DNA from: Naegleria gruberi
Taxonomy: Eukaryota
NCBI GenBank assembly: GCA_000004985.1
Contig: GG738847.1
Direction: 5' to 3' (one strand)
Length of the DNA stretch: 64,000 nt
This document shows, in pieces, positions 1 through 64,000 of the stretch. How positions within the stretch are numbered: the stretch's first letter is position 1; each line of letters begins with the position of its first letter. Both the position numbers and the translations under genes were made by a program. A model generated the notes under the pieces. That model was not told where the DNA came from and searched no databases. It worked only from the letters and a program-made list of their open reading frames with translations.

Positions 1-2
1 TG

Positions 3-395
3 AAGAGGGCATCTCAGAAAGGAGATGATATTGCAAAAATTTATGCAAAACAAAAGTTTTTCTGGACTGGAAAGTTGTTATTTTCATCAGTAATTGCCAA
101 TTCTTGTTCTGGTCAATTGGAAGCTATTGCAGTGACTAGCACAGTATTTGGATCACCTCATTTTCAATGGAAAGGAGTTCAATTTTTGACACTGAATAGT
201 TTGAATGAAAGTAATGTGGAAAAGTTTTATTCAACAGCTTGTCTGTACGATCAGGACACTACCCTTCAAAACCAACTTGTTGACAATGATTTAGTGAGAT
301 TTTCCTCAGCTGTGCTATTGAATCATTCGTCCAGAGTGTTAACTAATGGATTATTACTGATATTGGTATTGTTCATTGGATGCATTGTTTGTTAA
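3..395 (+). CDS. 3' terminal fragment of a gene whose 5' end lies left of the window; unknown protein with a hydrophobic C-terminal tail
   Basis: Frame 3 is open from nt 3 to the TAA at 393-395 (131 codons). The last ~20 residues (LLLILVLFIGCIVC) are hydrophobic after an N-x-S site, like a GPI signal or C-terminal anchor. No recognisable family. Confidence 0.3.
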   Translation, partial: KRASQKGDDIAKIYAKQKFFWTGKLLFSSVIANSCSGQLEAIAVTSTVFGSPHFQWKGVQFLTLNSLNESNVEKFYSTACLYDQDTTLQNQLVDNDLVRFSSAVLLNHSSRVLTNGLLLILVLFIGCIVC

Positions 396-455
396 TATTT
401 CAGTTTTTCTCAATAATTATTATTATTCTATTGAAATAGAGTTTGAAACATGTAA

Positions 456-2563
456 TTACTCTTCTGATGGTGTGGATGGACTTGAGGAATTTTCCTTCTT
501 TTTTGTTGTAACATTCTTGAGTTTGGTTCCACCTTCTTTCAATAAATTTCCTCCTTGCTTTAATTTGTTCAAACCACCAACACCTCCTTCCTTAAGCAAG
601 TTTCCACCTTGTTTCAACTTGTTTAGTCCACCTGCTCCTCCAGCTTTCATGAGATTCATTCCTCCCTTACCTCCTTGTTTCAATTTGTTCAAACCACCAA
701 CTCCTCCCTCTTTCAATAAGTTTCCTCCTTGTTTCAGTTTGTTTAGTCCACCAACACCTCCAGCTCTCATCAAGTGAATTCCACCTTTACCTCCCTTTTT
801 GAGAATATTGAAACCTTGAGTCATATTTTGCTTTTGCTTATTCATCATGTTACCAATTTGTTTCATGGCTGCCTTTTCCTGTAAATCCTTAAATTCCAAA
901 AATGTTTTCTTTTGGGCTTTCTTGAAATTTGAAAGAAGTGATTCTTGAATGGATTTGGCCACGAAACCAAGTAAGATACCCAACAATCCAAGACCAATCA
1001 AGACAAAGAAACCAAATGTAATCTTACCATTGGTTGTCTTTGGGTAAAAATCTCCATATCCAATTGTACTCAGAGTTACAAATCTTTTCATAAAATCATT
1101 ACCAAGTATAATTACATATGATTGTAAATAAATTTTCTCCTAAATATTGAAAAAACCTACGAATAATAGAATGCATCATAAAACTCCCAATTTTCCAAAT
1201 AACTAAACAATGCAGCAGCTCCCACAACATATCCTCCCAACAGTAAAATCATGTTAATAATCTGAGTAGCACCTCTATTAAAGAATGAAAACATTTTCTT
1301 TTCCAATGGTGTTAGCTCTGGATTTTTCATATTTGCCTTAATTCTCATCACTTCTTCCAAATCTCGATTTTTAGCTGTTTTGAATGTAATTACAATGGAT
1401 CTCTTAATGTAGAGCATGACTACAAATATTCCAGTACCGAAAGAGTTCATAATGGCACCTCCTACGAATGAAATCCACATACCCATGAGGGATATTCCTA
1501 GAAATCCAAAAAAGACAACCCACAGTTTACCTCCAATAGTAGTTGGTGACATATCTCCGTATCCAATGGTTGATAAGGTAACAATCATGAAATAGACACT
1601 GTTTCCATATGTCCATTTAGGATTAAATGGATCAATAGTGACATTGGCATTTCCTGTCGAATTATCAAATGAATATTCATCTAATGTTGAATTCAATAGA
1701 TTTTCCTTATATGCCAAATAATTCTTATATTCAACATCTTGTTCAATGAACATGACAGCCATAGCACCCAATGCAATGACAGCCATGATTAAGGCAAAGG
1801 AAATTAGCAATTTCAAAATATCTTTTGCAAAATCTTTCAGTGATGGCTTTTGAATATATTCCTTTGAAATGTCACCCATCAATTTATCTGAAAATCCATT
1901 CAATAATTTCATAAATTTCTTTTCCTTGACTTCATCTGCATCAGAATCCAATTCTGATTGAGTATTATCAAGTGTAGGAGCTTCCTCTTCATTGGAAACT
2001 GTTCCAGAGTTGACCAAATCGACTATTACATGTTCTCCCATGAGGTGTTCTTGAGATACTTGTGGAAATTCTCCTTGTTTCTCATCGTTATGACCTATTT
2101 CTCCTGTAAATTGTACATCTTGCTCATTATCCATCACATCCTGATCTAGTTCCGCAAGTGCCAACTCACTAACTCGTTGCTCATGCTCTACACCATTCAT
2201 AAACATGACAAATTCACTATATCCATCAATAAACTCAAACAATCGATCACAAATTCTCAATTTCCTCCTCTCTGCATCATCGCCAAAGTACAATTCCACA
2301 TAGTGTTGAATCATATTTTCAATATTTCCCGAACTTGTTGAATTGCCAAATAACTGATGAATGACATCCCATGAAACGCTCTTCAACGATGAAGGAGATG
2401 CCATTGGTGATACTGCTTCTATCCTTCCTTCATCATTCTCATCATTTTCTAAAGATAATGGTGGTGCTTCAATATAGAAATTACCAGAAAAGTCAACGGA
2501 ATCGTGTTCTCTTCCACACAATACACAAAAACATTCTCTATTCACTGTTTCCAACACTCTCAA
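456..2563 (-). CDS. Two-pore-domain K+ channel (K2P/TOK-like, 4TM/2P): long cytoplasmic N-terminus, pore 1 VTLSTIGYGD, pore 2 FVTLSTIGYGD, C-terminal Gly-rich repeat tail
   Basis: Track ORFs 1157..2563 and 456..1091 are one gene joined by a ~77-bp intron (1084..1160). Donor TC|GTAGGT, acceptor AAAAG|A. The splice restores AFYYS-FVTLSTIGYGD, the canonical second pore helix and filter. TM helices flank both TIGYGD filters. Exons are 1161..2563 and 456..1083. The first in-frame codon in the track is TTG. No in-frame ATG precedes the first TAA upstream, apart from a 29-codon uORF-like stretch at ~2700-2790, so the true 5' exon/start is unresolved. Confidence 0.75.
540..780. repeat. About 60-bp tandem repeat array inside the K+ channel C-terminal coding region
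   Basis: Four to five tandem ~60-bp units (ttcctccttgtttcaa[tc]ttgttcaaaccaccaacacctcc...). They encode ~20-aa repeats GG(V/K/A)GG(L/I/M)NKLKQGGNLLKEGG on the minus strand. Confidence 0.8.
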
Positions 2564-2995
2564 TCCATTATCTTCTTCTTCTTCTTGTGGTGATGATGAT
2601 ACAGATGATGATTTATTCCTATTATTTTCCTCTCCATTATCATCATCATGATGCTGCTGTTGTTCTTGTTATGATGAATGTTCCGCTCTTCTAGTTCTAT
2701 TACATTGCTCATGTCCCCCACCACATGATGTTGTTGTTGTTGGTTTTGTGGTGGACATTTTTCTTCGAGTGACTGTTCGTTGTTGTTGTGATTTTGATGG
2801 ATGAGCTGTTAATGTGAATTGGGAAGAGCGAAGGATTTTATTGGATTGATGTGTTCAAAACCTTCTTTTGTTACTTTGACATATTTTATGCATGTGAAAA
2901 AGTTCAATAATAGTTGTGAAGAATAATTAATGTAAACAATTGCTACAAACAAAAATCAGTTATTTAATTAATTCTTCATTGTCAATTATTCCTCT

Positions 2996-4207
2996 TTATA
3001 TTGTAAGATCTATTAATTGTTTCATTTCAGTGAAGTATTTTGTTCCTTCTTCAGTAATAAAATTGTTTCTAATATCAAGTTTGGTCAATTGTTTCAATTC
3101 ACTAATGTATTTAGCTCCTTCATTACGAATCTTATTGTTATTAATATAGAGATAGATCAATTTCTTCAATTCTCCAATAGGCATAGCTCCTTTATCGCCT
3201 AAATGATTAGTTTTAATATCAAGATAGATCAATTGTTTCAATTCACTTAAATATTGAGCTCCTTCATCTCCAATTCTATTATAAGATAAATCAAGACTTT
3301 TTAATTGTGCCAATTGACCAAAATATTCAAGTCCTTCATCACCAATATCATTTTTACAAATATCAAGATTTTTCAATTGATTCAATGAACTAATGAATTT
3401 AGATCCTTCATTTCCAATACGATTGCTATTAATATGAAGAGTGGTCAATTGTTTCATTTTGCTTACATATTTAGCTCCTTCATCACCAAGCCAATTACTG
3501 GAAATATCAAGACAGGTCAATTGTGTTAATTCACTTAAATATTTAGCTCCTTCAGCACCAATATCATTTTCATCAATAGAAAGAGTGGTCAATTGTTTCA
3601 ATTCACTTATGTATTTAGATCCTTCATTACCAACACGATTGCAAAAAATAATAAGAGTGGTCAATTGTTTCAATTCTCTTAAATGTTTAGCTCCATACTC
3701 AGAAATACCATTACTAGGAATACTAAGATAGGTCAATTGTTTCAATTCACTAATATATCGAACTCCCTCATCACCAATATGACTTCCATAAATCGTAAGT
3801 TTGGTCAATTGTTTCAATTCACTTATATATTTAACTCCTTCTTCATCATCACATCTAATGATAAGTTTAGTTAATGATTTCATCAAGATTAATTTTCTAT
3901 AGGTATCCCTTGTGATCACACCAACTTTAAGAGTTGCAATATTCTGTAAAAATCGGCCACTCATTCCACCAACACCACCAAATCTACAATTCAGATTGAG
4001 ATGATTACATGTTGATAAAATAACATGGAACCACTCTTTGGATACCAATGCACAATTCATGACAATAAATTTAAAATCATCCAAGAAGGACAAAATTTCA
4101 TAAATAATGTCAGTGGGGAATTTATAATCTTGCGACAGTAAGTTCTCCGTACTTGTTTCTGCTTCTTCTTTGTGTGAAAGTTGGATACACATTGTGTGTT
4201 TGTCCAT
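2996..4207 (-). CDS. F-box / RNI-type leucine-rich-repeat protein: N-terminal F-box plus ~13 x 24-aa LRRs (LKQLTxLxIxxNxIGxEGAKYIS)
   Basis: Single exon. ATG at 4207-4205 in caaaaaaaATGgac context, TAA at 2996. The F-box motif is PTDIIYEILSFLDDFKFIVMNCALVSKEW. The 72-bp DNA periodicity (agtgaattgaaacaattgacc...) is visible by eye. Confidence 0.85.
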   Translation of the reverse strand: MDKHTMCIQLSHKEEAETSTENLLSQDYKFPTDIIYEILSFLDDFKFIVMNCALVSKEWFHVILSTCNHLNLNCRFGGVGGMSGRFLQNIATLKVGVITRDTYRKLILMKSLTKLIIRCDDEEGVKYISELKQLTKLTIYGSHIGDEGVRYISELKQLTYLSIPSNGISEYGAKHLRELKQLTTLIIFCNRVGNEGSKYISELKQLTTLSIDENDIGAEGAKYLSELTQLTCLDISSNWLGDEGAKYVSKMKQLTTLHINSNRIGNEGSKFISSLNQLKNLDICKNDIGDEGLEYFGQLAQLKSLDLSYNRIGDEGAQYLSELKQLIYLDIKTNHLGDKGAMPIGELKKLIYLYINNNKIRNEGAKYISELKQLTKLDIRNNFITEEGTKYFTEMKQLIDLTI

Positions 4208-4653
4208 TTTTTTTGATAAATCAGCGGATCAACTTGTCAAGAGTTAACAATCAATATGGCAAAAACGTGGTCTTCATGTACAGCCGCTACAGTATTGTTA
4301 GGTTGTTTGGTATTTTAAGAAATAAACAAGTTATCTTTGAACAGCTTCCTCTTCAGAAAGTCCACAACATCCATATTCATACTAGTGATTAAATATTGAT
4401 GTTGTAACATTATCGTAATCCATTAATTTGGTACCTTGTTGTCAAGCGACTGGCTAATAATTACCATAATTGCAAAAGGTGGTGAGTTCAGTGTTTTTCT
4501 ATTTTTCCAATTAATTATATTTCAAATATTCCATAAATCTAATACTATCTATTATCAAGAAGCGAGTGATTTGGCGCCAATTTGAAACTGGGTTGGATAA
4601 GACAGTTACATTTTACAAATTAAGAAATTACCTAAAATGTAAATTTCAAAAAA

Positions 4654-7600
4654 ATGTACATAAAACCATCAAGATCCTCTTCACAGCTGAACAAACACTT
4701 CATATTCCTATTGATTCTCATCATATTGTCCATTTCCTTCATTAATGCACAATCCAAGACAATCATCTTCCTTCCCTTCTGTTCCTCCCTCACAATCTCT
4801 CCAACCAGTAAGGTATTGAGCTCCAACTCACTCTCTCTTACAATATCAGCTCCGAACACTCTGTGGTAGGTTTATCATATATTCGGAATGTTAACATTTG
4901 TAAATTGTTAAGGTTGCCAAAATCAACAGGCCAATATTATCAATTGAACACCTTGACAGCGAGTGATGCTACTGAACAGATCAAGTCACTAGTCGTTCTG
5001 TCTGATCCTAAGGCTGGTGTTGCTAGATCTCCTTCAACTGTTTCTGTTCTATCTGCTTCATCATTTAGTGTTCAATTTACTGGATTGACTAGCAATGCTC
5101 GATTCACATTATTAATTGCTTATGGATTTGCTTATTTGGATGTGGAAACTACCAGTTATGTTCAATTAATTATGATATCCTCACAGTCAGTGTATAACTA
5201 TGCTACAGGAACAGCTCAAATTGAGACATTTGCTTTACAGAACTCGTATGAGAGCTCATTGGGTCAATTTTGTTTATCTAATTTATCTCCATATGCATTG
5301 ACATATCTTTCTCAAATTGATAATATTCGAAACAATGTATTTTCATCTCCATATCTTCAATCTCAAAAATTAATTCTCAATGGTAAATGGAATGGACAAC
5401 CAACTTTACAAAAAATTACAGAATTTGTTTCGAATGGATTCACCTATCAATTGAAGAGTAGTATTGATATCCAATTCCAAGAATTAGCAAATACTCAAAT
5501 CATAATTCCTTTACAATTCAAGAGACATATTGGAGCTGTCTTTGAAAAGATTGATATTGATGATTTCAAGATTAGTGAAAGACCAGCTGATCCGCAAGAA
5601 TTGGAAAGTCTATTCGAAAGGATACGTCAAGAAACTATCTTTTACAAGGTGAGTCTTGATCCTAATACCGCTCCAGTCTCTCAGGAATATTTAACAGGAG
5701 CAGCTGCTGAAACTAATGTTGCCATTCTAATGACCTATGCCTATTACTGGGCAGATTTCTTTGATTGGTATCGTAATCCAATGGTCAGAGTGATAATCAA
5801 GGATGGTATTATTGGAATGATTAGTATTTCAGTGGCAGGTCTCAATTATTTCACATGTCCTTATGGTTCTCTTCGTAGTGAGATACAACACTTTACTCAG
5901 GGAGACTCCTACCATTCGATTGGTTATTCCTCCATCCATTCGATATACACATTTGCCTATGATCAAAAGAATTGGAAAATCAATACGCAAGTGAATATCA
6001 ATACTAATGGAATGGTTGCAAATGTTGCCAGCCTGTCAAATTTTGAAAATTCCTTGAGTTGCATTGATGGAAATTTCAAAGTAACCCTCTCGGATAATGT
6101 ACTAGCAGATTATGAAAGCTTTTTCACTGATAACTATATGATTTCCAAGATTGATACTAGAATGTCCATTCAGTCAATTGAAAATTTTACACTTCTCTAC
6201 GTTGACGATTTGGGAAGTGAATTCACAGGCCCATTAATTACACCAGAGAGTTTCGTTGGAGATTTGCAATTCAATCCAGGATTTTGTGATGAAACTATTG
6301 GTACTGGATTAGGAAATCAATTATCTTACTATTTTTCTTCTAGTGATTTTTCAGTCGAAAGGTTTCCAGAATATTCGACAAGATTGAGCTATGAAAATGG
6401 AGTTTCTTATCTTTCAGATACAAATTCTGTTGGTTTAAAGTATTCCAATCATGAATATTTGCAGGATTTCTCCATAGAAATTGATCAATCTATTCTATTA
6501 TATAAGGAACCCAAAGTTTCATCTGTGAATTTCACATTAATTCCAAATCGTTCAGAATGGAATGAAATGAATGCTACAATTCAAATATTTTCCTTTAACA
6601 GTGGGGATTGGGGTGGTGAATTCACTGTTGAATTGACTTGTTCCTATCCAATCATAATTTCCAATAATTCGCCTCAGAAATTCAACGTGGAGCCAGGACA
6701 AAACTTTACAGCCTTCTTCACTGTCAAGAGTGATTTCGACTCGTGCAAAACTGTATCCCTCCAATCTGTGTGTGATTTCAAAATTTCCATCAAGAAAGAA
6801 CAATTGTGGACTAATCTAGAAAAGGAAATTTCTGCCCATGAATCTGTGGCCATAGATTATGGATATTTCATTCCAAGATGTCAAGCCAAATATAATGAAC
6901 CATTCCTCTGGCTGGAGAATATGACCCTATCCTCTCCATATTTCCAGAGAAGTGCCCATGATGGATTTGTCAACTCAATTCTCGTAGTTTTGAAAACTAA
7001 TAGTTCAGATTTAATCCTTTCGAATATTGCAAGCGGTCTGTTGGCAGATTCTAATAATCCATTCCACTCATGGAAAGATTACTCAATTATTATGCAACAT
7101 GCTGAATATTACATGTTGAACTTTACGATTTCAAGCACAAACGTTGCTAGAATTTTAAGTGAACGAGTTGACCAAACGCTTTACACATTCTCCCTCAATT
7201 TAACTCTATTAGATAATTATATTTGTTGGTCAACAAATGGAAAAGGAGGAATCTTCCCATTTTCCTTTAGTGTTGCCTACGATTGTCCAATCGAGTATAC
7301 CGGTATCCAATGTGATATTCCATTATGTTATGGAATTAATGCAACCAATTATACGAACGTATGTTCAGGTCATGGTGATTGTGTATCGCCAGATTATTGT
7401 TCCTGTCATGCAAATTACACATCTGCCACCTGTTCTGTTCCTATTTGTTATGGTGTTCGTGGAGATAATTTATCTACTTGCTCATCCAAAGGTTCTTGTA
7501 TAGATGCTAATACCTGTACCTGTCAGAATGGTTATACAGGTGTCAATTGTGAAATTCCAATTTGTTTCAATGTTCCAGCTAATTTTTCACATTCATGTTA

Positions 7601-10600
7601 TGGACATGGTAACTGCATTGATCATGATCTTTGTTCATGTAATGATGGATACACTGCTTCATTGAATTGTTCACTTCCAATATGTTATGGATTAGATTCT
7701 AGTCAGCTAATTGTTTGTTCTTCACATGGACAATGTTTGGCTCCAAATAATTGTTCATGTTTTGATGGTTTTACATTCGATAATTGTTCAATTCCAATTT
7801 GTTACAATATTGATGCTTCCAATAGTTCAGTGTGTACTGGATTTGGTGAATGTTATTCTCCAAATAATTGTAAATGTCATGAAAATCATATTGGATTACA
7901 ATGTGAAATTCCAATTTGTTTTGGAGTTCCATCAAATGAAACTCAGTCGTGTAATGGTAATGGACAATGTATTCAATATAATGAATGTGTGTGTCATTTA
8001 GATTATACAGGACTCAATTGCTCCATTCCAATATGTTTTGGAAGTAATGCCACCAACCCAACTGTTTGTTCTTCGCATGGCGTTTGCCAAGCACCAGATC
8101 AATGTCAATGTCATGAAGGATATACTGGAATACAATGTGAAATTCCAATTTGTTTCAACATTCCAGCAACCAATTCCAGCACATGTTCATTCCATGGAGA
8201 ATGTATCGACCATAATCTTTGCACATGTCATGATGGATACACTGCTGCATTGAATTGCTCCCTTCCAATATGTTATGGATTAGATTCTAGTCAATCAATG
8301 GTTTGTTCTTCACATGGTCAATGTTTGGCTCCAAATAACTGTACATGTTTTGATGGTTTTACATTCGATAATTGTTCCATTCCAATTTGTTACAACATAG
8401 ATGCTTCCAATAGTTCAGTATGTAGTGGATTTGGTGAATGTTATTCTCCAAATAATTGTAAATGTCATGAAAATCATATTGGATTACAATGTGAAATTCC
8501 AATTTGTTTTGGCGTGCCATCAAATGAAACTCAAGCTTGCAATGGTAACGGACAATGTATTCAATATAACGAGTGTGTGTGCCACTCAGATTATACAGGA
8601 ATAGACTGTTCAATTCCAATATGTTTTGGAATTAATGCTACTAATCAAAGTCATGTTTGTTTTTCACATGGTATTTGTCAAAAACCAGATCAATGCCAAT
8701 GTCATGAAGGATATACTGGAATGCAATGTGAAATTCCAATTTGTTTCAATATTCCAGCTATTAATTCCAGCACATGTTCATTCCATGGAGAATGCATTGA
8801 TTTCAATCATTGTTCTTGTCATGATGGATACACTGCTTCATTGAATTGTTCACTTCCAATATGTTATGGATTGGATTCTAGTCAGCTAATGGTTTGTTCT
8901 TCACATGGTCAATGTTTGGCTCCAAATAATTGTTCATGTTATGAAGGATATACAGCTGAAAATTGTTCCATTCCAATTTGTTACAACATTGATGCTTCCA
9001 ATAGTTCAGTATGTAGTGGATTTGGTGAATGTACTTTTCCAAATAATTGTAAATGTCATGAAAATCATGTTGGATTACAGTGTGAAATTCCACTTTGTTT
9101 TGGCGTGCCATCAAATGAAACTCAGTCTTGCAATGGTAATGGACAATGTGTTCAATATAATGAATGTGTGTGTCATTCAAATTATACAGGAATAGATTGC
9201 TCAATTCCATTATGTTTCAATATCAATGCCACCAACCCAACTGTTTGTTCTTCGCATGGTATTTGTCAATCACCAGATCAATGCCAATGTCATGAAGGAT
9301 ATACTGGAATGCAATGTGAAATTCCAATTTGTTTCAACATTTCAGCTAATGATTCCAGTACATGTTCATCCCATGGAGAATGTATCGATTTCATGATCTT
9401 TCACTGTCATGATGGATACACTTCAGCAAATTGTTCAATTCCAATATGTTATGGATTAGATTCTAGTCAATCAATGGTTTGTTCTTCACATGGACAATGT
9501 TTGGCTCCAAATAACTGTACATGTTTTGATGGTTTTACATCTGATAATTGTTCAATTCCAATTTGTTACAACATAGATGCTTCCAATAGTTCAGTATGTA
9601 GTGGATTTGGTGAATGTTACTTTTCCAAATAATTGTAAATGTCATGAAAATCATGTTGGATTACAGTGTGAAATTCCACTTTGTTTTGGCGTGCCATCAA
9701 ATGAAACTCAATCTTGCAATGGTAATGGACAATGTGTTCAATATAATGAATGTGTGTGTCATTCAAATTATACAGGAATAGATTGCTCAATTCCATTATG
9801 TTTCAATATCAATGCCACCAACCCAACTGTTTGTTCTTCGCATGGTATTTGTCAATCACCAGATCAATGCCAATGTCATGAAGGATATACTGGAATGCAA
9901 TGTGAAATTCCAATTTGTTTCAACATTTCAGCTAATGATTCCAGTACATGTTCATCTCATGGAGAATGTATCGATCATGATCTGTTGCACATGTCATGAT
10001 GGATACACTTCAGAAAATTGTTCAATTCCAATATGTTATGGATTAGATTCCAGTCAGTCAATGGTTTGCTCCTCGCATGGCCAATGCTTAGCTCCAAATA
10101 ATTGTTCGTGTTTTGAAGGTTTTACATTCGATAATTGTTCCATTCCAATTTGTTACAACATAGACGCCACCAACCAATCAGTATGTAGTGGATTTGGTGA
10201 ATGTTCTTCTCCAAATAATTGTAAATGTCATGAAAATCATGTGGGATTACAATGTGAAATTCCGCTATGTTTTGGAATTGCATCAAATGAAACTTTGGCA
10301 TCGTGCAATGGAAACGGCCATTGTTTTGCAGTGGATTCTTGCTCTTGTAATCAAAATTATACTGGAGCCAATTGTTCTATTCCTATTTGCTTTGACTTCA
10401 ATGCCACCAATTCGAAGGTATGTTCGGGACATGGAAGTTGTTCGAAACCAAACTATTGCGAATGTTTTGAAGGTTATATGGACACCCAATGTGAAACTCC
10501 AATTTGTTTTGATATTCCAGCAACTATGAATAATACCTGTTCTGAAAATGGCATTTGCCAAGATTACAATCATTGTAATTGTAGCTCTGGGTTTACTTCT

Positions 10601-13600
10601 TCAAATTGTTCAATTCCTATTTGTTTCGGTTCGAATGCCACTGACGAAACAGTATGTTCCTCACATGGTCAATGTCTTTCTCCTAATAATTGTTCCTGCA
10701 GTGATGGATACATGCATTCAGATTGTTCTCATCCAATTTGTTTCGGGCTTGAATCAACTAATCGAAACTCTTGTTCTACTCATGGCACTTGCATTTCACC
10801 AAATTCATGTCAATGTGATGGCAATCATGTAGGTGACATGTGCGAAATTCCACTTTGTTTCAATATCCCGGCCAATCATAACTCAACTTGCAGCTCAAGT
10901 GGAAAATGCATTGGTGTGAATTTGTGTGAATGTTATGGAAATTTCACAGGAATGAACTGTTCTGTTCCAATTTGTTTTGATGAGAATTCAACTTCCATTA
11001 TGAGTTGCTCGTCGAGAGGAAGATGTATTGGACCCAACCTGTGTGAATGTCAAGTTGGATATACTGGTAGCGTTTGTGAGTATCCTGTTTGTTACGGTTT
11101 CTATTCGGAAGATGTAAATTCATGTTCAGGACATGGAGAATGTATTGACTATAACAAATGTCAATGTGAAAATGGGTACGTTACTGAGAATTGTTCCATT
11201 CCTGTGTGTTTTGGTTTGAATAGTTCAGATTCCAATGTTTGTGCTTCCCATGGCGATTGCTTGTCACCAAATAATTGTTCATGCCATGAAGGATTTACAT
11301 CAATCAATTGTTCCATTTCAATTTGTTATAATTCACCTGCCACTGACCCATTTGCATGCAATGGAAAAGGAAATTGTGTAAATCCAAATGAATGCGCCTG
11401 TCAAGAAGGTAACATAGGATTACAATGTGAGATTCCACTTTGTTTTGGCGTGCCATCAAATGAAACTCAGTCTTGTAGTGGTAATGGAGAATGTATTCAA
11501 TATAATGAATGTATGTGTCATTCAAATTTTACAGGACTCAATTGTTCCATTCCAATATGTTTTGGTATAAATGCCACTGATCAAAGTCACGTTTGTTTTT
11601 CACATGGTATTTGTCAAGAACCAGATCAGTGTCAGTGTCATGAAGGATATACTGGAATACAATGTGAAATTCCAATTTGTTTCAATATTCCAGCAACCAA
11701 TTCCAGTACCTGTGCATCCAATGGAGTTTGCATTGATTTCAATAATTGTTCTTGTCTTGATGGATACACTTCGGAAAATTGCTCCCTCCCAATATGTTAT
11801 GAATTGGATTCTGGTAAATCAATGGTTTGTTCTTCACATGGTCAATGTTTGGCTCCAAATAATTGTACATGCCTTGAAAGATTTACATTCGATAATTGCT
11901 CCATTCCAATTTGTTACAATATTGATGCTTCAAATAGTTCAGTATGTAGTGGATTTGGTGAATGTTCTTCTCCAAATAATTGCAAATGTCATGAAAATCA
12001 TATTGGATTACAATGTGAAATTCCACTTTGTTTTGGAATTCCATCAAATGAAACTCAGTCGTGTAATGGTAATGGACAATGTATTCAATATAATGAATGT
12101 GTGTGTAATTCAGATTATACAGGAATAGACTGTTCAATTCCAATATGTTTTGGAAGTAATGCCACCAACCTAACTGTTTGTTCTTCGCATGGTATTTGTC
12201 AATCACCAGATCAATGTCAATGCCAAGAAGGATACACAGGTACCAACTGTGAAATTCCCATTTGTTTCAACATTCCAGCTAATGATTCCAGTACATGTTC
12301 ATCCAATGGAGAGTGCATTGATTTCAATAATTGTTCTTGTCATGATGGATACACTTCAGAAAATTGTTCAATTCCAATATGTTTCAATTTGAATAGTACT
12401 GATTCTAGTGTTTGTAACTCTAATGGAATTTGTACTTCCCCTGACAAGTGTCAATGCCAAGAAAATTTCACAGGTGAAAATTGCTCAATTCCAATATGTT
12501 TCGGATTGGCAGCAAACTCAAGCGGGGCATGCTCCGCATCTGGAAGTTGTGTTTATCCCAATACATGCCTCTGCAACCAAGGAATCATTGGCATTAATTG
12601 TGAAATACCTTCCTGTTTTGGAATATTCCAAAATAATAGCCAATCCTGCTCAGGAAATGGAATTTGCATTGAACTGAACAAATGCTCATGCTACCTAAAC
12701 TTCACAGGTGAATCCTGCTTAATTTCTGCATGTAATGGTATTGCCTCTAATGATAGCTCTGTTTGTTCCGGAAAAGGAAAATGCACAGCTCCAAATCTTT
12801 GTGAATCATGTGAGGAAAATTACTTTGGAGAATGGTGTGAAATTTCACAATGTTTTGGAATATTCTCGAATCAGAGTCAAGTTTGTTCTGAAAATGGAAA
12901 GTGTGAATCTTACAATAATTGTAATTGCTCAATGGGTTATGTTGGGGAAAATTGTAATATTCCTGTATGCTTTAAAATTAATTCAACCGATGAAAATGTT
13001 TGTAATTCTAATGGAATTTGTACTTCTCCTGATTTGTGTTCATGTAATTCCAAATATGGAGGTTTAGAATGTTCAGAACCGAAATGTTTTGGAAAAACAA
13101 CATTAGAAGGTGCATGCAGCTCGAAAGGTAATTGCACACAACCAGATTCATGTACTTGTGAGAAAGGTTTCTTTGGTATTTCATGTGAATTGCATTCTTG
13201 TTTTGGAATTCAATTGAATGATTCGAGTGTGATTTGTTCTGGACATGGTGAATGCAAATCTCTGGACGAATGTGAATGTGACAGTGGTTACTTAGGTGAA
13301 TCATGCTCCATCCACACCTGTTTTGGGATTACATTCAATGAGAGTGGTGTTTGCAGTGGAAATGGAAGTTGCTCAAGTTTGGACAACTGTACCTGTTATG
13401 GAGATGGAAAATTCTATGCAAATTGTACTTTAATTCCAAGTGATTCTCCAATAATTGATAGTGATGTACCTTCGAATCATACAGAAATATCCAATAATTC
13501 AAGTTCTTATCCAAATTGCTTTAACATTTCGGCAAATCATTCGAATGTTTGCAATGGAAATGGAAATTGCACAAGTGAAAATGAATGCAAATGCAGAGAG

Positions 13601-15835
13601 GGATATTTTGGTGGGGAATGTTCTCTATTTGCATGTTTTGGAAAGGAATCAGCTGATTCAAGTGTTTGTTCATCCAATGGAATATGCGCGAGTCCAAATA
13701 CTTGTAAATGTCGACCAGAAAGATATGGCTCTCAGTGTCAACTTGTCAAATGTTTTGAAATTCTTTCTAATCAGTCCAATGTTTGTTCCAGTAAGGGTTC
13801 ATGTCAAGATACCAACGCATGCATATGTAATGAGGGCTATTTCGGCCCCATGTGTAATATCACAAGTTGTGAAGGAATTTTGAGTAATAATTCTCAAGTT
13901 TGTAATGGAAGTGGACAATGCACTCATTACAACACTTGCCAATGTAAGGAAGGATTCATTGGATTGAACTGCCAATTCACCAAATGCAACTCTACATCGT
14001 GTAGGCATGGAAGTTGCATCACTACCTCTCAGTGTGAATGCGAAAGTGGATGGACAAGCTCGGAATGCAATCTTCCTATTTGTTACGATTTGTTGGCAAG
14101 TGACTCGAATGTTTGTTCTACACATGGCAAATGTATAGCTCCAAATAAGTGTAACTGCTCCACAAATCCATTGTACATGGGTGATAAGTGCCAATACTTA
14201 CAATTAGATAGTTTGCAATGTAGTATTAATCCATCACTCAATTTGATACCAATTGAGTGGACAATTTCAGGATTGGATAAAATAACATTTGATATGAGCT
14301 CGAAGGAAATACTTGTTAGAAACAGTATCCCATACAGTACATCTCTCCATTCCAAATCAAAATTCAACTACGAGCTCAATATTTACAACACTGGAAAGCG
14401 ATCTTTCAATTATCAAATTAATTCATTCTGTGAAAATGGAATTTCATTCAAACAATTGGGAATTTCTTCTCAATTCGGATTATTACAAGAAGGAAACAAT
14501 GCAAATATTAAGGATTTACAAAATATTGGATTTGCTCTCTTTTGGAATGATGAAAGTTTGAAATATGAAGATATTAAATGTCATGTCGAATTAATAGTCA
14601 ATCCGAAAGATCAATTCGATGAATGTCAACACTACGATTCGAATACTGAAACATCCTCCAAATATAATATTACTCTCATATTGGAACGTACAAATGTTTG
14701 TCAATTTTTGAAAGAAACAGATTTACCACTGACCTTTTCAAGCACTCAATTGTCAACCATGAGTGAAATAGCTCTAATTGATGAAAATATTCTTTCAGAT
14801 AACGATATTCTCAAAATTATTAATACATTCACTCAAAAGAGGAATAACTGGCAAATAATTAATAAGGACAACAGTACTCTTCAAGCTAACATCTTGTTAA
14901 CTGCCCAGTTGAGTAATCCAAACAATGAATTGGGACTTTTTGTTCCATCTCTGATATGTAAGGATGAAAGAATTGTTGATGACATAGAATTTACCACAGA
15001 ATATCTTTCCAATCAATCTCCATTCTCCATTTCTCACTCTCTACAAAAGATTCAATTCCAATTCAATGTTACAATTAAGAATGTTTCGAATTATGTTGAT
15101 TATGGTAGAGTGAGAGGAGGAAAGGAAGGAATGGCAACAGTTCTCATTGAGGACATGCTCCTTAATTGTTCTCTCATTCTCCTACCAAATCCATCTGAGT
15201 GTTGGTCCAACACGAATAGAAATTCCACATTCTCCAAATATATCATTTCACACTTTACACTGCCAATTGTTTCTGGTGAATTTTCATTCTTCCAAGCTGT
15301 GAGATCCTTCGAAATAGGTATCATTACACTTACCTACACTTGTATGGGCATTGGTTTTGCATCCATGATATGCACGACCAAAGTTCCTCGAGATCGAAAA
15401 CATTCTCTGCTCCAACTTGTAGAATTTGTCAAGGAAAAGAGAAGAAACAAACTCAACTCTACATCTGATGACTCCAAACCACTCCTAGAGAATCAAATTG
15501 ATAGGCCATACTGTGAAAATTGTGGTCATCACACTCGGAAGAAAGCTCGTTATGCCATTCGTGTGGAAAATTATGATGCTAATTGCGAAATGTTCATTTG
15601 TGAGAATCAGGTATGTTTTGAAGCCATGATCTCTCTCCACAATAGAGGATACTCCCATCACTATCAATGTTTCGACTTGGATAAAGAAGAAGATTGTCAA
15701 CTCATGATTGAAACACCATTCAAGACACTTGCTGATAATTTTGATGAGTCGGATATTTATGAATCTATGGATATTGAATTTCCAATACCTTCCGATATCA
15801 ATGATGATGAAGAAGATGACTCTGATTTATTCTAA
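4654..15835 (+). CDS. Giant type-I transmembrane protein (~3,700 aa). Signal peptide, ~750-aa non-EGF N-terminal region, ~58-60 tandem tenascin-type EGF-like modules, a TM helix and a Cys/His-rich cytoplasmic tail. The reading frame is interrupted twice (near 9613 and 9985)
   Basis: Exon 1 is 4654..4807 (ATG in aaaaaaaATG context; signal peptide FIFLLILIILSISFINA). Intron is 4808..4929 (GTAAGG...ACAG). Exon 2 starts at 4930 in the frame of track ORF 4863..9632. Modules follow C-x-(I/V)-P-(I/L)-C-(F/Y)-x(5-8)-C-x(2)-(H/N)G-x-C-x(4)-C-x-C-x(2)-G-(Y/F)-T-(G/A)-x-x-C. Track ORFs 4863..9632 (frame 0), 9577..9999 (frame +1) and 9812..15835 (frame +2) are consecutive pieces of the same repeat array, separated by two 1-nt insertions. 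The TM helix is GIITLTYTCMGIGFASMICTT; the tail CENCGHH...C-x(n)-C is zinc-finger-like. Stop TAA is at 15833-35. Confidence 0.7.
7550..12840. repeat. Higher-order tandem repeat (~587 bp = 5 EGF modules) within the giant EGF gene
   Basis: Anchor gaaattccaatttgtttcaa recurs at 7551, 8139, 8730, 9318, 9904, 11664 and 12251. Copy 9043-9400 is near-identical to 9629-9990. The middle units (10000-11600) are more diverged. Confidence 0.8.
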
Positions 15836-15937
15836 TCTAAATTGTTGGTATTTTTTTAATATAATAAAAAATAACAACTTGTTTTATTTAAATTTTGGCG
15901 GGAATGAAGAGTGAACTTGTAAAACCATAAAAAAAAA

Positions 15938-17248
15938 ATGGGTCAACCAATGAATAGACAATTACAGCACACTGGTTTGATATCAGAAAGTGTAAATGAA
16001 GTATTCGCATCGGAAGATGAAACTCTCTCGGAAAATGTAACAATTTCTGATCAGAATAACCCTCTATTTGTTTTTGATATATTGTCTGAGATTTTCTCAT
16101 ATTTGGATAATTTTACAGTTTATTTGAGATGTGTATTGGTTTGTAAAACTTGGAGATATTGTGCTTGGCATTTGTTGGATGAATTTAATTTTAGATATGA
16201 TGATTTGGATTTGTTATTTTATGGGAAAGAGGGAGAACGAATTGCCAAGCAATTTAATCCTTCTCTTGGAAGATCGGAGGCAGTCCGATTGAATAATACT
16301 CAAATGTTGGAGTACATGTTGAATTTAATTGTGAGAAATGCTAGATATTTGAAAAAGTTTAATGTTGTTGGAGCACAACAGAATGAGGATATTAAAAAGA
16401 TGATCAATGATGAGAGAATTGCACTCTTGATGAGATCTTGCTCTGAAAACTTGGAAATGTTGGATTTATCTTCTTGCGATAATTTGAAAGAGGTTTCGTA
16501 TAGTCAAATACTGAACAAGTGTAGAAAAACTTTGAAATCACTCAAACTCAGATGTAGTTTAAGCATTAGAGATACCTTTGCTAAGGATTATATTTCAACA
16601 CTGGAATCTTTGGAGTATCTCAATCTTTCGAAATGTTGTTACATTGGACTTTATAGTTTAATACCAATTTCTACCAATTGTACGAAATTGAGAGTTTTGG
16701 ATGTGTCTGGATGCACGTCATTTTATGGATTTAGCTTTTTAAGGAATTGTACAGTATTGGAAGAGTTACATGTACAAACAACATATTTTTCCTCAGATGA
16801 TTTCCAATACATTCCAAATTCATTGAAAATTTTGGATGTGCAAAATTGCGAACAAGTGAGAAGGTTGAATCATGTAGCAAACTTGGAACACTTGGAGGAA
16901 ATCAACCTTTCCTACAATAACATTCAACTTGAAGGAGAGTGGAAGAATCACGTTATGAAATGGAAAATTCTAAAGGCAATTTCAGTACCAGTTGGCTGCG
17001 AGTTATTAGACCAAACACCATACTTGAAACATTTAGAAATTGGTTTCCTTGAAGCCTCTGCTAGCATTACAATGCTAAGTGTTCTCAAGAGGTCTCATTC
17101 ATTCACAGAGGAAGATTCAACAGCCAAGCTCAGCACCAATCTGAAACATTTACTCATAACTGATTCACACCTTACTCACTCTTTTGTTGAAGAATTGAAA
17201 TACTATTGTCCTTCAATAGTATTAAAAACTCGACGTTGCAATATCTAG
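15938..17248 (+). CDS. F-box/LRR protein (FBXL-type, cysteine-containing LRRs)
   Basis: Single exon; ATG at 15938 (aaaaaaaaaATGggt), TAG at 17246-48. F-box is FDILSEIFSYLDNFTVYLRCVLVCKTWRY. Cys-containing LRRs follow (LDLSSCDNL, LNLSKCCYI, LDVSGCTSF). Confidence 0.8.
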   Translation: MGQPMNRQLQHTGLISESVNEVFASEDETLSENVTISDQNNPLFVFDILSEIFSYLDNFTVYLRCVLVCKTWRYCAWHLLDEFNFRYDDLDLLFYGKEGERIAKQFNPSLGRSEAVRLNNTQMLEYMLNLIVRNARYLKKFNVVGAQQNEDIKKMINDERIALLMRSCSENLEMLDLSSCDNLKEVSYSQILNKCRKTLKSLKLRCSLSIRDTFAKDYISTLESLEYLNLSKCCYIGLYSLIPISTNCTKLRVLDVSGCTSFYGFSFLRNCTVLEELHVQTTYFSSDDFQYIPNSLKILDVQNCEQVRRLNHVANLEHLEEINLSYNNIQLEGEWKNHVMKWKILKAISVPVGCELLDQTPYLKHLEIGFLEASASITMLSVLKRSHSFTEEDSTAKLSTNLKHLLITDSHLTHSFVEELKYYCPSIVLKTRRCNI

Positions 17249-17327
17249 TCTTAGACCATTGCCTTTGTTTCATCCATAATAATCATGTTGTGGTTGAAAG
17301 TTCAAGAAGAAAAGTGAAAAGAAAAAA

Positions 17328-18303
17328 ATGAGTGAAGAAGAAATTATTGATTTTGGAGGTGATGACCTTTTCCAAGTCGACCCTTCCTACTACAGGCAAC
17401 CAAAACCAAATCGTGTAGAAATTATTAAAATCGATAATACAGATATTGAAATTAAAGTGAGCATTTTGGGTAAATATTTAATTAGTAGACTTTCGGAAGT
17501 TGAAATTCGATTTTTTTAATTTATTTTTTAATTTATTATTATTTTCATCACATTCATCATCACCATATCATCACAAATATTGTATTGATAAATAATAATA
17601 GGAGAACACAGTTTATGGGGAAATTACTTGTGGAATTCTGCTAGATGTTTATGCCAATACTTTTACGAAAATCCATCCGCCATTCAAGGTAAAACAGTGA
17701 TTGAATTAGGAGCTGCAGGAGGTCTTCCAAGTTTAGCTTGTGGCAAACTCGGAGCCAAGAAGGTTATTATTACCGATATTGATGATGGAGATTTAATTCC
17801 AAATCTCAAGAGGAATGTTGCATTGAATTTTGATGAAGATAACACTGTGATGGAAGTGAGAGGACATGCTTGGGGTGAAAAATTAGAACAAACATTCGGA
17901 AAAGGAGAGGAGAAGGAAACTTTTGATATCATTCTGTTGAGTGACTTGTTGTTCAATCATTTTTGTCATTCTCAATTGTTGGACAGTTGTGAATATTTGT
18001 CACATCCTAATACTTTAATTTATGTCGGATATTCGTAAGTAATTGTTAATTTCAAATAATACTTATTGTATAATATTATTATTAATAATAATTAAATAAT
18101 AATTTTAATAATATTTAGACATCACCGACCTTGGTTGATTAAGGAAGATATGAATTTATTTAAATTGGCCACAGAGAGAGGATTCAAAGTGGAATATGGA
18201 TTCCAGAGGAAGTATCCACCAATGTTTGAAAATGATCCAGGTGATTATGAAGAAAGATCTACTGTTCATGTTCAAATTATGAGACCACCATCACACAATT
18301 AGC
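17328..18303 (+). CDS. Class I SAM-dependent methyltransferase, Methyltransf_16 family (METTL21/EEF2KMT-like protein-lysine MTase); 3 exons
   Basis: Exons 17328..17469, 17602..18034 and 18119..18303. Introns are 17470..17601 (GTAAAT...TAG) and 18035..18118 (GTAAGT...TTTAG). Motifs: VIELGAAGGLPSLACGKLGAKKVIITD (motif I), HAWGE, DIILLSDLLF. Track ORFs 17328..17519 and 17628..18038 are exon 1 plus intron read-through and exon 2. Confidence 0.7.
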
Positions 18304-18430
18304 TTAATATCTATTAAATATTTTGATCACATGCTTAATGATAACAAGTGATCTTTTGTGTTAAATTCAAGACAAAACAATCCAAGTTAAATACAATGAA
18401 AAGTATAATAATACACTATATTTATACAAT

Positions 18431-18844
18431 TTAGTTCAAGAGGGAAGCAACAGATGGGTCTTGAGCCAAAGCTTCAGCAACCTTACTGACAGCAGCATTG
18501 ATATTTCTGGCATGGTCCAAAGCACCCCAAACGACAATGGTGGTCTTCTTCAACATATGACCACAGACACAAGTCTTTTGAGTAGAATTGGAGACAAATT
18601 CAGAGTCATCAGCTCTCATACCCATGAATTTAACACCACCCAAAGTGCAAGAAATTGGAGCACCAGCACTAGTCTTAATAGCATTAGCCAAAGTGGCAGC
18701 TTCTTGAGCAGAAACATTCCATTGACCAGCCAAACCCCACATACTTCCATCAGCACCCATCAACAAGACAGCAGAAGCACCAGATTGAGCAAGAGGAGCC
18801 AACAAAGCACCTTGAACCCAAGCAGTCCATGGAAGAGAAGCCAT
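18431..18844 (-). CDS. Profilin
   Basis: 137 aa, single exon; ATG at 18844-42, TAA at 18431. Alignment: N-terminal W/W-V, GADGSMWG, GGVKFMG, RADD and KKT...IVVWG match Acanthamoeba/Dictyostelium profilins. Strong C/T-ending codon bias and locally elevated GC suggest a highly expressed gene. Confidence 0.75.
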   Translation of the reverse strand: MASLPWTAWVQGALLAPLAQSGASAVLLMGADGSMWGLAGQWNVSAQEAATLANAIKTSAGAPISCTLGGVKFMGMRADDSEFVSNSTQKTCVCGHMLKKTTIVVWGALDHARNINAAVSKVAEALAQDPSVASLLN

Positions 18845-19405
18845 TTTTGTATAATAATTAAGGAGGTTGTTTTTTTTAATAAGAAAAAAGTGGTTGAGTG
18901 ATGATGTGGAGCCTTATTACACAACAATCACAAACAACACTCTCACCTCCGCTGCTCTCACACGCACACTGAGAGAGTTTGTGAAGAACAATATGAACGT
19001 TTATTGTCGATTACTGTATCGCTCTTTTATGGCGGGAAACTTGTAGCTTCCTTCAAAATTCGAGCAACTTGATTGGAACCTTAATTGGCTGAAAAGTTTA
19101 CAATGACGAATATGGTGAATATTGTTAACAAGGGTTTCATAATGGTGAAATATTGTATCGTTAAGAGGGTACTTGACTTTGATTTTTTTAACAGTCAAGT
19201 TGACTTTCAGTGTTCTAAGAAATTGTTAACAGTTTACAACAATTTTAATGGATTACAGTATTATCCACTTTCCACATCTTTCTGCAACACTGTATTAATA
19301 CAGAATAAACCAGCCGAACTCGAACGAAATTACTATGAATTTCATTCAATTTCGTCATCTTGTTGACTTTTTAAGAATCCACTTACATTTTTCTATTAAA
19401 AAAAA

Positions 19406-21277
19406 ATGAGCAAACATCTAGAGGGTGAAATTCTCTCACCCTCAACAAGAACATTTTCATCATCACGTGATGATGAACTTGAAACTTTTCATCAACTGCA
19501 GCAACGAATTCTTCATCATCATCATGAGGGGAAGAATATTTCATCATCATCGGCACCTTCGGATCATGAAATTAAAATCAAATTGAATACACGAGATGGA
19601 GGAAATGAGGATGATGCAGATGATGCACAAATTAAATACTTGATACCTCCTAATGAATTAAACATGCAAGGATCCGAATTATTTATGAAGGCTTCACCCA
19701 TGTTGGAGGCAATTAGAATGAAGTTTAGACAAGGAAGGGCTGGGGGAAGAAAAAGATATTGTCTCATGCCCTATGATTTGGATTTGACAATGATTACATC
19801 ACGAATTATTGCAACTTCACTTCCCACTTTGAATTGGTTTGTTGGATATTTTAGAAATGATGCTAGTGTTTTGGCAAAGTTTTTGGAGGAAATGTATGGA
19901 AAGGATCATTATATGATTTATAACTTGTCAGAATTCCGATATGAGAAACAAGTTTTTGATGGAAAGGTTGTTGATTTGAATTTTCCTGATCACTATAATC
20001 CACCATTGGACTTGTTAATGATGGGTTGCAAGAGTATTCAAGATTGGCTTGCAAGAGATGAGAAAAATGTTGCATTAATTCATTGTGCTGGTGGAAAGGG
20101 AAGAACAGGAACATTTATTACTGCCTACTTTTTATATTGGTATGTTTTATTTTACTGTTTTCTTATTCAAATAATAATATGTTTAATATTTTATGTAAAA
20201 TATTTAAACTGTTTAATTTGCATTTCTAATAGTTCACTTTTCCGTGATGCAATGGATGCACTCATGTATTTTGCTCTGATGAGAATGGAAAAACCTGTCA
20301 ACCCATTCTCAGTTTGTCAGAATGGTGGTATTAATTCTCCATCTCAAATCAGATACATTACCTACATTCAACATTTGCTGGAAAATAAGTTTGGATCCAA
20401 ATCTCAACGACACACTACCACTAACCCTCAATCTTACTTGTACAATAATACGATATTCGAGAAGGATAACCTATTCTTGAAAAATCATTGTAACATTCCT
20501 GTAAAACAATGTGTTAAATTGGAAAAAATTGTAATAAGAGAAGCTAGTCAACAAATTGTTGACCATGTAAAAGCCAATACATTCTTGTGTGAAATTTGTG
20601 AATTGAGAATACACAAGTTTGAAGAGACTCATAGCCCAATTAGAAATACTCTAGATATTGAAGATTATGAAGTTAGAAAGGAGATTTTACTAACTTTTGG
20701 TAATGAATTTTGTGAAATTAATGGTAATTTATTGAAATTCAATTTACCGAAATCGGTAGCACTCTCTGGTGATGTCATTATCATTATGAGAATGAAGAAT
20801 CATATCAAAATGAAAGAGTTTGCTAGAATTGGTTTCCACACTGCATTCCTCATTAATAATAGACTCTCCCTTACCAAGCCTGAAATTGATGGTGTTCACA
20901 GAAGAGAGACAGTTGGCTCAGATTTTGGAATGGATTTTTACTTTGAACATTCCAATAATGAAACAATTCAATCCACTACCACTGAATACTCTCTCAATAA
21001 TCTCTACCAGTTACCAGAGCAACCTGCCACGCTCAGTCCTCATCACGTATTTTTATACGATACTGACTTCCACTTCCCTTATCATTCCTATCTCAAAACT
21101 CAGAGTGTTGAGAAAATAGAAACAACAACTATGGAAACTCTCTCCCCATCAGTCATCCACTCTCAACAAGTTGTTCACATCAGACCAATGAAATTCAAAG
21201 TCAAATTGGCACCAACCTTACACGAAATGGATCATGCCAAAGGTAAATTCATTTCACTCACCATAACTCTAGGTTAA
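19406..21277 (+). CDS. PTEN-like lipid/protein phosphatase (PTP/C2-type); 2 exons
   Basis: Motifs are RYCLMPYDLDLTMITSRIIATSLP and the catalytic loop IHCAGGKGRTG. Intron is 20140..20232 (GTATGT...AATAG). It is 93 nt and in frame, so the track shows one ORF with the intron translated as YVLFYCFLIQ.... The spliced product gives AYFLYCSLFRDAMDALMYF. Confidence 0.8.
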   Translation: MSKHLEGEILSPSTRTFSSSRDDELETFHQLQQRILHHHHEGKNISSSSAPSDHEIKIKLNTRDGGNEDDADDAQIKYLIPPNELNMQGSELFMKASPMLEAIRMKFRQGRAGGRKRYCLMPYDLDLTMITSRIIATSLPTLNWFVGYFRNDASVLAKFLEEMYGKDHYMIYNLSEFRYEKQVFDGKVVDLNFPDHYNPPLDLLMMGCKSIQDWLARDEKNVALIHCAGGKGRTGTFITAYFLYWYVLFYCFLIQIIICLIFYVKYLNCLICISNSSLFRDAMDALMYFALMRMEKPVNPFSVCQNGGINSPSQIRYITYIQHLLENKFGSKSQRHTTTNPQSYLYNNTIFEKDNLFLKNHCNIPVKQCVKLEKIVIREASQQIVDHVKANTFLCEICELRIHKFEETHSPIRNTLDIEDYEVRKEILLTFGNEFCEINGNLLKFNLPKSVALSGDVIIIMRMKNHIKMKEFARIGFHTAFLINNRLSLTKPEIDGVHRRETVGSDFGMDFYFEHSNNETIQSTTTEYSLNNLYQLPEQPATLSPHHVFLYDTDFHFPYHSYLKTQSVEKIETTTMETLSPSVIHSQQVVHIRPMKFKVKLAPTLHEMDHAKGKFISLTITLG

Positions 21278-21381
21278 AACTTACATGTTTGTAAATACGA
21301 GATGATATAATCTCTTGATAATTTATTATAAATTAATTTATTTAACAAATTTCGAATATATTCTTTTCGAAATCTTTTTGC

Positions 21382-22293
21382 TTATACATCGATTGGACCT
21401 TGTTGTACATAACCAATATCTTTCAGACTTCTTTGACTTCCATCAAATGAGGAAATTTCCTCCTCTCTCATCATACTCCATGCATTGTTATTCTTGAGAA
21501 TGACAGAGTATCGACGAAGACTCTTTCTCGTTCTCTTTTCACACAAGGCACAAACAAGGAGAGTGATACACCCCAAAGCACACAAGGAAACAACAATGGT
21601 CACTGACAGAACTATATACAAATAGGAGAAGGGTTCTGTTTTCAGAACACCAAACTCCCCATTCAAATAACTGATTTGCTTAATTTCTAAAGTCTCATTT
21701 CTTGGCTGTTTACACACAACTTGAATATCAATTACCAAATGTTGATCCTTAGTTGACATGAACGAGGTTGAAAAACTCTTGACTGTTAAATTACTTTGAG
21801 GATATTGAGCTTCAATTAATTGTAAAGTTGGTGATACAGATCGTTCATTAATCAAATCATTCATCAATGAATAATCATCACGATTCAGCTCAACACTGGA
21901 ATCCAAATAATGAATATAACCATGAACTCCCAACAAGTAATCCGACGTTGTGTAAGCATACTTTAAAAACCACTGAGCAACCTGTGAAGTACACTTCCTA
22001 CAAAACACTCTTATTATATTATTCCTCAATTTCCTATCGAGTGATTGTGCCACCCCTCCACATGATATTTCAAATTGACGAATGTTGGCTACTAAAGTAC
22101 TTGGATTTAATTCGGTAATGGAGTGAACAGCAATGAGCGTCGAATTGGTAAGGTAGGGAAAACGTATTGATGAAGCAACCAATAATAATTGGGAATTAGA
22201 ATTGTGTGATGTGATCGATAGGGTTGCATTCAATCTCGGAATGATCAATAGCAATATAAGAATTGCCAAATTTAAAATTAAAATGATTTTCAT
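21382..22293 (-). CDS. Hypothetical type-I membrane glycoprotein (signal peptide, ectodomain, single TM, short tail)
   Basis: ATG at 22293. Signal peptide ILILNLAILILLLIIP, TM YLYIVLSVTIVVSLCALGCITLLVCAL. No recognisable domain. Confidence 0.5.
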   Translation of the reverse strand: MKIILILNLAILILLLIIPRLNATLSITSHNSNSQLLLVASSIRFPYLTNSTLIAVHSITELNPSTLVANIRQFEISCGGVAQSLDRKLRNNIIRVFCRKCTSQVAQWFLKYAYTTSDYLLGVHGYIHYLDSSVELNRDDYSLMNDLINERSVSPTLQLIEAQYPQSNLTVKSFSTSFMSTKDQHLVIDIQVVCKQPRNETLEIKQISYLNGEFGVLKTEPFSYLYIVLSVTIVVSLCALGCITLLVCALCEKRTRKSLRRYSVILKNNNAWSMMREEEISSFDGSQRSLKDIGYVQQGPIDV

Positions 22294-22720
22294 AATTCAA
22301 ATCTCTATGTAGAATGGGCTTCAATATTCCCTCAATTTTCAGCATATAATATTAAGGAAGTTGTTCTTCACAAAATTTAAAATCTTTGATTTCCCTCTTC
22401 TTGTTGGAGATCTTTTTTTAAGTGGTCTTTGAGCGTAGGAGATTTTCTCAAAGGAATATGAGGAAGAAACAATGGTCCTTAGCATCGCTTTATAATGTCA
22501 ATGCAATTAAATGTTAATGGCTTAAAAATAGTGAGTTTATTACTCCATCAGAGAATTAATTGCAACCCTTCTTCCCAAATTCACCATTCGTAGCAGTAAA
22601 CTCAATTCATCATACTATGCCTTGAGAAAGTACGAAAATCGTTTATCGGAGGCTGCAGGACAATTTGTAATTTGAATAAATATTTAATTTTGTGTTCAAA
22701 AAAAATACGTAAACGACAAA

Positions 22721-22956
22721 ATGATCTACGATATCCATTCTGACTTGTTCTTGAGATTTGTTAGAAACAAGACTAACCGTGCTCACTTGAAGTATGTATA
22801 AAAACATTATGATAGTAATATTTATTCCGTTATATTAAATTCTTCACTATAACTTCATCATGACGTTATTCAATATTAAATAATAATAGGAAGCAAGAAA
22901 AGAGAGAAAAGAAGGAAGCTGGTAAGGCTACTGGCGACAAGATGGAAGACGAATAA
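22721..22956 (+). CDS. Candidate 45-aa protein encoded by two exons (MIYDIHSDLFLRFVRNKTNRAHLKKQEKREKKEAGKATGDKMEDE)
   Basis: ATG at 22721; donor GTATGT at 22792; acceptor AATAG|G at 22887-89; exon 2 is in frame to TAA at 22954-56. Exon 2 uses expression-biased codons (gct ggt aag gct act ggc gac aag). No family recognised. Confidence 0.3.
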
Positions 22957-23133
22957 ATTGTCTGAACCCCAATAAAACCTACTCCTCCTAAATTATTTAA
23001 ATAATATAAAAACTAATTTTAAAATTAATATCTGATTAACGACTAATATCTACAGTACGTGAAGAGAGTTTTCAACGTAGACATACAACAACAAAATTCC
23101 TTCTTAGTATTCATCGAAAAAGTAACAATCAAT

Positions 23134-24438
23134 TTATTCCTTCTTGGCTTCTGTGGTAGCTGAAGGAACAACTTCCTTCTTTGTTGGCATGGTAAAGGAG
23201 AGTTTACGAACAGAGAGGAATTCCTTGACTTGTTCATCGGTAATCTTCTTTCTTCTCTCTTGATGTTCGGCAACCATCTTTTGCAAGAGGTCAATCAATG
23301 CTCCCTTGACTTGACCAGTCAACATCTTACCAGTTGAGTACTTTTCACGAATATCTTCTAATTGGACATCATCTTCCAAGAAGAATTGCAAATATTGATA
23401 AGGAACGTCAACAGCCAAGTTAGCTCCATACTTTTCTTGGTCTTCCTTGGTGGCACCACCTCCAGAGAAGGCATGTTTGTTAATCTTATCCTTAATTTGC
23501 TTTGGAGTATCTGTCAAGAAGATTGAAGAAGTGTCAGATGAGGATGACATTTTCTTGTTAGCACCTTGCAAAGCAGGGAAGAATTTGGAGTGAATGAGAG
23601 CTGGCTTTTGGAAACCCAATTTTGGAGCAACATCTCTTGTCACTCTAAAGTATGGATCTTGATCAATAGCACATGGAATCAAACACATAATATCATTCTT
23701 TCTCTTTGTCTTCTTTTGCTTCTTTTTATCTTCAGCTGTTTCTGGGAAAATGTGTGGGAATGAAGTATAGAAGGAAGGAGCAGCTTGAATAGCAGGGAAT
23801 GAGAATTTACCAATATTATCGGAATCTTCAAAACCAAAAACACCTTTAACTTGACTACAAGTTACAGACTTTTCAATTTCGAGAACAGTTCTATATAAAT
23901 GTCCCATATAATCCAAATTGGAGAAGATGAAAGTCTTACTCATATCAAAACCACAGGCAATAATATCCTTGGCGTTTTCATAAGTCAAACGATGAGCTTC
24001 TTCCAATTCCAACTTTTTCCACAAGAACTTTTCATCATCGGTCATTTGAACTACCAAAGGAACATCAAAAACATCTTGCAAATATTTAGTAAACATGAAA
24101 GGAATCAAGTGACCCAAGTGCATTGATTCACTGGATGGTCCTCTACCAGTATATAAATAAAAAGGTTTGCCTTGTTCATAGTAATCCAACAATTTGTGCA
24201 TATCACGATGTGAGAAGAAAATTCCTCTCTTCAAAAAGTGGTGGACAGGCTTCTTGGTAACACGTTCAATACGTTCTAACAAATCTTCAGAAATTGCTTG
24301 AGAACCGAATTGATTAATTAATTTACCATAATCGACACCATCATCACCAGCATCAACATCCCAAGGGGTGACTATTTGTTCCTTCTTTTCTTGTTGTTGT
24401 TCAGTGCTTTGTATTGGTTCTTGTGGTTGTTCGGACAT
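23134..24438 (-). CDS. WARS: Tryptophanyl-tRNA synthetase, cytoplasmic type (class I)
   Basis: 434 aa, single exon; ATG at 24438 (caaaaaaATGtcc), TAA at 23134. Motifs are HLGHLIPF (HIGH-type) and KMSSSS (KMSKS-type). Strong overall similarity to eukaryotic TrpRS. Confidence 0.9.
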
Positions 24439-24803
24439 TTTTTTGATTTTGAATTTTTAATTATTAATTATTTTTAAATTTTTATTGAAAATATGAGTAA
24501 TGAGAAAATTTAAGAATAGAACGATGATGAAATAATGGCAAAAGGTGCAAATGTAAAAACGAAGGTTTTGTCTTCCTTCAAATCTCGGAGAGGGACGAAT
24601 GAAATTGAACAAGGATTTTGCTTGAATTTCAAAATCTATTTTTATGATCAAAGATGAATTGTTTACAATTACATTGAATCTGAATCCTCACCTCTGTGGA
24701 GTGTTATCATTGAAGCTTTGTTCTTTTGAGTATGGTTTAAGATTCATTTCTGGGCAGAAGGACTTTTTCTAATAAAATTGTTCTGAGAACATCACATATA
24801 ATC

Positions 24804-25952
24804 TTAATCGGAGGATACTTCTTCCTTCATTGCTTGCATTATCCACTGATAAAATTCAATACTGATTGGATCGAGCTTGAGTTTTTCTTGAACCTTCTTG
24901 ATAAAATCTTCATTCATTTCTCTCGAGTGGAGCATACACTCTGACCATGGCTTATTGAGGAAGGTCATGATTGATTTGCACACTTGGAGTGTACATCCAG
25001 CTACTGAGTGGAATGGTAAACATCTGAATAGACCACTGATAGGTGGTTTGGCCAAATAATTAGGAGAAATTCTCAGCACTTTGGCATTTGGATCCCATTC
25101 CACTTTACATTTACAAATTTTACACTTTCTATCAACAATAAGGCAAGAGTAAATATCATTGAGATTGATTCTTGAAACTGAACGTTCTTCTGGAGTTGCT
25201 GATCTGAATTCACCAATTTCCATAATATTTGCATCCAAAGCTGCCACACTGAGCATTGGTGGAATATTCTTATTCAAGTGCTTGAATACATTCAAAATAT
25301 CTGGAATGTTAGAAATTTCAAAAGCGAAAAAGTCTCGTATCATGTCAATATTTCCAAGAGGAAATTCCAGAGGGGCCATCTTTTTCTCAACAATCATTTC
25401 CATCCTATCCAACCACTCCTTTTGTTTTCCTTTAATAAATGCCATATGAGGGTCATACAATATCTTTTTAAGGAAATCAGCAGTTACCTGATGTGACTTG
25501 TTGTGATCTTTAAAGAAGCAATTTACATTAATTTCCGCAGAAAATTTGAAAGCAACTTGTAGAGCATTCATGATGTTTCTACAAAATCTTGGTGCTGTTG
25601 TACTCAAAATAATTTCAACAAAACTTCCAATGGTCATTGATGTATCCTCTGCAACAAATCTTGCAACAAACCAAGGATCAAAATCTGTTGGATCATAAAT
25701 CCAAAACGTTGTATCATCCTTTCTTTCAATATGACTATTGAATGGATTTAATTTGCCAGAGTTTGTAGATGAAGTAGTATCGGATTGTTGAGGTGGTGTT
25801 TTGGAAAACATTTCATTAAACTCTGCCAATGATATATCATAATTTACTCCTTTCTTTCTCTTGAGAGGTGGTATATTCTCTCCATTTTCTCCCTTCTTCG
25901 GAGTGAGGTGGTTTACATCTTCATGACGAGTGATAAAGATTGAACAGGTCAT
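24804..25952 (-). CDS. Hypothetical protein (382 aa) with a C-terminal Cys cluster (CKICKC...C-x3-H...C)
   Basis: ATG at 25952, single ORF. No confident family assignment. Confidence 0.5.
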   Translation of the reverse strand: MTCSIFITRHEDVNHLTPKKGENGENIPPLKRKKGVNYDISLAEFNEMFSKTPPQQSDTTSSTNSGKLNPFNSHIERKDDTTFWIYDPTDFDPWFVARFVAEDTSMTIGSFVEIILSTTAPRFCRNIMNALQVAFKFSAEINVNCFFKDHNKSHQVTADFLKKILYDPHMAFIKGKQKEWLDRMEMIVEKKMAPLEFPLGNIDMIRDFFAFEISNIPDILNVFKHLNKNIPPMLSVAALDANIMEIGEFRSATPEERSVSRINLNDIYSCLIVDRKCKICKCKVEWDPNAKVLRISPNYLAKPPISGLFRCLPFHSVAGCTLQVCKSIMTFLNKPWSECMLHSREMNEDFIKKVQEKLKLDPISIEFYQWIMQAMKEEVSSD

Positions 25953-26072
25953 GTTATTTTTTTTTGAAAATCATAATCGTAGATATTTTTGGAGGGAAAC
26001 TAGACAAACATGGAACGTATCTAATTATTTCACATATTGTTGTTGAATTACATGATCATGTAATTTCAAATA

Positions 26073-27608
26073 TTATGTTGTTGTTAATTGAATACCAATT
26101 GGTAGTGAGCTTGAAATGTAAATGAAGAAACAAACCTTGTTTTTCAAAAAGGAGAAAATTCCTCCATCATTACTAGGAGAGGATTGAGAATTGGCAGAAG
26201 AGTGTGAATTACTATTCACTCCCACTTGAGAAATATTTCCATAATGTCCAGGAAGGAAGGAGTAAAGTTTTTCAGACCCTCCTTTTGTGTTATTGATTTC
26301 GAATGCTGGAATATCACCATGATTAGTATTGTTGGGTTGAAGGGTATTGAGGGTTGGTATCTTTTTCATATCTTTGGTTTTGGGATTGAGAATAATTTTG
26401 AGGTATTCTTTCATTTCCATATTCAAATGTTCAGGGAATATTACATCAAATAATACAACTAGGTTTCCATATTGTCCTTTTTTGCCTTTAATAGGCATTC
26501 CTTTTCCAGGGATAGCTTTCTTTTGACCTGGCTGAATGACTTCATCAACCTTGACCACAATTTTTGAATTGTTTTCAATAGAGTCCAGAGTAATATTGAA
26601 TCCTGTCAGAGCTTCCAATAATGTAATAGTTCTATTAATTAACAAGTCATCTCCACTGTATAGAAATTATCAGAATGTTTAACATAAATAATGCTATTCA
26701 AGAAAATAAAACATACACTCTCTGAAATTCCTTATGAGGAATTTGATGAATTTGAAAGATAATATCACCAGTGCTCTTATTTTGCCATTCATCACCTTGA
26801 TTTTTCAAAACGATACGCTCTCCATCAGCAGTGCCTGGTTCCACATTTACAGTTACAGTATTTACCTCATTCACCAATTTTCTTCCTTTACAAGTGTCAC
26901 ATTTTTTAGTGACATATTGTCCTCTTCCTTCGCAATCCATACAGATGGTAGAGAATTGTTGTACAATATTTCTTGGTAGAGTTCTTCTCATAATTCTTCT
27001 ACCAGTTCCTTTACATGCCTTACAATAGAAAACATGTTCATTTGAGAATGCTCCAGTGCCATTGCAAGTTCTGCATAGGATTTTCCTCTTTTTGGTAAAT
27101 TCTCTCTTGCATCCATGATAGAGTTCCTCTAATGTCACTTCAATAGCGATTACCATTTCCTCTTCCGGTTCCTCTGTTGAGGCATTTGGTTTCTGTCCTC
27201 CAAATAATGATTGAAAGAATCCAAACTGATTTAGATACATATCGAATGGATTCATAACAGAATCAGTCTGGTCAAAATTCTGACTATTCAATCCAGATTC
27301 TCCAAAGGCATCATATTGTTGTCTTTTATCTGGATTTGATAACAATTCGTAGGCTTCAGTAATTTCTTGAAATTTACTTGTAATTTCCGCTTGATTTGCC
27401 TTTGGATTTAAATCGGGATGGTATTGTTTTGCCAATTTCCGATAACTTTGTTTAATTTCCTCATCCGAACAATCCTTTTCTATTAATTAATACAAATTAA
27501 ATTGGCAACATTATAATTATATTAAAATTATTAAATTATTAAATTGTTAAATCGTACCCAATCCGAGAAGCTTGTAGTAATCGTGTTTTGGAGATTTATT
27601 TTTACTCA
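26073..27608 (-). CDS. DnaJ/Hsp40, type I (DNAJA-like): J domain, G/F region, CxxCxGxG zinc finger, C-terminal domains; 3 exons
   Basis: Exon 1 is ~27557..27608 (MSKNKSPKHDYYKLLGL). Intron 1 is ~27480..27556 (GTACGA...AATAG). Exon 2 is ~26717..27479 (EKDCSDEEIKQSYRKLAKQYHPD ... four CxxC repeats). Intron 2 is ~26656..26716 (GTATGT...ACAG). Exon 3 is 26073..26655 (GDDLLINRTITLLEALTGF...). There is no CaaX end. A strong AAG|GTTTGT donor at ~26110 may mark a further short 3' intron. Confidence 0.75.
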
Positions 27609-27754
27609 TTTTTTTTAAATGTTAATAACAGACTTTAATGATATCACACTGAAATGAAAACGAAAGTATATTCTTCGAAACTCTTTGGTTCTTATTGTAA
27701 TCAGTGAATAATTATAAATATTAGTTTACTTCATTCTAATGAAAATATTGTACT

Positions 27755-29056
27755 CTAATCCTTCTTATTTCCTTCAATGTGTTCCTTAGTATACTTTTCG
27801 AGACGTTCTTGTTCTTGTTCCTTAGTTTCTTTCACATTAAACCTTTCTTTTCCATCCCAAATATAGGCAATCAGTTTAATACCATCAAATAATCTTCCAT
27901 GATTTTCACTAATACATGTTCTTGCTGCATGAAGTGTCTTGAAACGAATTTCGACAACACCATCAGGATTTTCAGGGTAGAGTTTGATTTTTTCAATCTT
28001 TCCATATTTTTCCATTTCTGGTTTGATTTCATCTTTGAGTTCTGCACCAAAGAGTGGATTTGAAGAGAAATCATCTGGAACAAACATGTGTTTCAAAATG
28101 ACAGTTCTATCAGATGGTTCTGCAGTCTCAGTGGTAACATCTGGATCATCGGCAAATCCCCAGTGAAGTTTCTTATTTTCCTTCTCCTTAATTTGCTTTC
28201 TTCTATTATGGTATTCGAGACTAATGTTGGCATCATAATTTTCTGGCTTGGTAAATTCTGCTCTTGTCACAGTAATGGTTGAACCATCTCCAAACAATGA
28301 AGCACCATCAAATAAAGTGATTGCCAAGTCAATGCTCTCCTCTTTTAAAAAGGTAACTCTTGCATCACCCTTCAGAGATCCATCATCATTTCTATACAGC
28401 TTGACTTTTGGTTGTTCTGTAAATGGATCAGTTTTTATAATACCACACTTGGAAAATTCATCAATTAACAATTGATTATGGACCTTCTTTTCATCAAGAG
28501 GTAGTCCACTAATATAAATCGATGTATTGAATTGAGAATGCCAACCAGGAGCAAAATCATTCTTTCTCTTCTTTTGGTAAGGTTCCCCATTTTCTTGATC
28601 CATCATTGATTTTATATTTCCTCTCTTTTCCTTCTTTTCCTTTCTTTCCATTTCCAATTGTTCACGTAATTTTAAAGCCTTTTCCTTCTCCAATCGTTCA
28701 AATCTCATCTCATCAGTTTCCTCAAAGTGATAAATTGATTGTTGATTTTCAAATTGTGCCTCCTCTACAAATGGAAGCCAAGCCTGTTGATCTCCATGAT
28801 AGCAATATTCCAATCCAGTTTCGGGATCAACAAATACCTGTCCATCTTGTATGATACCAGTTGGAAATTTTGTTGTTGAATTTTCTATATTATTATTATT
28901 ATTAGTACTATTATCTGTTGTTTGTTCTTCTTGATCCGATGACGATGACTGTTTCTCCACCACCACAGCATTAGTCTCACTTGCTGATGTTGTTTCTTCT
29001 TGATTTTCCATTTTTTTCAAATTGTTATTATTAATTTTGATGAAGAGCTTGAACAT
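27755..29056 (-). CDS. HTATSF1: HIV Tat-specific factor 1 / Cus2 homolog (U2 snRNP-associated, two RRMs)
   Basis: RRM1 is NTSIYISGLP...VKLYRNDDGSLKGDARVTFLKEESIDLAITLFDG. RRM2 is RTVILKHMFVPDDF...VVEIRFKTLHAARTCISENHGRLFDG. The first ATG is at 29056. A second in-frame ATG at 29011 (MENQEE) has a better aaaaaaATG context. Confidence 0.8.
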   Translation of the reverse strand: MFKLFIKINNNNLKKMENQEETTSASETNAVVVEKQSSSSDQEEQTTDNSTNNNNNIENSTTKFPTGIIQDGQVFVDPETGLEYCYHGDQQAWLPFVEEAQFENQQSIYHFEETDEMRFERLEKEKALKLREQLEMERKEKKEKRGNIKSMMDQENGEPYQKKRKNDFAPGWHSQFNTSIYISGLPLDEKKVHNQLLIDEFSKCGIIKTDPFTEQPKVKLYRNDDGSLKGDARVTFLKEESIDLAITLFDGASLFGDGSTITVTRAEFTKPENYDANISLEYHNRRKQIKEKENKKLHWGFADDPDVTTETAEPSDRTVILKHMFVPDDFSSNPLFGAELKDEIKPEMEKYGKIEKIKLYPENPDGVVEIRFKTLHAARTCISENHGRLFDGIKLIAYIWDGKERFNVKETKEQEQERLEKYTKEHIEGNKKD

Positions 29057-29217
29057 GTAGTTTAATCCCTCATCATCATCGGAATGAATTAATTTATCAT
29101 CAATTGATTTCCCATCACCATCAAATATTAATTATAATAAAAATTAAATTTGCATCATTAATTTCAAAAATGCAGTAAAACTTCAAAAAAAATTCAATTA
29201 ATAATTTAAGAATCGGA

Positions 29218-30756
29218 ATGAAGAAGACAACGTTTGTTAGGAAGGGAGCCTCTCTTCAGAGACAACTCCCAACAGGTACCAAACCATCTGTACACAATGG
29301 ACAATTACTCGTCTCATCAGGTCTTCACGATTTGGATAGTATTATTGGTGGTGGTTTTCCTTTGGGAAGTTTGGTTTTAATTGAAGAGGATCGTTATAGT
29401 GAATATTGTCAGAATTTGATGAGGTATTTCCTCTCGGAGGGTGTTACTAATAGACACTCTGTTGTCTGTGGTATTTTCAATCAACAACAAATTGCTCAAC
29501 AACAAGCATCATCATCATTGCTTCATCCTTCTCTTTCCTCTGTTTTTGCTTTTAATTATTCACGTTTTAAACAAGAACAAGAATTGAAGGAAGAAGAAAA
29601 GGAAGCCTCTACTACTGCTCAAACATCTGCTACTTTACCAGAAAAAACCGAAGAACAACAACCAACAAAACCAGCCTCTAATAGTATTATGGATAGATTG
29701 AATAGAAAAATTGGAGCCAATGCTGCATCTAATAGTAGTGGAGGTTCTACTACTCAACTCTCTAATTCAACTTCTCAATCAGGAAATGATAGTGAATTGA
29801 AAATTGCTTGGAGATATCAAGATTTCGTCGAACAACAAATCAAGGCCAAACAACAACGTGGTACATCATCTTCTGCTAGCTCTGGAGAAAAGAGTGGTGT
29901 TATTGGTACTGTTTTGTGTAGTGAATATGATTTGAGTAAGAATATGCAAGAGGAATTAATCAAGGAAAATTTGGATGGTATTCATGTCTTGTTTGATAAG
30001 GATGAAATTTTCGAAAGTGACAAGGAAGAAATTAAAATGTTCTACGATGACATACTGAAAAAGATTGCCAATATTATCACAGAGAGTAAGAAGCATTTTG
30101 CTTCAACAGCTACTGGAAATGAAATTTCAAGCAGAGCAGTTGTTAGAATTGGATTACAATCACTGGGATCATTGTTCTATAATTCTGGATCCAATACTCA
30201 CCATCATAATTACATGCTCAGATTCCTTTTACAATTGAAGAGTCTTTTGAGGTCTAGTCTTTCAGTTTGTGTCTGTACAATTCCAAAGGTAGCTCTTCAA
30301 ATGATGTCATCATCTTTGATTCAACAATTGGAACAATTATCGGATTTATCCATGTCTATTGACAGTTTTACAGGATCTCAATTGGATGTTAGTGATTGGG
30401 AATTTAAGGAATATAGTGGACTTTTCTACATTAAGAAACTTTTCAAGATGAACTCTCTGACCTATAATTTCACTCCTGATACTTTGAATTATGCTTTCAA
30501 GATTAAGAAGAGAAAAATGTACATTGAAAAGTTGCACCTTCCACCAGAAGAAACCAGAGAAGCCTCAAATCCTGATCGACCAAAGTTCAAAGCTTCCAAC
30601 GATGTCGAAAGACACAAACTCAAAGTTAACAAGGTTTTGAAGGAAGTTCCATCTGTGAATCAACAAAATGATCAATCACTTCAACAAGCAGATGATCACG
30701 TTTTTGGTTGTGCATCTCAGTCAAGTGTGACAGGATCTAATCCATTAGATTTCTAA
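29218..30756 (+). CDS. ELP4: Elongator complex subunit 4
   Basis: 512 aa. Motifs: GTKPSVHNGQLLVSSGLHDLDSIIGGGFPLGSLVLIEED, KIAWRYQ, VRIGLQSLGS, EKLHLPPE. ATG at 29218. Confidence 0.8.
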   Translation: MKKTTFVRKGASLQRQLPTGTKPSVHNGQLLVSSGLHDLDSIIGGGFPLGSLVLIEEDRYSEYCQNLMRYFLSEGVTNRHSVVCGIFNQQQIAQQQASSSLLHPSLSSVFAFNYSRFKQEQELKEEEKEASTTAQTSATLPEKTEEQQPTKPASNSIMDRLNRKIGANAASNSSGGSTTQLSNSTSQSGNDSELKIAWRYQDFVEQQIKAKQQRGTSSSASSGEKSGVIGTVLCSEYDLSKNMQEELIKENLDGIHVLFDKDEIFESDKEEIKMFYDDILKKIANIITESKKHFASTATGNEISSRAVVRIGLQSLGSLFYNSGSNTHHHNYMLRFLLQLKSLLRSSLSVCVCTIPKVALQMMSSSLIQQLEQLSDLSMSIDSFTGSQLDVSDWEFKEYSGLFYIKKLFKMNSLTYNFTPDTLNYAFKIKKRKMYIEKLHLPPEETREASNPDRPKFKASNDVERHKLKVNKVLKEVPSVNQQNDQSLQQADDHVFGCASQSSVTGSNPLDF

Positions 30757-30829
30757 TAAATTAATTTATTGTTTTTCTTTTGTTTGAAAGAATGTTGTTC
30801 TCTCTGTTGTTGAATCAATGAGTTCTTCT

Positions 30830-31419
30830 TCATCCACGTCTTCTTCCCTGGGTTGGTTGATTCAATTTTGCTGAGCTGGAATGTTTGCTAGATGATGTCA
30901 ATTTACTAGTTGCTGGTAAATTGATTTCTCGTTGTTCTCTCCAATAGCACGAAAATTCTCCAACCAATGTCATGATAATTCCGTGTAAAACAATAAAGAC
31001 ATACCATTCCCAATAAACTGGAAATGCCTTGTAAATGATACAGAAAATCAAATGAATAACATGGAAAGTAATTGTGAAATCCATGCATTTCTTACTACGT
31101 CTTACAATCATGAATAGTAAAAATCCACTATTATATTAATCAATCGGAATACATATTAACTCAACAGAAAATTCCAAAATCCTTACCCCACAAAACCATC
31201 CAATACCCAAATTCCAATACTAATCCATCCAAACAAACTGAAAACAGAAATGGCCTTATATGAGAATATCTGTTCCAATGTCGGAACGTATCCGAATGGT
31301 AAATCCACCACCACACACATTAATACCAATAAAAAATAATTCATCAATTGAATTAATAATATTTGCAAAATAATTAGCCAAGCATCGCTTATCGAACGTC
31401 CCAATGATACTTGAAGCAT
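30830..31419 (-). CDS. Small multi-pass membrane protein (hypothetical); 2 exons
   Basis: Exon 1 is 31187..31419 (ATG at 31419; donor GG|GTAAGG). Intron is 31101..31186. Exon 2 is 30830..31100 (acceptor TTGTAAG|A). About 165 aa with 4 predicted TM helices and a basic C-terminus. Confidence 0.5.
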
Positions 31420-31694
31420 ATTTTCATCTACTTGTTTTTATATTTACAATCTAATCCTCTCTTTATACAAAATTTTCTTTTCTCCAACTCTCCGATTATT
31501 ATTGTCTTTTTGATTATTTACAACTCTGAGTTTTTTAATAATTGACAATAAAATATTTCCTTCTGCTGATGCGTTGAATTGTGTTGTTTTATTTTTTTAA
31601 ATTAATTTTTTAAAAATAGATTTTGAAATAGAAAAAACATGTCATCAAATGAAAAAACACACAAATCGAATGTCGAGCACCCGTTTTATTTCCC

Positions 31695-33130
31695 TTAACA
31701 TATTTTAATAAGGAATCGATACAAATCTTGACTTTTAACATTCATGAGACAGGTATCTTTGAGATGGGAGGCAAATTGAATCGAGTATTCATCAAATTTT
31801 CCACAAACCTTCTCAAAGATTTGAATGTGAGTTTTGACACAGCTCAGATCAGCTTGTTCATCTGAGTAACAAGTCTTGGAAGGGTTTAATCTCATCATAT
31901 CGTCAATGAATTGCTTTCTATACTTTTGAAGTGTTCCTAGATTGAATTGGGTGCTCATTTGGGAGAAGATTAGGTCAGTTCTTGCTTTCTTCTTTAAGAA
32001 GGTGTGATATTCGGTTTCGTATCGAACGAATGTTTCCATGGAGGATTCTAACTTGGCCTTTGTCATTCTCTTGATGAGATAATCTTCATAGACAAATCTG
32101 GAATTGAGTGGCTTTCTGATTGGATTATTGACCTTTCGTCTTGGTTTTGTTTCATGATAAGTTGAAACATTTCCTTGGAAATAAATCAAAGTTTCATCCT
32201 CAAAGGACATGTCACCATATTTACAAACATGTGATGTTGAAGTTTCCTTCAAAACATGATCAAATTGTTCAGCAATAGTTTCCTTTCGAATATCACAAAA
32301 ATCAGTATCATTCATCCAATTAATCGAATAGCAATCATTCAAATAAGCTCCAAATATATCACTATAATCACATGCATACGATGATTCAAAAGGAGTCGAA
32401 GCAGTTTCTGCATAAACATTCAAATTAGCATTCAGTACAGAATTAAACATGCTTCCACTCTCACAAGCTTCCACATAAAACAACACTTGACTATACATTC
32501 TCTTCTTATACATATACTGAAGTGTTTCTAATAAATCTTTCGAATGCAATACATTAAATCCAGGGAAAGCCAAAATATTGGTAGCTCCATGATCAGCAAA
32601 ATAAATGAAAATCCTATCATTTGGTCCACTTTTCAATGTCTTTCCATTTCCTCTAGTGATATTCGAATCTCCTCTGAGAACTGAGAGGAAAACATCAGGT
32701 GTAACATCTTCACCTCTATAATCAATAGCTTCCTTTCCAGGATAAACATTGGTGCCATTATATTCATTGATAATGACACCTTTTTGTGGGTTATCATGAT
32801 TGAAGGCAATGTCATCGAACATGAAGGTGATAATATTTGAAGCAGGAATTCCTCTATCAGTTACAATTTTGTAAGCATGACAAATCTAGAGTTTACAAAA
32901 ATTGTAAAGTGGCTTAATGAGAAATGAAAAGGTAGATTGAAACTTACATCGGCTTGATGTCTATAGTTAAAGTATCCATTCGAACCTGCTACGAGAATAA
33001 CCCAATTTTGACCTTTCGGATTTTGAACATTAAATGTTGGATTATTTTTGTTAATATTAAAAGAAGAAACTCTGGAGAGTAAACAGAGAAAGCCAACAAT
33101 CAACAACACTGAATGTAGTTTAGCTTGCAT
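31695..33130 (-). CDS. Legumain / asparaginyl endopeptidase (peptidase C13); 2 exons
   Basis: Exon 1 is 32948..33130 (signal peptide; NWVILVAGSNGYFNYRHQAD; donor GAT|GTAAGT). Intron is 32886..32947. Exon 2 is 31695..32885 (ICHAYKIVTDRGIP...IFIYFADHGATNILAFP...VLFYVEACESGSMF). Catalytic His and Cys are present. Confidence 0.85.
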
Positions 33131-33661
33131 GATTGATGCTATTATTTTGAAGAATAAAAATCAATTGGAAAGACTATACGAATTCAATTTATAAAAAGAA
33201 ATGTATTAATCAGCATTCTTTCCAATCTAGGTGTTATTCCTTTTCAAAAATGTAGAATTCAATGAAACATTTTAGGACTATCCAAGTTATTCGAAACATT
33301 ATCATTTGGCTGATGGATAGTTAGGTTGAAAATAATTCTAAATACAATCATATGTTGCTGTTCTGTTTTGATAGATTGTCATACAAATAAGAACGCTTTT
33401 TATTTTGTAAAAGTGCTGATTACAATGCCAAGGGTGTAAGCAATGAAACCAATAATTCCATTTCTTGTTACCGTTATTAGAGAGGAGCATTATGATTAGA
33501 ATGTGTTAATAACAAAATTTTCAAAACCAATTCATTGGTATTATCAGCTAAAGAGTTAAACTTTGAAATAAATTCTATTAATTGTAGTATATTGCAATTA
33601 ACAAATGGTTTTCTTTATTCAAATACAAACCAATTATTCCTAGTCCAATTCTTTGAGTTTA

Positions 33662-35170
33662 TCATTCAGTGAATGATTTTCCTCTCCAAAATAGTAATCT
33701 TGGTTCTGTTGTACACGTTACCATATAATCCAAAGCATTAATATCCAAGGAAAGAACAGGATATACATCATCTGTTTCACTTGTATCCATTGAATCGTTG
33801 GAAGGGAGTGGTGAGTGTTCAAAATTCTTTGTGTTACAATTCAGTTTAGATACTATTGTCTCTGTTTGAATATCCCAAACATAAACATAACCATCTTCAC
33901 TACATGATAGAATTACATTTTCTTTTGGATGGAAGGTCAAGTTAACACTGAATCGATTATTTACATGTCCTGTATAATTTTTGATATTTCTCACACTAGG
34001 TCTTACTTGCCACAATCTTATAATGGCCGGTTCAGTTTCTTTAGACATTGTACTCACCAAGAGATAATTTCCATGTGGTGAGAGTTTAGCACACGAAAGA
34101 GGTGGAGCATCATGTGGGTCTTTAAGGATAGTTTTCAGACATTGACCAGTTGTTGTATCCCAAATTCTACAAAAACCATCATAGCTTGAGGTGACCAAAA
34201 GTGATCCATCACGTGAAAATGAAACTGATGTTACAGGATCTGAATGAGCTGGCAGCGTACGAAGACATTTTCCTGTCTTGACATCCCACAATCTAACAGT
34301 TTCATCATAACTTCCACTGGCAATAATATTACCACTTGGGCTGTAAGCCACACAATATGCAAATTGATTGTGTCCATGTAAAATCATTAATATTTCACCA
34401 GTTTCAGATGACCACAACCTTACAGAACCATCATCACTGGCCGAACAAATAAATAGCGAATCTGGACTCCAACAAACATCATTCACTCCTTTAATGTGTC
34501 CAACACATTTAACAGTAGGTTCTGGAACTTTAAACTTGTATGCAGTATTAATCACAATATTCGAACTTTTCTTTTCAGTAACATTTGAAAAGTCAACAGT
34601 TATACCATTCTTGGAACTGGTTGAAGTTGATGTTTTAGGATTATTATTATTATTATCAGGATTAAACACTCCTGGTGGTGTTTGCCTTGCTAATAATTCT
34701 CCACTCACATTTTCAATACTATTCTCATGATCCGATACTTTTGAAATTAAATCCCAAATTTGTATAGTTCCATCAGCCGATCCAGTAGCCAATAAACAGC
34801 TATTTGGTGATATTTTAGCTGTGCTAATAGGTTTTGAATGTACTTGTTTAATAACATCGGGAGAGAGGTCATATAAAATTTGAAACTCTACATTTCTAGG
34901 TTTAAAAGGCTTGTTATTAGTTGTTGTTCTATTATTATTTCTACTATTATTATTATTACTAGGCACATCTTCATCGTGAATTGTTTTAGAGTGTACGGAA
35001 TTTTTAATTATGCTTGGTGTTGAATTGCTCAAAACCGATGATGAAGAAGCATGATGTGATGGTGCATCAGCAGACTCTTCATCATCATCAATTATTTTAC
35101 TCTTTCTTGAAGGTGGAATGGAAGGAGAGGAACGAATGGTTGAGGAAGAACCAGTTTGGCTGCTGCTCAT
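33662..35170 (-). CDS. WD40-repeat protein (7 WD repeats, low-complexity N-terminus)
   Basis: Track ORF starts at a CTG. The first ATG (aaaaaaaaATGagc) is 24 nt downstream at ~35170. Multiple GH...WD units. Confidence 0.7.
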   Translation of the reverse strand: MSSSQTGSSSTIRSSPSIPPSRKSKIIDDDEESADAPSHHASSSSVLSNSTPSIIKNSVHSKTIHDEDVPSNNNNSRNNNRTTTNNKPFKPRNVEFQILYDLSPDVIKQVHSKPISTAKISPNSCLLATGSADGTIQIWDLISKVSDHENSIENVSGELLARQTPPGVFNPDNNNNNPKTSTSTSSKNGITVDFSNVTEKKSSNIVINTAYKFKVPEPTVKCVGHIKGVNDVCWSPDSLFICSASDDGSVRLWSSETGEILMILHGHNQFAYCVAYSPSGNIIASGSYDETVRLWDVKTGKCLRTLPAHSDPVTSVSFSRDGSLLVTSSYDGFCRIWDTTTGQCLKTILKDPHDAPPLSCAKLSPHGNYLLVSTMSKETEPAIIRLWQVRPSVRNIKNYTGHVNNRFSVNLTFHPKENVILSCSEDGYVYVWDIQTETIVSKLNCNTKNFEHSPLPSNDSMDTSETDDVYPVLSLDINALDYMVTCTTEPRLLFWRGKSFTE

Positions 35171-35335
35171 TTTTTTTTGGTTAATTTCCAGCATTTCATT
35201 GATATTATATATTTAATAATACTAGTATTATAAACATTACAAAATTAGGAACTAAGCCAAAATCTATGATTGGGATAATTTTAGATTTCAACTCTATAAA
35301 AAAATTAATTGTTGAACTCCATCACTGCGCGCACC

Positions 35336-35761
35336 ATGATAGCAAATAATAGCACACACATGAATATCATCAAATCTGATCAATTCGCTCACAAAATTTG
35401 TGGTATGAATCAGAGAATGATTAACGTTTTCAGAGCTTCCCGTGATGATCCCACCAAACTCGAACAAAATTTCCTTCTCATGATTGCCAATATTAAGAGG
35501 AAAATACTTGGTGGATTAAAGTTGGAAGCATCGGAATCGATCAGTGTTGGCTTTACCTTTGGAAATGTGGCCCAAGTTTTAACGAGTCATAATTTAAATA
35601 TTCAAGAAAATGATATTGTTGTTTGTTTCCTTTTAGATACTTTGGATATTGATAGTAAGATGGTTACTGCTATTAGAAAATCATCAAAAGTAGTTGATGC
35701 AAGTGATAAATCAGCAGTTTGGAATTTACTTTACAAATTCGATGCAACTTCTTTCCAATAA
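35336..35761 (+). CDS. Hypothetical 141-aa protein
   Basis: First ATG in track ORF 35309..35761. No recognisable family. Confidence 0.4.
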   Translation: MIANNSTHMNIIKSDQFAHKICGMNQRMINVFRASRDDPTKLEQNFLLMIANIKRKILGGLKLEASESISVGFTFGNVAQVLTSHNLNIQENDIVVCFLLDTLDIDSKMVTAIRKSSKVVDASDKSAVWNLLYKFDATSFQ

Positions 35762-35834
35762 TAAAAACAAAAACAAGAATTAAACTAATATTAAACAACA
35801 AAATATTTCATTGTAAAATTTAGTGTCATGATAT

Positions 35835-36239
35835 TTAATTTTGTTCACCAACACATCCACATGTACGACATCCTCTCTCATCCAAAAGATAACCATTTTC
35901 ACAATGTCTAAAACAGTAAAGTTGAGCACAAGCAACTGCTGGTTTACAAGCACAAACTGGACAACCAAGTTCATTAACTTTGAAACCATTTGGACAGTAC
36001 ATTCTACACATTCTCTTATTACAAACACCAGTGACCAATTGTTGAGAAATATCACTCAATGCAACTTCTTCTTCGACACATGTACATGTTTGACAACCTT
36101 TAGCGTTTAATTCATAACCGTGACGACAGTAACGAGCACATTTGACCATTGGACAGTTTGCATTTCTTATTTCGTAGGACAAGTTGACCATCATGCTGAT
36201 GACAACGAGGAATAAACAAATGGCGAGAGTTGTTTTCAT
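35835..36239 (-). CDS. Secreted cysteine-rich protein with three antistasin-like modules (C-x4-C-x3-C-x2-G-[YF]-x2-[ND]-x2-G-C-x2-C-x-C)
   Basis: ATG at 36239 (aaaaaaaaATGaaa). Signal peptide MKTTLAICLFLVVISMMVN. Three ~30-aa 6-Cys repeats (CPMVKCARYCRHGYELNAKGCQTCTC; CNKRMCRMYCPNGFKVNELGCPVCAC; CAQLYCFRHCENGYLLDERGCRTCGC). Confidence 0.65.
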   Translation of the reverse strand: MKTTLAICLFLVVISMMVNLSYEIRNANCPMVKCARYCRHGYELNAKGCQTCTCVEEEVALSDISQQLVTGVCNKRMCRMYCPNGFKVNELGCPVCACKPAVACAQLYCFRHCENGYLLDERGCRTCGCVGEQN

Positions 36240-36482
36240 TTTTTTTTGATATTATTAGGATTCGTTGTTGAAAGGGAGAGGTCATTACTTATTCGAAATG
36301 GTGATGATTATCTTGATGATTATAATAAGTAGTATCTCATGAGATTTGGCATTATAATAATTTGAATGGGTTGTTTATAAAATCATTAGATTCCATTGTA
36401 CTTGAATCTCAACTTGCAATTTACTAGAAAAATAAATTGTAAACAAAATTGGACAAATCAAGTTGAGAAAATCAAAATGTAA

Positions 36483-36553
36483 GGGGGCGAGGGGGAATCG
36501 AACCCCCGGCCACAGCTTTGGAGGCTGCGATGTTACCATTACACCACCGCCCC
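36483..36553 (-). tRNA. tRNA-Trp (anticodon CCA), 71 nt, no encoded CCA
   Basis: Cloverleaf folded by hand. Acceptor GGGGCGG/TCGCCCC (G7-U66). D arm GTGT-AATGGTA-ACAT. Anticodon stem GCAGC/GCTGT with loop CTCCAAA (U33, C34-C35-A36, A37). T arm GGGGG-TTCGATT-CCCCC. Discriminator C. Confidence 0.75.
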
Positions 36554-36615
36554 TTACCTGTTTATTCTTATAAAATTTCGTTCTTATAATAAACATCCTT
36601 AAAGAGATAATTTTA

Positions 36616-37920
36616 TTAAAAATCAACTGATTCCATACTTAAAACTCCTCGACTAATGCAAACTGAGTAAATCTTTGAATTGGTTGAAGCAGCTATTGCA
36701 CAATCTTCAACACCCTCAATCTTTGATGAAATCTGCTTATTTACCTGCCCTGCACTATTAACCAACACATAATCTTGAATTCTGGAAACTGAAATTCCAT
36801 TTCCAAGAGCTGCCAATCCATATCCTCTTGTTGCAAAATTATAATTTTTCTGAATTTCAATATTTCCAATATTGTCTGCCTTTGAAGTAATGCCAATTAA
36901 ATTTGGAATAGCTTTTGCATCAGAGCACACAATTCGAATATCAAACACAAAGTTATTCGAATCTAGTTTGGTCACATTAGCTGTTGGACTTGCACAATTT
37001 CCATGTTGTGCCACCCAAGGATTGAACAATATAACAGATTGCTTTCCAAAACTCTTTTCAACATTGATAACACTCAAATAATCACCACCTGAAACTATTG
37101 TTTGAACACTTGCAGCTGCTATCCATCCTGGAATTCCCAAATAACTCATTGACACGATGGTATATTCCTGATTGGAAAATATTGGACTAGTTGGTTGACC
37201 TGTCAAAACTCTTAATCTAAAAACATAATTTTGACCTCCAATGTAGATCATATCATTTCCATCCCCATATTCATTTGGTACCAGAAGCATGCTACCTGTT
37301 TCCATCACTATTCTATTGTTAACTTGCCAAACAATTTCCAAGCTTGACAATTTCACACCAATAATTTGATCGGTTGAAATAATTACTAAAATGTCATGTC
37401 TTTCAGAGTATGCAGTATCCCAAACAGATCCATCTTGGAGCATTTTCAAAACTCTGAATTCAGCTTTGAAATTATTCAAAGTGTCAAACTTTACAATAAT
37501 TGGGAATGTGTAATTGAGTGTCAAAACATTGACATATACTTCAGAAGATGTCAAAATAGATTGTGTTAACTCTGATGCGGATACGGATGCAGGTAACCCT
37601 GGAAATTCAGTGATTCTAGTTGAAAGACCAGTTTGTAAATCAACCTGAACTATTTTAACAGCATTTTTCATATCAGAAACTAAACTAAAGGCCTTTCCTT
37701 GCTTGGAAGAAAACACAAGTGATTGCTTGAAATCGCCAAAATAAACATCACCACAACCAGCACAAATATTGGCATTCTCCCAATTTGCATGCGATTTGCG
37801 AAAATTAAATTTGTTTGTTCTGAACTCATCAAATTTTTGTTGTGGCCATTGGCAGTTGACAAGTGTCAACAAGAGATGGAGAATAACACAAAGCACTAGA
37901 GTGTTTTTACTTGCTGACAT
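36616..37920 (-). CDS. Hypothetical secreted protein (434 aa, signal peptide)
   Basis: ATG at 37920 (aaaaaaaATGtca). Signal peptide LVLCVILHLLLTLVNC. No recognisable family. Confidence 0.5.
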   Translation of the reverse strand: MSASKNTLVLCVILHLLLTLVNCQWPQQKFDEFRTNKFNFRKSHANWENANICAGCGDVYFGDFKQSLVFSSKQGKAFSLVSDMKNAVKIVQVDLQTGLSTRITEFPGLPASVSASELTQSILTSSEVYVNVLTLNYTFPIIVKFDTLNNFKAEFRVLKMLQDGSVWDTAYSERHDILVIISTDQIIGVKLSSLEIVWQVNNRIVMETGSMLLVPNEYGDGNDMIYIGGQNYVFRLRVLTGQPTSPIFSNQEYTIVSMSYLGIPGWIAAASVQTIVSGGDYLSVINVEKSFGKQSVILFNPWVAQHGNCASPTANVTKLDSNNFVFDIRIVCSDAKAIPNLIGITSKADNIGNIEIQKNYNFATRGYGLAALGNGISVSRIQDYVLVNSAGQVNKQISSKIEGVEDCAIAASTNSKIYSVCISRGVLSMESVDF

Positions 37921-38086
37921 TTTTTTTCAAGATATTTCAATCTCCTCGCTCTAAATTTTTTGGTCAACTAACAATCAGTTATGAAATGATGGATTTCAAA
38001 CTCCTAGAACTCAATTTGTTCCACGATTTCTGATTCACTCAATGGAGATGATTAATTTTAATTTTCCATAGTGGAATACACATTGA

Positions 38087-38716
38087 GGAGTTTTGACGCA
38101 ATTAACAAGTTTGAATATTGGCTTTAATGGAATTGGATCTAAAGGGGCTGCCCATATAAGTGAGATGAAACTATTGACTGAATTAAATATTGAAACAAAT
38201 TATATCAAAGATGAGGGAGCTGAATCAATATCTAAATTGAAAAGCTTGACCAATCTTAAGGCAAGGGGAAACGGAATTACAGAAATAGGAGCGAATGCAA
38301 TCAGTACATTACAAAGATTGAATTGCCTTGATATAAAAGAAAATAGAATAAGATCAGAAGGAGTAATTTCCATTTCCAAGTTGACTCGTTTAACCAAACT
38401 TGATATAAGAAATAATGTTGTAACAAATGAAGGACTTGCTTCTATTGATAGGTTAGAACATTTAACAAAGTTAGTTATTACCAACAATAGGATATCTGAT
38501 GAAGGAGCATTATTTATTAGCAAGTTGAAGCATTTAAACTTTCTTGACATTAGCTCAAATAGTATTTCAGACATTGGTGCAGAATACCTCAGCAAAATGC
38601 GCACCCTAACAAGTATTAACGCAAATAGGAATGAAATTGGATCTGATGGGAAAAGATTGCTTTCTAATATGAAAATTTTAGTTTCTTATTCAAAACAAAG
38701 AGCAAGCTTATTATAA
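38087..38716 (+). CDS. RNI-type LRR protein fragment (~8 x 24-aa repeats) lacking an F-box; truncated paralog of the 2996..4207 family or a gene with an undetected 5' exon
   Basis: The frame opens right after a TGA at 38084-86 with no ATG. The track start is a TTG. Repeats read L(T/N)xLxIxxNxI(G/S)xEGAxxIS. The upstream intergenic space to the neighbouring gene is only ~165 bp. Confidence 0.4.
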   Translation, partial: GVLTQLTSLNIGFNGIGSKGAAHISEMKLLTELNIETNYIKDEGAESISKLKSLTNLKARGNGITEIGANAISTLQRLNCLDIKENRIRSEGVISISKLTRLTKLDIRNNVVTNEGLASIDRLEHLTKLVITNNRISDEGALFISKLKHLNFLDISSNSISDIGAEYLSKMRTLTSINANRNEIGSDGKRLLSNMKILVSYSKQRASLL

Positions 38717-38719
38717 ATT

Positions 38720-39745
38720 CTACTTTTCTCCAAAATAATTGTAATCCTTTAAATAATCAAAATCAAAATTGGTATTGAATAAAGGAGTCCTATCTCCATC
38801 ATCTATATGTTCACTTGAATCCGTTTGTTGTTGTCGCAATTCATCCTTACCAATAAACTGATTCAAGAGTTGGAGCAGAATCTTGCTTCTATCATCAAGA
38901 TTGCAAAAGTTCTGTAAATCATTCATTGTCTTGATTGATTTAATGTCCTTTCCTAACTTTCTCATAAATATTTCAAACTTTTTTGAATCATTTCCATCGC
39001 CTTCTTCATCTTGTGAGCCACTTTCATTGGTTGTTTTATTCTTTTTAGATGGTTGACCCACAATGAGTGGTAATTCACCAGATGGTGAGAATGGTGATTC
39101 ACACATTTCTCTTCTCTTCTTTTCATTATCAATCATTCGAGAAAAAACTGTCATGCCATTCAAAATATGCATCTTAGCATTCTTATCAGCACCACCACTA
39201 TTTGTGAGTACAATTATTCCAATCATGAAATTGCTGTACACTGATGAAATCTTCACCTTCTTGAATATGTCAAACTTGATGACATTTCTAGTTTTCTTTC
39301 CTTTCATACTTTCAGTGCTAAAGAGAGTCAACTTGTTAGGTTCATCTAATTGGAAAATGTAGGCAAATATCGAGTTTTGAGGCTCCTCCACACCATAAAA
39401 CAAATTGCTCAACAAGTCGACACTAATTCTATATCGAATAGTTTTTCGATGTTTAAGAATTTTGGTATCGAAAGTTTCCTCATCAATATCAGTCTCCACT
39501 GAGAATGCATCCTTTGAGTTGTGAGCAACGAATGGCCCTTCATGAAAGCTTCCTCCTCTCAATTCATTCAGTAAAACATCTCTGGCCAAGGGATGGACAG
39601 TAATCACATCTGTGGCCACAAGAGGAAGACCATAAGAAAACTTTTTAAATTGCATATTAATGGAGCACTCGACCTTTCTATTCCTCACAATAGGAGTGGT
39701 CAATACGCTTTGATGATTCAATAGACTTTCTAAATTTTTGCTCAT
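38720..39745 (-). CDS. Hypothetical protein (341 aa)
   Basis: Track ORF starts at a GTG. The first ATG (acaATGagc) is 9 nt downstream. No confident family. Confidence 0.45.
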   Translation of the reverse strand: MSKNLESLLNHQSVLTTPIVRNRKVECSINMQFKKFSYGLPLVATDVITVHPLARDVLLNELRGGSFHEGPFVAHNSKDAFSVETDIDEETFDTKILKHRKTIRYRISVDLLSNLFYGVEEPQNSIFAYIFQLDEPNKLTLFSTESMKGKKTRNVIKFDIFKKVKISSVYSNFMIGIIVLTNSGGADKNAKMHILNGMTVFSRMIDNEKKRREMCESPFSPSGELPLIVGQPSKKNKTTNESGSQDEEGDGNDSKKFEIFMRKLGKDIKSIKTMNDLQNFCNLDDRSKILLQLLNQFIGKDELRQQQTDSSEHIDDGDRTPLFNTNFDFDYLKDYNYFGEK

Positions 39746-40013
39746 TGTGATCACAGAAATTGATTTGTTTTTGTTTTTTTTGTTTTTTTTTGTTTTTATT
39801 TCTTAATTTTTTGTATTGTTGCAGAGTTTATTGCATCACTTTGGTGTAACACTGAATCACACAACACTTTTCATGCAAGAGAAGTTGAGAATTCACCATT
39901 ACCACGGAGAGCAAATAATCATGTATTGGTGATGAGATGTTAAGGTTGCAGATACAAATAATTTCTATCTTGCTAATAATTGTTTTCTAATTTTTAATTA
40001 AAAATACAAAAAA

Positions 40014-40868
40014 ATGATAGAAAGTAAAGAAACAAAAAACATCCAACAAACAACAACAAAAACTCAAAAAGAAAACCTATCAAATTTCCTTCTCCTATTA
40101 AAACAGGGAGACATTGCCAGAGTTTCCGAAATATTTCATCATGATGATCAATTTAAAAAAAGCCTTGATGAAGATGATTTCAAAGAGTTTGGTAAAATTG
40201 CTGCCCAAAACAATTATTCAGACTTGGTTGAATTAATATTCAATGAATGGAGATTGTTGGAAACTACTGAAATTCGTCCAATCAAAGATATTGTTTTCCT
40301 TCTTGATGTTCTTATGGAGGCTTGTGAACATTCGAGTGTGGATGTGGTTAAATTCGTTCTCCCACGTATGGATACTCCCTATAGATCTCAAGTCGATTTG
40401 GTAAAGTTTATTTCTCCAATCTATTTGGGAATTACGAATTTGGATATTGTTAAATTGTATTATGAAAAGTTTGATGTGAATCAAAGTTGTTATGTCATGT
40501 CAGAAGATATGTTTAATACTGAATATGAGATTTTCCCATTGTCTCATGCAGTGGAAATGGATGCAGAGTTGAGTATTGTGAAATATTTACTTGATAAGGG
40601 AGCTAAGGTTAATGAATCGAGTGGCAGATTGTTTTATACAGCCCTATATTATGCATGTTTGGTGAGAAATGAGGAAACTACCAAGTTATTATTGAAATAT
40701 GGAGCTGATCCTCAATATGTCTTGGATACAAACAGTGAAAAGGTGATAGACTTTCTTTCGAATATTTTGGAAAATTTGAAAATAATAGAAGAAACGAAGG
40801 TGGAATTCCATGACAACCTGCAACAAAATATTTCATTAACAGATATTCAGATTTTATTTACAAATTAA
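40014..40868 (+). CDS. Ankyrin-repeat-containing protein
   Basis: ATG at 40014 (aaaaaaATGata). C-terminal ANK-like units (AVEMDAELSIVKYLLDKGAKVNE; TALYYACLVRNEETTKLLLKYGADPQ). Confidence 0.55.
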   Translation: MIESKETKNIQQTTTKTQKENLSNFLLLLKQGDIARVSEIFHHDDQFKKSLDEDDFKEFGKIAAQNNYSDLVELIFNEWRLLETTEIRPIKDIVFLLDVLMEACEHSSVDVVKFVLPRMDTPYRSQVDLVKFISPIYLGITNLDIVKLYYEKFDVNQSCYVMSEDMFNTEYEIFPLSHAVEMDAELSIVKYLLDKGAKVNESSGRLFYTALYYACLVRNEETTKLLLKYGADPQYVLDTNSEKVIDFLSNILENLKIIEETKVEFHDNLQQNISLTDIQILFTN

Positions 40869-40880
40869 AATAATTGACAT

Positions 40881-42302
40881 TTACCATTCCAAAGATCTTT
40901 TGGATAGAGATTTCAAAGTTGGACTATTTTCAGAGTAGAATTGCGAATACCATCTTCTAAATTGACCTATTGGTCCATCAGTTCTCACCAACACTGGCTT
41001 TGGAAGATAGGTTTTGGTATTCCAAATTGGAATGTCTTGTTCCACAAAGGAGGTCATCAAGATTAAAAACCACTTGGCAAAGAATCTAGGAATATACCAA
41101 GGAACATAGAGAACATGTTCAACATGTTGATGAAGAGGGCCAACTGGAGTTACGGTCTGAACGAGATCAAACTTTCCTAAAATTGTAGAAAACTCAAACA
41201 TGACCAAACCAGGTCCATATTGACCTCCCTTTACATCCACAACACTGAATGGAATTTTCAACCTATCATTCATGGCAGTTGAAACGTGTTGAACTTGAAA
41301 GTAAGCCACATGGGAATCTTCCTTCTTTTCACCTTTTTGCCACTTGGCTCCCCAAATATTCCACACAAATCCAAAAGTATTTCTCATTTCTCTATGGACA
41401 ACATTTAAATGATTGGCATCTGGTCCATTCTCTGGAATTTCCTGAATATGACAATAGATGTGATGAGCAATCTTTCCATGTGTGAAGAGATTTTGTCTTA
41501 CTGATGGTGGTTGCCAATGAGGTTCACGACCCTCTGCATCAAACCACAAATAGACGTTATCATTTCTTTCAATAATTGTATAACTCTTGGTGTGGGCTTG
41601 TGATGGAATGCCATCTCTATGTTCACACTCTTCCACTTGTTCACAAGATTCAGCCAATTTTCCACTCTTGTTTTTTGCAATATCAAGAGTTGAATCTTGA
41701 ACAGATAGCTCACTTTTGAATTGACCATTCTTTTTCAAAATTGGCATTGGAAGTGGAGAATCACCAACGGAAACACATTTTCCCTCTCCATTGAATGACC
41801 AATGATGAAATGGACATGTCAAACATTCACCATTGACACTTCCCAATGACAGATTAGCTCCCAAATGAGTACAGTAAGCATCGATAGCATGAACTGTTTT
41901 GGAATGTTGAGCTCTATAGACAGCTAGTTCTAGACCTAACATGCTCTTGTAGATTACTTGTCCAGGGGAAAGATCCCATGAATTGCAGATTTTGAACCAT
42001 CCATTTGGATAAACTGGTGGAAAGTCACCAATTCTCTTTCTACTCTTGGAAGCCAAGAAGGAAGTTCTGGTGGATGGTTTCATTTCGGAAAGTTTAGGTT
42101 CAAGATCAATGAATCTATCAAGAGGATGAAAGAATGAAGAGTAAACTTCCGAAATCAAACTCTTTAATAATTTCCATACAATTGCAAGCACAATAATTGA
42201 AACTCCCAATATGCAAATGTTATTAAAGCTTGTAATATTTTCCACATCAATTGATTGATAAATTTTGGAAAGTGACTGATGGAAGAGAGTTTCGTCTTGC
42301 AT
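40881..42302 (-). CDS. Rieske [2Fe-2S] non-heme-iron oxygenase, Neverland/DAF-36-like (putative sterol C7-desaturase)
   Basis: 473 aa; ATG at 42302. N-terminal TM helix ICILGVSIIVLAIVWKLL. Rieske motif CTHLGANLSLG...CPFHHW. Mononuclear-iron motif D-A-N-H-L-N-V-V-H. Confidence 0.7.
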   Translation of the reverse strand: MQDETLFHQSLSKIYQSIDVENITSFNNICILGVSIIVLAIVWKLLKSLISEVYSSFFHPLDRFIDLEPKLSEMKPSTRTSFLASKSRKRIGDFPPVYPNGWFKICNSWDLSPGQVIYKSMLGLELAVYRAQHSKTVHAIDAYCTHLGANLSLGSVNGECLTCPFHHWSFNGEGKCVSVGDSPLPMPILKKNGQFKSELSVQDSTLDIAKNKSGKLAESCEQVEECEHRDGIPSQAHTKSYTIIERNDNVYLWFDAEGREPHWQPPSVRQNLFTHGKIAHHIYCHIQEIPENGPDANHLNVVHREMRNTFGFVWNIWGAKWQKGEKKEDSHVAYFQVQHVSTAMNDRLKIPFSVVDVKGGQYGPGLVMFEFSTILGKFDLVQTVTPVGPLHQHVEHVLYVPWYIPRFFAKWFLILMTSFVEQDIPIWNTKTYLPKPVLVRTDGPIGQFRRWYSQFYSENSPTLKSLSKRSLEW

Positions 42303-42558
42303 TTTGTTTTTTTAATGTTTTTGAAAGCTTATATCCCTTCACTCGGCCATTGCTTTACAACGATAGGAAGTCCTACTTTACAATGTGTTGAGGAGTTACG
42401 ATAAGATCTATAAAAGGAACAGTAAAATCCTGTACATTACAATGAAAAATAATTAACTTCTGACCCCTCTTCATTGTTCCTTGAAATTCAACTTGATATT
42501 GAACTTTAACACTTGACAATATCAACTTCCAACTTCCCAAGCAAGCTCTACAAAAAAA

Positions 42559-43161
42559 ATGTCTCAAAACCTTCTCACGGCTGCCACTACCATGAACAAT
42601 CACGAAGAAGAGCTTGAAGTTCCAGGCTTTTCATGGATTATAGAATCGGAATTGGCTGGTATGAAATTTCCATCCCTTCCCGAACATTACAAAAATTTAA
42701 ATCATCATCACATTGGTTTGGTGATTTGTGTGAATGAGAGGGTAGCTTCCTTTGTTGAACAATTACCTCATTCAGAATATTTTAATTTAATTTCTAAAAA
42801 ATTACAAAAAATAGAAAATTGTGAAGAATTTACTTATAATGTTGGAAAATTGAATATTGCTCATTTTCCTATTAATGATTATGGAGTTCCTAATATGGAA
42901 TTAATGAATGAAATGATAAAATTGGTAGAATATGTGAGAAAGGTGGATTCGAACAGGGGAATTGTTGTGCATTGCATGGCTGGACTTTCTAGGACTGGAA
43001 TGATTCTGGCATGTTTGTTGGTGAGAGTATGGAAAATGACATTTGAGGAGTCAATCAAGTTGGTCAATCAGAAGAGAGGAAGAAATGGTAGAGGAGTAAT
43101 GACTAGCAAGCAAGAAGCATTTGTGGAAGATTTTTCAAAGACTATTCCTAATATTCAATAA
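42559..43161 (+). CDS. Dual-specificity protein phosphatase (small DUSP, DUSP23-like)
   Basis: ATG at 42559 (aaaaaaaATGtct). Catalytic loop VVHCMAGLSRTGMILACLLV. Confidence 0.75.
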   Translation: MSQNLLTAATTMNNHEEELEVPGFSWIIESELAGMKFPSLPEHYKNLNHHHIGLVICVNERVASFVEQLPHSEYFNLISKKLQKIENCEEFTYNVGKLNIAHFPINDYGVPNMELMNEMIKLVEYVRKVDSNRGIVVHCMAGLSRTGMILACLLVRVWKMTFEESIKLVNQKRGRNGRGVMTSKQEAFVEDFSKTIPNIQ

Positions 43162-43224
43162 GATTACTATTTTTAAATACTATTTCGAATCTTACTAATT
43201 AAGAGCTAAAAATTTACTTCTTGA

Positions 43225-44097
43225 ATGCGTCGACCGGGAATTGAAATTTCCTTTTTTGGAATTCATTTAACTTTTAATTTTATGATGAAATTATGAATGT
43301 TTTATTTTAATATTATTCATGATGTGAAACATCATGTTGAATTCTGTTCATAATATTTAATTCATGATGTGAAACATCATGTTGAATTATTAACAAATGT
43401 TGTTCTTCAATTTTTAATTGAATGTTGTTCTTTCATTGAATGTTGGAAATATTGGAAAGTTGGAAATAAAAGTTGGAAGTTAGGTAACGGGTTATGGAAT
43501 TACCTAATGTGGAAATTGAATTCAATTTTGAAATTGAATTAATACAATGTTTTTTAAATTATTATTATTTAAATGTATTTCACACATTAATTTTGATAAT
43601 GTAATATTAAAGATATTGATAATTGGGTATAGGGAAACGGAATTTCCTAATTGGGAGTCATCACACAATAAATTAAATTTATTATTTATTCATTGATGAT
43701 GTTCACAAACTTTGAATTAACATATTACATGATGAATCAATTACAAAATTAACATCACTATTATTCTGGGGGCAAAATGAACATTAACCATCGGGTAACG
43801 GAAATTGACACATATACCACTTAATTAACAAATTGAATATTAACCATCGGGTAACGGATTTTAATACATGTATTAGTATGTTGATAATTGGTCGACGCAC
43901 AGAAATTTAAATAAACAGAATTAACAAGAATAAAAGCAAAATCCTACATAAGAGTTGGAGAACGGGAAATGAAATTCCCAAATTGAGAAACACAACATGC
44001 ACAATCACAATAATTCATACTATCAAAATGAATTGAACCCGGGTCACGGCGATGGCAACGCCGTATTCTACCACTAAACCATCGACGCTTCTTATTA
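43225..44097 (-). pseudogene. tRNA-Gly (anticodon GCC) gene interrupted in the T-loop by a ~785-bp insertion
   Basis: The 5' part (44097->44030, minus strand) is GCGTCGATGGTTTAGTGGTAGAATACGGCGTTGCCATCGCCGTGACCCGGGTTCAATTC. It gives a perfect acceptor, D and anticodon arm (loop TTGCCAT) plus the 5' T-stem. The 3' part (43244->43225) is TTCAATTCCCGGTCGACGCA. It supplies the T-loop, 3' T-stem, the acceptor 3' strand pairing GCGTCGA, and discriminator A. The 8-nt TTCAATTC is present at both junctions. Confidence 0.75.
43245..44029. mobile_element. Non-coding ~785-bp insertion within the tRNA-Gly gene, flanked by an 8-bp direct duplication (gaattgaa on the + strand); likely a non-autonomous insertion or repeat element of unknown class
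   Basis: No ORF. Content: AT-rich; direct repeat of a 28-bp unit, each with a 7-bp-stem hairpin (catgatg-tgaaa-catcatg) at ~43315-43400; five degenerate copies of a CGGGAAnTGAAA / GGAAtTTCC-type motif; aaccatcgggtaacgga twice; and a GGTCGACGCA fragment in opposite orientation at ~43891-43900. No clear TIRs. Confidence 0.5.
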
Positions 44098-44139
44098 AGG
44101 TACTAAGGCTCATCAAATTTTATTCAAAATGATGTTTTA

Positions 44140-44838
44140 CTAACCAGATTTTTTACAGAAAATCCATTCCAATCCTTCATACAAATTACTCTCATTATCC
44201 GAATGTAGCACCACCATCGTATTCTCCTTCTCATATTCTTGCTCCATAAACTTCTCCACAAATTGTTTAGCCTCCAATGCACGTACTATATGGTCATTGG
44301 TTCTGTGATCCGAATAAATAACAAATAAAATAGGTCGAAAATTCTTCTTCTTTTCAGGAGGAATGAAAAAATAATCATTTTGCCTTTCCACACTATCATC
44401 ACATTTTGCACGTTTTATCATGTCTTTCAATGAAAACATATAGCCATCGAATACTTGTTCAACAGTTTGTGGCCACAATGAATGAATTCTAATCCAAATC
44501 ACAAGTGCATCTCCTCCTTTAATATAATTCGGATACAAGTATTTAATATGAGTATATTTGGAAACATCTCGATCTTCAATAAAGAAATTTTTAAATTCTG
44601 TTTTATAGATTCGAGATTCTTCTTTTATCGGAGAATGTTCATCTGTGATGTGATTTGATTCATAGAGCAGTTTAGCAATTTCCTTATATCCTTCTGCAGA
44701 TACTCCAGAAAAGGAAAAGACAAAAAACTTTTTCTGTGGTCGCCCTACATAATCATAGATTGAATATAAAAATCGATAGATACTTGATGAATAGAGCATC
44801 TGATCAAATTGTTCCAGCAGATCACTAAAATCCATCAT
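44140..44838 (-). CDS. Hypothetical protein (232 aa)
   Basis: First ATG (aaaaaaATGATGgat) is 39 nt inside track ORF 44140..44877. No recognisable family. Confidence 0.45.
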   Translation of the reverse strand: MMDFSDLLEQFDQMLYSSSIYRFLYSIYDYVGRPQKKFFVFSFSGVSAEGYKEIAKLLYESNHITDEHSPIKEESRIYKTEFKNFFIEDRDVSKYTHIKYLYPNYIKGGDALVIWIRIHSLWPQTVEQVFDGYMFSLKDMIKRAKCDDSVERQNDYFFIPPEKKKNFRPILFVIYSDHRTNDHIVRALEAKQFVEKFMEQEYEKENTMVVLHSDNESNLYEGLEWIFCKKSG

Positions 44839-45216
44839 TTTTTTAATATTTTTAATTTTAAATAAAATATTAATCAAATACTCTCATGCTCTACTTTGCT
44901 TTGGTTCTCTCTAAGTGTCATTCTATTTCTGATCATGAAAATTAAATGTTGAAAAATAGAGTTGATGGTAATGGTTGTAAAATCAGATTCAATTTTAAAA
45001 TGGCGCCTAAATTTTGAATATTTGTTACAATAAAACTGTGAGCCAATCAAAAAGTACCAATTCAGAAGTTCTGGGATAGTTGCTGATGGTTGTGCAACAC
45101 GCGCTAAAAATCCGTGCTCGACTGGAGATTTTGAAAAATGCCTCAACAAACATTTATAATGTCAAATGATAACAGTCAACTGTCCAGTATGTTAAAAAAA
45201 ACAACAACATTAAATA

Positions 45217-45540
45217 ATGAATAAGATTACTCTCTGTATTCTCTTTGCTTTGGTTGTCTTGGTTGCTCTCGTTAGTGCCCAACAACAAGAAGAACAATCC
45301 CCAGCTCAACTTTTGAGAAGTATTGCTCGTAGATTGTACCCAAATTCTTCTGATCGTCAAATTGCCAAGAAATTGTTCCCAGGTATTAGAAAGTTGAAGA
45401 AACCAAGCACTGATAAGTTGCTTAGTTTGATTTCTGCTTTGAGTGATTCCCAATCTTTCGATTGTGCTAGATATTGTGCTGGAAGTACTGGAGACTACAA
45501 GGTTTCTTGCTACCAACATTGTCAACGTTATAATTTGTAA
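45217..45540 (+). CDS. Small secreted protein (107 aa) with signal peptide and 4-Cys C-terminus
   Basis: ATG at 45217. Signal peptide ITLCILFALVVLVALVSA. C-terminal C...C-x...C-x3-C. No recognisable family. Confidence 0.45.
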   Translation: MNKITLCILFALVVLVALVSAQQQEEQSPAQLLRSIARRLYPNSSDRQIAKKLFPGIRKLKKPSTDKLLSLISALSDSQSFDCARYCAGSTGDYKVSCYQHCQRYNL

Positions 45541-45868
45541 TTTGGTCGTTGACAAAGTAGTATCAACATTTTGGCAAATTCATCATCATTCGAATAAAGT
45601 TTAGAATTTCGTCAACTACAAAACATCTATTGATAATTTCGGAACAGGGATTCACATGCACAATATTTTGAAATACAACATTACAAGCACTACTGAATTC
45701 AAATTCATACATGTATTTTAAGAATTGATTATTTATTGACACAACAATATTTAATGAAAACTTTCAATTCAAAGAGAAACTATCCATGGTTTAATAAGTA
45801 TAATATCACTACTTCAAATACTCTCATATAAAGTAGAACAAAAGCCACACAACTAACATGCAATTTCT

Positions 45869-47965
45869 TTAATATCTGCTAATAAAAAGCCATGCATTTG
45901 GTTCTTTACCAGTTATAACACAAACATCCCCAGACTCAATTTTAGGGAATCTATCCACAAGATGTTGGTTAGACAATTCTGAAAATTTTGAATATCCTCT
46001 AAATTCAGCATTTGTTTTCTTGTAAAAATCCTCTTCCACTTCATGAATCCTATCCCACAACTCTTCACTAATATGGATTGGAGCAACAACATGCCAGAAT
46101 GGCGAATTAGTAATTGTCTTGGCATTGTATTCCATTTGTTGCTTTTTTCTCATCTTTGGATCTGTGCTTTGTAAGTTTTGTTTGAATTTTTCGTTAAAGG
46201 TTGAAATTAATTCTTCCATAGATTGAGCTTTTACAATTTGCACTCTATTCAAAATTGATTCCTTCAAATGTGAATCTTCCTTATCTAGTAGAGAACTGAT
46301 CATTTCGAAATTGACTTCATTGGCAGGAATTGTAGATTTCTTCAAACTATTTCTTCCCTTGATTGTAATGGTACTTCCTTCCAACTCTTGTTTTCCAATT
46401 GATACTACAAGTGAAACTCCTTTACTCTCCCACTGATAGAACTTTTCCACATTCTTGGTTGCATATCTCATATCGGCATGAACTCTAAAACCAAATGATT
46501 TGAGTTTCTTCTCCATGCTCCTCACATTCTCATACAATATATTGGTATCACAAGATTTACTGAGCATTGGAACAATAACTATTTGATACTTGTTCATGGT
46601 AGAGTGCAGTCTCAACCCCTTGTCATCTGAGCATGAAGCTGCACAAGCTCCAAGAATTCTAGAAGATATATTGCCACAAGTTTGAAAAATTGGCTGAACA
46701 AATATTTGAGATCAATACATGTTGTGAAAAATGTGAATAACTTACAGAAGTGAAATTATCTTGTTTCAATCTATACACGATATTGTACACATCTGAAAAT
46801 ATCCTTCCATAATACTTTCATTAAATGAAACAAATTAAAGTAGAATTCACTTGAAACAACTTACATTAGTTCTTGCAATATTTACACTAGTATTTACAAA
46901 AGGTAGACTCACATCAAACACAATGGCTTGTTTACAATGTGAGAATGCCTTCCAAGGGAAGAGATGATAGCTAATACCATTCCACAAATTACAAACATTC
47001 AATAGAACTGGAAGGTAAACTCTATTCCACATTATGTCATTCATATAAGAAAGAGCATTCTCCTCTGATTCGTGACAGGTATGAATTTCATGCTGATATT
47101 GCTCCTTATTTCCATAAAACAATGGCAATTGAATTCCCTCATCACTCATTACTTGTTGAAAATTCTTTGTCTTACAAATCACCTTATATGGTAACTGAAT
47201 ATAACTCCTTATAATATTCTTAAGGTATGGGAAGATAGCCCACTCACTATTTGGTTTCAAATAAACATTTGGATAATTAAACTTCATTTCATAATCCTCA
47301 TAAATATATCCTCTACTAAGTGAAAACAATTTAGGATCCATCACATGTTGAAATGCATTGACATTGAATAATGAATTTGTTTCCTTAACCTCTTCCATTA
47401 TACTATCAACTTCAACTTGTGATGATTCATTCCACTCTGGTTCTTCATAATCATCAAATCTAACCAATGGATCAGCACCCAATTCCATCATGGCCGAATT
47501 ATTATTATTACTATTATTCATCAATTGTTGTTGATATTCTTCACCATCTTCCTGTTGTTGACTTCTTGGATTTGGATTACTATTTGATAAGGGTTGATCT
47601 CTCAAACTAACCAGCATGGGTAAATCAATCCTCTCCAATTTCTTCTCTTCTATGGCTCCGATCATTGTCTTTTGTGAGGAGGTTATTCCTTCATCCTTAT
47701 TAGAGGAGGAATCTTGATCGGAAGAGGTTTTCAGAATTTCATCAATTAATTTGGCCTTTTCCAAAGCTTCCTCCTCATCAAATCTTTCATCCACTTTGCC
47801 AAATAATTTATCCATCAATTCAAGTGCCTGTTCCTTCCAAATGATGTGTCCATCGAGTGAGTATCGTTCATCCACAAAATTCAAAATCATTGGAGAGGTA
47901 CTCCACTCCTGAAGCCAAGCTTGAAATTGTGTTAGCTCGACGGTGGTTATTCCTTGAGAAGACAT
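45869..47965 (-). CDS. Divergent prolyl-tRNA synthetase paralog (eukaryote/archaeal-type ProRS architecture); 2 exons; catalytic motif 2 and Zn-binding Cys degenerate
   Basis: Exon 1 is 46865..47965 (ATG at 47965; ends ...VNIARTN|GTAAGT). Intron is ~46694..46864. Exon 2 is 45869..46693 (PIFQTCGNISSRILGACAASCSDDKGLRL..., anticodon-binding domain FRVHADMRYATKNVEKFYQWESKGVSLVVSIGKQEL, C-terminal domain ending ...WLFISRY*). This aligns to human ProRS along catalytic, anticodon-binding and C-terminal domains. Motif 2 reads VMSDEGIQLPLFYGNKEQYQHEIHTCHES (canonical [27 protein letters not shown]). The canonical C-terminal CxC...C Zn ligands are absent (canonical CVCGKNPAKYYTLFGRSY). Confidence 0.7.
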
Positions 47966-48258
47966 TTTTTTTTAATTGATTTGAAAGTGAAGAATGCACT
48001 TGTGAAATTGATATTGTAAAGTTAGTTTGGATTGTGGTGATTATAGAGATTCATGACATGCACTTTCGAATAAATGCATTAGGTGTCTTATAGGGGATAT
48101 TTTGAAAAAATTACACCTTGAGTGAAAAGGATTATCAAGAATAAGCCTTCCTAAAACTTTCTTATAAAACCATTGTCGACAACTAATAAGAGAAATCATT
48201 TTGGCGATCAATTTTCACATGTCACCAAAATTTAAATCAAAAAAACAAATCAAAAAAA

Positions 48259-49158
48259 ATGTCATCAGCAATCCTCTCCCGTTTAGAAACCTGTGTAACT
48301 CGCTTGCAAAAAATCAATCCAAAATCATCTTCTGGTGGTAGTTCTTCATCATCAAGCGATGCTGCTCCTCAAGTTGTTGCCTATGAAGAATATTACAATG
48401 ATAATATTGTTCCATTGTTGGAAACCATGACAAAGATTGGAGGTGAAACTGCTCAAATGGTTAGTTTCTTCTTTTCAATGTTCAATATTTAATCTTCATC
48501 ACATTTTCATGTTATTATTCGAATGTTAATATACTATTGTATTATTATTTTGTAAATATTATAGAAAGATGCTGTTGAACAAGGATTCAAGGGATTAGGT
48601 AAAGTCATTGCTTTGGCTTCCACTCATCGTAAACCATCAAGTAATTATGACGAAACTATTGGTCAAATTCTTCAAAACAGTGGAATTGGACAAGCTTTGC
48701 AAACAACTGCTGATTTCCGTTTCAAGAATTTCAAATCAACTCAAGTTAATCATTTATATGCCATTGAAGAAGGTTTGAAGGTTGTTTTGTGGCCAACTAC
48801 CAATACTACTATTTCCTATGTTAAGGTATGTTTTAATTATTTTAACATCAAATATCTGATATTTGGTTTTCATTCATCACAAATTTACTTTTCACTTTGG
48901 TCTATTCTATCTATTTATGTGAATGATTTTGTTGAATATTGGATTTATATCTGAAAAATATATTAGGAAATGGTTAATGCAGTTTCATTCTATACAATGA
49001 AGGTTTTGACCTCAACAAAGACTAATAGTGATGCTGAAGTTCACAAGGCCTATGTCAACCAATGGAAAACATTGATTGAAGCCATGTCTGTTTATGTGAA
49101 GGAATTCCACATGACTGGATTGACTTTTAATCCAAAGGCTGCTCAAGAAGCTAAATAA
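48259..49158 (+). CDS. Cyclase-associated protein (CAP/Srv2) N-terminal region only: coiled coil plus helical folded domain, 217 aa; 3 exons
   Basis: Exons 48259..48459, 48565..48825 and 48967..49158. Introns carry GTTAGT...TATAG and GTATGT...ATTAG. The protein aligns to the CAP N-terminal half (MSSAILSRLETCVTRLQ; AAPQVVAYEEY...GGETAQM-KDAVEQ; VKEMVNAVSFYTMKVL...YVNQWKTLIEAMSVYVKEFHMTGLTFNPK). A TAA follows directly after ...AAQEAK. No polyproline, WH2 or CARP region. Confidence 0.75.
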
Positions 49159-49185
49159 ATTGTACATTATGTTGTTTTAATAAAG

Positions 49186-50067
49186 TCAATTATGACTTCC
49201 CCAAAAGAAAGTATTTCTCATCTTTTGTAATTTTTCTAATGCACCACTACATGTTCTTCCAATTTCTGTTTGTGTATCATTAATTCGTCTTAAAATAGAG
49301 TACATGTTTAGTATTTCCTCCGTTATATCACCAATAACTTTCATGTCTACATATAATTGATCGAACCACTTTCTGGCCTTTTCCTTGTTGATATTATTTT
49401 CTTCATCGTTCTTTAATATTGAAGTCATGTAAATGGATGTCAGGGACACCAGATAGGGTGGATATTTTAGAACCACCTCCGAATAGAAGCTATCATTCAC
49501 AATATTCCAACAAATCTGATACAGAGATTTATCAAGTTCTGCATCCTTTACATAGGTCATGAGGGAAGTATGAGAGTGAAAAACTGTTAAATTAAAATTC
49601 AATTGTTCCATTAAATATAATTCACATTCCAAAATTTGTTGTAGTGGGTAAGGAAAAAGTGTGGTAACATCCTTTGTATCATAATTTTGTGATGATGGTG
49701 TTTCCTTCCCCAAACATATTTGATGTATATTCTTAGCATTGAGTGGACATTCTTCGATTTTACTTGCCAACAACAATGCTGCAGCTCCCAGCAAGGCAGG
49801 ATCACAATCGGAAATACTATTCTGACAATAAAATCGTTTAAAATACACCATTGCTGTTGAAACTACTCTCAGATGGCCACCCACTTTCTTTCCAATATCT
49901 TTTAAATTTTTAATAGTACTCATCAAAATTAATTGTTTTTCCAAGGGAGAAAATTGTGCATCGGGATCGGATGTATCAAGCTGCTGAAGGGATGTTTGTG
50001 GTTGATTCGAAGAAGCTTGCTGCTGTTGTTTTTTAGATAATTGTGTTTGTATCCATTTGCTAATCAT
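49186..50067 (-). CDS. Cyclin C (Mediator CDK8-module cyclin)
   Basis: Start taken at MISKWIQTQ (ATG ~50067). The track extends upstream from a GTG through low-complexity sequence. Cyclin box with HLRVVSTAMVYFKRFY...LLASKIEE (cyclin C signature). TGA at 49186. Confidence 0.75.
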   Translation of the reverse strand: MISKWIQTQLSKKQQQQASSNQPQTSLQQLDTSDPDAQFSPLEKQLILMSTIKNLKDIGKKVGGHLRVVSTAMVYFKRFYCQNSISDCDPALLGAAALLLASKIEECPLNAKNIHQICLGKETPSSQNYDTKDVTTLFPYPLQQILECELYLMEQLNFNLTVFHSHTSLMTYVKDAELDKSLYQICWNIVNDSFYSEVVLKYPPYLVSLTSIYMTSILKNDEENNINKEKARKWFDQLYVDMKVIGDITEEILNMYSILRRINDTQTEIGRTCSGALEKLQKMRNTFFWGSHN

Positions 50068-50358
50068 GTCATTATTTCCAATAGTAATAATAATAATATT
50101 AATAATACAATAATGTTGTTTGTTATGACGATGATGGCCAACAAAATATTCAACACAATAGTAGAACATCAACAATACATCACACACGAGAAAATAAAAA
50201 CACTTCTCCTCCGATAATGTAATTTTTGATTTCTACTTACTATTGTGATGAAACCCAATAATTGTCCATTTTTTTGTATTTTTAGAATTATTAATAAATA
50301 GTATTATCATTTGTAAATTCTTATTGTTAACGTTAACAAGATTTGTTGTTATTGATCA

Positions 50359-50649
50359 ATGATCATGAAATTGTTGATTTATTCCGAATACTACTACTCT
50401 ATCTTTTTGAATTTTTCATTATTGAATGGTCAAAAGTTAGGTGATAAAAACTTGAAATTAATGGTTAATGATGGTGATTATTTATTCTTACCTAAAGAAA
50501 ATGGTTTGATTTCCTGTGTTTCGGAAACAGCTGTAGAAAATTTGGCAGTCTTGGGCTTGATCATATATCCTCTTAATGATTCCCTTAATGAATTTTTGGT
50601 TAATTTCTACAATTTTTTCTATGAGATTTGCAAATTGTATGAATGCTAA
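50359..50649 (+). CDS. Hypothetical 96-aa protein (possible roadblock/longin-like small fold)
   Basis: ATG at 50359. Reasonable codon usage (ggt/gat/aac). It sits in the 680-bp divergent intergenic region between cyclin C and MEPCE. No confident family; could be spurious. Confidence 0.25.
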   Translation: MIMKLLIYSEYYYSIFLNFSLLNGQKLGDKNLKLMVNDGDYLFLPKENGLISCVSETAVENLAVLGLIIYPLNDSLNEFLVNFYNFFYEICKLYEC

Positions 50650-50748
50650 TTCAATTGGAGTTTGTTCTCTAACGAAGAAATTGACCTTCTTATGATTACC
50701 ATACATATCTATTAATGTTTGATTCTTCAAAAGCATTTGAAAAAAAAA

Positions 50749-52086
50749 ATGAAGAGAAAATATGAAGAAGATTTGCCACAAGAACAACATGATGAAGAAG
50801 TTTCCGTGTTGGCAACCCAAGAGGAGGAAGGAGTAATTTCATTACAAACACAATCATTGGAATCGACGTCGGAAGAGTTTCCAATTGTTGCCACTCAAGA
50901 GTTTGAGCAAAGTGCTCAACAACAATCTTTGAATACTCAGGATAGTTCGAGCCAAGTAGGAGATGTTATTAGTGGATTACAAACACAATCGGAAGTCGTT
51001 GAGAAGACTAGTAAGAAGTGGAAGTTTGAAAATAATTCAACAAGCAAGGATTCTAGCTTTGGAAATTATAAGAATTATTATTCATACAGGTACAATGATG
51101 TGAATGCTGCCAAACCAAAGGAAGATAGGCACTTGATTGATCCAAGATTGGAAATAATTTCAAATTGTTTAACGAATTACTTCAAAAATTCCACGGAGTC
51201 ACCAATTAACCTCAATTGTTTAGATATTGGATGTAATCAAGGGTTATTTTCAATGCAAATGGCTGACTTTTATGAATCCCAACTTGGTGTAAAGGCTGAG
51301 AAAGAAATTTCCTTGAAAAATATGAATGCAATCGATATTGATTCAGTACTAATTAGAAAAGCAAAGGATCATTTAATTAATTTGAAGAGATTCAATGCTA
51401 CAGAGAAGGATCAAGATGAGGACGACAAACTTGGCATGAGTGTTCATACTTATGTGGCTTTACATCGAGCAGAGACTCCAGAGGAAAAGGAAGAGAAAAT
51501 TTTCATCTGGAGAAATAATAGAAAATTATTGAAAGAACATTTGGACAATTCTGTGAATATTTGCCACAAATCCTACATGAATACTCTAATCGATAAGGTA
51601 CATTTCAAGGTGCAGAATTTCGTAGAAGAAATTGTAGAAACAAAGATTTCTGACTTAACAATTGAAAAGATGCAGGAAATTATTTCAAAATCAACAAACA
51701 AGACTCAGGCCACATTTAATATCATTTCTTGCTTGAGTGTAACAAAATGGGTTCACCTTAATTATGGAGATAATTCTGTAAAATTCCTATTCCACAAAAT
51801 TCACAAGCTACTCAAGCCTGGAGGAATATTCATTTTAGAACCTCAACACTGGAAAAGCTACACAAAAAAGAGAGAACTCAACTCTAAAATTCAGGAAAAC
51901 TTTAAACACATCAAATTCAGACCAACAAGCTTTCACGATTATTTGTTGAAGGAAGTTGGCTTTACTTCTAGTGAAACCTTTTTCATTGATGAAAATTCCA
52001 CTGAGACACCAACAGGAAACAAGGAAAATGAAAAAAAGAAGAAGAAGGGATTTAAGAAACGTCCAATAGTTTTTTACTATCGTTGA
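50749..52086 (+). CDS. MEPCE: 7SK snRNA methylphosphate capping enzyme / Bin3-family RNA methyltransferase
   Basis: ATG at 50749 (aaaaaaaaATGaag). SAM-binding CLDIGCNQGLFSMQMA. Bin3 C-terminal signature VTKWVHLNYGDNSVKFLFHKIHKLLKPGGIFILEPQHWKSY. Confidence 0.8.
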   Translation: MKRKYEEDLPQEQHDEEVSVLATQEEEGVISLQTQSLESTSEEFPIVATQEFEQSAQQQSLNTQDSSSQVGDVISGLQTQSEVVEKTSKKWKFENNSTSKDSSFGNYKNYYSYRYNDVNAAKPKEDRHLIDPRLEIISNCLTNYFKNSTESPINLNCLDIGCNQGLFSMQMADFYESQLGVKAEKEISLKNMNAIDIDSVLIRKAKDHLINLKRFNATEKDQDEDDKLGMSVHTYVALHRAETPEEKEEKIFIWRNNRKLLKEHLDNSVNICHKSYMNTLIDKVHFKVQNFVEEIVETKISDLTIEKMQEIISKSTNKTQATFNIISCLSVTKWVHLNYGDNSVKFLFHKIHKLLKPGGIFILEPQHWKSYTKKRELNSKIQENFKHIKFRPTSFHDYLLKEVGFTSSETFFIDENSTETPTGNKENEKKKKKGFKKRPIVFYYR

Positions 52087-52349
52087 GATCAATAGATAGT
52101 TCTGCAGTTTCATTTCACGGATGAATGTTAGTAAAGATGATAATCAAGATGAAGAAATGAATTAAAATTAGGAAATGGTTAATTTTTTTCTTCTAGAAGG
52201 AAGAATTATTGAGAGAATTGAATCAAATCTTTAGAAATTAAAGTGTGACACTACTCAAAGAGTTGCTGCTTTATTGAAATAAGTGACCAATATAAGACAT
52301 GAAACTTTCATACTTAATACCATGAGCAAATTTTCAATATGAATGTGAA

Positions 52350-52422
52350 GGGGATGTAGCTCACATGGTAGAGCGCTTCTTTAGCATGGAAGAGGTACGG
52401 GGATCGATACCCCGCATCTCCA
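52350..52422 (+). tRNA. tRNA-Ala (anticodon AGC), 73 nt
   Basis: GGGGATGTAGCTCACATGGTAGAGCGCTTCTTTAGCATGGAAGAGGTACGGGGATCGATACCCCGCATCTCCA. G3:U70 alanine identity pair. Anticodon loop TTAGCAT. Close match to canonical eukaryotic tRNA-Ala-AGC. T-loop begins A54 (ATCGATA). Confidence 0.85.
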
Positions 52423-52436
52423 CTCAGTATTTTTAA

Positions 52437-54491
52437 AGTTTGGAGTTTTTTGAATTCTCCAGCAAAAAGAAGAAACTTCCTAGATCTCCTTCTTTACTTT
52501 CTGAAAATAATTCCTCAGAAAGAATAGCACGAATAAATCCACTCAAATACAAAGAATGGACCAGGGAAGCAATTTACTTAATATTATGCTCTAAAGATGA
52601 GAATGGAGGTGCTGGTTTAACTGAAGATGAAGCAAAACAATTATTTAATGCTGGTTTTACAGCTACTGCAATTAGAGCAATTGTCAACAGACTTTTAGAA
52701 TCACATGATAAATCATTTGGTATTAGTTATGTGATTGATAATGCCTTAAAGTACTTTCCAAATATTTCACGTAATTTAATTGGCAAAGTTGTTGATTGGG
52801 TAGAAAGGGTTATAGTGAAACCAATGGAAAGACCTAAAACTCTCCTCCAATTAATCATAAAATCACAACAAAAACAGATCTCTGACGGTTCAGAGGAGGA
52901 CATGAAGAAATGTGTCGATCAATACGGAGAAGCAAATTCAACTCTCTTGAAAGAAAACCCAACTAAAAACTTAAAGTTTGAAGATTGGCCAAATTTTAAA
53001 CAAGAATTACTGAATGCAACAACTATTCCTTCTTCAGGTGTTAAATTTGGACACCCTGCTTTTGGTAAAAACTTTAGATCATGTGAATTACCTTTAAACG
53101 GTGACAAATTTGCCAAACAAGAGCTACCTTACTTTTCTCAATTCCATTACAAAATGGAAAAAGATGATGAATTATTTAAAAAACTTGAAGAAAAACATAG
53201 AAGTTCCATAATGTTTTTGGGTCCATCTGGTTGTGGAAAGACAACCATTAGATTACTATCTAAAAATCCAGGAATGATTTTAACTTGCACTAGTCATGCT
53301 GAATCATCAAGTGGTTTAACAACTGAATATTGATTTATATTTTAAAATTAATTCAAAATGCAAGAGAAAATCCATTTGTTTTACTTTATTTGGGGAATAC
53401 TTCCATATTTGGCAAACATGCAATTAAATGGTAATACTGGGGCAAGTGGTGAAGCGTTTACCAAGTTTTATGTTCAATACACATTCACGCCTTCTAGTAT
53501 TTTAATTAAAATTTCTCAAGTATTAATTGGAGAAATTATTCAAACCTAAAATAATAATTCTACCTTATTTGGAATTCAAAATCCAATTGAAAAATTCATA
53601 GCTGTCATTGATGAAGCAAATGTTTATTCACTGTATGTATTAATTTTCAAATTTCTCTAGAATATCTCTCTAACAACAAACAGTTCACTCACAGATTCGT
53701 CCAATCTTTCACATTTAATAGGATTAAATGGTACGAAAGGAGGTCTATTAACAATCCTAACACAAGCTATTGTAAACAATAATTTCTTTCACATGTCTTT
53801 ATTCTGTGGAACCAATTTTTCGGCAGAATTTGGCAACACTTTTATTCAATCAGCACGTGTTGATAAAACAAAAGCAAAGATTGAAAATTATTATGACTTT
53901 GGAGTAATTGCCGATAGAGATTTATTTTCATTCCTTCAAAAACACATTAGAATGAACAAGAAGGAACAACGAAATTTAGAACAATTCATTTATGAAAATG
54001 ATTTTAAATATTTTAGAAGAAGATTATTTACATTGGCTTTGGAAGAATTGGAAAAAATCAAAGATGAAAGAAGTAACAATGATAAAAAATTGGTCATTGC
54101 ATTCAAGAAATCAATTGAGACATGTTTACAATATGTTTGTAATGTTATGGTAAAGAAATATTTTGGCAATTACACAACCGTAACACCAACAGAACCAGAA
54201 CCTTTCAATACACTTCAAGAAGGTATTAAGGAAGCTCTTGTTAATTATATTGCACACTATAAGTTTCCTTTTTTAGGATCAACCTTTAAGATTGAGAATA
54301 ATGCTGTTGCTGATGCCTTATTATATTCTGCATTCTCTGGTCCAGAAAATTATGAAGATAAGTGTTATTCGTTCTCTGCAAAAGACTTTTTGGGCGTTGA
54401 GTGTGCTTTTGTTCTCGATATGATTATTAATACTAAACTTTATAACAAGGAGTGTCAAATATGTAACAAGGAGAAGGAAATATGTTATTAG
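52437..54491 (+). CDS. Rad17/Rad24-RFC-like AAA+ ATPase (checkpoint clamp-loader family), multi-exon; gene model incomplete
   Basis: Track ORF 52440..53333 has no ATG. The frame opens 15 nt after the tRNA-Ala 3' end. Walker A is IMFLGPSGCGKTTIRLLSKNPGMIL (compare Rad17 LLTGPSGCGKTTT..LSKE.G). A Walker B segment EKFIAVIDEANVYSL lies in a downstream exon at ~53580-53633, followed by a GTATGT donor. Track ORF 53793..54491 is probably a 3' exon or exons. The 5' exon(s) are not located. Confidence 0.45.
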
Positions 54492-54721
54492 TTCAAAGAT
54501 TGAACTGATTAAGCGAACAGATTCTTATATCAATATGGAACATATTATGATCAGTAGATTGGTAAAAAAATGGAATGAACAATAAACAATATTTGATTAC
54601 ACATCTGAGAAGTATTACAAACTTTGAACAAGTTGTTTTTGTAAACTAGCAAATAACAATTGAAATAGAATTGATTTGGATTCAAATCTTATTGAAGATG
54701 GAATTTATTAATTGGTTTTTA

Positions 54722-57700
54722 TTAAAGCTCTGATAAGCCCATCGATAATCGCACCAACTTTCTCAATTTTCCATAAAATTGGTCTAATTTTTCAGAATCA
54801 ATACTGTTGGCATCTGTTGCTGAATAGAATTGTTCTTCTCGCTGTCTGATATATGCAGATACATTATATCTAAGGAGAAGTCTGTCAGATTCATCAAGTG
54901 ACTCTTCTTCATCTGAGTCAGAGGTTGAAAGTGTTGAATATGTTGAACAACCATTACCAATTAAATGTTTGAGGTTTTTCAATAATAAAAAGAAAGATGC
55001 ATCTCTAACTCCCCATATGACCAATAAACTTGGTAAGATACATAATGAAATAGCAATTAGAGCTACCAAATAAAACAATGAATAATCTCCCAATACTAGG
55101 AAAACTCTCCACAATCTTCCTTCCAAATGTCCCAAATTTCCTCCCAAAAACGACATGCTATTAACAATAAGGAATACACAAATACTTAATCCCATTATAA
55201 CAGTTGATAATCTCAGATTTAGTAAAGAAGGGGATGGTTTTTGAGTGATACCAGGATGGAATTTTACATGATTACACCTTTCCATTATCATAACTGTTAG
55301 ATATTGTACAGAAACAATAATAAAAATCATCAAACTATTAATATGCTCCAAATCATTTTTAAATTTCCCAAATCTAGATATTTCAATATTTAGAGAATTT
55401 TCATGAAAATTTTGAGGTCTACTCAAAATATTGGCTCCATAATAACCAATTCCAAAGCAAGTGAATAATACAATAATAAAACCTTGATAGGCAGCATTCA
55501 AAAACCATAAAAATAAGCTGGTTTGTGTTAAGGTTTCTCCTCTTCTGGAGGATCTGTATAGCTCTGGAATCTTTTCTAGAGCCATATCAGAAACTTCAAA
55601 TGAATGTCCATTATTAGCACTTCCCAATTTAAGTGAAGCTGGAGTAATGTACCGTATTAAATCTCCAATTCTCACATCCCCCATAGAAAATGCAAATGGC
55701 ACAACACTAGTATAAAGGATGTTATAAAAAACCAGAGAATGGGATTGTAAAATAGTATTTCCACTGAAATAGGTGAAAAGTAAATTATAAACAAGCTGGC
55801 ATGCAGCCAAAACAACTGATTTGTACATGGTGTACTGTGAAATGAGAGCCAATCTCTTGTAACTGTTTCTTCCATGCACAAGTAAGAGACGTTTCAACAT
55901 ACTAAATCTTGGAATGCCAAAATCAGCTGCTCTAACAGCCTGTAAATGTTCTGACTCTGTATTGACCTCTTGATGAGTTTCTTGATCTATTTTGGCACTC
56001 GAACTGATACCAATACCAACATCTGCCTCTAGAATCATGTTACAATCATTTCCACCATCTCCAATAGCCAAACAAATTGGAGAGGAGAGCGATTGAAGTC
56101 TATTGTTGGAATCTTCTGAGGAGAGCGGATATTTAATGAGTCTGACAATCTTTCCTTTCAATTTGGGAGTCATTCTGCAGCTAACACATGCATTCACTGA
56201 TTTGCAAAGCTTTAAAAAAGTTGAAACATTCTCCAAATCTGTTGACTCTTGTTCATCCAATATGAAATTCAATACTCTTCCTTCAAATACTAAACATTTG
56301 AAAATATTAGATTCCAATTCATCGTATTTTTCTGAAATTATTCTCAGAGAATCTCTAACAGAGGAGAAGGAATTTCCTTTCAGATGGGATATATCGATTA
56401 AATCTTGATGTAATGAAGGAACCAGATGACAGGCATGAGCAATTTGTACAGCTGTTTCCATCTTGTCACCTGTGAGCATCCAAATAGAGATTCCAGCCTC
56501 TCTCAAGCTATCAATACACTCACCAACTCCTTCTTGAAGTTTATCTTCCATAGCAGTGGCTCCATGTAACAGAAACTCCTTCTCTATTGAATCGACAATT
56601 GGTTGTTGTTCTCCTTCTTCCATTTGTGAAATTGTTTCCAGGAAAGTGGTGACTTCCTCCATAGCAAGCTCTTTACCAGCCATAAGCATTACTCTAAGTC
56701 CTTCTTTCGAGGCAAGATTCTGAATGTGACTCAAGGTTTCTTGTAGTATTTCAGCATTTGCTTGATTGTTCATCCTCTCACAAATAACATCATCTGCTCC
56801 CTTACAGAAAATATAATATTTACACTGGTTTGGATCGTCAGATATTCTTTTTACAATTATGGACATTCTTCTTCTATCTGAAGTGAAGTGAATTACTTTC
56901 AATATATTATATTCCTCCAAAGTAAAATTATTAGCATCTGAATGGATTCTCAAAATCATTCTTTCCTCATCTCTGTAATTTAAAACAACTCCTTGATATG
57001 CTGCATATTTGACAAAGGCATCCTCTTCGGGCGAGCTCGATCTGTAATGTGGCAAGAAGGATCCACTTGTTGAATTGTCGCAATAAACTGTATGGCAAAG
57101 GGCCAAATTTCTCAGGAAGGACAATGTGCTCTCTGTAAAATTACATTGCTCATTGAGGAAACCAATTTTGTGAGTATTTATGCTGGTAGGATGATGAGAA
57201 ACTGAGGCATCAACAACCTTTCCATCAACAATAACTCTAGAGAGTGTCAATAAATTCTCTGTTAGGGTACCTGTCTTGTCACTGAAAATGTAATCTATTT
57301 GACCCAAGTCCTCTGCTACAGAAGTATTGGATGCACTAGTTCTATTCCCCTGAGCATCACATAAAAGGTCATCTTTTGGTATGAAAAACATTGAGATAAT
57401 GTACTTGGCTACATCTGACGTGATTTTCAAAGATTGTGGAATCATTAGAGAGCATAACATGGTAAATCTCAGAGGTATGATTAGGTAAGGCAATATCTTT
57501 TCAGCAAAATATTCAAGCACATCAAGAATGTAGTAACCAGTGACAAGCTTGGAATGTTGAAAATCTACGGCCGTATTAAGATAAAACATATTCTTTCCAT
57601 TATTAAAATAGAGATAATTGCCAATTAATCCAAAGGCCAATCCAATAGAAAACTGGACAATAAAAATTCCAACTACTACATGGTTGATAAAGTTATCCAT

Positions 57701-59446
57701 CTTGGTCCATTTCATTTCAACTTCCTTTCTATTCATTCCAATTTTTGTTTCATTTCCAGTATAAATTACTACAGCCAAAGCAGATGCGGTACTTTTCAAT
57801 GTTGTGCCTTGTAATAGTAAATTATTAGATGTGACTGAAAACCTGTCCATTCTATTCTTGTAGGGTACGATTATTTCACCTTTGAAATGATCCAAATCTG
57901 CATTAGGAGCATTACATTCAATAATACATGAAAAGTCATTTACCATTGATACTTCACTTTCACCACTGGAGGTAGTTAAAAGTTTCTGGATTGCACCAAT
58001 AGATTTCTTCTCCTTGTAGTGAGATTCTCCATCGAGAGCACTTGTTTCCACCCAGGCAATACCACCTGTTACTGTGGAAAAGCCTTCTTTTTTCAGGACA
58101 TTGCTTGAATGAATGAGAACCATATCAGCTCTAATCTGTTCATCATCTTGCAGATAGACAATATCTCCTGCTTGTAGTTGATAGGAAGGAATTGTTTCAG
58201 TTTTTCCATGTCTGATAATTGTCACTAATTTGCTATTAATTTCAGAGTCCTTCTGATATCTAAACAAATCATCCACTAGCTCCTTAGCTACTCCGACTGT
58301 CACGACCAATATTAAGGGAATCCACGTCGTACTTTAAAATTATGTTAAGAATGTTTCTAACTTTTTGAACTCTTATACTCACATTGGATTAGTTGGACTG
58401 GCAGCTTTCCAAAACTGAAGACAGGCCAATGCCAAAAAGTACTGATTCATTCTTAATGAAAATTGAGCACTAATACTCTTCCACAAGAAGTTGTACCATC
58501 TATACTTAGTATTACTAATTGTATTGTCAGAATATCTGGGATAATTAAAATTTCGTTCTCTTGAAAATTCTTTCCTTATTTGAATGGCTTCAGTCAATTC
58601 CTGTAAAGAATGGTATTGTTCAGAAAAGATAAATTTCCAAAAGTAATCAATTAATTCTTGCCAAAACCTTTCGAACATGGCTCTACTTTGAAACATTCCC
58701 AGTGCTGTTCTATATACAGATGCTGTTGCATGACCAGTGCTGGAATTTGCTGATGAAGTCGAAGACCTATCGTCCAATAATACAATTTGTGAATATTCAT
58801 TACATGAACAACTCGAATAAATTAAAGATCCAACTATATAAATTACATTCTTTACACAAATATTAACCAAAATATTTGTGACTTGATAAATTATTAAACA
58901 TATTAAACTTGTTATATACATTAACATTGTTTTTTGCTTGGCAAATGATTTTGCAAAATTTACAATTCTTCTTCTACCATTATTTACAGAGGGAGCAATT
59001 ACCTGATCATGATAATGTTCATGTATCAGCTGTTCCCTCTCAAAACAATGTGATTCTACATTTCCATAAATTATTCTTCGTTTTCCTTTTTGTTCCGAAT
59101 CAAATTCCTCCATAACAAGTACTGACGATGGTTGTATTTGTTCATAATCATCAGAATAATTAATATTTGACTCATCGCCATTGTTAGAAATTTCCTCTTC
59201 CTGATAATAGGCAATCTCTCCTCCTGATAATGATGAAGATGGACTTGACACCTCTTTCATAGTAGATGAACGATCTTTTCCATCATCCCGATCATCTTCC
59301 AATGTTTTACTATTATTTATTGTTGATGATGTTAATGTTGATGGATAACTATTCTCATCATCGTCATTGTTGGATGATTTCCATCCTCCTTTACTGGCTG
59401 CCACTGATGTTCGAGAGAGAATGGTTCCTCCACCATTTGTATTCAT
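54722..59446 (-). CDS. P4-type ATPase (phospholipid flippase); 2 exons, ~1,557 aa
   Basis: Exon 1 is 58383..59446 (ATG aaaaaaaATGaat; NTISNTKYRWYNFLWKSISAQFSLRMNQYFLALACLQFWKAASPTNP; donor AT|GTGAGT). Intron is 58332..58382. Exon 2 is 54722..58331 (TTWIPLILVVTVGVAKELVDD...DKTGTLTEN...GDGGNDCNMILEADVGIGI). Confidence 0.8.
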
Positions 59447-59701
59447 TTTTTTTAATTTCACTTCTAAAATTGGGTATTAATGGGTTGTGCTTGGAATTAA
59501 TAATTTAATGTATAATTTAATATTAAATTAAATTGTATTATTTATTGGTTGATTTGAGTGAAACTAATTTTTGAAAATTAATTTTCAATTAATATTAATG
59601 TTGTGTTCGAATATTTATATCACTAAGTTTATAATCTGGATATGTAGTTTCCACATCGAGGACTTGATTTTTTAATCTTTCCTTAAAAAGCTATTCAATA
59701 A

Positions 59702-60520
59702 TTAAATTAATTTTCCAAAAATAGAAATTTTAAAAACACGTACAGCAATGTTTCCCATAAACTTATCAAGCAATATCAAGACATCATCATGCCCATGAAA
59801 ATAAGCTCTTCTCCTAGGTGTGTGGCCTTCCTTATTTTTCACATCAACCTTAATCTTTGGATGATACAATAACAAGGCAACAATATTGAAATATCCCTCA
59901 CCACAACAATAGTGAAGTGGTGTATTTCCGAGTGAGTCCTTTACATTTACTGGTACACCTCTTGATATTCCATATTTTACAGTCTCTATATTTCCCCATT
60001 GACAAGCATGATGCAAGATATTTCTATTCATCTATATTTTCCGATCATATTAATTAATAATTATTAAAATAATAATCAATTTCCATTATCACAATTATCA
60101 CAATATATATAAACCAATCCACTCCAAAAAAGAGTTCAGAATACATACATGATCCTTTACATTAGCCTTCTCCTTCTTATCCAAAATTTCCTTCACATAT
60201 TCAGGTTTTCCCAACAACCCTGCACAATGAAAAAAGTATTCATCAATAGCCATTCCTAAATTATTTTCTAAACTACTACCACTACCACTACTAACATTAC
60301 TCCCGTTAACGTTCTTATTTTTGTTGCTTTTTGGTGACGAAGATGATGAAGAGTTATCATTGTTCCCGCCAGCAGTGTTGTTGTTCGTTGTGGATAACCA
60401 TAAATTTTGGCGGGAAGAATCAGAGAGGGAATTGTGACTTGAGGAAGAAGTAGTGTTGTTGTTGTTATTGGTCTTGTCCTTCTTTCGGAGGGAATCTAAT
60501 AATTTTCGAAATAATGTCAT
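59702..60520 (-). CDS. Ankyrin-repeat protein; at least 2 exons
   Basis: Exon 1 is 60149..60520 (ATG at 60520; Asn/Ser-rich; donor CAT|GTATGT). Intron is 60032..60148. Exon 2 is 59702..60031 (MNRNILHHACQWGNIETVKYGISRGVPVNVKDSLGNTPLHYCCGEGYFNIVALLL...). A GCT|GTACGT donor near 59765 may remove the last ~17 codons in favour of a short 3' exon. Confidence 0.6.
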
Positions 60521-60847
60521 GTTAACGATGAAAGGTTTCTTTTTTTTTTGCTTTTACATTTGACATGTGGCAAAAGTTGGTGTCAACAGTTCACCAAACC
60601 TTACATTTCAAATAATTAATGGTCATACCAGATTTGAATAGAGTTTTGTAACTTTTTCGATTAATCTCTTACACTTTAAGGGAGGAGACATATCTATAAC
60701 AAAAATATTCGAAAGTTAACGAAACCTTGTAAATTTATTACCTGGGTTGACAAGCAGACATGCAATGAAGTGTTGCAATATCCAGCTGTCTCAATCCTCA
60801 AAAAAATAAATGTTTACTGTGAGTGAGGGTAATCGTCAACTAATAGA

Positions 60848-62743
60848 ATGAAAGAATTTGGAGACGGAATTAATTTCTCTTTGTTGGAAACTAGAAACGA
60901 AACTTTACCTTCATCAAATAGCTCTGTTTATTGTTATGAAATATTATTCGAATTGGGATCTTTGAGTAGGGATAATTCGGAATATCAGTATGGCCTCTGT
61001 CCAGATACTTGGGTAACTTTAGGAGTTTCGTCTAGTTTACTACTACTTTATTTGATTATCTTGCTTACAAGCATTGTAGGAATTGCAAAATTTTGGAACG
61101 AGGGACATATTCGAGCAAGAAGTCCAATACAAATGATCTTGACTCTAACTGCAACCACTATTTGTGTTGTATTGGCATGTTCTAGAATGATTGCTGGCAG
61201 GAGATTATTTCCATGCGGTTTATACTTGTTGGGATGTTTAATATTCCCTCAATTAACGATTATTCCATCATGCATTCGATGTATAAGAATGTATCTCTTG
61301 TATATCTTAAATTTGAAAAAGACGAAACTGGTCGAACTCAAACGAACTGCATCCATGTATCTAGGTTCTCGACCCAAAGATCATGAATTCTCAGAACCAA
61401 ACTCACCAACCTCTCCAGTTCCTCCAACTTTTAGTCCTGATTTTCAAACCCTCAATTCGTTAAATTCCGTTACAACGACCATTGATGAGGTATTTGTTGT
61501 GAATATTGAGAATGAAGATGCTGATTCAAAGATTGAGGATGGTGATATGTTTTCTAGTCCAAGATCAGATGATAAAATGATATCGAGTTATTCCTTGGCA
61601 TCACATCTCACTTCTACAGAAGGTTTTACAATGGAAGATAATGTTATACGAAAGGTTGATTCTCCACCTAGGAAAGATTCCAAGAAGGTAGATTTTGAGG
61701 CTTTCACCATTGAGTCAACCACAATCGATTGTAAGCAAATGGACAAGATTGAAAATCAACTCGAGGAGCAACACTCTGGAGTTTTCGTTCGAAAATATCA
61801 GAAACACATCAACATCCTCTCCTTCATGGTCAGCTACAAGATGTCCATTCCAATTTACATTTTCTTTCTTGGAATGCATATTGTCTTGTATTTCATTCTG
61901 GGTGGAGTTGAAAGCTATTTCCAATCAACACAGAATCAAGAAATATTCCTTCGACCTGGTGGAGATTTTTTCCTGTTCAGTCATGGGTGTGGAATGTCCT
62001 TGAATTATTCCATTATTTTGGTCTCACTCATGGCAATCTACATATTCGCAGAGATTTGTTGCTTAATTTTGAGTTTTTTCGGTGATAAGGACACATGGAA
62101 TATCAAGAGAGAAACCATTGCCTTAATTATTGTTCAAATATTGTGTGCCACGTATTTTATTATTGGAATGTCAGTGCCAATACTGATTGGAATGGTCGAG
62201 TTTTTTGTTCCATCCTCAATGGCTTTTGTGGTCATGTCCATATGTGAAGTATTCATTACGGTGTTTCTTCCGGTTGTGTACAGTTTCTTACAACATATCC
62301 GAAAGAAAAAGAGTAGTATGGAAAATAATTCATCTGATTTGTGTTTTATTCTGGCGAGAAAGAGAAGTTTTAAAATATTTCTCGACTTTGCACGGAGGAG
62401 TTTTTGTCCAGAAGCTGTCATTTGCTATGAACACATTCAACATTATAAGAAATGTTCGAAAAGAAATCGAAAGAAAGTTGCGAATAAGATATTAGAAACT
62501 TATTTAAGGTTGGGAAGTCCACTCGAGCTCAATTATCCCAATTTACAACGACTTTATGATGATTTGGAGATTAAAATCAATTCGAATGAAATACCAGAAA
62601 GTAATTTATTTGATCAAGTGGTATTTCATTGCCTTCAAGATATGAAAGAGTTATTCGAAAGGTTTAAGAATCAAAGTAAGGAAGCAAGAGATATTCTCGC
62701 TGCAAGAAAAAAGACAGAAACTAACAGCAATTCAATCACATAA
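60848..62743 (+). CDS. Seven-transmembrane receptor fused to a C-terminal RGS domain (7TM-RGS)
   Basis: 631 aa, single exon; ATG at 60848. Seven predicted TM helices (3 + long loop + 4). The C-terminal RGS domain is FKIFLDFARRSFCPEAVICYEHIQHYKK...ANKILETYLRLGSPLELNYP...LFDQVVFHCLQDMKELFERFKN. Confidence 0.75.
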   Translation: MKEFGDGINFSLLETRNETLPSSNSSVYCYEILFELGSLSRDNSEYQYGLCPDTWVTLGVSSSLLLLYLIILLTSIVGIAKFWNEGHIRARSPIQMILTLTATTICVVLACSRMIAGRRLFPCGLYLLGCLIFPQLTIIPSCIRCIRMYLLYILNLKKTKLVELKRTASMYLGSRPKDHEFSEPNSPTSPVPPTFSPDFQTLNSLNSVTTTIDEVFVVNIENEDADSKIEDGDMFSSPRSDDKMISSYSLASHLTSTEGFTMEDNVIRKVDSPPRKDSKKVDFEAFTIESTTIDCKQMDKIENQLEEQHSGVFVRKYQKHINILSFMVSYKMSIPIYIFFLGMHIVLYFILGGVESYFQSTQNQEIFLRPGGDFFLFSHGCGMSLNYSIILVSLMAIYIFAEICCLILSFFGDKDTWNIKRETIALIIVQILCATYFIIGMSVPILIGMVEFFVPSSMAFVVMSICEVFITVFLPVVYSFLQHIRKKKSSMENNSSDLCFILARKRSFKIFLDFARRSFCPEAVICYEHIQHYKKCSKRNRKKVANKILETYLRLGSPLELNYPNLQRLYDDLEIKINSNEIPESNLFDQVVFHCLQDMKELFERFKNQSKEARDILAARKKTETNSNSIT

Positions 62744-63018
62744 CCTCTTCATTATCTTGTGAATATTTCAAAACACTCAATTTGGATTTTCATTGATGAA
62801 ACATTCAACGCTCCCTCCAATTCACTAAACTTTTCATTTTACAACAATTTTACAAAACTGTTCACAATTATTTCGAATATTCGAAACTCACAAAAAAACT
62901 CAATTTACTTTTTTGAGCAGCCAAAGGTCATCGCCCCTTGTCTCATTGGAACGTCTCATTCAATAACATCCTAATTAAAATTCGTTAAAAAAATTGAGTT
63001 CATTGCTTTTGTGATAAC

Positions 63019-64000
63019 ATGAAGAATAGCACCAAGTTGTTAATTTGTCAAATAATAACGTCATCCATAGTGGCCTTTGTCATGTTTGTTGTTTGGATTG
63101 GTGTTTTCTTTGGTGAAACCTATCGTAAGTTTTAATGTTATGATGATGATATTGACCTTTCGTATAAACAAATAGCCGAAATTAGAGTGAAAGAAACTTT
63201 CCTTGCCTCTACTTGTAATGTTGTAGGTAGATCAGTCGTATCATCTAAATGTTGTACCAAAGACTGTTCCTATTGTAGCTATTGCCAAAGTGGTGATAGT
63301 TGCTCATCCTTGGCTGTAACCTTGGCCATCAATTCGACATCAGGTTGTTGTGATGGTTACAAGTGTTGTGATACATGTTGCGATAAATGTCAGACATGTA
63401 CTGGTTCTGGCTCTTCAAAATCATGTTATTATCGTGATTGTAATTGTAGATGTTGCAGTAGTGTGCAGAATTTGCAATGTACTTTGACATGTAAGGAATG
63501 TTGGACACCAACTGTTACTATGGAATATCAAACAATAACCAATAGCACTGTACAAGCCAAGATCTCTAAGAGCTGTAACACTGATTACACTTGTGTTGAT
63601 AATTATTTGTCACTTTATCAACTCAATCAAACTTCACAATGTTTTTACAATCCACAAAATACTCAAGAATTGGCAACTTCGAATGAATATACTCCACACA
63701 AATTTGGAATAATGTATACATTCGCTGCATTGACTATTATTTCAGTTATTTGGTTGTTGATTGTCTTGTTTATTTCATTGGGTTTATGTTTACATAAGAA
63801 TGGTTTCATCAAGATTGAATTTACTAGAAATGGAAGTTCAGGAAGCACTAGTGCTTATCATGATGCCACTGCCACTACTACCACAATTGAAACAACGACA
63901 ACTAAACCAGTTGAAAAATCTTATGCAACTTCCACACAATCCATAACTTTAGACCAAGCAAAAGATGATTCTCATAATAATGAAGTTTATCAACCACCTG
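63019..64000 (+). CDS. Cys-rich membrane protein, 5' part (continues past window end): N-terminal TM, CC-motif-rich ectodomain, second TM, Thr-rich tail
   Basis: Exon 1 is 63019..63124 (MKNSTKLLICQIITSSIVAFVMFVVWIGVFFGETY; donor C|GTAAGT). Intron is 63125..63175. Exon 2 runs from 63176 to the window end in an open frame (SGCCDGYKCCDTCCDKCQTC...; TM FGIMYTFAALTIISVIWLLIVLFISLGLCL). Absent from the ORF track because no stop falls in the window. Confidence 0.55.

Follow-up and report, generated by a model that had tools for sequence, protein, structure and literature searches.

A giant EGF-repeat type I membrane protein of Naegleria gruberi with a probably HAP2/GCS1-like head

The gene we describe here, which spans ~11.2 kb at positions 4654-15835 (+) of the window (the whole stretch of Naegleria gruberi DNA analysed, 64,000 nucleotides of contig GG738847.1), is best explained as coding for one very large type I glycoprotein of the cell surface, whose family has so far turned up in Naegleria and Willaertia alone and whose probably HAP2/GCS1-derived head would be carried at a distance from the membrane as a tether. 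Taken as a whole, with the HAP2-like head and the tether role included, we hold this explanation to be moderately probable. The repaired product, in which the frame is restored at two frameshifts, has ~3,710 aa and comprises in order a signal peptide, a ~830-aa head, an array of ~58 teneurin-type EGF modules, a membrane-proximal region of ~370 aa, one transmembrane (TM) helix and a ~152-aa tail (Table 1).

Two long open reading frames lie on the same strand, 4863-9632 (1,589 aa) and 9812-15835 (2,007 aa), and the removal of one base at ~9618 and of another at ~9984-9986 brings both into a single reading frame, upstream of which an ATG at 4654 opens the signal-peptide exon. The joined frames, the Pfam scores of the EGF modules and the hydropathy profile confirm the original prediction of a giant EGF-repeat type I membrane protein at this place, and the signal peptide and single TM it had proposed are the two strongest hydrophobic segments of the product (Kyte-Doolittle 2.26 for the signal peptide and 1.67 for FEIGIITLTYTCMGIGFASMI). 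On the other hand, its 154-nt leader exon, followed by a 62-nt intron at 4808-4869, is probably wrong. When read through to 4865, the exon ends in ...SPTSKVLSSNSLSLTISAPNTLW, which aligns with ...SPNNVVIPSGSMLTLTVSHPNDLY of N. fowleri, and the model with an intron at 4866-4912 scores 70.9 versus 50.8 bits against the N. fowleri orthologue and 45.1 versus 35.0 bits against that of Willaertia; a 212-nt leader exon and a 47-nt intron thus appear more likely from these alignments. The neighbouring TrpRS is 100% identical to an NCBI N. gruberi protein.

Table 1. Position of the gene parts, protein features and sequence lesions in the window
Feature	Position	Strand	Basis or remark
Exon 1, from the start codon through the signal peptide to about residue 38 of the mature head	4654..4865	+	Sequence reading, hydropathy
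Signal peptide MYIKPSRSSSQLNKHFIFLLILIILSISFINAQ, cleavage before S	4654-4749	+	Kyte-Doolittle maximum 2.26
Preferred intron, 47 nt, GTAGGT...TTAAG	4866..4912	+	Frame regained (TG/G = Trp), orthologue alignment
Remainder of the ~830-aa extracellular head, only ~10 Cys	4913..7283	+	End-to-end homology with the heads of N. fowleri and Willaertia
Probable HAP2/GCS1-like core of the head: GLGNQLSYYF, SIEIDQSILLY, start of the domain III-like Ig fold (NATIQIFSFNSGDWGGEFTVELTC)	5982..6734	+	Mapped from the N. fowleri Pfam match
Domain III-like beta-sandwich, two invariant Cys (ELTC...SVCDF)	6516..6863	+	Includes the sole stretch of the head model at pLDDT 60-73
~58 six-Cys EGF modules, 38-41 aa, spacing C-x4-C-x10-C-x5-C-x5-C-x-C-x8	7284..14191	+	Pfam, Cys count
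Zone of 5-EGF super-repeats, units of 585-591 nt, 79-93% DNA identity	7521..12389	+	Repeat comparison
Lesion 1, in-frame garble GECIDFMIFHCHDG in place of GECID(F/H)(N/D)xC(S/T)CHDG; one Cys lost	9375..9418	+	Repeat comparison
Lesion 2, +1 frameshift TGT[T]ACTTTTCC; terminates ORF 4863-9632	9618	+	Paralogous copy at 9018 reads TGTACTTTTCC
Lesion 3, +1 frameshift in CTGTTGCACATGT	9984..9986	+	Intact copies read CTTTGCACATGT
Membrane-proximal non-EGF region, ~370 aa, beta-rich	14192..15307	+	Conserved in both orthologues
TM segment FEIGIITLTYTCMGIGFASMICT	15308..15376	+	Hydropathy 1.67; followed by stop-transfer K(I/V)PRDR
Cytoplasmic tail, ~152 aa: basic amphipathic stretch, Cys motif, conserved E-x-PF, acidic C-terminus (DDEEDDSDLF)	15377..15832	+	Sequence, three-species alignment
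Putative zinc-binding mini-domain C-E-N-C-G-H-x24-C-E-x-Q-x-C-F-x16-C	15512..15670	+	Three-species alignment
Stop codon TAA	15833..15835	+	Next gene begins ~100 nt downstream

Full-length orthologues were found only in N. fowleri (KAF0982280.1, 2,986 aa) and Willaertia magna (KAL9658154.1, 2,171 aa). Both carry the head, the EGF array, the membrane-proximal region, the TM and the tail within a single uninterrupted protein, which supports the reading of the locus as one gene, as originally proposed. Over more than 800 aligned residues, the head is 35% identical to that of N. fowleri and 26% to that of Willaertia; for the C-terminal part the values are 45% and 36%, respectively. The number of EGF modules, as estimated from the Cys counts, is roughly 20 in Willaertia, 36 in N. 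fowleri and 58 in N. gruberi.

The array itself contains 348 Cys, which correspond to 58 six-Cys modules and agree with the 58-60 modules of ~39 aa first announced; its regularity is broken by a 30-aa spacer at module 53 and by module 57, which is short. Pfam EGF_TEN, EGF_Teneurin and EGF_2 reach 175-400 bits, their cut-offs being 22-65, EGF_Tenascin is matched in the Willaertia orthologue and EGF_PEAR1L is weakly matched by the N. gruberi protein. The (I/V)P(I/L)C(F/Y) linker, described as invariant, is not: scored as x(I/V/L)P(I/L/V)C(F/Y), it is present in 42 of the 55 scored modules and missing from most of the last ~12. Between super-repeat units dN/dS ranges from 0.12 to 0.29, which supports the action of purifying selection on these sequences, and the ~99% identity of the tracts 9033-9389 and 9618-9975 would indicate a recent conversion or duplication. 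The array would have grown in a lineage-specific manner as a five-module unit of 588 nt was duplicated and converted. A tenascin-type EGF module is roughly 2 nm long, and the modules of this array, heavily N-glycosylated if its 104 sequons are used, would stack into a stalk with a length of the order of 100 nm.

To the two frameshifts in this array a third lesion, an in-frame garble at ~9375-9418, must be added; it looks as though two repeat types had been pieced together, with indels of +2, -1 and -1. Together the lesions comprise five to six indels of one base each, which are confined to ~610 nt and lie where the 99%-identical tract begins and ends; the remaining ~10.5 kb is devoid of stops and frame breaks. 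Past each frameshift, the EGF modules maintain perfect six-Cys patterns. Because the lesions adjoin the 99%-identical tract and have the mosaic look that reads mixed from two repeat types would give, errors of consensus or assembly are more likely than decay to have produced the two frameshifts and the garbled site. If the frameshifts were real, perhaps tolerated in a long-cultured axenic strain, the locus would be a recent pseudogene in this N. gruberi strain or the source only of a secreted product cut short at 9632. This is possible but doubtful: it agrees with the two +1 frameshifts and the garbled site of the sequence as given, and with the finding that no N. gruberi protein in a collection of 5.8 billion proteins, where other N. 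gruberi proteins are present, matches either the head or the last 550 aa, so that the reference annotation has no model at this locus. However, the confinement of the lesions, their mosaic appearance, the preserved six-Cys patterns, dN/dS values well below 1 and the intact orthologues all argue against it.

Between the last EGF module and the TM lies the membrane-proximal region (14192-15307), missed by the original prediction. Its conserved motifs include LxCKDERI, FQFNVTI, RGGKEGxA and LNC..L.P.P..CW, and an exhaustive phmmer search with it retrieved nothing beyond two clusters of orthologues. Its model is beta-rich and of low confidence, and Foldseek returned generic tandem beta-sandwiches only, which suggests that the region would consist of beta-sandwich domains. 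In N. gruberi, KVPRDRKH follows the hydrophobic segment FEIGIITLTYTCMGIGFASMI, and FEIG...TY...GFAS...K.PRDR is invariant in the three species. The tail, shorter than the ~170 aa proposed, contains five Cys and one His that are invariant across the three species (CENCGH...CExQxCF...C; alignment columns C444 E445 N446 C447 G448 H449 ... C473 E474 Q476 C478 F479 ... C496). In the paired Cys/His of the original prediction, the CxxCGH...Cx4C...C part is therefore conserved, whereas the HH pair and an extra Cys of N. gruberi are not. The tail model, of low confidence, places a beta-hairpin followed by a helix at the Cys motif (pLDDT 39-53); the tail has no Pfam or PDB sequence match, and its conserved Cys motif may bind zinc and may play a part in signalling.

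The N-terminal region, taken to be unique and ~750 aa long, extends over ~830 aa after the signal peptide and is no orphan, but probably represents a divergent ectodomain of the HAP2/GCS1 type (fusexin, class II fusogen). The HMM scan of this region and of the tail gave no Pfam match for either in N. gruberi; the head, in particular, does not match PF10699 at any reported E-value. The link to HAP2 is therefore transitive, through the orthologues and the consensus. Pfam PF10699.14, whose gathering cut-off is 27.4 bits, matches the N. fowleri head with 33.8 bits (E 1.9e-8) and the consensus of the three-species family with 28.4 bits, while the Willaertia head, at 24.4 bits, falls under the cut-off; the three matches are co-linear (profile positions ~180/280-452), and a fragment of the canonical Naegleria HAP2, the positive control, scores 260 bits. 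These matches probably cover part of domain II, domain I and the Ig-like domain III. Furthermore, a GNQL motif detected by independent profile alignment is common to the head and HAP2. Both structure models are of low quality (pLDDT 37 and 41, built on three-sequence alignments); with that of the head, Foldseek gives Fusexin1 as top match and P. berghei HAP2 D3 at TMt 0.70, the closest structural neighbours being Fusexin1 and HAP2 from four eukaryotes, whereas the equally weak membrane-proximal model, an internal control, gives no fusexin match. A profile of the three heads retrieved no HAP2 chains from the PDB sequences and scored about -1 bit against the canonical Naegleria HAP2 fragment, whose Cys-rich GFCCSC motif is absent from the Cys-poor head.

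Could the protein be an ordinary lineage-specific EGF-repeat receptor for adhesion or phagocytosis, like Eater/Nimrod or Draper/MEGF10, with a HAP2 likeness that is spurious (a generic Ig-like sandwich and a marginal HMM match) or functionally irrelevant? Naegleria is a phagotroph, the succession of signal peptide, long EGF array, TM and short tail fits known phagocytic and adhesion receptors, and neither the Pfam result for the N. gruberi head nor the PDB search with the head profile points to HAP2. We nevertheless find this unlikely, since the two orthologues and the consensus independently match the same PF10699 region, in two cases with a score higher than the curated cut-off, and the control model has no fusexin neighbour.

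A working fusogen, that is, a HAP2 paralogue driving gamete or other cell-cell fusion in Naegleria, its EGF stalk being flexible or cut off by proteolysis beforehand, is less probable still. The probable homology of the head to a known fusogen family, the purifying selection on the gene family and the several HAP2 paralogues of the genus Naegleria reported in a pangenome paper (PMC9928731) are in its favour. However, fusexins have their ectodomain anchored by a C-terminal TM and act through a trimeric post-fusion hairpin (review PMC8784728), whereas in this protein the domain III-like fold and the TM are ~2,850 residues apart (~170 after the fold, ~2,300 of EGF and ~370 membrane-proximal), and a canonical class II fold-back joining fusion loops and TM therefore looks geometrically unlikely. 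Besides, the Cys-rich HAP2 motifs are absent, no fusion loops were identified in the head, and canonical HAP2 is already encoded by a separate gene in N. gruberi (EFC41606.1), as in N. fowleri (KAF0982544.1, KAF0982545.1). Finally, a division into two or three shorter genes (a secreted protein of head and EGF modules, a piece with EGF modules alone, and a protein made of EGF modules, TM and tail), which the three frames of the sequence as given and the ATG at 9812 would allow, is hardly credible, since the first ~60 residues of ORF 9812-15835 are out of frame while the neighbouring frame reads as EGF modules, the downstream product would lack a signal peptide and the orthologues are single proteins.

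Since fold-back is geometrically unlikely, the role we favour for the single large glycoprotein is that of a long-reach adhesion, recognition or tethering receptor, which the geometry makes the most likely one. The probably HAP2-derived head would be displayed to a second cell (a mating partner, or prey) or a surface and would be coupled to cytoplasmic partners via the TM-proximal basic helix and the Cys-motif tail.

A comparison with social amoebae, suggested at the outset, is off target, N. gruberi being a heterolobosean. The EGF arrays of teneurins and tenascins are likewise built of six-Cys modules arranged head to tail with very short linkers, with 8 copies in teneurins and about 14 in tenascin-C versus 58 here. 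The N. gruberi modules, in contrast, have 39 aa and 1-3 N-glycosylation sequons each, there is no YD-shell, FN3 or fibrinogen part, and this protist protein is not orthologous to these animal families. Drosophila Eater/Nimrod, CED-1/Draper/MEGF10 and PEAR1 share the whole plan of signal peptide, non-EGF head, long EGF array, single TM and short tail; however, their heads carry an EMI or CCxGY motif unrelated to the HAP2-like head, and in the N. gruberi tail NPxY is absent, its place being taken by a Cys motif and an acidic end. The likeness to these phagocytosis receptors is an analogy, not a homology.

With HAP2/GCS1 and the other fusexins (archaeal Fusexin1, EFF-1/AFF-1 and the viral class II fusion proteins), the protein has in common the type I topology, an Ig-like domain III-type sandwich with a conserved Cys pair, and the GNQL motif. 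It differs from them by its ~58 EGF modules and ~540 residues before the TM, where fusexins have a short stem, and from HAP2 by the N-terminal ~400 aa of its head, which have no match, and by the conserved Cys motif of its tail. We found no description of a HAP2-like head combined with a giant EGF stalk and a Cys-motif tail. The HAP2 of Chlamydomonas contains a cystine-ladder insertion reminiscent of EGF, proposed for species-specific protein-protein contacts (PMC6327110). It is a precedent for the combination of HAP2 with an EGF-reminiscent Cys module, although in Chlamydomonas it is one 37-residue loop inside domain I, with another disulfide connectivity, whereas in N. gruberi a tandem array stands between the ectodomain and the TM.

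The giant gene of Naegleria gruberi at window positions 4654-15835 encodes one type I protein, built of a signal peptide, an N-terminal extracellular head, a tandem EGF array, a membrane-proximal region, a single transmembrane (TM) segment and a cytoplasmic tail, and this order is conserved in three species. The head is a probable HAP2-derived domain, placed in an architecture for which we know no description. The original prediction of a single continuous, receptor-like gene is supported: once two bases are deleted, the coding sequence is open between the start codon (ATG) at 4654 and the stop codon (TAA) at 15833-15835, and the orthologues of Naegleria fowleri and Willaertia magna support the single-gene reading, since both are single proteins with the same order of parts. 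The type I topology follows from hydropathy and sequence, which place a signal peptide at the N-terminus and one TM segment at the C-terminus; this segment and its stop-transfer sequence are conserved in both orthologues.

Features of the giant gene product and of its surroundings in the window (positions in nucleotides)
Feature	Position	Strand	Description
Signal peptide			Residues 1-32 of the 3,710-aa product
Head			~830 aa; only ~10 Cys
EGF array			~58 modules; 348 Cys over 2,292 aa; 104 N-glycosylation sequons
Membrane-proximal region			~370 aa, non-EGF; absent from the original prediction
TM segment			FEIGIITLTYTCMGIGFASMICT, then KVPRDRKH
Cytoplasmic tail			152 aa; C-terminal end DDEEDDSDLF
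Long ORF, 5' part of gene	4863-9632	+	1,589 aa
Long ORF, 3' part of gene	9812-15835	+	2,007 aa
Counterpart of the N. fowleri PF10699 match	5982-6734	+	Located by alignment mapping
In-frame lesion	9375-9418	+	One module garbled (GECIDFMIFHCHDG), one Cys lost
+1 frameshift, extra T	9618	+	TGT[T]ACTTTTCC versus TGTACTTTTCC in the paralogous copy at 9018
+1 frameshift, extra base	~9984-9986	+	CTGTTGCACATGT versus CTTTGCACATGT in intact copies
F-box/leucine-rich-repeat gene	2996-4207	-	Immediate neighbour
F-box/leucine-rich-repeat gene	15938-17248	+	Immediate neighbour
Tryptophanyl-tRNA synthetase ORF	23134-24438	-
tRNA-Trp (CCA)	36483-36553	-	Between protein-coding genes
Predicted Rieske-type oxygenase	40881-42302	-	473 aa
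tRNA-Gly (GCC)	44018-44089	-	Between protein-coding genes
tRNA-Ala (AGC)	52350-52423	+	Between protein-coding genes
P4-type phospholipid flippase, ORF 1	54722-58309	-	Pfam PhoLip_ATPase_C, E1-E2_ATPase
P4-type phospholipid flippase, ORF 2	58379-59461	-	Adjoins ORF 1

The two very long ORFs are separated by frame breaks that lie inside the EGF array. When 9400-10000 is read in three frames, the modules run on unbroken through both +1 shifts and are intact 3' of each. The lesions amount to five or six single-base indels, all inside about 610 nt; the other ~10.5 kb of the gene has neither stop nor frame break, and the two orthologues are without interruption. Furthermore, 9033-9389 and 9618-9975 are two copies of one tract with about 99% identity, the indels fall exactly on the left and right edges of this tract in both copies, and every lesion resembles a mosaic of two repeat types. 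We are inclined to regard the breaks as an artefact, because a consensus drawn from mixed reads at the border of a repeat would show this pattern. On the other hand, they may represent a real, very recent lesion associated with recombination. The N. gruberi reference annotation seems to have no model for the giant gene, since a collection of 5.8 billion proteins, which does contain other N. gruberi proteins (its tryptophanyl-tRNA synthetase was matched), yielded none that matched either the head or the last 550 residues. This gap fits both explanations, the consensus artefact that we favour and the real lesion.

At the 5' end, the predicted leader exon of 154 nt followed by an intron at 4808-4869 does restore the frame, but an alternative structure with exon 1 at 4654-4865 and a 47-nt intron at 4866-4912 (GTAGGT...AAG) also restores it and aligns better to the orthologues. 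Its product ...SPTSKVLSSNSLSLTISAPNTLW|LPKSTGQ... aligns with ...SPNNVVIPSGSMLTLTVSHPNDLYMPTLSKT... of N. fowleri, and we prefer it because its alignment scores are higher with both N. fowleri (70.9 versus 50.8 bits) and Willaertia (45.1 versus 35.0 bits).

The spacing C-x4-C-x10-C-x5-C-x5-C-x-C-x8 is found in tandem in nearly all 58 EGF modules, and the Pfam families EGF_TEN, EGF_Teneurin and EGF_2 are all matched far over their cut-offs (PF25024, PF23106 and PF07974: 285/400, 193/315 and 175/291 bits in the two ORFs, for cut-offs of 65, 24.3 and 22.1). The linker x(I/V/L)P(I/L/V)C(F/Y), which had been described as invariant, is common (42 of the 55 modules scored) but peters out over the last dozen. 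Self-comparison by blastn and a repeat search mapped a higher-order unit of five modules, 585-591 nt long and 79-93% identical in DNA, over modules 4 to ~27 and 36 to 43; Tandem Repeats Finder reported nothing, the 588-nt unit exceeding its period limit of 500 nt. With dN/dS between five-module units at only 0.12-0.29, purifying selection has acted on the repeats as coding sequence.

An exhaustive phmmer search with the last 550 residues against 1.84 billion representative proteins matched two clusters only. The first is represented by an N. fowleri fragment (E 2.6e-115) and holds the full-length KAF0982280.1 / XP_044566993.1 (FDP41_011210, 2,986 aa), which the databases name 'EGF-like domain-containing protein'; the second is Willaertia magna KAL9658154.1 (2,171 aa, E 1.1e-65). 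Both have fewer EGF modules; Cys counts give estimates of some 36 for N. fowleri and some 20 for Willaertia. Their identity to the window protein is 35% and 26%, respectively, over more than 800 residues of the head, and 45% and 36% in the C-terminal part. The last 550 residues found no match in Acrasis or other eukaryotes, although Acrasis proteins are present in the databases, and Naegleria and Willaertia seem to be the only genera with this family. In a word-indexed search the head gave no match, partly since the N. fowleri cluster is represented by a C-terminal fragment, and no paper mentioning the orthologue accessions was found in the searchable literature. A link to trypanosomatid DGF-1 was dropped; the DGF-1 preprint has no N. 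gruberi matches and calls its EGF-like matches local similarity only. A dictyostelid source of the window, considered on account of poly-N tracts in the Willaertia protein, was likewise rejected.

The window is AT-rich (~34% G+C) and gene-dense, with a eukaryotic gene content that includes F-box/LRR proteins, a PTEN-like phosphatase, Elp4, WD40 proteins, a P4-ATPase and an RGS protein. The giant gene is flanked on either side by a gene for a protein with an F-box and leucine-rich repeats (Pfam F-box-like, LRR_6, LRR_4); the downstream one is only ~100 nt away, and the exact sequences of both are absent from the contig index. The genes 3' of the N. fowleri orthologue (contig ERZ2098899) encode a thioredoxin/UBA/UBX protein and a large TPR protein, neither of which has a counterpart beside the N. 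gruberi gene, so that the two species do not share the local order of genes on the downstream side. Elsewhere, the tryptophanyl-tRNA synthetase ORF matches the NCBI entry 'tryptophanyl-tRNA synthetase [Naegleria gruberi]' at 100% identity over 434 aa, with N. lovaniensis and N. fowleri (78-80%) and Willaertia magna (76%) as next best matches; it is also exactly encoded on a 2.7-kb ENA metagenome contig (ERZ929261, run ERR1078381, PRJEB11402), which places N. gruberi, or a strain nearly identical to it, in that sample. Another ORF combines a Rieske [2Fe-2S] domain with a KshA-type C-terminal domain (E 8e-27), as predicted for a Rieske-type oxygenase similar to 3-ketosteroid 9-alpha-hydroxylase, here in an amoeba. 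The division of the flippase over two adjoining ORFs suggests an intron or another frame break.

The sequence evidence on the head comes from Pfam PF10699.14 (HAP2-GCS1, 'male gamete fusion factor', of the fusexin superfamily; profile length 515, gathering score 27.4 bits). Scanned alone, the N. fowleri head matches this profile at 33.8 bits (E 1.9e-8, residues 416-671 of the segment, profile 182-436), and a consensus of the three-species alignment at 28.4 bits (profile 283-452). A Willaertia sub-segment reaches 24.4 bits, under the cut-off, over profile 279-452, and the window head gives no match, even as a sub-segment. As a control, a canonical Naegleria HAP2 fragment (supplement of PMC9928731) scores 260 bits. 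The HMM scan proposed with the original prediction for the window head and tail gave nothing useful in Pfam, and neither did a scan of the membrane-proximal region. On the orthologue and consensus matches, the N-terminal region that had been called unique is quite probably HAP2-like in origin, the link being transitive. The PF10699 match of N. fowleri is no longer seen in a scan of the full 2,986 residues. Suppression by the EGF repeats is a possible reason, and the loss may explain the databases' label.

The counterpart of this match in the window holds GLGNQLSYYF (CLGNQLEDL in canonical HAP2), SIEIDQSILLY (ITMFVDADQLTFLY in canonical HAP2) and NATIQIFSFNSGDWGGEFTVELTC, the beginning of the Ig-like domain; the head profile is not significantly similar to the canonical Naegleria HAP2 fragment, and the GNQL alignment is the best local path between them. 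No HAP2 was found by the head profile among PDB sequences, and when the tail, the head of N. fowleri and the two family profiles were searched against these sequences, the outcome was nothing or a marginal match to the IsdH NEAT domain (E 0.008, 17 bits), which we judged to be generic Ig-like similarity. Positions 277-353 of the consensus (window ~5700-5950) match DUF1833 (E 2.3e-4, 21.2 bits, cut-off 21), probably by chance, as no real member sequence does so.

Predicted structure points the same way as the PF10699 matches, though the model is weak. For the window head, AlphaFold2 on the three-sequence alignment gives a model with a mean pLDDT of 37, in which only the Ig-like stretch resembling domain III attains 60-73. 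Because this model and that of the membrane-proximal region are both of low confidence, the fold searches were read only for enrichment in rank, against an internal control. Foldseek against the PDB ranked archaeal Fusexin1 first (E 1.7e-6, with the weak model) and listed P. berghei HAP2 domain 3 (TMt 0.70) and Arabidopsis HAP2, with generic Ig-like sandwiches nearly equal in score; the equally poor membrane-proximal model retrieved no fusexin. That a handful of fusexin entries should top a list of 48,000 chains is hard to ascribe to chance, as far as such a model can be trusted.

In the tail, the residues FEIG..TY..GFAS..K.PRDR and then FV..K.R.KL are invariant in the three species, and are followed by an invariant core, C-E-N-C-G-H-x3-K-x3-Y-x-I-x-V-E ... 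C-E-x-Q-x-C-F-x-A-x2-S-x2-N-x2-Y-x5-C, and by a conserved E-x-PF motif and acidic end. Of the paired Cys/His previously noted here, five Cys and one His are conserved as candidate ligands (C-x2-C-G-H, C-x4-C and one further Cys), but the HH pair and an extra Cys are specific to N. gruberi. A CxxC knuckle followed after ~24 residues by Cx4C at a predicted helix start suits a small zinc-ribbon or treble-clef module, and putative zinc binding is a reasonable inference from this motif. The model gives a beta-hairpin and a helix at this site, at a pLDDT of only 39-53; the tail matched no PDB sequence and, in Pfam, only the CLIP1 zinc knuckle (E 0.06-0.09, 13 bits). The N. gruberi tail also contains YESM and a terminal DLF.

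In the model we propose, the EGF array would form a long glycosylated stalk, of the order of 100 nm since a tenascin-type module spans roughly 2 nm, and the head would be a binding or membrane-engaging module held far out from the cell. Its partner would be a mating cell, a prey or a substrate, and the basic juxtamembrane helix, the Cys motif, E-x-PF and the acidic end would connect the receptor to cytoplasmic partners or endocytic sorting. We advance only tentatively the broader proposal that vahlkampfiid amoebae have exapted a HAP2-derived fusexin ectodomain as the distal head on a ~100-nm EGF stalk with its own putatively zinc-binding tail, which would constitute a new class of HAP2-derived adhesion or tethering receptor, possibly acting upstream of canonical HAP2 in Naegleria mating, or in the capture of prey or host cells.

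To our knowledge, no gamete fusogens of eukaryotes other than HAP2/fusexins are broadly conserved, and their action relies on a compact ectodomain near the membrane anchor. A conserved paralogue with a HAP2-like head beyond dozens of EGF modules would mean that the HAP2 fold is reusable outside hairpin-driven fusion, or that fusion can take a very different organisation. We know of no observation of sex in Naegleria, though its genes are present, and a second, highly derived HAP2-like surface protein would be a concrete candidate for cell-cell recognition in this genus. Moreover, FDP41_011210 of the lethal pathogen N. fowleri is a predicted surface protein of very large size and with heavy glycosylation, labelled only 'EGF-like domain-containing'; as the PF10699 signal is lost in a full-length scan, standard annotation pipelines would miss its probable HAP2-like head.

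Class II fusion proteins consist of three beta-rich domains, a DI barrel, an elongated DII and an Ig-like DIII, and in fusexins a C-terminal TM segment anchors the ectodomain, which folds into a trimeric post-fusion hairpin (PMC8784728). Whereas HAP2 joins its TM segment by a short stem, ~2,850 residues (~170 aa, the 58 EGF modules and the ~370-aa region) separate the domain III-like fold of the window protein from its own, and the hairpin mechanism looks implausible for this reason. HAP2 has a Cys-rich domain II with conserved disulfides and, at its tip, hydrophobic fusion loops or helices; the window head has only ~10 Cys in ~860 aa, no counterpart, in a comparison by eye, of the GFCCSC motif of the canonical Naegleria fragment, and no fusion loop that we could identify. 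The KAF0982280.1 family is a different gene from the HAP2 orthogroup that the Naegleria pangenome paper lists as OG0000563 (EFC41606.1 in N. gruberi, KAF0982544.1 and KAF0982545.1 in N. fowleri); a second HAP2 group, OG0010275, and several HAP2 paralogues are reported there too (PMC9928731). No description of HAP2 joined to a tandem EGF array was found in the literature; what comes closest is green-algal HAP2, in which domain I carries a single EGF-reminiscent cystine-ladder loop (PMC6327110). As an amoeboflagellate of the Heterolobosea, N. gruberi is no social amoeba; for the proposed role the analogy is offered by EGF-repeat receptors of adhesion and phagocytosis such as Eater (PMC4359741).

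Follow-up and report, generated by a model that had tools for sequence, protein, structure and literature searches.

Three open reading frames of Naegleria gruberi are pieces of one large EGF-repeat gene, split by two extra bases that may be errors of the draft assembly

The open reading frames (ORFs) 4863..9632, 9577..9999 and 9812..15835, which lie in frames 0, +1 and +2 of a 64,000-nucleotide stretch of Naegleria gruberi nuclear DNA (GenBank assembly GCA_000004985.1, contig GG738847.1; hereafter, the window), are pieces of one surface-protein gene. Their coordinates and frames are those given in the initial annotation, and deleting two extra bases, as it proposed, yields a single stop-free ORF of 3,656 codons starting from 4863, in which the phase of a 39-amino-acid module is perfect. 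One gene is indicated because this single ORF keeps the module phase unbroken, and because a protein from Willaertia is collinear with it at both ends. As judged from the sequence, the two extra bases would be errors of consensus or assembly in a 2010 draft, Sanger-sequenced from the heterozygous strain NEG-M, ATCC 30224 (probability about 0.55), and the gene carried by the organism would be intact.

The single ORF of ~3,700 amino acids (aa) that had been predicted is thus obtained after the two deletions, and the full protein is slightly longer, due to a 5' exon encoding a signal peptide. The spliced and repaired coding sequence, with this upstream exon added and bases 9617/9618 and 9984 deleted, encodes 3,710 aa. 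The intact gene product is most likely a predicted type I membrane protein of ~3,710 aa that opens with a signal peptide and an N-terminal domain of ~800 aa, continues with ~58 EGF modules and a C-terminal domain, and ends, after a membrane span, in a Cys/His tail. The corresponding features of the window are:

4654..4865, + strand: proposed exon 1, with the start codon and the signal peptide (MYIKPSRSSSQLNKHFIFLLILIILSISFINA, followed by QS), from the ORF listing and homology
4866..4912, + strand: proposed 47-nt intron (GTAGGT...TTAAG), from the sequence and from homology across the junction
4913..7310, + strand: N-terminal extracellular domain, ~800 aa (Pfam, HMMER)
7311..14188, + strand: ~58 teneurin/tenascin-type EGF modules of 39 aa each (Pfam, module lists)
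9577..9999, + strand: middle ORF, in frame +1, the true frame of modules 19-22 of super-repeat SR4 between the two lesions
9812..15835, + strand: downstream ORF, in frame +2, covering the rest of the EGF modules and, after them, the C-terminal domain, the span, and the tail
15308..15379, + strand: predicted membrane span FEIGIITLTYTCMGIGFASMICTT, also conserved in Willaertia KAL9658154.1
15512..15673, + strand: conserved, predicted-cytoplasmic Cys/His motif (CENCGH...CENQxCF...), from the alignment with Willaertia KAL9658154.1

The exon 1 translation aligns with residues 31-126 of the Willaertia protein, straight through the proposed splice junction. In Pfam, only EGF families were matched, all of them downstream of the N-terminal ~800-aa domain, for which no family was found; a single-sequence AlphaFold model of this domain was unusable (pLDDT 32). 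EGF_TEN matched with 285 and 354 bits (gathering cut-off 65) and EGF_Teneurin with 193 and 313 bits (cut-off 24.3), and the EGF_2 match was likewise far above the Pfam cut-off. A strict six-cysteine pattern fits 54 modules, the exception in the regular array being a scrambled module, module 17, and all SR4 modules contain six cysteines once both extra bases are deleted. The downstream ORF is open over 2,007 codons, with no decay, so that any real break in the gene would be very young.

The protein belongs to a small family, so far seen only in Heterolobosea. Searching the N-terminal domain against 1.84e9 representative proteins with HMMER returned four matches, all heterolobosean or unnamed; with phmmer, the domain is shared by the locus itself (E = 0), its paralogue NAEGRDRAFT_69794 (9.8e-224), and Willaertia (1.6e-46). 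The C-terminal 640 aa of the downstream ORF match residues 1321-2024 of Willaertia KAL9658154.1 (BLASTP, E = 3e-91), and these shared N- and C-terminal regions lie on one polypeptide of the window only when both frameshifts are removed. The Willaertia magna protein (ABK040_013066, KAL9658154.1, 2,171 aa) has the same architecture, as a single uninterrupted protein with a signal peptide and an EGF array, and is 28% identical in the N-terminal domain and 31% identical over 712 aa of C-terminal domain, span, and CENCGH tail. Nevertheless, its EGF modules are far fewer and differently organised, without the 585-bp super-repeat, and it is therefore uninformative about the lesion sites. The teneurin/tenascin EGF arrays (PF25024 EGF_TEN, PF23106, PF07974) share with Naegleria six-cysteine modules ending in C-x-C-x-x-G-[YF]-x-G-x-x-C, while the Naegleria modules are distinguished by their 39-aa length, a C-x-[IV]-P-x-C lead-in, and dense N-glycosylation sequons. 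The domains flanking the Naegleria array are unrelated to those of animal teneurins or tenascins.

Part of the EGF array is arranged as super-repeats, with five modules per unit. Their period is actually 585 bp (195 codons), the other units measuring 585-591 bp, and not the 587 bp first proposed, which is the length of the broken unit only. Tandem Repeats Finder reported no repeats, as this period exceeds its 500-nt limit, and alignments were used instead. The units and the duplicated block are placed as follows:

8847..9431, + strand: super-repeat SR3 (copy A), 585 bp, in frame (unit comparison)
9432..10018, + strand: super-repeat SR4 (copy B), 587 bp, with both +1 lesions (informative-site table, best-paralogue scan)
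8991..9463, + strand: near-identical block, copy A, 473 bp (alignment to copy B)
9576..10050, + strand: near-identical block, copy B (windows scoring 58-60 of 60 at offset 586)

The block pair of ~473 bp has been recently homogenised. The duplication is real, and larger than the 9629-9990/9043-9400 pair described initially. Its copies are separated by only three substitutions (9125/9711, 9371/9957, and 9427/10014), plus five indel events, whereas the sequence flanking the blocks in these two units has no indels and 38 substitutions (Fisher p = 4e-5), a difference in ratio which argues against chance. Finding at least five indels in eight changes has p = 4e-4, assuming that indels constitute 10% of natural changes, and the three lesion sites all fall inside 8.5% of the gene, with a chance of ~6e-4. 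SR4 is itself a mosaic, SR2-like from 9432 to 9618 (~97% identical to SR2), then SR3-like from 9619 to 10050. A false tandem duplication of two alleles was also considered and rejected: the block flanks differ by 10-12%, far beyond allelic differences.

Three sites within this region, together with the structure around the second lesion, have to be accounted for:

9617..9619, + strand: lesion 1, the +1 insertion TGT-T-A-C (family alignment, informative sites, ORFs)
9984..9984, + strand: lesion 2, an extra G (CT[G]TTGCACA; alignment, informative sites, ORFs)
9967..10007, unstranded: quasi-palindrome around lesion 2, with 19-nt arms, 84% complementary (inverted-repeat search)
9388..9404, + strand: in-frame scramble in SR3 module 17, reading ECIDFMIFHCHDG (alignment, module list)

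At lesion 1, the extra T already noticed is present at 9617/9618, in a motif that starts at 9612 rather than ~9613. The sequence reads GAATGT[T]ACTTTTCC, versus GAATGTACTTTTCC at 9027-9040 in copy A. It keeps two states of one alignment column, the T of SR1, SR2, and SR5 and the A of SR3, and the switch of SR4 from SR2-like to SR3-like coincides exactly with it. Frame 0 then terminates at the TAA at 9630-9632. No dedicated bypass signal was found after the lesion, where the sequence is identical to that of the unbroken copy A.

At lesion 2, comparing the units places the extra G, given before as ~9985, at 9984, where CT[G]TTGCACATGT stands against CTTTGCACATGT at ~8215 in SR1. Frame +1 then terminates at the TGA at 9997-9999. 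The G lengthens the stem of the quasi-palindrome by 3 bp; single-stranded DNA folds reach -10.9 kcal/mol for SR4 with the G and -9.8 kcal/mol without it, and -6.8, -2.1, and -3.0 kcal/mol for SR3, SR1, and SR2, respectively. The scramble, annotated near 9385 and found slightly downstream, has gained TT and lost a G and an A relative to the Y-type sequence. One cysteine is gone, and module 17 is the sole module of the regular array with five cysteines rather than six. Like lesion 2, the scramble sits in a hairpin-forming quasi-palindrome. Deriving it from X-type and Y-type loops mixed column by column was tried and rejected: the scheme accounts for the TT prefix, but not for the missing G and A.

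The public RefSeq/JGI gene model of this locus, NAEGRDRAFT_62182 (XP_002682216.1, EFC49472.1; 'predicted protein', 1,693 aa), is truncated and contains a fabricated intron. It matches window positions 4914-9593 plus 9667-9996 with 100% identity, residues 1583 and 1584 mapping to 9593 and 9667, and the skipped segment is:

9594..9666, + strand: 73-nt 'intron' of NAEGRDRAFT_62182 (GTATGT...TTACAG), bridging lesion 1 (residue mapping)

This segment has GT...AG boundaries and a plausible intron length. Its counterpart is coding in SR1-3, SR5, and SR8, and its removal costs module 19 24 aa, including four of the six cysteines. Because the model ends at the TGA made by lesion 2, ~2,000 residues are missing from it, among them the span, the tail, and the conserved C-terminal domain. 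The residues encoded by 10050-15832 were absent from the portion of the public proteome that was retrieved. It starts at the ATG at 4745, with an exon at 4745-4812 that uses the acceptor of the intron proposed above and encodes no signal peptide; this first exon is probably wrong. Correcting the annotation of this N. gruberi model is the main value of the present analysis.

The causes offered initially, namely recent pseudogenisation, assembly error, and a programmed frameshift held to be unlikely, all hold up as candidates. Under the favoured one, a Sanger whole-genome-shotgun consensus would have merged reads whose source repeat copies or haplotypes differed slightly. Where the sources differ, such a consensus may carry both alternatives (at site 1, T and A), and retention of both is what consensus switching between sources would leave exactly at the junction of the SR2-like and SR3-like parts. 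At site 2, the variable loop and the hairpin may have been garbled. The lesions would then be in the consensus, not in the DNA. The sole N. gruberi assembly listed is Sanger-sequenced, from strain NEG-M, and heterozygosity of the species is reported (PMC9928731). As expected of an artefact, the indel-rich spectrum is confined to a near-identical repeat. Errors in draft assemblies of heterozygous genomes share several features with the present case, such as restriction to near-identical repeats, more indels than substitutions, a column keeping two variants, and a fake intron. Nevertheless, a near-identical block of 473 bp is short enough that mate-paired Sanger reads of ~700 nt should cross it and normally resolve it; as the window also contains no N gaps, gross misassembly is not obviously expected. 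Three further observations count against an artefact. The G at 9984 extends the stem by 3 bp, which is a natural template-switch signature. The three indels in the SR3 scramble cancel out in length, which selection on real DNA would favour, and random errors would give this only one time in three. Finally, the SR2-like part of SR4, at only ~97% identity to SR2, is genuinely distinct sequence rather than a trivially mis-placed read. As a more specific cause, Sanger band compression at the hairpin was rejected as weak, the stem being AT-rich, at ~-10 kcal/mol at 37 C.

A less probable alternative, which nevertheless deserves serious weight, is that the lesions are real and very recent, arising from SR3 to SR4 gene conversion or unequal exchange with error-prone repair synthesis. 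At site 1, a mismatched invading 3' end (...GAATGTT) would have misaligned on the donor (...GAATGT/ACTTTT); site 2 would result from a short template switch in the quasi-palindrome, and the SR3 scramble from a complex mutation of its own, also associated with a hairpin. In this axenic laboratory strain, the gene or one of its alleles would be a nascent pseudogene, producing at most a secreted fragment of ~1,640 aa. Consistent with this, the SR3-like tract has its 5' end exactly at lesion 1, where the recipient T is joined to the donor A, and the inserted G adds TGT/ACA pairing, worth 1.1 kcal/mol, to a hairpin confined to SR3 and SR4. The scramble is frame-neutral, as selection requires, and the mosaic pattern among the units shows that conversion is active in the array. 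Mutations by quasi-palindrome template switching and gene conversion are described in yeast and E. coli (bioRxiv 10.1101/2023.08.09.552703, PMC12891019, PMC7202029); there, frameshifts occur at the edge of the conversion tract, and insertions perfect imperfect palindromes, much as seen here. In two of them (bioRxiv 10.1101/2023.08.09.552703, PMC12891019), repair-associated synthesis is reportedly ~1000-fold more mutagenic, frameshifts and quasi-palindrome template switches being typical, which counts in favour of real lesions. The yeast mutagenic-conversion spectrum consists mostly of -1 frameshifts in homonucleotide runs, whereas both Naegleria lesions are +1. Against real lesions, at least two independent rare events would be demanded in ~600 bp, within the time of three substitutions, while the remaining 10 kb of the gene has none. 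A single event fails to explain both copies, as the donor differs from the recipient at site 2, and the scramble weakens the hairpin and removes a structural cysteine. The undecayed state of the 2,007 downstream codons is a further point against real lesions. With all the lesions inside ~600 bp and those codons open, an established (old) pseudogene was rejected. If real, the lesions would make a modest natural case of a giant gene broken as its repeats were homogenised, by misalignment at the junction and by template switching in a quasi-palindrome; whether artefact or real, they do not alter the current understanding of recoding or gene structure.

Bypass of the lesions by splicing at the RNA level is very unlikely. 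It would involve either 9594-9666 as a newborn intron or the in-phase loss of a unit, 9532-10118 (587 nt, GTTTTA...GAAG), and the more pointed version, in which intronisation of 9594-9666, or splicing out of the whole unit 9532-10118, is caught repairing a frameshift, is slightly more improbable still. The shorter segment does begin and end as a canonical GT-AG intron would, is of typical short length, matches the RefSeq model, and owes its AG acceptor to a CAA to CAG change unique to SR3 and SR4; excision of the 587 nt would rejoin the modules exactly in phase. However, 9594-9666 is 99% identical to exonic sequence in copy A and four other units, the 24 aa and four of six cysteines of module 19 would be lost with it, and lesion 2 is left uncured, the model still stopping at 9999. 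The donor of the longer segment, GTTTTA, is poor. Moreover, 104 GT..AG pairs restore the ORF by chance in this repeat, which deprives the test of discriminating power, and gene predictors routinely invent introns over frameshifts.

Least probable of all are two programmed +1 ribosomal frameshifts, at ...UCC AAA UAA (9624-9632) and ...UCA UGA U (9994-10000), for which no supporting evidence was found, in line with the doubt already expressed about them. A +1 shift is needed at both sites, and we take AAA-UAA, where frame 0 ends, to be similar to Euplotes shift sites, and UCA-UGA-U to the antizyme UCC-UGA-U site. But AAA-TAA is the automatic reading, one base out of phase, of the CCA AAT AAT (P-N-N) of the family. 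Shifting at the frame-ending stops yields YFSK/N at site 1 and LHMS/DG at site 2, where the UCA-UGA shift turns C-T-C-H into L-H-M-S, with the loss of two cysteines. No such break is present in five sister units, in the Willaertia homologue, or in the paralogue NAEGRDRAFT_69794, and the downstream sequence is that of copy A, with no unique element. Naegleria is not known to use such frameshifting in its nuclear genes.

Beyond the locus, exact DNA scans of JGI metagenomes with the lesion-1 junction and a block-specific 26-mer gave no match, nor did exact-protein look-ups of ORFs 19406-21277, 9812-15835, 9577-9999, and 15938-17248 and of the NAEGRDRAFT_62182 protein. Another homologous-protein search left the N-terminal domain unmatched and matched the repaired EGF region only at up to 55% identity; both were false negatives, and not evidence of absence, as the exhaustive HMMER search found the 100% identical RefSeq protein. 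Literature searches for the NAEGRDRAFT_62182 locus tag or its accessions returned nothing. Elsewhere in the window, a TrpRS ORF is 100% identical to an N. gruberi protein, and its look-up retrieved only an ENA metagenome contig of 2.7 kb, from a strain 98.8% identical; such a strain is present in ENA run ERR1078381 (PRJEB11402). The contig stops short of the EGF locus.

One giant EGF-repeat gene is broken here by two unprogrammed one-base insertions, an ordinary defect. The initial annotation framed these breaks soundly and observed them accurately; the ORF listing returns exactly its three ORFs in frames 0, +1 and +2, whose translations form one unbroken run of cysteine-rich modules.

4863..9632: ORF1, frame 0
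9577..9999: middle ORF, frame +1
9812..15835: ORF3, frame +2
8847..9431: SR3, super-repeat unit (copy A)
9432..10018: SR4, super-repeat unit (copy B)
9617/9618: lesion 1 (site 1), extra base in SR4
9984: lesion 2 (site 2), extra G in SR4

In Pfam, the repeats match teneurin/tenascin-type EGF families with scores far over the cut-offs. If one base is removed at 9618 and another at 9984 or 9985, the sequence reads as a single ORF free of stops, the 39-aa phase intact. Upstream, ORF 4654-4865 codes for a clear signal peptide, and a 47-nt candidate intron (GTAGGT...TTAAG) can connect it with the main ORF. The spliced and repaired product counts 3,710 aa, among them 376 Cys; it carries 122 N-x-S/T sequons and, close to the C-terminus, a predicted membrane span. 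Its N-terminal (4913-7310) and C-terminal (14189-15835) domains match no Pfam family. A cytoplasmic Cys/His-rich motif (15512-15673, CENCGH...x...CENQxCF...H...C), conserved in Naegleria and Willaertia, likewise has no Pfam match; it may bind zinc.

Searched exhaustively with HMMER, the N-terminal domain retrieves only four matches among 1.84 billion representative proteins.

The locus itself: NAEGRDRAFT_62182, XP_002682216.1, 1,693 aa
A paralogue: NAEGRDRAFT_69794, N. gruberi
Willaertia magna: KAL9658154.1, 2,171 aa
A Logan fragment

No relative from N. fowleri or N. lovaniensis is among these matches, though the source database includes both proteomes, and the family defined by the N- and C-terminal domains looks small and restricted to Heterolobosea. 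KAL9658154.1 is collinear with the ORF1 N-terminal domain and, in ORF3, with the C-terminal domain, the membrane span and the CENCGH tail (E = 3e-91), and its alignment runs through the junction proposed between exons 1 and 2; the three ORFs are thus pieces of a single ancestral gene. A word-indexed protein search missed a RefSeq entry 100% identical to the queries, which exhaustive HMMER recovered, so its negatives carry no weight for such a repeat-rich protein. Exact-protein look-ups for the locus found no independent sequence, and two metagenome scans gave no match.

Mapped onto the window, the RefSeq model NAEGRDRAFT_62182 comprises exons 4745-4813, 4914-9593, and 9667-9996. It treats 9594-9666 as a 73-nt intron (GTATGT...TTACAG), thereby cancelling lesion 1 at the cost of 24 residues of module 19, including four cysteines, then ends at the TGA that lesion 2 creates and lacks the conserved C-terminal 2,000 residues. 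Its start, ATG 4745, yields no signal peptide. A first exon at 4654-4865 followed by the 47-nt intron gives a classical one instead and, since this alternative also aligns with Willaertia over the junction, the 5' end of the annotation is probably incorrect. A corrected gene model is the practical outcome.

The super-repeat has a true period of 585 bp (195 codons, five 39-aa modules), the 587 bp first proposed being the length of the broken unit only. The tandem copy is indeed near-identical by pairwise alignment, over a block that is larger than claimed, at 473 bp. Base-by-base comparison of 8991-9463 with 9576-10050 gives three substitutions (9125/9711, 9371/9957, 9427/10014) and five indel events (T at 9617/9618, TT at 9389-9390, G at 9984, G at 9987, A at 9991). 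Outside this block, SR3 and SR4 differ at 38 positions with no indels, a significant contrast (5/3 versus 0/38, Fisher p = 4e-5). Short near-identical tracts (57-60/60) also occur between non-adjacent units (8280-8399 and 9456-9575; 8430-8489 and 7842-7901); they carry no frame lesions and show that sequence has been exchanged in patches along the EGF array.

Comparison across the repeat family places the additional T (GAATGT[T]ACTTTTCC) and the additional G (CT[G]TTGCACATGT, versus CTTTGCACATGT in SR1) where they had been located, and the in-frame scramble (ECIDFMIFHCHDG) at 9388-9404.

Site 1 in the super-repeat units
SR1, SR2: GAATGTT-ATTCTCC
SR5, SR8: GAATGTT-CTTCTCC
SR3: GAATGTA-CTTTTCC
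SR4: GAATGTTACTTTTCC

SR4 thus holds both the T of the majority units and the SR3-specific A, side by side. According to the informative sites, SR4 resembles SR2 over 9432-9618 and SR3 over 9619-10050, lesion 1 being the exact switch point. Site 2 is in the variable loop that separates cysteines four and five, within a quasi-palindrome found in SR3 and SR4 only, whose 19-nt arms span 9967-9985 and 9989-10007.

Predicted single-stranded DNA hairpin at site 2 (kcal/mol)
SR4 as observed: -10.9
SR4 without the G: -9.8
SR3: -6.8
SR2: -3.0
SR1: -2.1

With the extra G, the stem gains three base pairs (TGT/ACA) adjoining the loop. The SR3 scramble is Y-type sequence (one of the alternative loop types) with TT gained and one G and one A lost; it is frame-neutral and removes one cysteine, which makes module 17 the sole five-cysteine module of the regular array.

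Two readings remain, both tied to the near-identical block. A draft-assembly artefact is most likely, and otherwise a very young mutation. Consensus or assembly error, to which we give a probability of roughly 0.55, would have arisen where the consensus drew on slightly differing copies or haplotypes or on read ends of poor quality. An indel-dominated spectrum, clustered lesions, and both states of one column kept at a switch of sequence source are typical of it; the sole listed N. gruberi assembly is a Sanger draft, made from strain NEG-M, and the species has been reported to be heterozygous (PMC9928731). Nevertheless, 473 bp is within what a Sanger read should cover, and no gaps occur in the window. 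Real, very recent lesions from error-prone recombination within the array are a tentative second choice. In bioRxiv 10.1101/2023.08.09.552703 and PMC12891019, repair synthesis is described as ~1000-fold more mutagenic, yielding frameshifts and quasi-palindrome template switches; the lengthened stem, the junction position of lesion 1, and the frame neutrality of the scramble agree with this origin, which nevertheless requires at least two independent rare events in the time span of three substitutions.

Splice bypass of the defect is very improbable, and 9594-9666 is unlikely to be a genuine intron: the same sequence is exonic at other array positions, its excision mutilates a module and leaves lesion 2 uncured, and 104 GT..AG pairs rescue an ORF here by chance. 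Copy A has the same GTATGT...TTACAG pair at 9009-9080 (72 nt, in frame), its AG resulting from a synonymous CAA to CAG change common to SR3 and SR4 only. Programmed frameshifting, already doubted in the initial annotation, can practically be dismissed: the frame-0 end AAA-TAA is the family CCA AAT AAT read one base off phase, shifting at TCA-TGA-T would cost two cysteines, the sister units, NAEGRDRAFT_69794, and the Willaertia homologue have no break, and the DNA 3' of lesion 1 matches the intact copy exactly. An old pseudogene is excluded, ORF3 being open over 2,007 codons and all lesions falling within 8.5% of the gene.

The window as a whole (33% GC) is dense in mostly intron-free ORFs on both strands, with eukaryotic domains including F-box/LRR, PTEN, RGS, and legumain. 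Other same-strand ORFs overlap in different frames, by 8-35 nt, and probably reflect short introns rather than frameshifts; three tRNA genes lie among the protein genes.

3..395/361..777, +: overlapping ORFs
33160..32861/32885..31695, -: overlapping ORFs, legumain
45579..45154/45161..44874/44883..44140, -: overlapping ORFs
36483-36553, -: tRNA Trp-CCA
44018-44089, -: tRNA Gly-GCC
52350-52423, +: tRNA Ala-AGC

The TrpRS ORF is 100% identical to a Naegleria gruberi protein. Apart from the window, N. gruberi-like DNA was retrieved only as a 2.7 kb metagenome contig of ENA ERZ929261 (run ERR1078381, PRJEB11402). It lies away from the EGF gene and matches this TrpRS region (22929-25592) at 98.8% DNA identity, with 15 mismatches, seven gaps, and an identical encoded protein; that sample contains an N. 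gruberi-like strain that is closely related.

Follow-up and report, generated by a model that had tools for sequence, protein, structure and literature searches.

A tRNA-Gly(GCC) gene of Naegleria gruberi interrupted in its T-loop by 784 bp of non-coding DNA with an 8-bp flanking duplication

A 64,000-nucleotide stretch of Naegleria gruberi contig GG738847.1 (hereafter, the window) carries on its minus strand a canonical tRNA-Gly(GCC) gene that is broken in the T-loop by 784 bp of non-coding DNA, with an exact 8-bp duplication at the two junctions. The explanation we favour, at a probability of roughly 0.65, is an insertion through a cut staggered by 8 bp, likely by a mobile element, that made a pseudogene of the tRNA gene. 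Most likely one of many tRNA gene copies was disabled in this way, which is a fairly ordinary event. Features of the locus are collected in Table 1; lengths given for the insert proper are 784 bp, and for the insert together with one repeat copy 792 bp.

The two pieces of the gene and the duplication at their junctions

Joined together, minus-strand positions 44088→44030 (59 nt) and 43237→43226 (12 nt) make a perfect 71-nt tRNA-Gly(GCC), which ARAGORN folds into a flawless cloverleaf, in agreement with the first-pass annotation of a canonical gene split in its T-loop. The two pieces it described are present, and only their ends required correction: the gene starts at 44088 rather than at 44097, positions 44097–44089 (TAATAAGAA) being upstream flank, and the 3′ piece including the repeat runs 43245→43226 rather than 43244→43225. 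The 5′ fragment comprises the acceptor 5′ strand, D arm, GCC anticodon arm, 5′ T-stem, and the T-loop plus one base. Its final 8 nt are themselves the left copy of the duplication. The 3′ fragment provides four bases of the 3′ T-stem and the acceptor 3′ strand, with the discriminator A at its end; C59, with which the 3′ T-stem strand begins, belongs to the right repeat copy as its final base.

This split arrangement is not due to chance, since the 20-nt 3′ piece (repeat included) has its sole match of this kind in the window (E = 3e-6) 784 bp downstream of the 59-nt piece, on the strand that carries that piece, and overlaps it by 8/8 bases, for which the odds of a chance origin are ~1e-5. A split or permuted tRNA gene was rejected as an explanation: the halves follow each other in colinear order on a single strand, and the 3′ piece is just 12–20 nt long and has no promoter of its own.

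The duplication, TTCAATTC, corresponds to tRNA nt 52–59. It is exactly 8 bp long, because the outer neighbouring bases differ between the copies (G/T before, A/C after), and the 8-nt repeat first reported at the two junctions is confirmed at both. An uninterrupted tRNA-Gly(GCC), identical at 71/71 positions and holding TTCAATTC once, is found on an environmental metagenome contig (L003, 207–277); this copy fixes the exact breakpoint, although it is a paralogue or a homologue from an uncultured relative and not an orthologous empty site. The insertion falls within the B box (tRNA nt 50–60), as had been noted. The locus shows two of the generic marks of a transposable-element insertion, namely an exact 8-bp target duplication flanking the insert and an intact target with one copy of the duplicated bases.

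Table 1. Features of the interrupted tRNA-Gly(GCC) locus (window coordinates)
Feature	Coordinates	Strand	Remarks
tRNA-Gly(GCC) 5′ fragment	44030..44088	-	tRNA nt 1–59; 100% identical to L003 207–265
Left duplication copy	44030..44037	-	TTCAATTC; T-loop TTCAATT + first 3′ T-stem base
First T4 run	44025..44028	-	insert nt 2–5; two bases past the truncated B box
Insert	43246..44029	-	784 bp, 25% GC, non-coding; many short internal repeats
Possible "tRNA 5′ fragment + insert start" relic	43702..43899	-	insert nt 131–328
44-nt tandem pair	43773-43816 / 43829-43872	-	84% identical; inside insert nt 131–328
Two 34-nt direct repeats	43310..43388	-	94% identical; hairpin CATGATGTTTCACATCATG in each
Right duplication copy	43238..43245	-	TTCAATTC
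tRNA-Gly 3′ fragment	43226..43237	-	tRNA nt 60–71, CCGGTCGACGCA; identical to L003 266–277
Original tRNA T5 terminator	43208..43212	-	13 nt past the discriminator

Under the favoured insertion, a functional N. gruberi tRNA-Gly(GCC) gene would have taken 784 bp of non-coding AT-rich DNA into its T-loop. The target would have been cut with an 8-bp stagger at tRNA nt 52–59, and fill-in repair would have copied the 8 bp to both sides, as the duplication suggests. The event was probably recent, since the tRNA halves and the duplication have zero substitutions. Loss of a single gene copy would be cheap, because 924 tDNAs are reported for the N. gruberi genome (PMC2888827); proteins encoded in the window are 100% identical to those of this species.

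Transcription signals and the fold of the junctions

The interrupted gene scores 21.2 bits with the Rfam tRNA model, below its gathering score of 29. ARAGORN nevertheless reports a tRNA at 44018–44089, so the locus is a warning for annotation, as a truncated gene is still labelled a tRNA. The 5′ fragment retains the A box (44081–44071) and 10/11 B-box positions, and for this reason Pol III probably still initiates at the pseudogene. The TTTT that opens the insert is likely a Pol III stop, which would yield a truncated RNA of ~63 nt without the 3′ acceptor strand. Such a T4 is the first T-run downstream of the intact tRNA-Trp gene of the window, and the same is true for 2/5 of the intact tRNA genes seen. 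Six T4 runs occur on the sense strand of the insert, including a tandem pair at nt 89/95. Runs of five or more T are absent from that strand (P = 0.0015 vs shuffles); we discarded this depletion as evidence, as 8.5% of same-size real non-coding chunks also have none.

Inactivation, asserted in the first-pass annotation, agrees with the sub-threshold Rfam score, but we infer it rather than observe it, because the junctions can form a relaxed bulge-helix-bulge (BHB) motif. This fold suggests a rival explanation: a giant T-loop intervening sequence in a still-working gene, predicted to be cut by the tRNA-splicing endonuclease after U53 and before C54, with ligation restoring the T-loop. We regard it as very unlikely. 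The predicted fold places a relaxed (hBH) motif at the junctions in the register that exactly restores the tRNA; the two repeat copies and the T-stem can adopt it because AATT of the T-loop is a palindrome. Helix h is the 5-bp T-stem, followed by the 3-nt bulge UU^C; H is AAUU/AAUU of the repeat copies (4 bp); a 1×3 internal loop holding UU^C comes next; and h′ pairs insert nt 1–5 with nt 780–784 (5 bp). The energy of the motif, −7.7 kcal/mol compared with an MFE of −8.6 for a 41-nt mini-substrate, lies inside the range of BHB motifs in Cyanidioschyzon merolae, whose nuclear tRNA genes contain T-loop BHB introns (PMC3728597). By reasoning from the sequence, of the 64 registers that an 8-bp duplication could take in this tRNA, just 1 would produce such a motif. 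An intron would also suit the two exon parts, which are 100% canonical, and the missing longer T runs, and Pol II read-through is conceivable since the stop codon of an ORF on the same strand lies 52 nt upstream of the gene start. An intron of this kind may itself go back to an insertion, the motif having arisen with its duplication.

However, the motif is not independent evidence, because this particular 8-bp duplication brings h and H with it as a matter of course. Only h′ goes beyond such a by-product (P about 0.06), and the full-length fold gives the motif no preference. An intron would require just a 4-nt AAUU match, not 8/8 identity, and the unremarkable T-run depletion adds nothing in its favour. 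The intron is rendered unlikely by its length of 792 nt, over tenfold that of the T-loop tRNA introns described in PMC3728597, and by its six sense-strand T4 runs, where a short, terminator-free precursor would be expected. It had been argued beforehand that a duplication speaks against an intron; this argument is weaker than claimed, given that the repeats fold into a BHB, and it is size and T4 runs that disfavour splicing. The accompanying generalization, which places eukaryotic tRNA introns at 37/38, does not hold throughout: the short T-loop introns of C. merolae are exceptions (PMC3728597).

We also considered a mobile element specific for the tRNA-Gly T-loop whose duplication, given the loop sequence UUCAAUU, recreates the BHB, such that the splicing endonuclease could excise the 792 nt. 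This model appears highly improbable. If true, it would describe a transposon born as a spliceable tRNA intron that leaves the tRNA gene functional; the 792 nt would be the largest known tRNA intron and a live case of ectopic tRNA introns arising from mobile DNA.

The inserted sequence and its possible sources

The insert has no ORF longer than 62 aa, and its longest stop-free stretch, of 62 aa, is without homologues. A search for protein relics gave one marginal low-complexity match among 1.8 billion representatives, and Rfam families, including group I/II introns and ribozymes, gave zero matches at E ≤ 10. A group I/II intron was rejected on this basis and because 0/9 splice registers end in G or start with GUGYG; as read from the sequence, GT..AG, GUGYG..AY or terminal-G splice ends occur in no register.

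No terminal inverted or direct repeats exceeded shuffled controls when the ends were compared at 30–150 nt, and the ends have just 4 nt in common (ATTT/AAAT). A TIR DNA transposon (hAT, P, Mutator, Merlin) was rejected accordingly. A solo LTR was discarded as well, since no repeat register, read from the sequence, makes the element begin with TG and end with CA, and the duplication is 8 bp vs 4–6 bp. A non-LTR retrotransposon or SINE likewise found no support: a terminal poly(A) or simple-repeat tail is absent (the two strands of the insert end in ...AAAAAAGGAAAT and ...CTATCAAAAT), as are a coding relic and a tRNA-like head at either terminus. Past the left repeat copy stands ATTTTGATAG rather than a tRNA 3′ end. 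Both termini have GAATT(C)ATT at a distance of 13 nt, which is not above chance, and no copy of it stands at that distance in the tRNA. RNA structure gives z = −1.0 for the 3′ tail and z = −3.9 for the whole insert (20 shuffles); the latter value stems from many local palindromes and has no diagnostic weight.

A blastn search for a second copy of the insert in the 64-kb window and in seven loci of Naegleria and relatives (L001–L007) returned short chance matches only, and insert motifs and the tRNA found nothing but one chance 19-mer match in viral and prokaryote collections. The 784 bp are not established as a transposable element, because the usual hallmarks are missing and no second copy occurs in 64 kb, and they can be assigned to no transposon class. 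Most likely, the inserted DNA is a non-autonomous mobile element lacking terminal inverted repeats. DNA transposons and LTR elements are present at a low level in N. lovaniensis (PMC6125883).

With the 792 bp subtracted, the convergent intergenic gap would measure 186 bp and contain the 71-bp tRNA; with them, no non-coding stretch of the window is longer. A DSP phosphatase gene (42559–43161) adjoins the tRNA, and an adjoining ORF is an orphan. No tRNA stands beside the orthologue of the DSP phosphatase gene in three other Naegleria genomes. An orthologous empty site was sought at the Rieske/DSP loci of N. lovaniensis, N. fowleri, a close Naegleria (Logan SRR25266747) and a JGI relative, which have neither the synteny nor the tRNA.

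A double-strand break with 8-nt T-loop overhangs, filled with unrelated AT-rich DNA of genomic or extrachromosomal source, is an unlikely source of this structure, and so is an origin of the locus by local duplications. The insert is free of transposon hallmarks, resembles ordinary non-coding DNA of this genome in composition and homopolymer content, and has no second copy in the window, all of which speaks for an origin of this kind. However, clean target duplications of fixed length mark staggered cuts by a transposase or integrase, break repair usually yields deletions or microhomology, and no donor sequence for the insert exists within the window.

Even less credit can be given to the Campbell-type integration of a small DNA circle through a tyrosine recombinase, whether Crypton-like or of the kind that prokaryotic integrases perform at tRNA T-loops, with the 8 bp as crossover core, which we hold to be extremely unlikely. 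Tyrosine recombinases have overlap regions of 6–8 bp, which the identical 8-bp junction core fits; the T-stem inverted repeat encloses that core, a classic attB geometry; and a 25-nt window over the 3′ junction agrees with two internal motifs in 19/25 positions (P about 0.02–0.04). That similarity is weak, however, no recombinase gene is present in the insert or the window, and the tRNA 3′ end is not regenerated as it is by prokaryotic elements. To our knowledge, a 792-bp non-coding circle has no precedent.

More weight is due to a refinement of the favoured insertion in which the element is specific for its target, the T-loop/B-box of tRNA-Gly(GCC), where it would have inserted on an earlier occasion too; the insert would then be a composite with a decayed earlier 5′ junction. 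We consider this refinement rather unlikely. Insertion right after the B box would put such an element behind a complete Pol III promoter. The candidate relic contains the words GCGTCGA, CGATGGTT (twice), AGTGGTA, TTCAATT and TTCATTTTG, the last equal to the outer 5′ junction, and GCGTCGA, which is tRNA nt 1–7, stands at insert nt 132. When tRNA nt 1–59 followed by insert nt 1–60 is aligned to the insert, it matches nt 205–328 across TTCATTTTG with a score of 79 vs 41.9 ± 4.3 in dinucleotide shuffles (0/1000; z = 8.6). Sense 7-mers of tRNA-Gly number 10 in the insert vs 2.9 expected (P = 0.006), compared with 0–2 for the Trp, Ala and Ile tRNAs, and only the sense strand of Gly aligns significantly. 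The pristine outer tRNA halves, set against a putative relic of ~73% identity, would suit an old composite that was inserted recently. Dada elements behave alike, including the carriage of target flanks (PMC3706591, PMC8869645).

Nevertheless, the signal needs lenient gap scoring (nhmmer E = 29): 7/952 real non-coding 119-mers score as high as the relic against the same target, BLAST-like scoring removes its significance, and MAFFT positions the gaps of the alignment differently. No significant relic of the 3′ junction accompanies it, and TTTT at the first bases of the element argues against Pol III read-through into it. The tRNA-Gly-like relics are weak, with P about 0.01 and dependent on the scoring scheme; like the junction motif, they qualify a simple insertion reading. 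As strong evidence the decayed 5′ junction was rejected (P ~0.007–0.02 against real non-coding pseudo-queries), and it is kept as a weak lead in a reading drawn from one locus.

As it stands, the insertion adds another insertion-made tRNA pseudogene to a genome with hundreds of tRNA copies. Should the 784 bp recur in T-loops of tRNA-Gly genes, a B-box/T-loop-specific element from Discoba would join the short list of elements targeting small-RNA genes. Should the junction motif be cleaved, it would directly link transposon insertion to the origin of non-canonical tRNA introns.

Comparison with T-loop introns and integrating elements

The BHB introns of C. merolae resemble the present case in interrupting the T-loop and in having a junction hBH motif whose cleavage restores the tRNA. 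They measure tens of nucleotides (e.g., 22 nt), are transcribed by Pol III and have been shown to be spliced (PMC3728597), whereas the N. gruberi interruption extends over 792 nt, contains six T4 runs and is bordered by an 8/8 duplication.

The insert is small, non-coding and AT-rich, and its duplication has the length that hAT, P and Mutator-type elements make at their targets, 8 bp. It differs from them in having only ATTT...AAAT at its ends, with neither terminal inverted repeats nor YARNG ends, and TTCAATTC matches the hAT consensus nTnnnnAn in one half only.

The tRNA-gene-targeting retrotransposons TRE5, TRE3 and DGLT-A of Dictyostelium and Ty3 of yeast integrate up- or downstream of tRNA genes, which stay intact. 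The likeness to these elements of compact protist and fungal genomes is in the use of tRNA genes as safe landing sites; unlike their targets, the N. gruberi tRNA-Gly gene itself is broken. Prokaryotic elements that target the T-loop encode an integrase and bring along a tRNA 3′ end with which the gene is made whole again. The T-loop site, the flanking T-stem inverted repeats and the identical short junction core are shared with these tyrosine-integrase elements, but the insert has neither an integrase nor a copy of the tRNA 3′ end.

The nearest known analogue of the insert's behaviour is offered by Dada elements, DDE transposons that target tRNA or snRNA genes (PMC3706591, PMC8869645). They have no terminal inverted repeats, make duplications of 6–7 bp (sometimes apparently 8 bp) and lie inside tRNA genes, including tRNA-Gly (PMC3706591, PMC8869645). 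The insert likewise sits inside a multicopy small RNA gene and has no terminal inverted repeats. Known Dada sites are tRNA nt 8–13 (A box) or the anticodon stem, with G/C-rich targets (PMC8869645), whereas the duplication described here is AT-rich, 8 bp long and located in the T-loop/B box (nt 52–59), and the insert shares no convincing sub-terminal inverted repeats with its target. A Dada transposase is absent from the insert and from the 20 window ORFs scanned with Pfam, and no such transposase is reported for Naegleria in PMC3706591 or PMC8869645. Dada hosts do include protists with very many tRNA genes (Perkinsus), and deleted non-coding derivatives of these elements exist (PMC3706591, PMC8869645).

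The split tRNA-Gly(GCC) gene and its intact counterpart

The two minus-strand pieces of the split gene (Table), 59 and 12 nt long, join into a 71-nt molecule for which ARAGORN returns a flawless tRNA-Gly(GCC) fold, with a 7-bp acceptor stem, T-stem CCGGG/CCCGG, T-loop TTCAATT and discriminator A. This confirms the break in the T-loop described by the first-pass annotation, whose account was otherwise correct but placed the 5′ end 9 nt too far upstream and the 3′ piece 1 nt off. Because the bases beside the two copies of TTCAATTC differ, the repeat is exactly 8 bp long. The 20-nt 3′ piece is the sole such match within the window (E=3e-6), and the T5 terminator of the original gene (a run of five T) is retained 13 nt downstream of it. 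The 79 tRNA bases are free of substitutions, as are both copies of the repeat, which points to a recent event or, less likely, to conservation.

Table. Features of the split tRNA-Gly(GCC) locus (window positions)
Feature	Position	Strand	Sequence or remark
tRNA-Gly(GCC) 5′ fragment	44088->44030	minus	GCGTCGATGGTTTAGTGGTAGAATACGGCGTTGCCATCGCCGTGACCCGGGTTCAATTC
tRNA-Gly 3′ fragment, 12 nt	43237->43226	minus	CCGGTCGACGCA
8-bp duplication	left copy 44037-44030, right copy 43245-43238	minus	TTCAATTC
Insert, 784 bp	44029-43246	minus	DNA separating the repeat copies
34-nt repeat pair	43310-43388		94% identical, 45-bp period
25-nt motif	43632-43656, 43964-43988	minus	TCYCAATTWGGRAATTYCRTTTCCC; two copies within insert
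25-nt motif, weaker third copy	43236-43260		straddles 3′ junction
Orphan ORF	44140-44877	minus	stop 52 nt ahead of tRNA, same strand

JGI metagenome contigs were scanned with tRNA nt 30-59, which are common to the split and intact forms, and a single contig was returned (L003). It carries (47-277) a tRNA-Ile(AAT) followed 87 nt on by an uninterrupted tRNA-Gly(GCC), a spacing which, on this Naegleria-like contig, indicates that tRNA genes are clustered in such genomes. The intact gene is identical to the reconstructed tRNA at 71/71 positions, as are 5 upstream bases. Since TTCAATTC is present only once in L003, this comparison of the halves with an intact gene fixes the breakpoint and shows the 8 bp to be duplicated, supporting the annotated insertion with target-site duplication; that the inserted DNA is a transposon is plausible but unproven. 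The cluster of the L003 protein-coding gene holds no named N. gruberi protein, so the contig represents a relative or a paralogous locus rather than the orthologous empty site. A search through the adjacent ORF, an orphan, found no orthologous site, and neither a nearby tRNA nor synteny was seen at the orthologues of the phosphatase and Rieske genes in N. lovaniensis, N. fowleri and two uncultured relatives.

Genomic surroundings

The window is gene-dense, with a GC content of 33.5%, and the 20 ORFs scanned specify ordinary eukaryotic proteins; the ORFs on either side of the split gene match Naegleria gruberi proteins at 100% identity. The gene sits amid a convergent pair, the orphan ORF, for which a set of 5.8 billion proteins contains no match besides the N. 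gruberi protein, and a dual-specificity (DSP) phosphatase gene ending 65 nt past the tRNA. The convergent gap would measure 186 bp without the 792 extra bases (insert plus one repeat copy); with them, it exceeds every other non-coding stretch in the window. As the split tRNA occupies the 3′ flank of the orphan ORF, Pol II read-through over it is conceivable. Two intact tRNA genes lie elsewhere in the window; the reported tDNA count for N. gruberi is 924 (PMC2888827).

Among the other genes, a Rieske-type cholesterol 7-desaturase (Neverland/DAF-36-like) is encoded at 40881-42302 (-), and its gene order differs in N. lovaniensis and a JGI relative (L001 and L002, fetched Rieske-gene loci), indicating that local synteny decays quickly in Naegleria. 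A 248-aa ORF at 45869-46615 (-) contains HGTP_anticodon, the anticodon-binding domain of class II aminoacyl-tRNA synthetases, with no catalytic domain in the ORF. Two giant adjacent ORFs, 4863-9632 and 9812-15835 (+), encode 1589 and 2007 aa consisting almost wholly of teneurin-type EGF repeats. A P4-type phospholipid flippase extends over two ORFs, 54722-58309 and 58379-59461 (-), separated by ~70 bp, which are probably a single gene with a short intron.

The insert and the possibility of an intron

The GC content of the insert (25%) is similar to that of other non-coding DNA in the window. For its longest stop-free stretch (62 aa), a search of 1.8 billion representatives returned no real homologue, and Rfam gave no matches even at E<=10. 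The ends have just ATTT/AAAT in common; aligned inverted or direct, the termini score within shuffled controls, TG...CA ends are absent in all registers, and terminal poly(A) is absent on both strands. No further copy was found in the window or the fetched Naegleria loci, and scans of viral and prokaryote collections yielded nothing except one chance 19-mer.

The insert is rich in short local repeats, including a 44-nt tandem pair (84% identical) and the 34-nt pair, located 65-140 nt from the insert 3′ end, each member of which contains the hairpin-forming CATGATGTTTCACATCATG. The junction copy of the 25-nt motif is composite, with 15 nt from the end of the insert and 10 nt from the start of the tRNA 3′ part; it matches at 19/25 positions (P ~0.02-0.04 ungapped), a similarity that is not significant in gapped alignment.

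A segment made of tRNA nt 11-59 and the ~55 nt that open the insert can be aligned, under lenient gap costs, with insert nt 205-328 (counted along the tRNA-sense strand); the alignment runs through the common word TTCATTTTG, and a second block begins with GCGTCGA, equal to tRNA nt 1-7. The score, 79 vs 41.9 +/- 4.3 in dinucleotide shuffles, agrees with k-mer counts (10 observed vs 2.9 expected, P=0.006), and the similarity is confined to sense-strand tRNA-Gly. The score is equalled by 7 of 952 real non-coding 119-mers, nhmmer gives E=29, and under BLAST-like scoring the effect is gone. We regard this (P about 0.01) as a weak hint, rather than a result, that the element may have met a tRNA-Gly T-loop earlier.

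Read from the sequence, none of the splice registers shows the end signatures of a spliceosomal, group I or group II intron. The annotation had dismissed an intron because of the duplication, an argument weaker than claimed, as the repeat copies can form a splicing motif. The AATT of the T-loop is palindromic, which allows the two repeat copies to pair with each other, and the junctions could adopt a relaxed bulge-helix-bulge (hBH) structure: h (CCGGG/CCCGG), a 3-nt bulge UU^C, H (AAUU/AAUU), a 1x3 internal loop with UU^C, and h′ (insert nt 1-5 AUUUU with nt 780-784 GAAAU). Cleavage at its two sites would join U53-C54, restoring the exact tRNA, and Cyanidioschyzon merolae has short T-loop introns that carry motifs of this kind (PMC3728597). 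In a mini-substrate the motif has an energy of -7.7 kcal/mol, near the MFE of -8.6. However, helices h and H are an automatic by-product of this duplication, leaving h′ (P ~0.06) as the sole extra helix; an intron requires a match of 4 bases, whereas 8 are present; the intervening sequence is 792 nt long; and its sense strand contains six T4 runs, the earliest beginning two bases past the B box. Behind 2 of the 5 intact tRNA genes observed, the first T-run is a T4. A functional intron is therefore very improbable.

T runs of at least five are missing from the sense strand of the insert (P=0.0015 vs shuffles), as from 8.5% of real same-size non-coding chunks; A runs are normal. Two T4 runs and no T5+ follow both the intact tRNA-Trp (window 36453-36553, -) and the L003 tRNA-Ile (L003 119-150), which suggests that T4, possibly paired, serves as a Pol III terminator in Naegleria.

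Proposed mechanism and nearest known system

The form of the duplication suggests that a cut staggered by 8 bp at tRNA nt 52-59 received the 784-bp DNA, and that fill-in would have produced the two copies. Since the 5′ fragment retains the A box together with 10/11 of the B box, TFIIIC and Pol III probably still engage; Pol III would then halt at TTTT, yielding a truncated, non-chargeable RNA. We infer that the split gene is a pseudogene. The Rfam tRNA model gives it 21.2 bits where the gathering score is 29; ARAGORN nevertheless forces a call at 44018-44089 (-), in which the truncated 5′ fragment and 13 nt of the insert are read as an intact 72-nt tRNA-Gly(GCC), by which the pseudogene could enter automatic annotation as a gene.

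Among known systems, the behaviour of the insert appears closest to that of Dada DDE transposons, elements that have no terminal inverted repeats, generate short duplications and reside in tRNA or snRNA genes of genomes abundant in them (PMC3706591, PMC8869645). Dada elements occupy tRNA nt 8-13 or the anticodon stem, whereas the present insert occupies the T-loop; its 8-bp duplication also differs in length from that of Dada, and no transposase is in view. We therefore do not claim Dada membership. We consider the split tRNA-Gly a fresh instance of an already known type of event.

Follow-up and report, generated by a model that had tools for sequence, protein, structure and literature searches.

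The nuclear DNA of Naegleria gruberi carries a minus-strand tRNA-Gly(GCC) gene whose T-loop is split by 784 bp (positions 43246-44029 of the 64,000-nucleotide stretch analysed here, referred to below as the window). The insert is probably one copy of a small, non-autonomous, MITE-like cut-and-paste DNA transposon, which would have arrived fairly recently in the T-loop of one gene of a multicopy family. This reading, already listed among the possibilities of the initial annotation, is still the best one. It is supported by the 8-bp duplication at the tRNA split, the restored 71-nt gene, the non-coding nature of the insert, its motif arrays, a weak terminal inverted repeat and internal repeats that pre-date the insertion, and is weakened by the single known copy, the very weakness of the terminal inverted repeat, termini unlike those of hAT elements and a terminal motif that is repeated directly.

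The two gene fragments and the features between them are listed in Table 1. Removal of the insert together with one duplicate joins 43226-43245 to 44038-44088 and yields a perfect 71-nt tRNA-Gly(GCC) cloverleaf, identical at 71 of 71 positions to the unsplit gene of a Naegleria-like contig from a metagenome (L003, 207-277), whereas the interrupted gene scores 21 bits against the Rfam tRNA model, under the 29-bit threshold. The duplication GAATTGAA is exactly 8 bp long, its adjoining bases differ, and the intact L003 gene has a single copy of it. The segment first placed at 43245-44029 is a real insertion, its left edge having been set 1 nt too far out; almost all features first listed for it were recovered, at coordinates that were off by no more than 1 nt. 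The surrounding 64 kb are ordinary gene-dense host DNA, and a giant-virus origin of the window was rejected on gene content and on its identity as N. gruberi.

We see scant chance that the interruption stems from misassembly, or that it is a giant functional intron in the T-loop of a tRNA gene that is still active. An exact 8-bp duplication where a tRNA is precisely split would not arise from a chimeric join, and no cloning-host sequence matches the insert: BLAST against the window, loci from other Naegleria, and genomes of E. coli, plasmids and phages returned nothing or chance-level AT-rich matches. Lacking similarity to the last three sets, the insert is not an IS artefact from a cloning host. 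Non-canonical tRNA introns do occur in a few eukaryotes; however, 784 nt with a duplicated boundary in the T-loop (not at or near 37/38) are unlike any known tRNA intron, and an Rfam search of the insert matched no family (E <= 1), neither group I nor any other intron.

Table 1 Coordinates of the split tRNA-Gly(GCC) gene, its insert and the repeats within the insert
Feature	Position	Strand	Remarks
tRNA-Gly(GCC) 3' fragment	43226..43245	-	acceptor 3' strand, T-stem 3' strand, T-loop, left 8-bp duplicate; cloverleaf once rejoined; identity to L003:207-277
Motif copy J, spans left junction	43233..43260	+	28 nt: 13 nt tRNA T-arm (ACCGGGAATTGAA) + 15 nt element left terminus (ATTTCCTTTTTTGGA)
Target-site duplication, left copy GAATTGAA	43238..43245	.	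TTCAATTC in tRNA sense, T-loop plus 1 nt
Inserted element, non-coding	43246..44029	+	784 bp, 25% G+C; bounded by 8-bp GAATTGAA copies
Hairpin unit 1	43315..43343	+	29 nt; palindrome CATGATGTGAAACATCATG at 43318-43336
Hairpin unit 2	43360..43388	+	29 nt, identical to unit 1, 45 bp downstream of it; palindrome CATGATGTGAAACATCATG at 43363-43381
Short degenerate tandem repeats	43396..43480	+	AATGTTGTTCTT, GTTGGAA
Motif copy M1	43486..43513	+	AACGGGTTATGGAATTACCTAATGTGGA; includes part of GGTAACGG copy at 43483-43490
Two overlapping AT-rich palindromes of T-loop-like heptamers	43513..43540	.	AAATTGAATTCAATTT, AATTCAATTTTGAAATTGAATT
'E' motif copy 1	43589..43626	+	ATTTTGATAATGTAATATTAAAGATATTGATAATTGG
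Motif copy M2	43629..43656	+	ATAGGGAAACGGAATTTCCTAATTGGGA
44-nt unit copy 1	43773..43816	+	exact 20-mer ATTAACCATCGGGTAACGGA at 43783-43802
44-nt unit copy 2	43829..43872	+	84% identical to copy 1; 20-mer ATTAACCATCGGGTAACGGA at 43839-43858
'E' motif copy 2	43857..43891	+	ATTTTAATACATGTATTAGTATGTTGATAATTGG
Copy of tRNA-Gly 3' end, GGTCGACGCA	43890..43899	+	exact; orientation opposite to host gene (inverted vs 43226-43235)
Motif copy M3	43961..43988	+	AACGGGAAATGAAATTCCCAAATTGAGA; 41 nt from right end
Target-site duplication, right copy GAATTGAA	44030..44037	.	perfect direct repeat of 43238-43245
tRNA-Gly(GCC) 5' fragment	44038..44088	-	acceptor 5' strand, D arm, anticodon arm, T-stem 5' strand; identity to L003

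The longest open reading frame of the insert in any frame is 57 aa, in line with the earlier statement that it has none; a recent mitochondrial insert from a coding region was rejected on this ground. We take the plus strand as the polarity of the insert, since every AACGG and core motif is found there. The insert runs from ATTT to AAAT, with termini ATTTCC and ATTTTG (the second as reverse complement), and comparison of its first 40 nt with its last 40 nt read as reverse complement gives 22 matches in 40 (P ~0.003). The terminal inverted repeat is thus imperfect and weak, with a signal that may be partly compositional; a canonical terminal inverted repeat had been denied from the outset. The clearest terminal motif is repeated directly rather than inverted, as J at the left end and as M3 near the right. 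The view that the segment is not an LTR element holds: compared with LTR retrotransposons, solo LTRs and TRIMs, it has no TG...CA in any register, a duplication of 8 bp instead of 4-6 bp, and no long direct terminal repeats. A Helitron was rejected because the ends are unsuitable and a duplication is present, and an arrangement as two or three tandem repeats of 250-390 bp was rejected as well: its start and end motifs are collinear, but the alignments behind it are weak (8/300 and 15/300 shuffles).

Internally, the insert is repetitive, as first described, and its subrepeats and arrays of motifs greatly exceed chance expectation. The pair of hairpins annotated with a 7-bp stem and a 5-nt loop was essentially right; they belong to identical 29-mers, and CATGATGTGAAACATCATG folded as DNA forms a stem of 8 bp closed by a loop of 3 nt (-6.5 and -7.4 kcal/mol; z ~ -2.6). 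The 17-mer reported to occur twice, AACCATCGGGTAACGGA, is indeed found at 43786 and 43842, within the exact 20-mer and the 44-nt unit. A 21-28-nt motif has the core AAYGRAATTYCCWAATTGRGA, present at 43240, 43493, 43636 and 43968 with <=4 mismatches and always on the plus strand, where the chance expectation for the insert region is 0.007 against the four matches found. The junction copy J has 4 mismatches to the 21-nt core; 11 of its 13 tRNA-derived bases match M3, and for its 6 loop-derived bases the agreement with the core has P ~0.03, calculated from base frequencies. In addition, T-loop heptamers are enriched 8-fold (6 vs 0.78 expected), and AATTGAA is found four times. AACGG is present five times on the plus strand of the insert and not on the minus strand (11 and 9 in the whole 64 kb), and three of the four window copies of GGTAACGG fall in the insert.

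The internal repeats are 72-84% identical to each other, whereas the 71 nt of tRNA and the 8-bp duplicate (79 nt) are without any substitution relative to the intact gene. Were the repeats to have diverged in situ, with equal neutral rates, flanks would have stayed unchanged with a probability of ~0.0014. The repeats are therefore older than the insertion, and repeated local insertion and excision, which the initial annotation had offered as one origin, is rejected. The recurrence of junction-like motifs inside the insert would suit an origin in place, through footprints left at this locus, but such an origin is disfavoured to near negligible probability by these ages and by the non-tRNA upstream sequence that the motif copies have in common.

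The insert had further been described as partly tRNA-Gly-derived, either a tRNA-derived SINE or a mosaic of rearranged tRNA-Gly pieces, on the evidence of T-arm-like motifs, matches to the tRNA 5' end and an inverted copy of its 3' end. The T-arm-like motif is a real repeat family, as noted above, but its tRNA origin is not supported: it continues upstream as RTTGGR, unlike tRNA, and this upstream part is common to the motif copies, so that the motif is the element's own and its T-arm resemblance fortuitous. The 8-mer AACCATCG, which is the antisense of tRNA positions 5-12 and had lent meaning to the 17-mer, belongs to a class of exact matches of which about one (1.08) is expected by chance in the insert. 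The best local alignment of the insert with the tRNA was matched by 18/300 shuffles (6%), and neither ARAGORN nor Rfam (E <= 1) found a tRNA-like structure inside 43246-44029. The inverted 10-mer GGTCGACGCA is present as claimed, though at 43890-43899 and not at 43891-43900, and was reached by 1/1500 shuffles in a composition-aware test; when a duplicated element motif is taken to account for its leading GG, and 8 unexplained bases are counted, the figure is 66/1500. Most of the tRNA resemblance of the insert is due to chance, and only the inverted GGTCGACGCA is unexpected. A reading of this 10-mer as a primer-binding site or part of an LTR was rejected for want of TGG, of TG...CA ends and of a second LTR.

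Like the insert, tRNA-derived SINEs are short, non-coding and similar to some pieces of tRNA, and the length of the duplication would be possible for them. In contrast to SINEs, the insert has no tRNA-related head and no Pol III A and B boxes, and it ends in ...CAAAAT on the plus strand and in ...AAAAAAGGAAAT on the minus strand, with no A-rich or simple-repeat tail on either. Six consecutive T at 43252-43257 and, on the minus strand, several TTTT runs are internal Pol III terminators, at which such a transcript would end. A SINE or tRNA patchwork is thus largely refuted and very improbable.

No second copy of the insert was found in the window or in the viral, phage, plasmid, E. coli, GTDB and JGI metagenome sets, and only one copy is known. 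Exact-word scans of viral contigs, JGI metagenomes and GTDB genomes (collections other than the N. gruberi genome) with the hairpin unit and the 20-mer were empty, and a scan of the same collections with tRNA words gave L003 as the sole match. That contig was rejected as the intact N. gruberi copy, its BTB-domain ORF being only 43% identical to proteins of N. fowleri and N. lovaniensis; the corresponding loci of these two species (L004, L005) hold no tRNA, and two short contigs related to L003 (L006, L007) end before it. An orthologous empty site was sought via the neighbouring Rieske gene, where N. lovaniensis (L001) and a metagenome relative (L002) show neither synteny nor a tRNA. No transposase-like ORF is present in the 64-kb window, and we found no account in the literature of this repeat or of tRNA-inserted elements in Naegleria.

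A single copy would also suit templated repair, in which a break in the T-loop was mended by copying ~790 bp from an AT-rich repetitive region in another part of the genome, with microhomology (CGGGAA.TGAA on the left, GAATTGAA on the right) priming and resolving the synthesis and so mimicking a target-site duplication. The sequence around each junction is met again within the insert (AATTGAA and the AACGGGAAATGAA-type motif), and the terminal inverted repeat is not clean. However, a perfect 8-bp duplication with the tRNA halves untouched is what transposition classically leaves behind, and microhomology-mediated repair does not usually produce it; an inverted repeat anchored exactly at the ends, even a weak one, is not predicted, and the donor would have to start and end T-loop-like by chance. 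We consider such a repair event rather improbable.

Among known transposons, the insert resembles hAT-type non-autonomous elements and MITEs (e.g., Ds relative to Ac) in its 8-bp target-site duplication, in being small, AT-rich and non-coding with short or imperfect terminal repeats, and in its arrays of short motifs, which are putative transposase sites. The Ac transposase binds subterminal AAACGG repeats, and one of the five AACGG copies in the insert is AAACGG. Unlike hAT elements, the insert has ends (ATTTCC.../...CAAAAT) that deviate from the conserved hAT end 5'-YARNG, its AACGG copies are confined to one strand of the central and right parts instead of being mirrored at both ends, and neither further copies nor an autonomous partner are known. 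For the MITE-like transposon that we favour, GGTAACGG, the 21-28-nt GGAATTTCC-type core and the hairpins would be putative sites bound by a transposase whose gene lies elsewhere in the genome, and this enzyme would cut the target with an 8-bp stagger and join the element ends to it, in the manner of hAT, P, Merlin and some Mutator-type enzymes. Since the element motif (AACGGGAAATGAA) is similar in its first half to the T-arm (ACCGGGAATTGAA), the left junction rebuilds a full motif, and the element-binding protein may therefore also have picked the target. Possibly, then, the element prefers T-arm-like targets, a concrete and testable hypothesis of target choice.

A stricter version of target choice is an element that integrates only into tRNA T-loops, through a DDE transposase of the Dada kind or through a site-specific recombinase, for which GAATTGAA would be a shared crossover core instead of a genuine target duplication, the symmetric T-arm being the recognition site that the element motifs mimic. 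The insertion into a multicopy small-RNA gene, where it interrupts the T-arm inverted repeat at its midpoint, agrees with such specificity, as do the rebuilt motif with its matches to M3 and the abundance of T-loop heptamers; an inverted tRNA-Gly 3' end would be expected if earlier copies had lived in tRNA-Gly genes and taken flank along. On the other side, it is a single instance, the loop-derived bases agree with the core at only the P value given above, and no recombinase or transposase is known. We regard an obligate T-loop element as unlikely.

The Dada superfamily inserts inside multicopy tRNA genes, including tRNA-Gly, with Perkinsus as a protist host (Kojima & Jurka 2013, PMC3706591; PMC8869645). 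Its duplications are 6-7 bp long and G+C-rich, and are located at nucleotides 8-13, in the anticodon stem, or at a GCGTTCA site in tRNA-Leu (PMC3706591; PMC8869645). The insert shares with Dada a position inside a multicopy tRNA gene, the lack of a clean terminal inverted repeat and target-like element sequence beside the duplication; Dada elements can take flanking target sequence along, and they show target-like subterminal repeats (PMC3706591, PMC8869645). It differs in that its duplication, at 8 bp, falls outside the 6-7-bp range, is AT-rich and corresponds to the T-loop, and in that the junction-motif resemblance is in direct orientation. Nor does the inverted 10-mer keep the same distance as its counterpart, as in Dada: TGCGTCGACC lies 2 nt from the duplication in the target, whereas the inverted copy is 130 nt from the right end of the element.

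Prokaryotic integrases target the symmetry of the tRNA T-arm or anticodon-arm, and the insert is comparable to tyrosine-recombinase integrative elements and Cryptons in being centred in the symmetric T-arm and in having at both ends a short direct repeat that could be a crossover core; at a hypothetical circle junction, 4-bp inverted arms (AAAT/ATTT) would flank that core. Tyrosine-recombinase integration, however, normally restores an intact 3' part of the tRNA, which the insert does not; it encodes no recombinase, and its setting is a eukaryotic nucleus. Multicopy tRNA genes are safe landing sites in compact genomes, and Dictyostelium TRE5/TRE3 and DGLT-A and yeast Ty1/Ty3 are tRNA-gene-targeted retroelements with coding capacity or LTRs. 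They parallel the insert as mobile elements tied to tRNA genes, as in a gene-dense protist genome, but they land upstream or downstream of the tRNA gene, whereas the insert lies inside it.

More speculatively, and with a low probability, the insert could represent a so far undescribed heterolobosean mobile family that homes specifically to the T-loop of tRNA(-Gly) genes. One putative protein would recognize both the GGAATTTCC-type motif and the look-alike T-arm, insertion would rebuild the motif, and earlier target pieces (the inverted GGTCGACGCA) would be carried along, making the family an analogue of Dada and of prokaryotic tRNA-targeting integrases in a eukaryotic nucleus. T-loop specificity of the family would give the finding greater weight, since elements confined to a single site within a small-RNA gene are rare (Dada, and a handful of non-LTR retrotransposons). 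Site-specific elements of small-RNA genes illustrate how parasites persist where genes are densely packed, and they are potential vehicles for delivering DNA to a chosen target. For now, the finding is a minor one, the probable knock-out of a single member of a multicopy tRNA gene family by a small selfish element, and its main use is the annotation of a tRNA pseudogene and an uncharacterised repeat in N. gruberi.

The split tRNA-Gly(GCC) copy is probably inactivated. Its 5' part together with the right duplicate (44038-44088 plus 44030-44037) retains the A box and 10 of 11 B-box positions, and with both Pol III promoter boxes kept this fragment is predicted to give rise to a truncated transcript ending at TTTT from the first bases of the insert. 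Folded as RNA, the whole insert is no more stable than shuffled sequences on the plus strand (z = 0.1), whereas the minus strand gives z = -3.9, on 20 shuffles only.

The insert splits the tRNA-Gly(GCC) gene in its T-loop. For the interrupted gene, ARAGORN reports a poor, forced tRNA-Gly(GCC), and the Rfam score is 21 bits versus a threshold of 29 bits because the 3′ side is unpaired. At the opposite edge of the insert lies the lost 3′ end (plus-strand sequence TGCGTCGACCGGGAATTGAA); joined to the remainder, it restores a 71-nt tRNA that folds as a perfect cloverleaf. Both junctions carry the octamer GAATTGAA, which comprises the T-loop and one base, and the duplication is exactly 8 bp, because the bases on either side of the two copies differ. 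The insertion is genuine and its bounds are precise. The 5′ tRNA fragment keeps its A box and, because the duplication retains GGTTCAATTC, 10 of 11 B-box positions; it directly abuts ATTTTG, which should leave a Pol III product truncated and non-functional. Runs of four or five T end the tRNA flanks, both in the window and on a metagenome contig that carries the uninterrupted gene.

This contig (L003, Ga0247722_10058881) is the one match in a JGI metagenome scan with the anticodon-to-T-loop part of the tRNA as the query. Its tRNA-Gly(GCC) is identical to the reconstructed gene at 71 of 71 positions, has a single TTCAATTC, and serves as a stand-in for the empty site. The gene is paired with tRNA-Ile(AAT) (L003:47–277, 88 bp between them), and the adjoining BTB-domain ORF shares only 43% identity with proteins of N. 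fowleri and N. lovaniensis, which points to an unsequenced Naegleria relative, other than N. gruberi, in that metagenome.

Features of the window and of the insert in the tRNA-Gly(GCC) gene
Feature	Position	Strand	Remark
F-box/LRR ORF	2996-4207	−	
EGF-repeat ORFs	4863-9632; 9812-15835	+	1589 and 2007 aa
DnaJ ORFs	26073-26645; 26698-27435	−	gap ~50 bp
tRNA-Trp(CCA)	36483-36553	−	intact gene
Rieske-domain ORF	40881-42302		100% identity to NCBI protein of N. gruberi
tRNA-Gly 3′ end	43226-43245		
Junction motif copy	43233-43260		
GAATTGAA at junctions	43238-43245; 44030-44037		
Insert	43246-44029		784 bp
Hairpin unit 1 (29-mer)	43315-43343		identical to unit 2
Hairpin unit 2 (29-mer)	43360-43388		identical to unit 1
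Short tandem repeat runs	43396-43480		
28-nt motif M1	43486-43513		
AT-rich palindromes	43513-43540		
ATRTTGATAATTGG copies	43613; 43878		
28-nt motif M2	43629-43656		
44-nt units	43773; 43829		84% identity
GGTCGACGCA	43890-43899		
28-nt motif M3	43961-43988		
tRNA-Gly remainder	44038-44088		
ARAGORN tRNA-Gly(GCC)	44018-44089	−	poor, forced
Three adjoining ORFs	44140-45555	−	245, 91, 133 aa
tRNA-Ala(AGC)	52350-52423	+	intact gene

Small, non-coding and AT-rich, and flanked by a perfect 8-bp duplication, the insert bears the signature of a cut-and-paste DNA transposon, and of the initial proposal of a SINE- or MITE-like family, the MITE-like half is, on balance, the best explanation. Duplications of 8 bp are made by hAT, P, Merlin, Novosib, Zisupton and some Mutator-like elements (PMC3706591, PMC8101967). 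The ends form a weak inverted repeat (ATTT...AAAT perfect, 22 of the first 40 positions matching; P about 0.003 versus random segment pairs); these termini do not fit hAT. The insert also holds strand-specific arrays of short motifs that look like transposase-binding subterminal repeats: AACGG occurs five times on its plus strand and never on its minus strand, versus 11 and 9 times in the whole 64 kb. AACGG resembles the Ac-binding AAACGG, or Myb sites, a likeness that is a lead only. Three of the four window copies of GGTAACGG lie inside the insert. Readings as a SINE, LTR element, Helitron or intron each fail a defining feature, and a cloning artefact is excluded, since the insert matches no E. 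coli genome, plasmid or phage. No further copy turned up in the 64-kb window or in about 85 kb of loci from other Naegleria or relatives; exact-word scans, which would pass over diverged copies, gave none in viral, metagenome or prokaryote collections.

As the initial annotation described, the insert has no substantial ORF (longest, 57 aa) and has two hairpin units. The palindrome CATGATGTGAAACATCATG in each unit forms an 8-bp stem when folded as DNA (−6.5 and −7.4 kcal/mol, z about −2.6). The repeated 17-mer that the initial annotation reported is part of an exact 20-mer, ATTAACCATCGGGTAACGGA, common to both 44-nt units. A 21-nt core, AAYGRAATTYCCWAATTGRGA, derived from the copies at 43636 and 43968, recurs twice more on the plus strand at four mismatches, at positions 43493 and 43240 (0.007 expected). 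T-loop-like heptamers (AATTGAA/TTCAATT) number six, where their frequency elsewhere in the window predicts 0.78 (P = 1.6e-4). No Rfam family matches the insert. Its plus-strand RNA fold does not exceed shuffles in stability (z = 0.1), and the minus-strand value of z = −3.9 is based on just 20 shuffles, so that "structured" should be read as local palindromes without a global fold. The fold energies of the two strands are nearly equal (−139 and −141 kcal/mol), and shuffles of the G-rich plus strand reach the stability of the real insert whereas those of the minus strand fall short of it; the real pairing is therefore that of Watson–Crick palindromes, without G–U-assisted RNA structure. We note that the hairpin right arms (43324-43342 and 43369-43387) are complementary at 17 of 19 positions to 44122-44140, 33 nt past the tRNA 5′ end, a match at chance level in BLAST (E about 0.5).

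The internal repeats are older than the insertion. They share 72–84% identity, whereas the 71 nt of the tRNA and the second octamer match the intact gene without a single substitution. Had the 44-nt units accumulated their differences in situ at neutral rates, the chance of this outcome would be about 0.0014. The insert thus came in as a pre-formed repetitive unit, and the suggestion of repeated local insertion and excision is rejected.

The proposed derivation from tRNA is weak, and most of the insert is without it: of 300 shuffles, 18 equal its best local alignment to the tRNA and 14 its longest exact run, and chance alone predicts about one exact 8-mer match, which leaves the match of AACCATCG without meaning. 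The T-arm-like copies M1–M3, taken for tRNA relics, have a common upstream extension, RTTGGR, unlike tRNA, and are thus the element's own motif without a fossil tRNA origin. The one match that stands out is the 10-mer GGTCGACGCA, inverted with respect to the 3′ end of the gene itself, as first reported. It is G+C-rich within DNA of 25% G+C (expectation 1.5e-5), and a composition-weighted test finds it equalled by 1 of 1500 shuffles. Its leading GG is part of the duplicated element motif ATRTTGATAATTGG; with GG left out, TCGACGCA is equalled by 66 of 1500. It is probably, though not certainly, a fragment captured from a tRNA-Gly 3′ end.

The motif copy at the left junction is a hybrid of tRNA and element. 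The T-stem and loop of the tRNA supply its first 13 nt (ACCGGGAATTGAA), of which 11 match M3 (AACGGGAAATGAA), and the left terminus of the element supplies the other 15 nt, so that a full motif was rebuilt on insertion. The match could be coincidental (P about 0.03 for the six core bases that lie in the loop, calculated from base frequencies), or reflect the microhomology of a templated repair event, or a target chosen by an element-binding protein. The last would recall Dada transposons: their subterminal repeats are also found in the small-RNA gene that they target, and flanking sequence can be mobilised along with them (PMC3706591, PMC8869645). The element departs from Dada on every testable point, namely how long the duplication is, its composition, where it lies, and the equal-distance rule. 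The finding is of modest interest as it stands, and would be of greater interest if the family proves T-loop-specific. The window has about three tRNA genes in its 64 kb, and no insert-like sequence lies near the tRNA-Trp(CCA) or tRNA-Ala(AGC) gene.

The surrounding eukaryotic DNA (~33% G+C) is densely packed with genes, encoding Elongator Elp4, WDR5-like, P4-ATPase, cyclin, RGS and large EGF-repeat proteins, with no transposase, integrase or reverse transcriptase among the genes of the whole 64 kb. The three ORFs adjoining the split tRNA, back-to-back in differing frames and without Pfam matches, may be one gene, intron-containing or decayed, and do not look like a transposase. The DnaJ protein extends over two successive ORFs, probably a single gene with a short intron, and the two giant EGF-repeat ORFs, adjacent to each other, consist nearly entirely of teneurin/tenascin-type EGF repeats. 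In the F-box/LRR ORF the leucine-rich repeats are highly regular even as DNA, with GAATTGAA recurring every 72 bp (3093-3820); this ORF holds 7 of the octamer's 23 copies in the window.

What the first reader, a model, noticed from the sequence alone, without database searches (positions are those of the whole stretch)
45869..47965. Degenerate prolyl-tRNA-synthetase paralog, a candidate pseudo-synthetase
The two-exon gene aligns to eukaryote/archaeal-type ProRS across the catalytic core, the anticodon-binding domain (FRVHADMRYATKNVEKFYQWESKGVSL vs [27 protein letters not shown]) and the C-terminal domain that ends in the conserved Tyr (...WLFISRY*). The class II motif 2 invariant arginine(s) are replaced (VMSDEGIQLPLFYGNKEQY vs [19 protein letters not shown]). 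The C-terminal Zn-ligand cysteines are absent. A ~200-aa non-homologous low-complexity N-terminal extension is present. The protein is unlikely to aminoacylate. It could be a repurposed tRNA- or proline-binding regulator, as several aaRS paralogs are.
Basis: partly seen in the sequence, partly recalled or inferred. Interest (0 to 1): 0.65.

Follow-up and report, generated by a model that had tools for sequence, protein, structure and literature searches.

The report
Conserved dead ProRS paralog of Naegleria
This Naegleria gene encodes a full-length copy of the enzyme that loads proline onto tRNA; the residues needed for the chemistry are gone, yet the protein is kept under selection in several species, so it is most likely a repurposed non-enzymatic protein whose role is unknown.

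Summary

**Gene model.** It has three exons, not two. The "171-nt intron" is a 50-nt intron, a conserved 69-nt exon and a 52-nt intron, giving 664 aa. The new exon does not restore motif 2.

**Architecture.** The protein is collinear with E-type ProRS from residue 1 to the terminal Tyr. The "N-terminal extension" is the normal ProRS N-terminus plus two internal insertions.

**Active site.**
- Both invariant motif-2 arginines are missing: the segment 268-285 has no Lys or Arg in any ortholog.
- The Thr of RPTSE is replaced.
- Pfam's class II core model does not detect the protein.

**Conservation.** Intact orthologs with the same exon structure occur in N. fowleri, N. lovaniensis and two metagenome contigs. 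dN/dS is about 0.16. The remodelled catalytic core is among the most conserved parts.

**Distribution and origin.** Nothing closer than ordinary ProRS exists among 1.84 billion representative proteins. Naegleria has a separate canonical ProRS (PDB 6NAB). The paralog descends from a different, archaeal-like ProRS subgroup.

**Verdict.** A lineage-specific pseudo-synthetase, a new variant of a known kind, with its function inferred only.

The parts
46865..47965 (-). Exon 1 (aa 1-367), from the start ATG at 47965-47963. Encodes the ProRS N-terminus, two insertions, motif-1-like strand and the remodelled catalytic core.
   Evidence: ORF list and splice search. The donor GTAAGT follows codon 367. 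Aligns to N. fowleri, N. lovaniensis and L001 orthologs.
46815..46864 (-). Intron 1, 50 nt, GTAAGT...AAG
   Evidence: An intron at the same position is annotated in N. fowleri (91 nt) and N. lovaniensis (114 nt) and is present in L001 and L004.
46746..46814 (-). Exon 2, 69 nt (aa 368-390, YYGRIFSDVYNIVYRLKQDNFTS). Corresponds to the ProRS segment 'xLGQxFSKxFxIxY' between the TSH loop and motif 3.
   Evidence: A 69-nt exon at the same position occurs in all five genomic copies.
46694..46745 (-). Intron 2, 52 nt, GTAAGT...CAG
   Evidence: The only indel between the window and the 97%-identical contig L004 within the gene falls in this intron.
45869..46693 (-). Exon 3 (aa 391-664 plus stop TAA at 45869-45871). 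[quoted passage not shown]
47777..47965 (-). aa 1-63: N-terminal segment homologous to the ProRS N-terminus (FQAWLQ...DERYSLDG...IWKE against FSEWY...DNRYPVKG...)
   Evidence: hmmsearch with a 72-sequence ProRS profile: profile positions 10-66, E 1e-7 to 1e-10 per ortholog. hhalign. MAFFT.
47654..47776 (-). aa 64-104: insertion 1, absent from ProRS. Modelled as a helical hairpin in the N. fowleri ortholog.
   Evidence: Gap in the ProRS rows. AF2 helices 42-77 and 88-99 with block pLDDT of about 90 in P0002.
47561..47653 (-). aa 105-135: motif-1-like strand (KKLERIDLPMLVS against xxKxQFPLLIP) followed by the paralog-specific RDQPLxNxNPxPRS. The most constrained segment of the protein.
   Evidence: 65% of columns are invariant in 4 species; dN/dS is 0.03 for N. 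fowleri against N. lovaniensis. Alignment.
47351..47560 (-). aa 136-205: insertion 2. Acidic, low-complexity and predicted disordered. Carries a conserved DP[FL]xxFDD[YF]x[DE]P motif. Replaces the ProRS active-site lid (KExxHxxGF).
   Evidence: pLDDT below 50 for 118-202 of P0002. 18 D+E against 3 K+R. dN/dS 0.40. Alignments.
46865..47350 (-). aa 206-367: remodelled class II catalytic core (KPNSE for RPTSE; motif 2; EIHTCH; FPWxxFSHC; ARTN for the xxxH/TSH loop)
   Evidence: 52% of columns are invariant in 4 species; dN/dS 0.095. No Pfam tRNA-synt_2b hit.
47111..47164 (-). aa 268-285, NFQQVMSDEGIQLPLFYG: the motif-2 strand-loop that should hold both invariant arginines. It has no Lys or Arg.
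   Evidence: 0 K/R in all five orthologs. In 72 ProRS both arginines are 100% conserved.
46589..46693 (-). aa 391-425: motif 3 region (FQTCGNISSRILGAC...DDKG). The motif-3 Arg is kept; the motif-3 Gly is replaced.
46313..46585 (-). aa 427-517: anticodon-binding domain (HGTP_anticodon)
   Evidence: Pfam 3.9e-11, 43 bits against a cutoff of 21. 7 of 10 ProRS-invariant columns are kept.
45872..46303 (-). aa 521-664: ProRS C-terminal domain with a paralog-specific insertion (STDPKxRKKxQxE[FY]...). Contains AEFRGY and CxITGxxxNxW and ends in Arg-Tyr.
   Evidence: hhalign to the end of ProRS. Pfam ProRS-C_1 is only 14 bits, below the cutoff of 31.5. Motifs are shared with archaeal-like protist ProRS.

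Best explanation
The locus encodes a 664-aa, three-exon, full-length derivative of an E-type (eukaryote/archaeon-like) prolyl-tRNA synthetase. It has lost the ability to make prolyl-adenylate and has been kept as a non-catalytic protein in Naegleria.

**Shown**
- It has the ProRS architecture from N-terminus to terminal Tyr.
- The ATP- and proline-contacting residues are replaced.
- Purifying selection acts on the whole protein, most strongly on the motif-1-like segment and the remodelled core.
- It is restricted to Naegleria-like organisms.
- A separate canonical ProRS coexists in the genus.

**Inferred mechanism**
- The protein still folds like ProRS.
- It uses its retained anticodon-binding and C-terminal domains to bind tRNA(Pro). 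E-type ProRS recognise this tRNA mainly through anticodon bases G35 and G36.
- Its new surfaces engage partner proteins. These are a helical hairpin, a disordered acidic insertion with a conserved short motif, and a remodelled pocket.
- It would therefore act as an adaptor, sensor or regulator linked to tRNA(Pro) or proline status, not as an enzyme.
For: **ProRS architecture**
- hhalign gives E=1.7e-51, collinear over 1-664 against 1-479 of 480.
- The AF2 model of the N. fowleri ortholog has pLDDT 81 and pTM 0.82. Its best PDB matches are full-length ProRS: 1NJ1 with target TM-score 0.92, 3IAL 0.85, 6NAB 0.81.

**Loss of catalytic residues**
- Residues lost: motif-2 Arg, motif-2-loop Arg, RPTSE Thr, motif-3 Gly.
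- Residues kept: motif-3 Arg, several Glu/His, 7 of 10 invariant columns of the anticodon-binding domain, the terminal Tyr.
- No tRNA-synt_2b hit in three orthologs, against 5e-31 for the closest functional relative.

**Selection and conservation**
- Five intact copies share an identical exon structure.
- dN/dS is 0.16 for N. fowleri against N. lovaniensis, and 0.26 for the window against L004.
- By region, dN/dS is 0.095 for the core, 0.03 for the motif-1-like segment and 0.40 for insertion 2.

**Distribution and context**
- In 1.84 billion representative proteins, only five ortholog clusters reach E<=1.6e-43. The next hit is ordinary ProRS at 4.7e-34.
- Canonical N. fowleri ProRS has been crystallised with Pro and AMP (PMC7990177).
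Against: - No expression, binding or activity data exist.
- tRNA binding is inferred only from domain retention. One ProRS-invariant Arg of the anticodon-binding domain (GVPxR) is replaced by Val/Ile.
- The very strong conservation of the remodelled pocket would fit a new ligand or a new activity as well as a scaffold.
- The AF2 model was built on an alignment dominated by true ProRS, so its ProRS-like fold is partly imposed.
- The canonical ProRS was shown for N. fowleri, not for the organism of this window.
Confidence: 0.55

Rival explanations
1. Neofunctionalised enzyme or ligand sensor. The class II pocket was rebuilt to bind a different small molecule or to catalyse a different reaction, as in the aaRS paralogs AsnA and PoxA, or as in HisZ for allosteric ligand binding.
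For: The remodelled catalytic core is among the most conserved parts of the protein: 52% of columns are invariant across 4 species and dN/dS is 0.095. A merely vestigial pocket would be expected to drift. Several pocket residues are kept: Glu of RPTSE, the E..E.H strand, Phe204, the motif-3 Arg.
Against: All known catalytic class II paralogs keep the motif-2 Arg for ATP. Here both arginines and the adenine-stacking Phe are gone. No candidate ligand or reaction can be derived from the sequence. The His/Cys cluster (HTCH) that looked new is shared with functional relatives.
Confidence: 0.2
2. Obligate non-catalytic subunit of a heterodimer with the canonical ProRS. The analogy is SLIMP with mitochondrial SerRS2, where one subunit has an ablated active site.
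For: Class II ProRS are dimers built on motif 1. The motif-1-like segment is the most constrained part of the paralog, with dN/dS 0.03. A precedent exists in PMC10570016 and PMC9437257.
Against: N. fowleri canonical ProRS crystallises as a complete homodimer with substrates bound. The paralog comes from a different ProRS subgroup from the canonical enzyme, which makes a conserved heterodimer interface less likely. No complex prediction could be run.
Confidence: 0.12
3. It is still a working ProRS, for example an organellar one, with an unorthodox active site.
For: [quoted passage not shown]
Against: The motif-2 Arg, invariant in all 72 ProRS compared, has no basic substitute anywhere in the segment. 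The RPTSE Thr and the lid helix are replaced. The N-terminus has 0-1 basic and 2-4 acidic residues in its first 30 aa, unlike a mitochondrial presequence (the reading of this composition rests on general knowledge).
Confidence: 0.05
4. A decaying duplicate (pseudogene) or a gene-model artefact.
For: The published automatic calls truncate it at the first intron (P0001, P0004).
Against: Five intact reading frames have conserved splice sites and a conserved terminus. dN/dS is well below 1. The corrected model changes nothing in motif 2.
Confidence: 0.03

Closest known systems
E-type (eukaryote/archaeon-like) prolyl-tRNA synthetase, archaeal-like subgroup (M. thermautotrophicus 1NJ1, Giardia 3IAL, and protist enzymes such as Barthelona P0013, Paramoeba P0014, P0009/P0162)
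   Same: The domain order and fold match end to end. Subgroup signatures are shared: D-x-R-Y-x-x-x-G near the N-terminus, P-x-W-x-x-F, HTCH, YYSKTF, AE[FI]RGY and C[IF]I[TSK]G...W near the C-terminus. There is a terminal aromatic residue.
   Different: The motif-2 arginines, the RPTSE Thr, the lid helix and the motif-3 Gly are replaced. Two insertions of about 40 and 80 aa and a third in the C-terminal domain are present. It is not detected by Pfam tRNA-synt_2b.
Canonical Naegleria ProRS (N. fowleri NF0061610, PDB 6NAB/6UYH)
   Same: Same genus and same overall architecture. The anticodon-binding domains are about 30-36% identical (72-80 bits). Both lack the four Zn-ligand cysteines.
   Different: The canonical enzyme has all catalytic motifs and binds Pro and AMP. 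It belongs to the human-like subgroup. The paralog's N-terminus and catalytic domain match it far worse (25-30 bits or none) than they match archaeal-like protist ProRS (50-60 bits).
[quoted passage not shown]
   Same: A full-length class II aaRS paralog with an ablated active site. It is kept under selection and still binds the cognate tRNA (PMC9437257; PMC10570016).
   Different: SLIMP derives from SerRS, is mitochondrial, and is shown to heterodimerise with SerRS2 and bind LON. None of this is known here.
HisZ and the HisRS-like domain of GCN2
   Same: Class IIa synthetase folds that lost adenylation and became regulatory: an allosteric subunit in one case, an uncharged-tRNA sensor in the other (HisZ; GCN2: my own knowledge).
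   Different: Their parent enzyme is different. HisZ lacks the anticodon-binding domain. GCN2's domain is fused to a kinase. The Naegleria protein is stand-alone and full-length.
ProRSx of Streptomyces
   Same: The only ProRS paralog listed in the 2022 review of aaRS duplications.
   Different: ProRSx is a bacterial P-type, catalytically active enzyme paired with a special tRNA. The Naegleria protein is E-type and lacks the catalytic residues.

Membership tests
Functional E-type prolyl-tRNA synthetase (EC 6.1.1.15) | Class II catalytic fold followed by a class IIa anticodon-binding domain and the ProRS C-terminal domain, in that order | tested here: met
   hhalign 1-664 against 1-479 of 480, E=1.7e-51. 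AF2 plus Foldseek: target TM-score 0.92 to 1NJ1 and 0.81 to 6NAB.
Functional E-type prolyl-tRNA synthetase (EC 6.1.1.15) | Motif 2 invariant Arg (fRxE) and the motif-2-loop Arg that hold ATP | tested here: not met
   Both are 100% conserved in 72 ProRS and replaced by S/N and G. There is no K or R in aa 268-285 of any ortholog.
Functional E-type prolyl-tRNA synthetase (EC 6.1.1.15) | Motif 3 Arg | tested here: met
   R402 is kept in all orthologs. The neighbouring motif-3 Gly is replaced.
Functional E-type prolyl-tRNA synthetase (EC 6.1.1.15) | Proline-pocket residues: RPTSE Thr and Glu, and the His of the (T)SH loop | tested here: not met
   The sequence is KPNSE (Thr to Asn, Glu kept). The loop His becomes Asn in 3 of 4 species. 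The assignment of these residues to proline binding rests on published ProRS structures recalled from memory.
Functional E-type prolyl-tRNA synthetase (EC 6.1.1.15) | Match to Pfam tRNA-synt_2b (PF00587) above the gathering score | tested here: not met
   No hit at E<=0.1 for the window protein, P0002 or P0003. P0009 scores 108.6 bits.
Functional E-type prolyl-tRNA synthetase (EC 6.1.1.15) | HGTP_anticodon domain | tested here: met
   43-46 bits against a cutoff of 21.
Functional E-type prolyl-tRNA synthetase (EC 6.1.1.15) | C-terminal extension domain ending in a conserved Tyr | tested here: inconclusive
   The terminal Tyr and subgroup motifs are present, and hhalign reaches the last residue. 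Pfam ProRS-C_1 is only 14 bits against a cutoff of 31.5. The Zn ligands are absent, but also absent in functional relatives.
Functional E-type prolyl-tRNA synthetase (EC 6.1.1.15) | Prolyl-adenylate formation and charging of tRNA(Pro) | not testable with these tools
   Needs biochemistry.
aaRS-derived pseudo-synthetases (SLIMP, HisZ, GCN2 HisRS-like domain) | Descent from a synthetase with the fold retained but catalytic residues lost | tested here: met
aaRS-derived pseudo-synthetases (SLIMP, HisZ, GCN2 HisRS-like domain) | Maintained by purifying selection alongside an active synthetase for the same amino acid | tested here: met
   dN/dS 0.16. A canonical ProRS is present in N. fowleri. It was not verified for the organism of the window itself.
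aaRS-derived pseudo-synthetases (SLIMP, HisZ, GCN2 HisRS-like domain) | Demonstrated non-catalytic function (tRNA binding, partner regulation) | not testable with these tools
   No data. No paper in the searched library mentions the N. fowleri or N. lovaniensis locus tags.

The most novel reading that the evidence does not exclude
The protein is not a passive relic but a new functional class of ProRS-fold protein. It would be an archaeal-like ProRS lineage kept in Naegleria only as a rebuilt ligand- or tRNA(Pro)-sensing module. Its frozen, arginine-free pocket and conserved acidic linear motif would couple proline or tRNA(Pro) status to a partner pathway. That would be the first ProRS-derived regulatory pseudo-synthetase.
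Probability: 0.2. Interest if true: 0.7.

Novelty: new variant of a known kind. Interest (0 to 1): 0.5.

Why it matters
Catalytically dead synthetase paralogs such as HisZ, SLIMP and the GCN2 HisRS-like domain have each revealed a regulatory link between translation and another pathway. None derived from ProRS is listed in the 2022 review of aaRS duplications, and none turned up in my literature searches.

This one is full-length and strongly constrained exactly where the chemistry was lost. It is confined to Naegleria, a genus that includes the lethal pathogen N. fowleri. It also descends from a ProRS subgroup different from the host's working enzyme, which bears on how the two ProRS subgroups were distributed among early eukaryotes.

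In practice, the public annotations call it 'hypothetical' or 'anticodon-binding domain-containing', or cut it at the first intron. The corrected three-exon model is directly usable.

Tried and rejected
- **Two-exon model.** Rejected. A 69-nt exon lies inside the supposed intron.
- **Extra exon restoring motif 2.** No. It lies between the TSH loop and motif 3.
- **Non-homologous N-terminal extension.** Rejected.
- **New His/Cys metal site in the pocket (HTCH + SHC).** Dropped. HTCH occurs in functional relatives, and the His of SHC is Tyr in L001. No model coordinates were available to measure distances.
- **Giant-virus origin.** Naegleriavirus packages a ProRS, but two checks gave no support. 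The contigs of the closest functional relatives (P0009, P0162) carry a cullin and a Ras-like GTPase, so they are from a compact AT-rich eukaryote. A pattern scan of viral contigs found no relative.
  - The third homolog search did not return the Naegleria canonical ProRS. Its sequence was recovered from a PDB alignment with a chimeric query.
  - afdb50 was unavailable.
  - One alignment was too diverse for a loci scan.
  - The metagenome contig scan found no further orthologs.
- **Phylogeny.** The NJ tree places the paralogs beside P0009 and P0016, which appear on the sister side in 55-65% of 100 bootstrap replicates, at distances of about 1.8-2.3 substitutions per site. Long-branch attraction cannot be excluded.
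Full report
**Organism and locus.** The window is AT-rich (about 33% G+C) and eukaryotic. The gene's product has 47-50% identical orthologs annotated in Naegleria fowleri (FDP41_012020, 677 aa) and N. lovaniensis (C9374_012015, 679 aa). A 97% identical copy lies on an ENA metagenome contig. The window therefore comes from a Naegleria of the gruberi type. The gene lies on the minus strand between 47965 (ATG) and 45869.

**Gene model.** However, the Naegleria orthologs carry 23 extra residues exactly at that junction.

The 171 nt contain a second GTAAGT and an internal acceptor. Read as 50-nt intron, 69-nt exon and 52-nt intron, they encode YYGRIFSDVYNIVYRLKQDNFTS, which aligns with YYSKVFSEVYNIQYPVKFGNQIA of N. 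fowleri.
- The annotated N. fowleri and N. lovaniensis genes have a 69-nt middle exon at the same position.
- The same exon is present in two metagenome contigs, L001 and L004.

The corrected product is 664 aa. This exon corresponds to the ProRS segment between the TSH loop and motif 3, so it does not touch motif 2.

**Is it ProRS-like, and how much of it?**
- Pfam finds only HGTP_anticodon (about 4e-11) and a sub-threshold ProRS-C_1 (14 bits against a cutoff of 31.5). It finds no class II core, in either gene model or in the orthologs.
- phmmer against PDB finds ProRS only, at 3e-18 to 1e-6.
- A profile of four orthologs aligned to a profile of 72 ProRS gives probability 100% and E=1.7e-51. 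The alignment runs from residue 1 to 664 against 1-479 of 480.
- The first 63 residues on their own match ProRS profile positions 10-66, with E 1e-7 to 1e-10.
- A motif-1-like strand follows at about 105-121.

The '200-aa N-terminal extension' is therefore the ordinary N-terminus interrupted by two insertions.
- Insertion 1 (about 64-104) is modelled as a helical hairpin.
- Insertion 2 (about 136-205) is acidic and predicted disordered. It replaces the active-site lid.
- A third insertion sits in the C-terminal domain.

The AlphaFold2 model of the N. fowleri ortholog (pLDDT 81, pTM 0.82) matches full-length ProRS structures best. Target TM-scores are 0.92 for 1NJ1, 0.85 for Giardia 3IAL and 0.81 for N. 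fowleri 6NAB. The input alignment was mostly true ProRS, so this model is supportive rather than independent evidence.

**Active site.** I listed the columns at least 85% conserved in 72 ProRS and read off the paralog residues.

| ProRS feature | State in the paralog |
|---|---|
| Motif-2 Arg (100% conserved) | lost, to S/N |
| Motif-2-loop Arg (100% conserved) | lost, to G |
| Thr of RPTSE | lost, to N |
| Arg of RPTSE | changed to K, as in the closest functional relatives |
| Gly-Ala after the pocket Phe | lost, to H/Y-C |
| Motif-3 Gly | lost |
| Glu of RPTSE | kept |
| Three Glu and the His of the motif-2 region (fRxE, REF, E-x-H) | kept (the fRxE Glu is Asp in two species) |
| Pocket Phe | kept |
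| Motif-3 Arg | kept |
| DxxG after motif 3 | kept |
| Invariant columns of the anticodon-binding domain | 7 of 10 kept |
| One C-terminal Cys and the terminal Tyr | kept |

Two aligners place the motif-2 segment differently. This does not matter, because NFQQVMSDEGIQLPLFYG (268-285) contains no Lys or Arg in any of the five orthologs. By established knowledge of class II synthetases, the motif-2 Arg is indispensable for adenylate formation, so aminoacylation is very unlikely.

The missing Zn-ligand cysteines, by contrast, say nothing. I recovered the sequence of the functional N. fowleri ProRS from a PDB alignment. It lacks all four, as do the closest functional relatives.

**Not a pseudogene.** Five genomic copies are intact, share both intron positions and end in Arg-Tyr.

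| Comparison or region | dN/dS |
|---|---|
| N. fowleri vs N. lovaniensis, whole gene (dS 0.91) | 0.16 |
| Window vs L004 (11 synonymous, 12 non-synonymous changes) | 0.26 |
| Motif-1-like segment 105-135 (65% invariant in four species) | 0.03 |
| Motif-3 region 390-425 (42% invariant) | 0.08 |
| Remodelled catalytic core 206-366 (52% invariant) | 0.095 |
| N-terminus, insertion 1, exon 2, anticodon-binding and C-terminal domains | 0.13-0.16 |
| Insertion 2 | 0.40 |

The whole-gene values are and the regional ones (N. fowleri vs N. lovaniensis). The degenerate pocket is thus frozen rather than drifting. This is the most informative and least expected result.

**Distribution.** A profile search of 1.84 billion representative proteins returns only the ortholog clusters: P0002, P0001, the two halves P0004 and P0007 of L001, and a 131-aa fragment P0008. 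All reach E<=1.6e-43. The next hit is ordinary ProRS at 4.7e-34. Pattern scans of viral and metagenome contigs added nothing. The family appears confined to Naegleria and very close relatives.

**A canonical ProRS exists.** N. fowleri NF0061610 was crystallised as a homodimer with proline and AMP, and with halofuginone and AMPPNP (6NAB, 6UYH). It is 54% identical to human ProRS (PMC7990177). Its sequence has all the motifs. I could not check the genome of the window's own organism.

**Origin.** The paralog is not an obvious copy of that enzyme.
- Domain-wise BLAST shows that its N-terminus and catalytic domain match archaeal-like ProRS of protists best (P0162, P0009, P0164, P0163, P0034), at 50-60 bits. 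The N. fowleri canonical enzyme scores 25-30 bits or nothing. The anticodon-binding domain scores alike against all.
- It shares subgroup signatures with the archaeal-like group: D-x-R-Y, P-x-W-x-x-F, HTCH, YYSKTF, AE[FI]RGY, C[IF]I[TSK]G..W.
- That group includes Barthelona and Paramoeba sequences and structurally Giardia ProRS.
- The closest functional relatives, P0009 and P0162, sit on compact 27% G+C contigs next to a cullin and a Ras-like GTPase. They are therefore eukaryotic, not viral.
- In an NJ tree the paralogs attach beside P0009 and P0016, which appear on the sister side in 55% and 65% of 100 bootstrap replicates. The distances are about 1.8-2.3 substitutions per site, so the placement is tentative.

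**Mechanism.**
- Shown: the ProRS architecture, the loss of catalytic residues, selection on the protein, lineage restriction, and coexistence with a working ProRS.
- Inferred: the protein no longer activates proline. It retains the modules that E-type ProRS use to recognise tRNA(Pro), mainly through anticodon G35/G36 (PMC12152171). It has also gained surfaces for partners: a helical hairpin, an acidic disordered linker with a conserved DP[FL]xxFDD[YF]x[DE]P motif, and a rebuilt pocket.
- My reading: I favour a non-catalytic tRNA(Pro)- or partner-binding adaptor or regulator (0.55).
- Rivals:
  - a new ligand or activity in the conserved pocket (0.2);
  - a SLIMP-like heterodimer with the canonical ProRS (0.12; precedent in PMC10570016 and PMC9437257);
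  - residual ProRS activity (0.05);
  - a pseudogene or artefact (0.03).

**Comparison with what is known.** It works like the aaRS-derived pseudo-synthetases SLIMP, HisZ and the GCN2 HisRS-like domain. It fails the membership tests of a functional ProRS on the motif-2 arginines, the proline-pocket residues and the Pfam core. It passes on fold, anticodon-binding domain, motif-3 Arg and terminal Tyr.

The 2022 review of synthetase duplications lists only the active bacterial ProRSx under ProRS. No paper in the searched library mentions the N. fowleri or N. lovaniensis locus tags. I rate it a new variant of a known kind, of moderate interest (0.5). It is a clean, conserved, lineage-specific case with one unusual property, a strongly constrained dead pocket, but there is no functional evidence.

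Noticed in passing
PDB 6NAB sequence recovered (not in the window): The functional N. fowleri ProRS has none of the four Zn-ligand cysteines in its C-terminal domain (IPWHESKAAEEY...; EEAHKKPNCWALFGRSY). The literature nonetheless describes the E-type C-terminal extension as zinc-binding. The archaeal-like protist ProRS keep only one Cys.
   Followed up: partly
P0016 (EukProt 'gene12206-5793_t', 472 aa): An archaeal-like ProRS from an unnamed eukaryote. RPTSE is replaced by KTNNDI and the TSH-loop His by Asn, but the motif-2 arginines are kept. It groups with the Naegleria paralogs in the NJ tree. It may be a second, independent degenerate ProRS paralog.
   Followed up: no
window 47351-47560 (aa 136-205) and 45872-46303: Two conserved short motifs lie inside otherwise variable insertions. 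One is DP[FL]xxFDD[YF]x[DE]P in the acidic disordered insertion. The other is STDPKxRKKxQxE[FY] in the C-terminal domain; it is basic and could be a nuclear localisation signal. Neither could be assigned.
   Followed up: no
window 40881-42302 (-): A 473-aa ORF with Rieske [2Fe-2S] (7e-20) and KshA_C (8e-27) domains. It is a Rieske-type sterol/steroid oxygenase-like protein.
   Followed up: partly
window 50719-52086 (+): A 455-aa ORF with a Bin3/MePCE-type methyltransferase domain (3.6e-34).
   Followed up: partly
window 42559-43161 (+) and 49186-50187 (-): A dual-specificity phosphatase (DSPc 2.7e-12) and a cyclin (Cyclin_N 1.2e-13) flank the locus. There is no evident functional link to the ProRS paralog, and the neighbours differ in N. 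fowleri, N. lovaniensis and L001.
   Followed up: partly
window 54722-58309 (-): A 1195-aa ORF that looks by eye like a P-type ATPase (DKTGTLT, GDGxND motifs). It was not scanned.
   Followed up: no
L005 and L006 (Logan contigs of P0162 and P0009): The closest functional relatives of the paralog come from an unidentified eukaryote. Its DNA is very compact and apparently intron-less at 26-27% G+C, and the ProRS lies next to a cullin and a Ras-like GTPase.
   Followed up: partly
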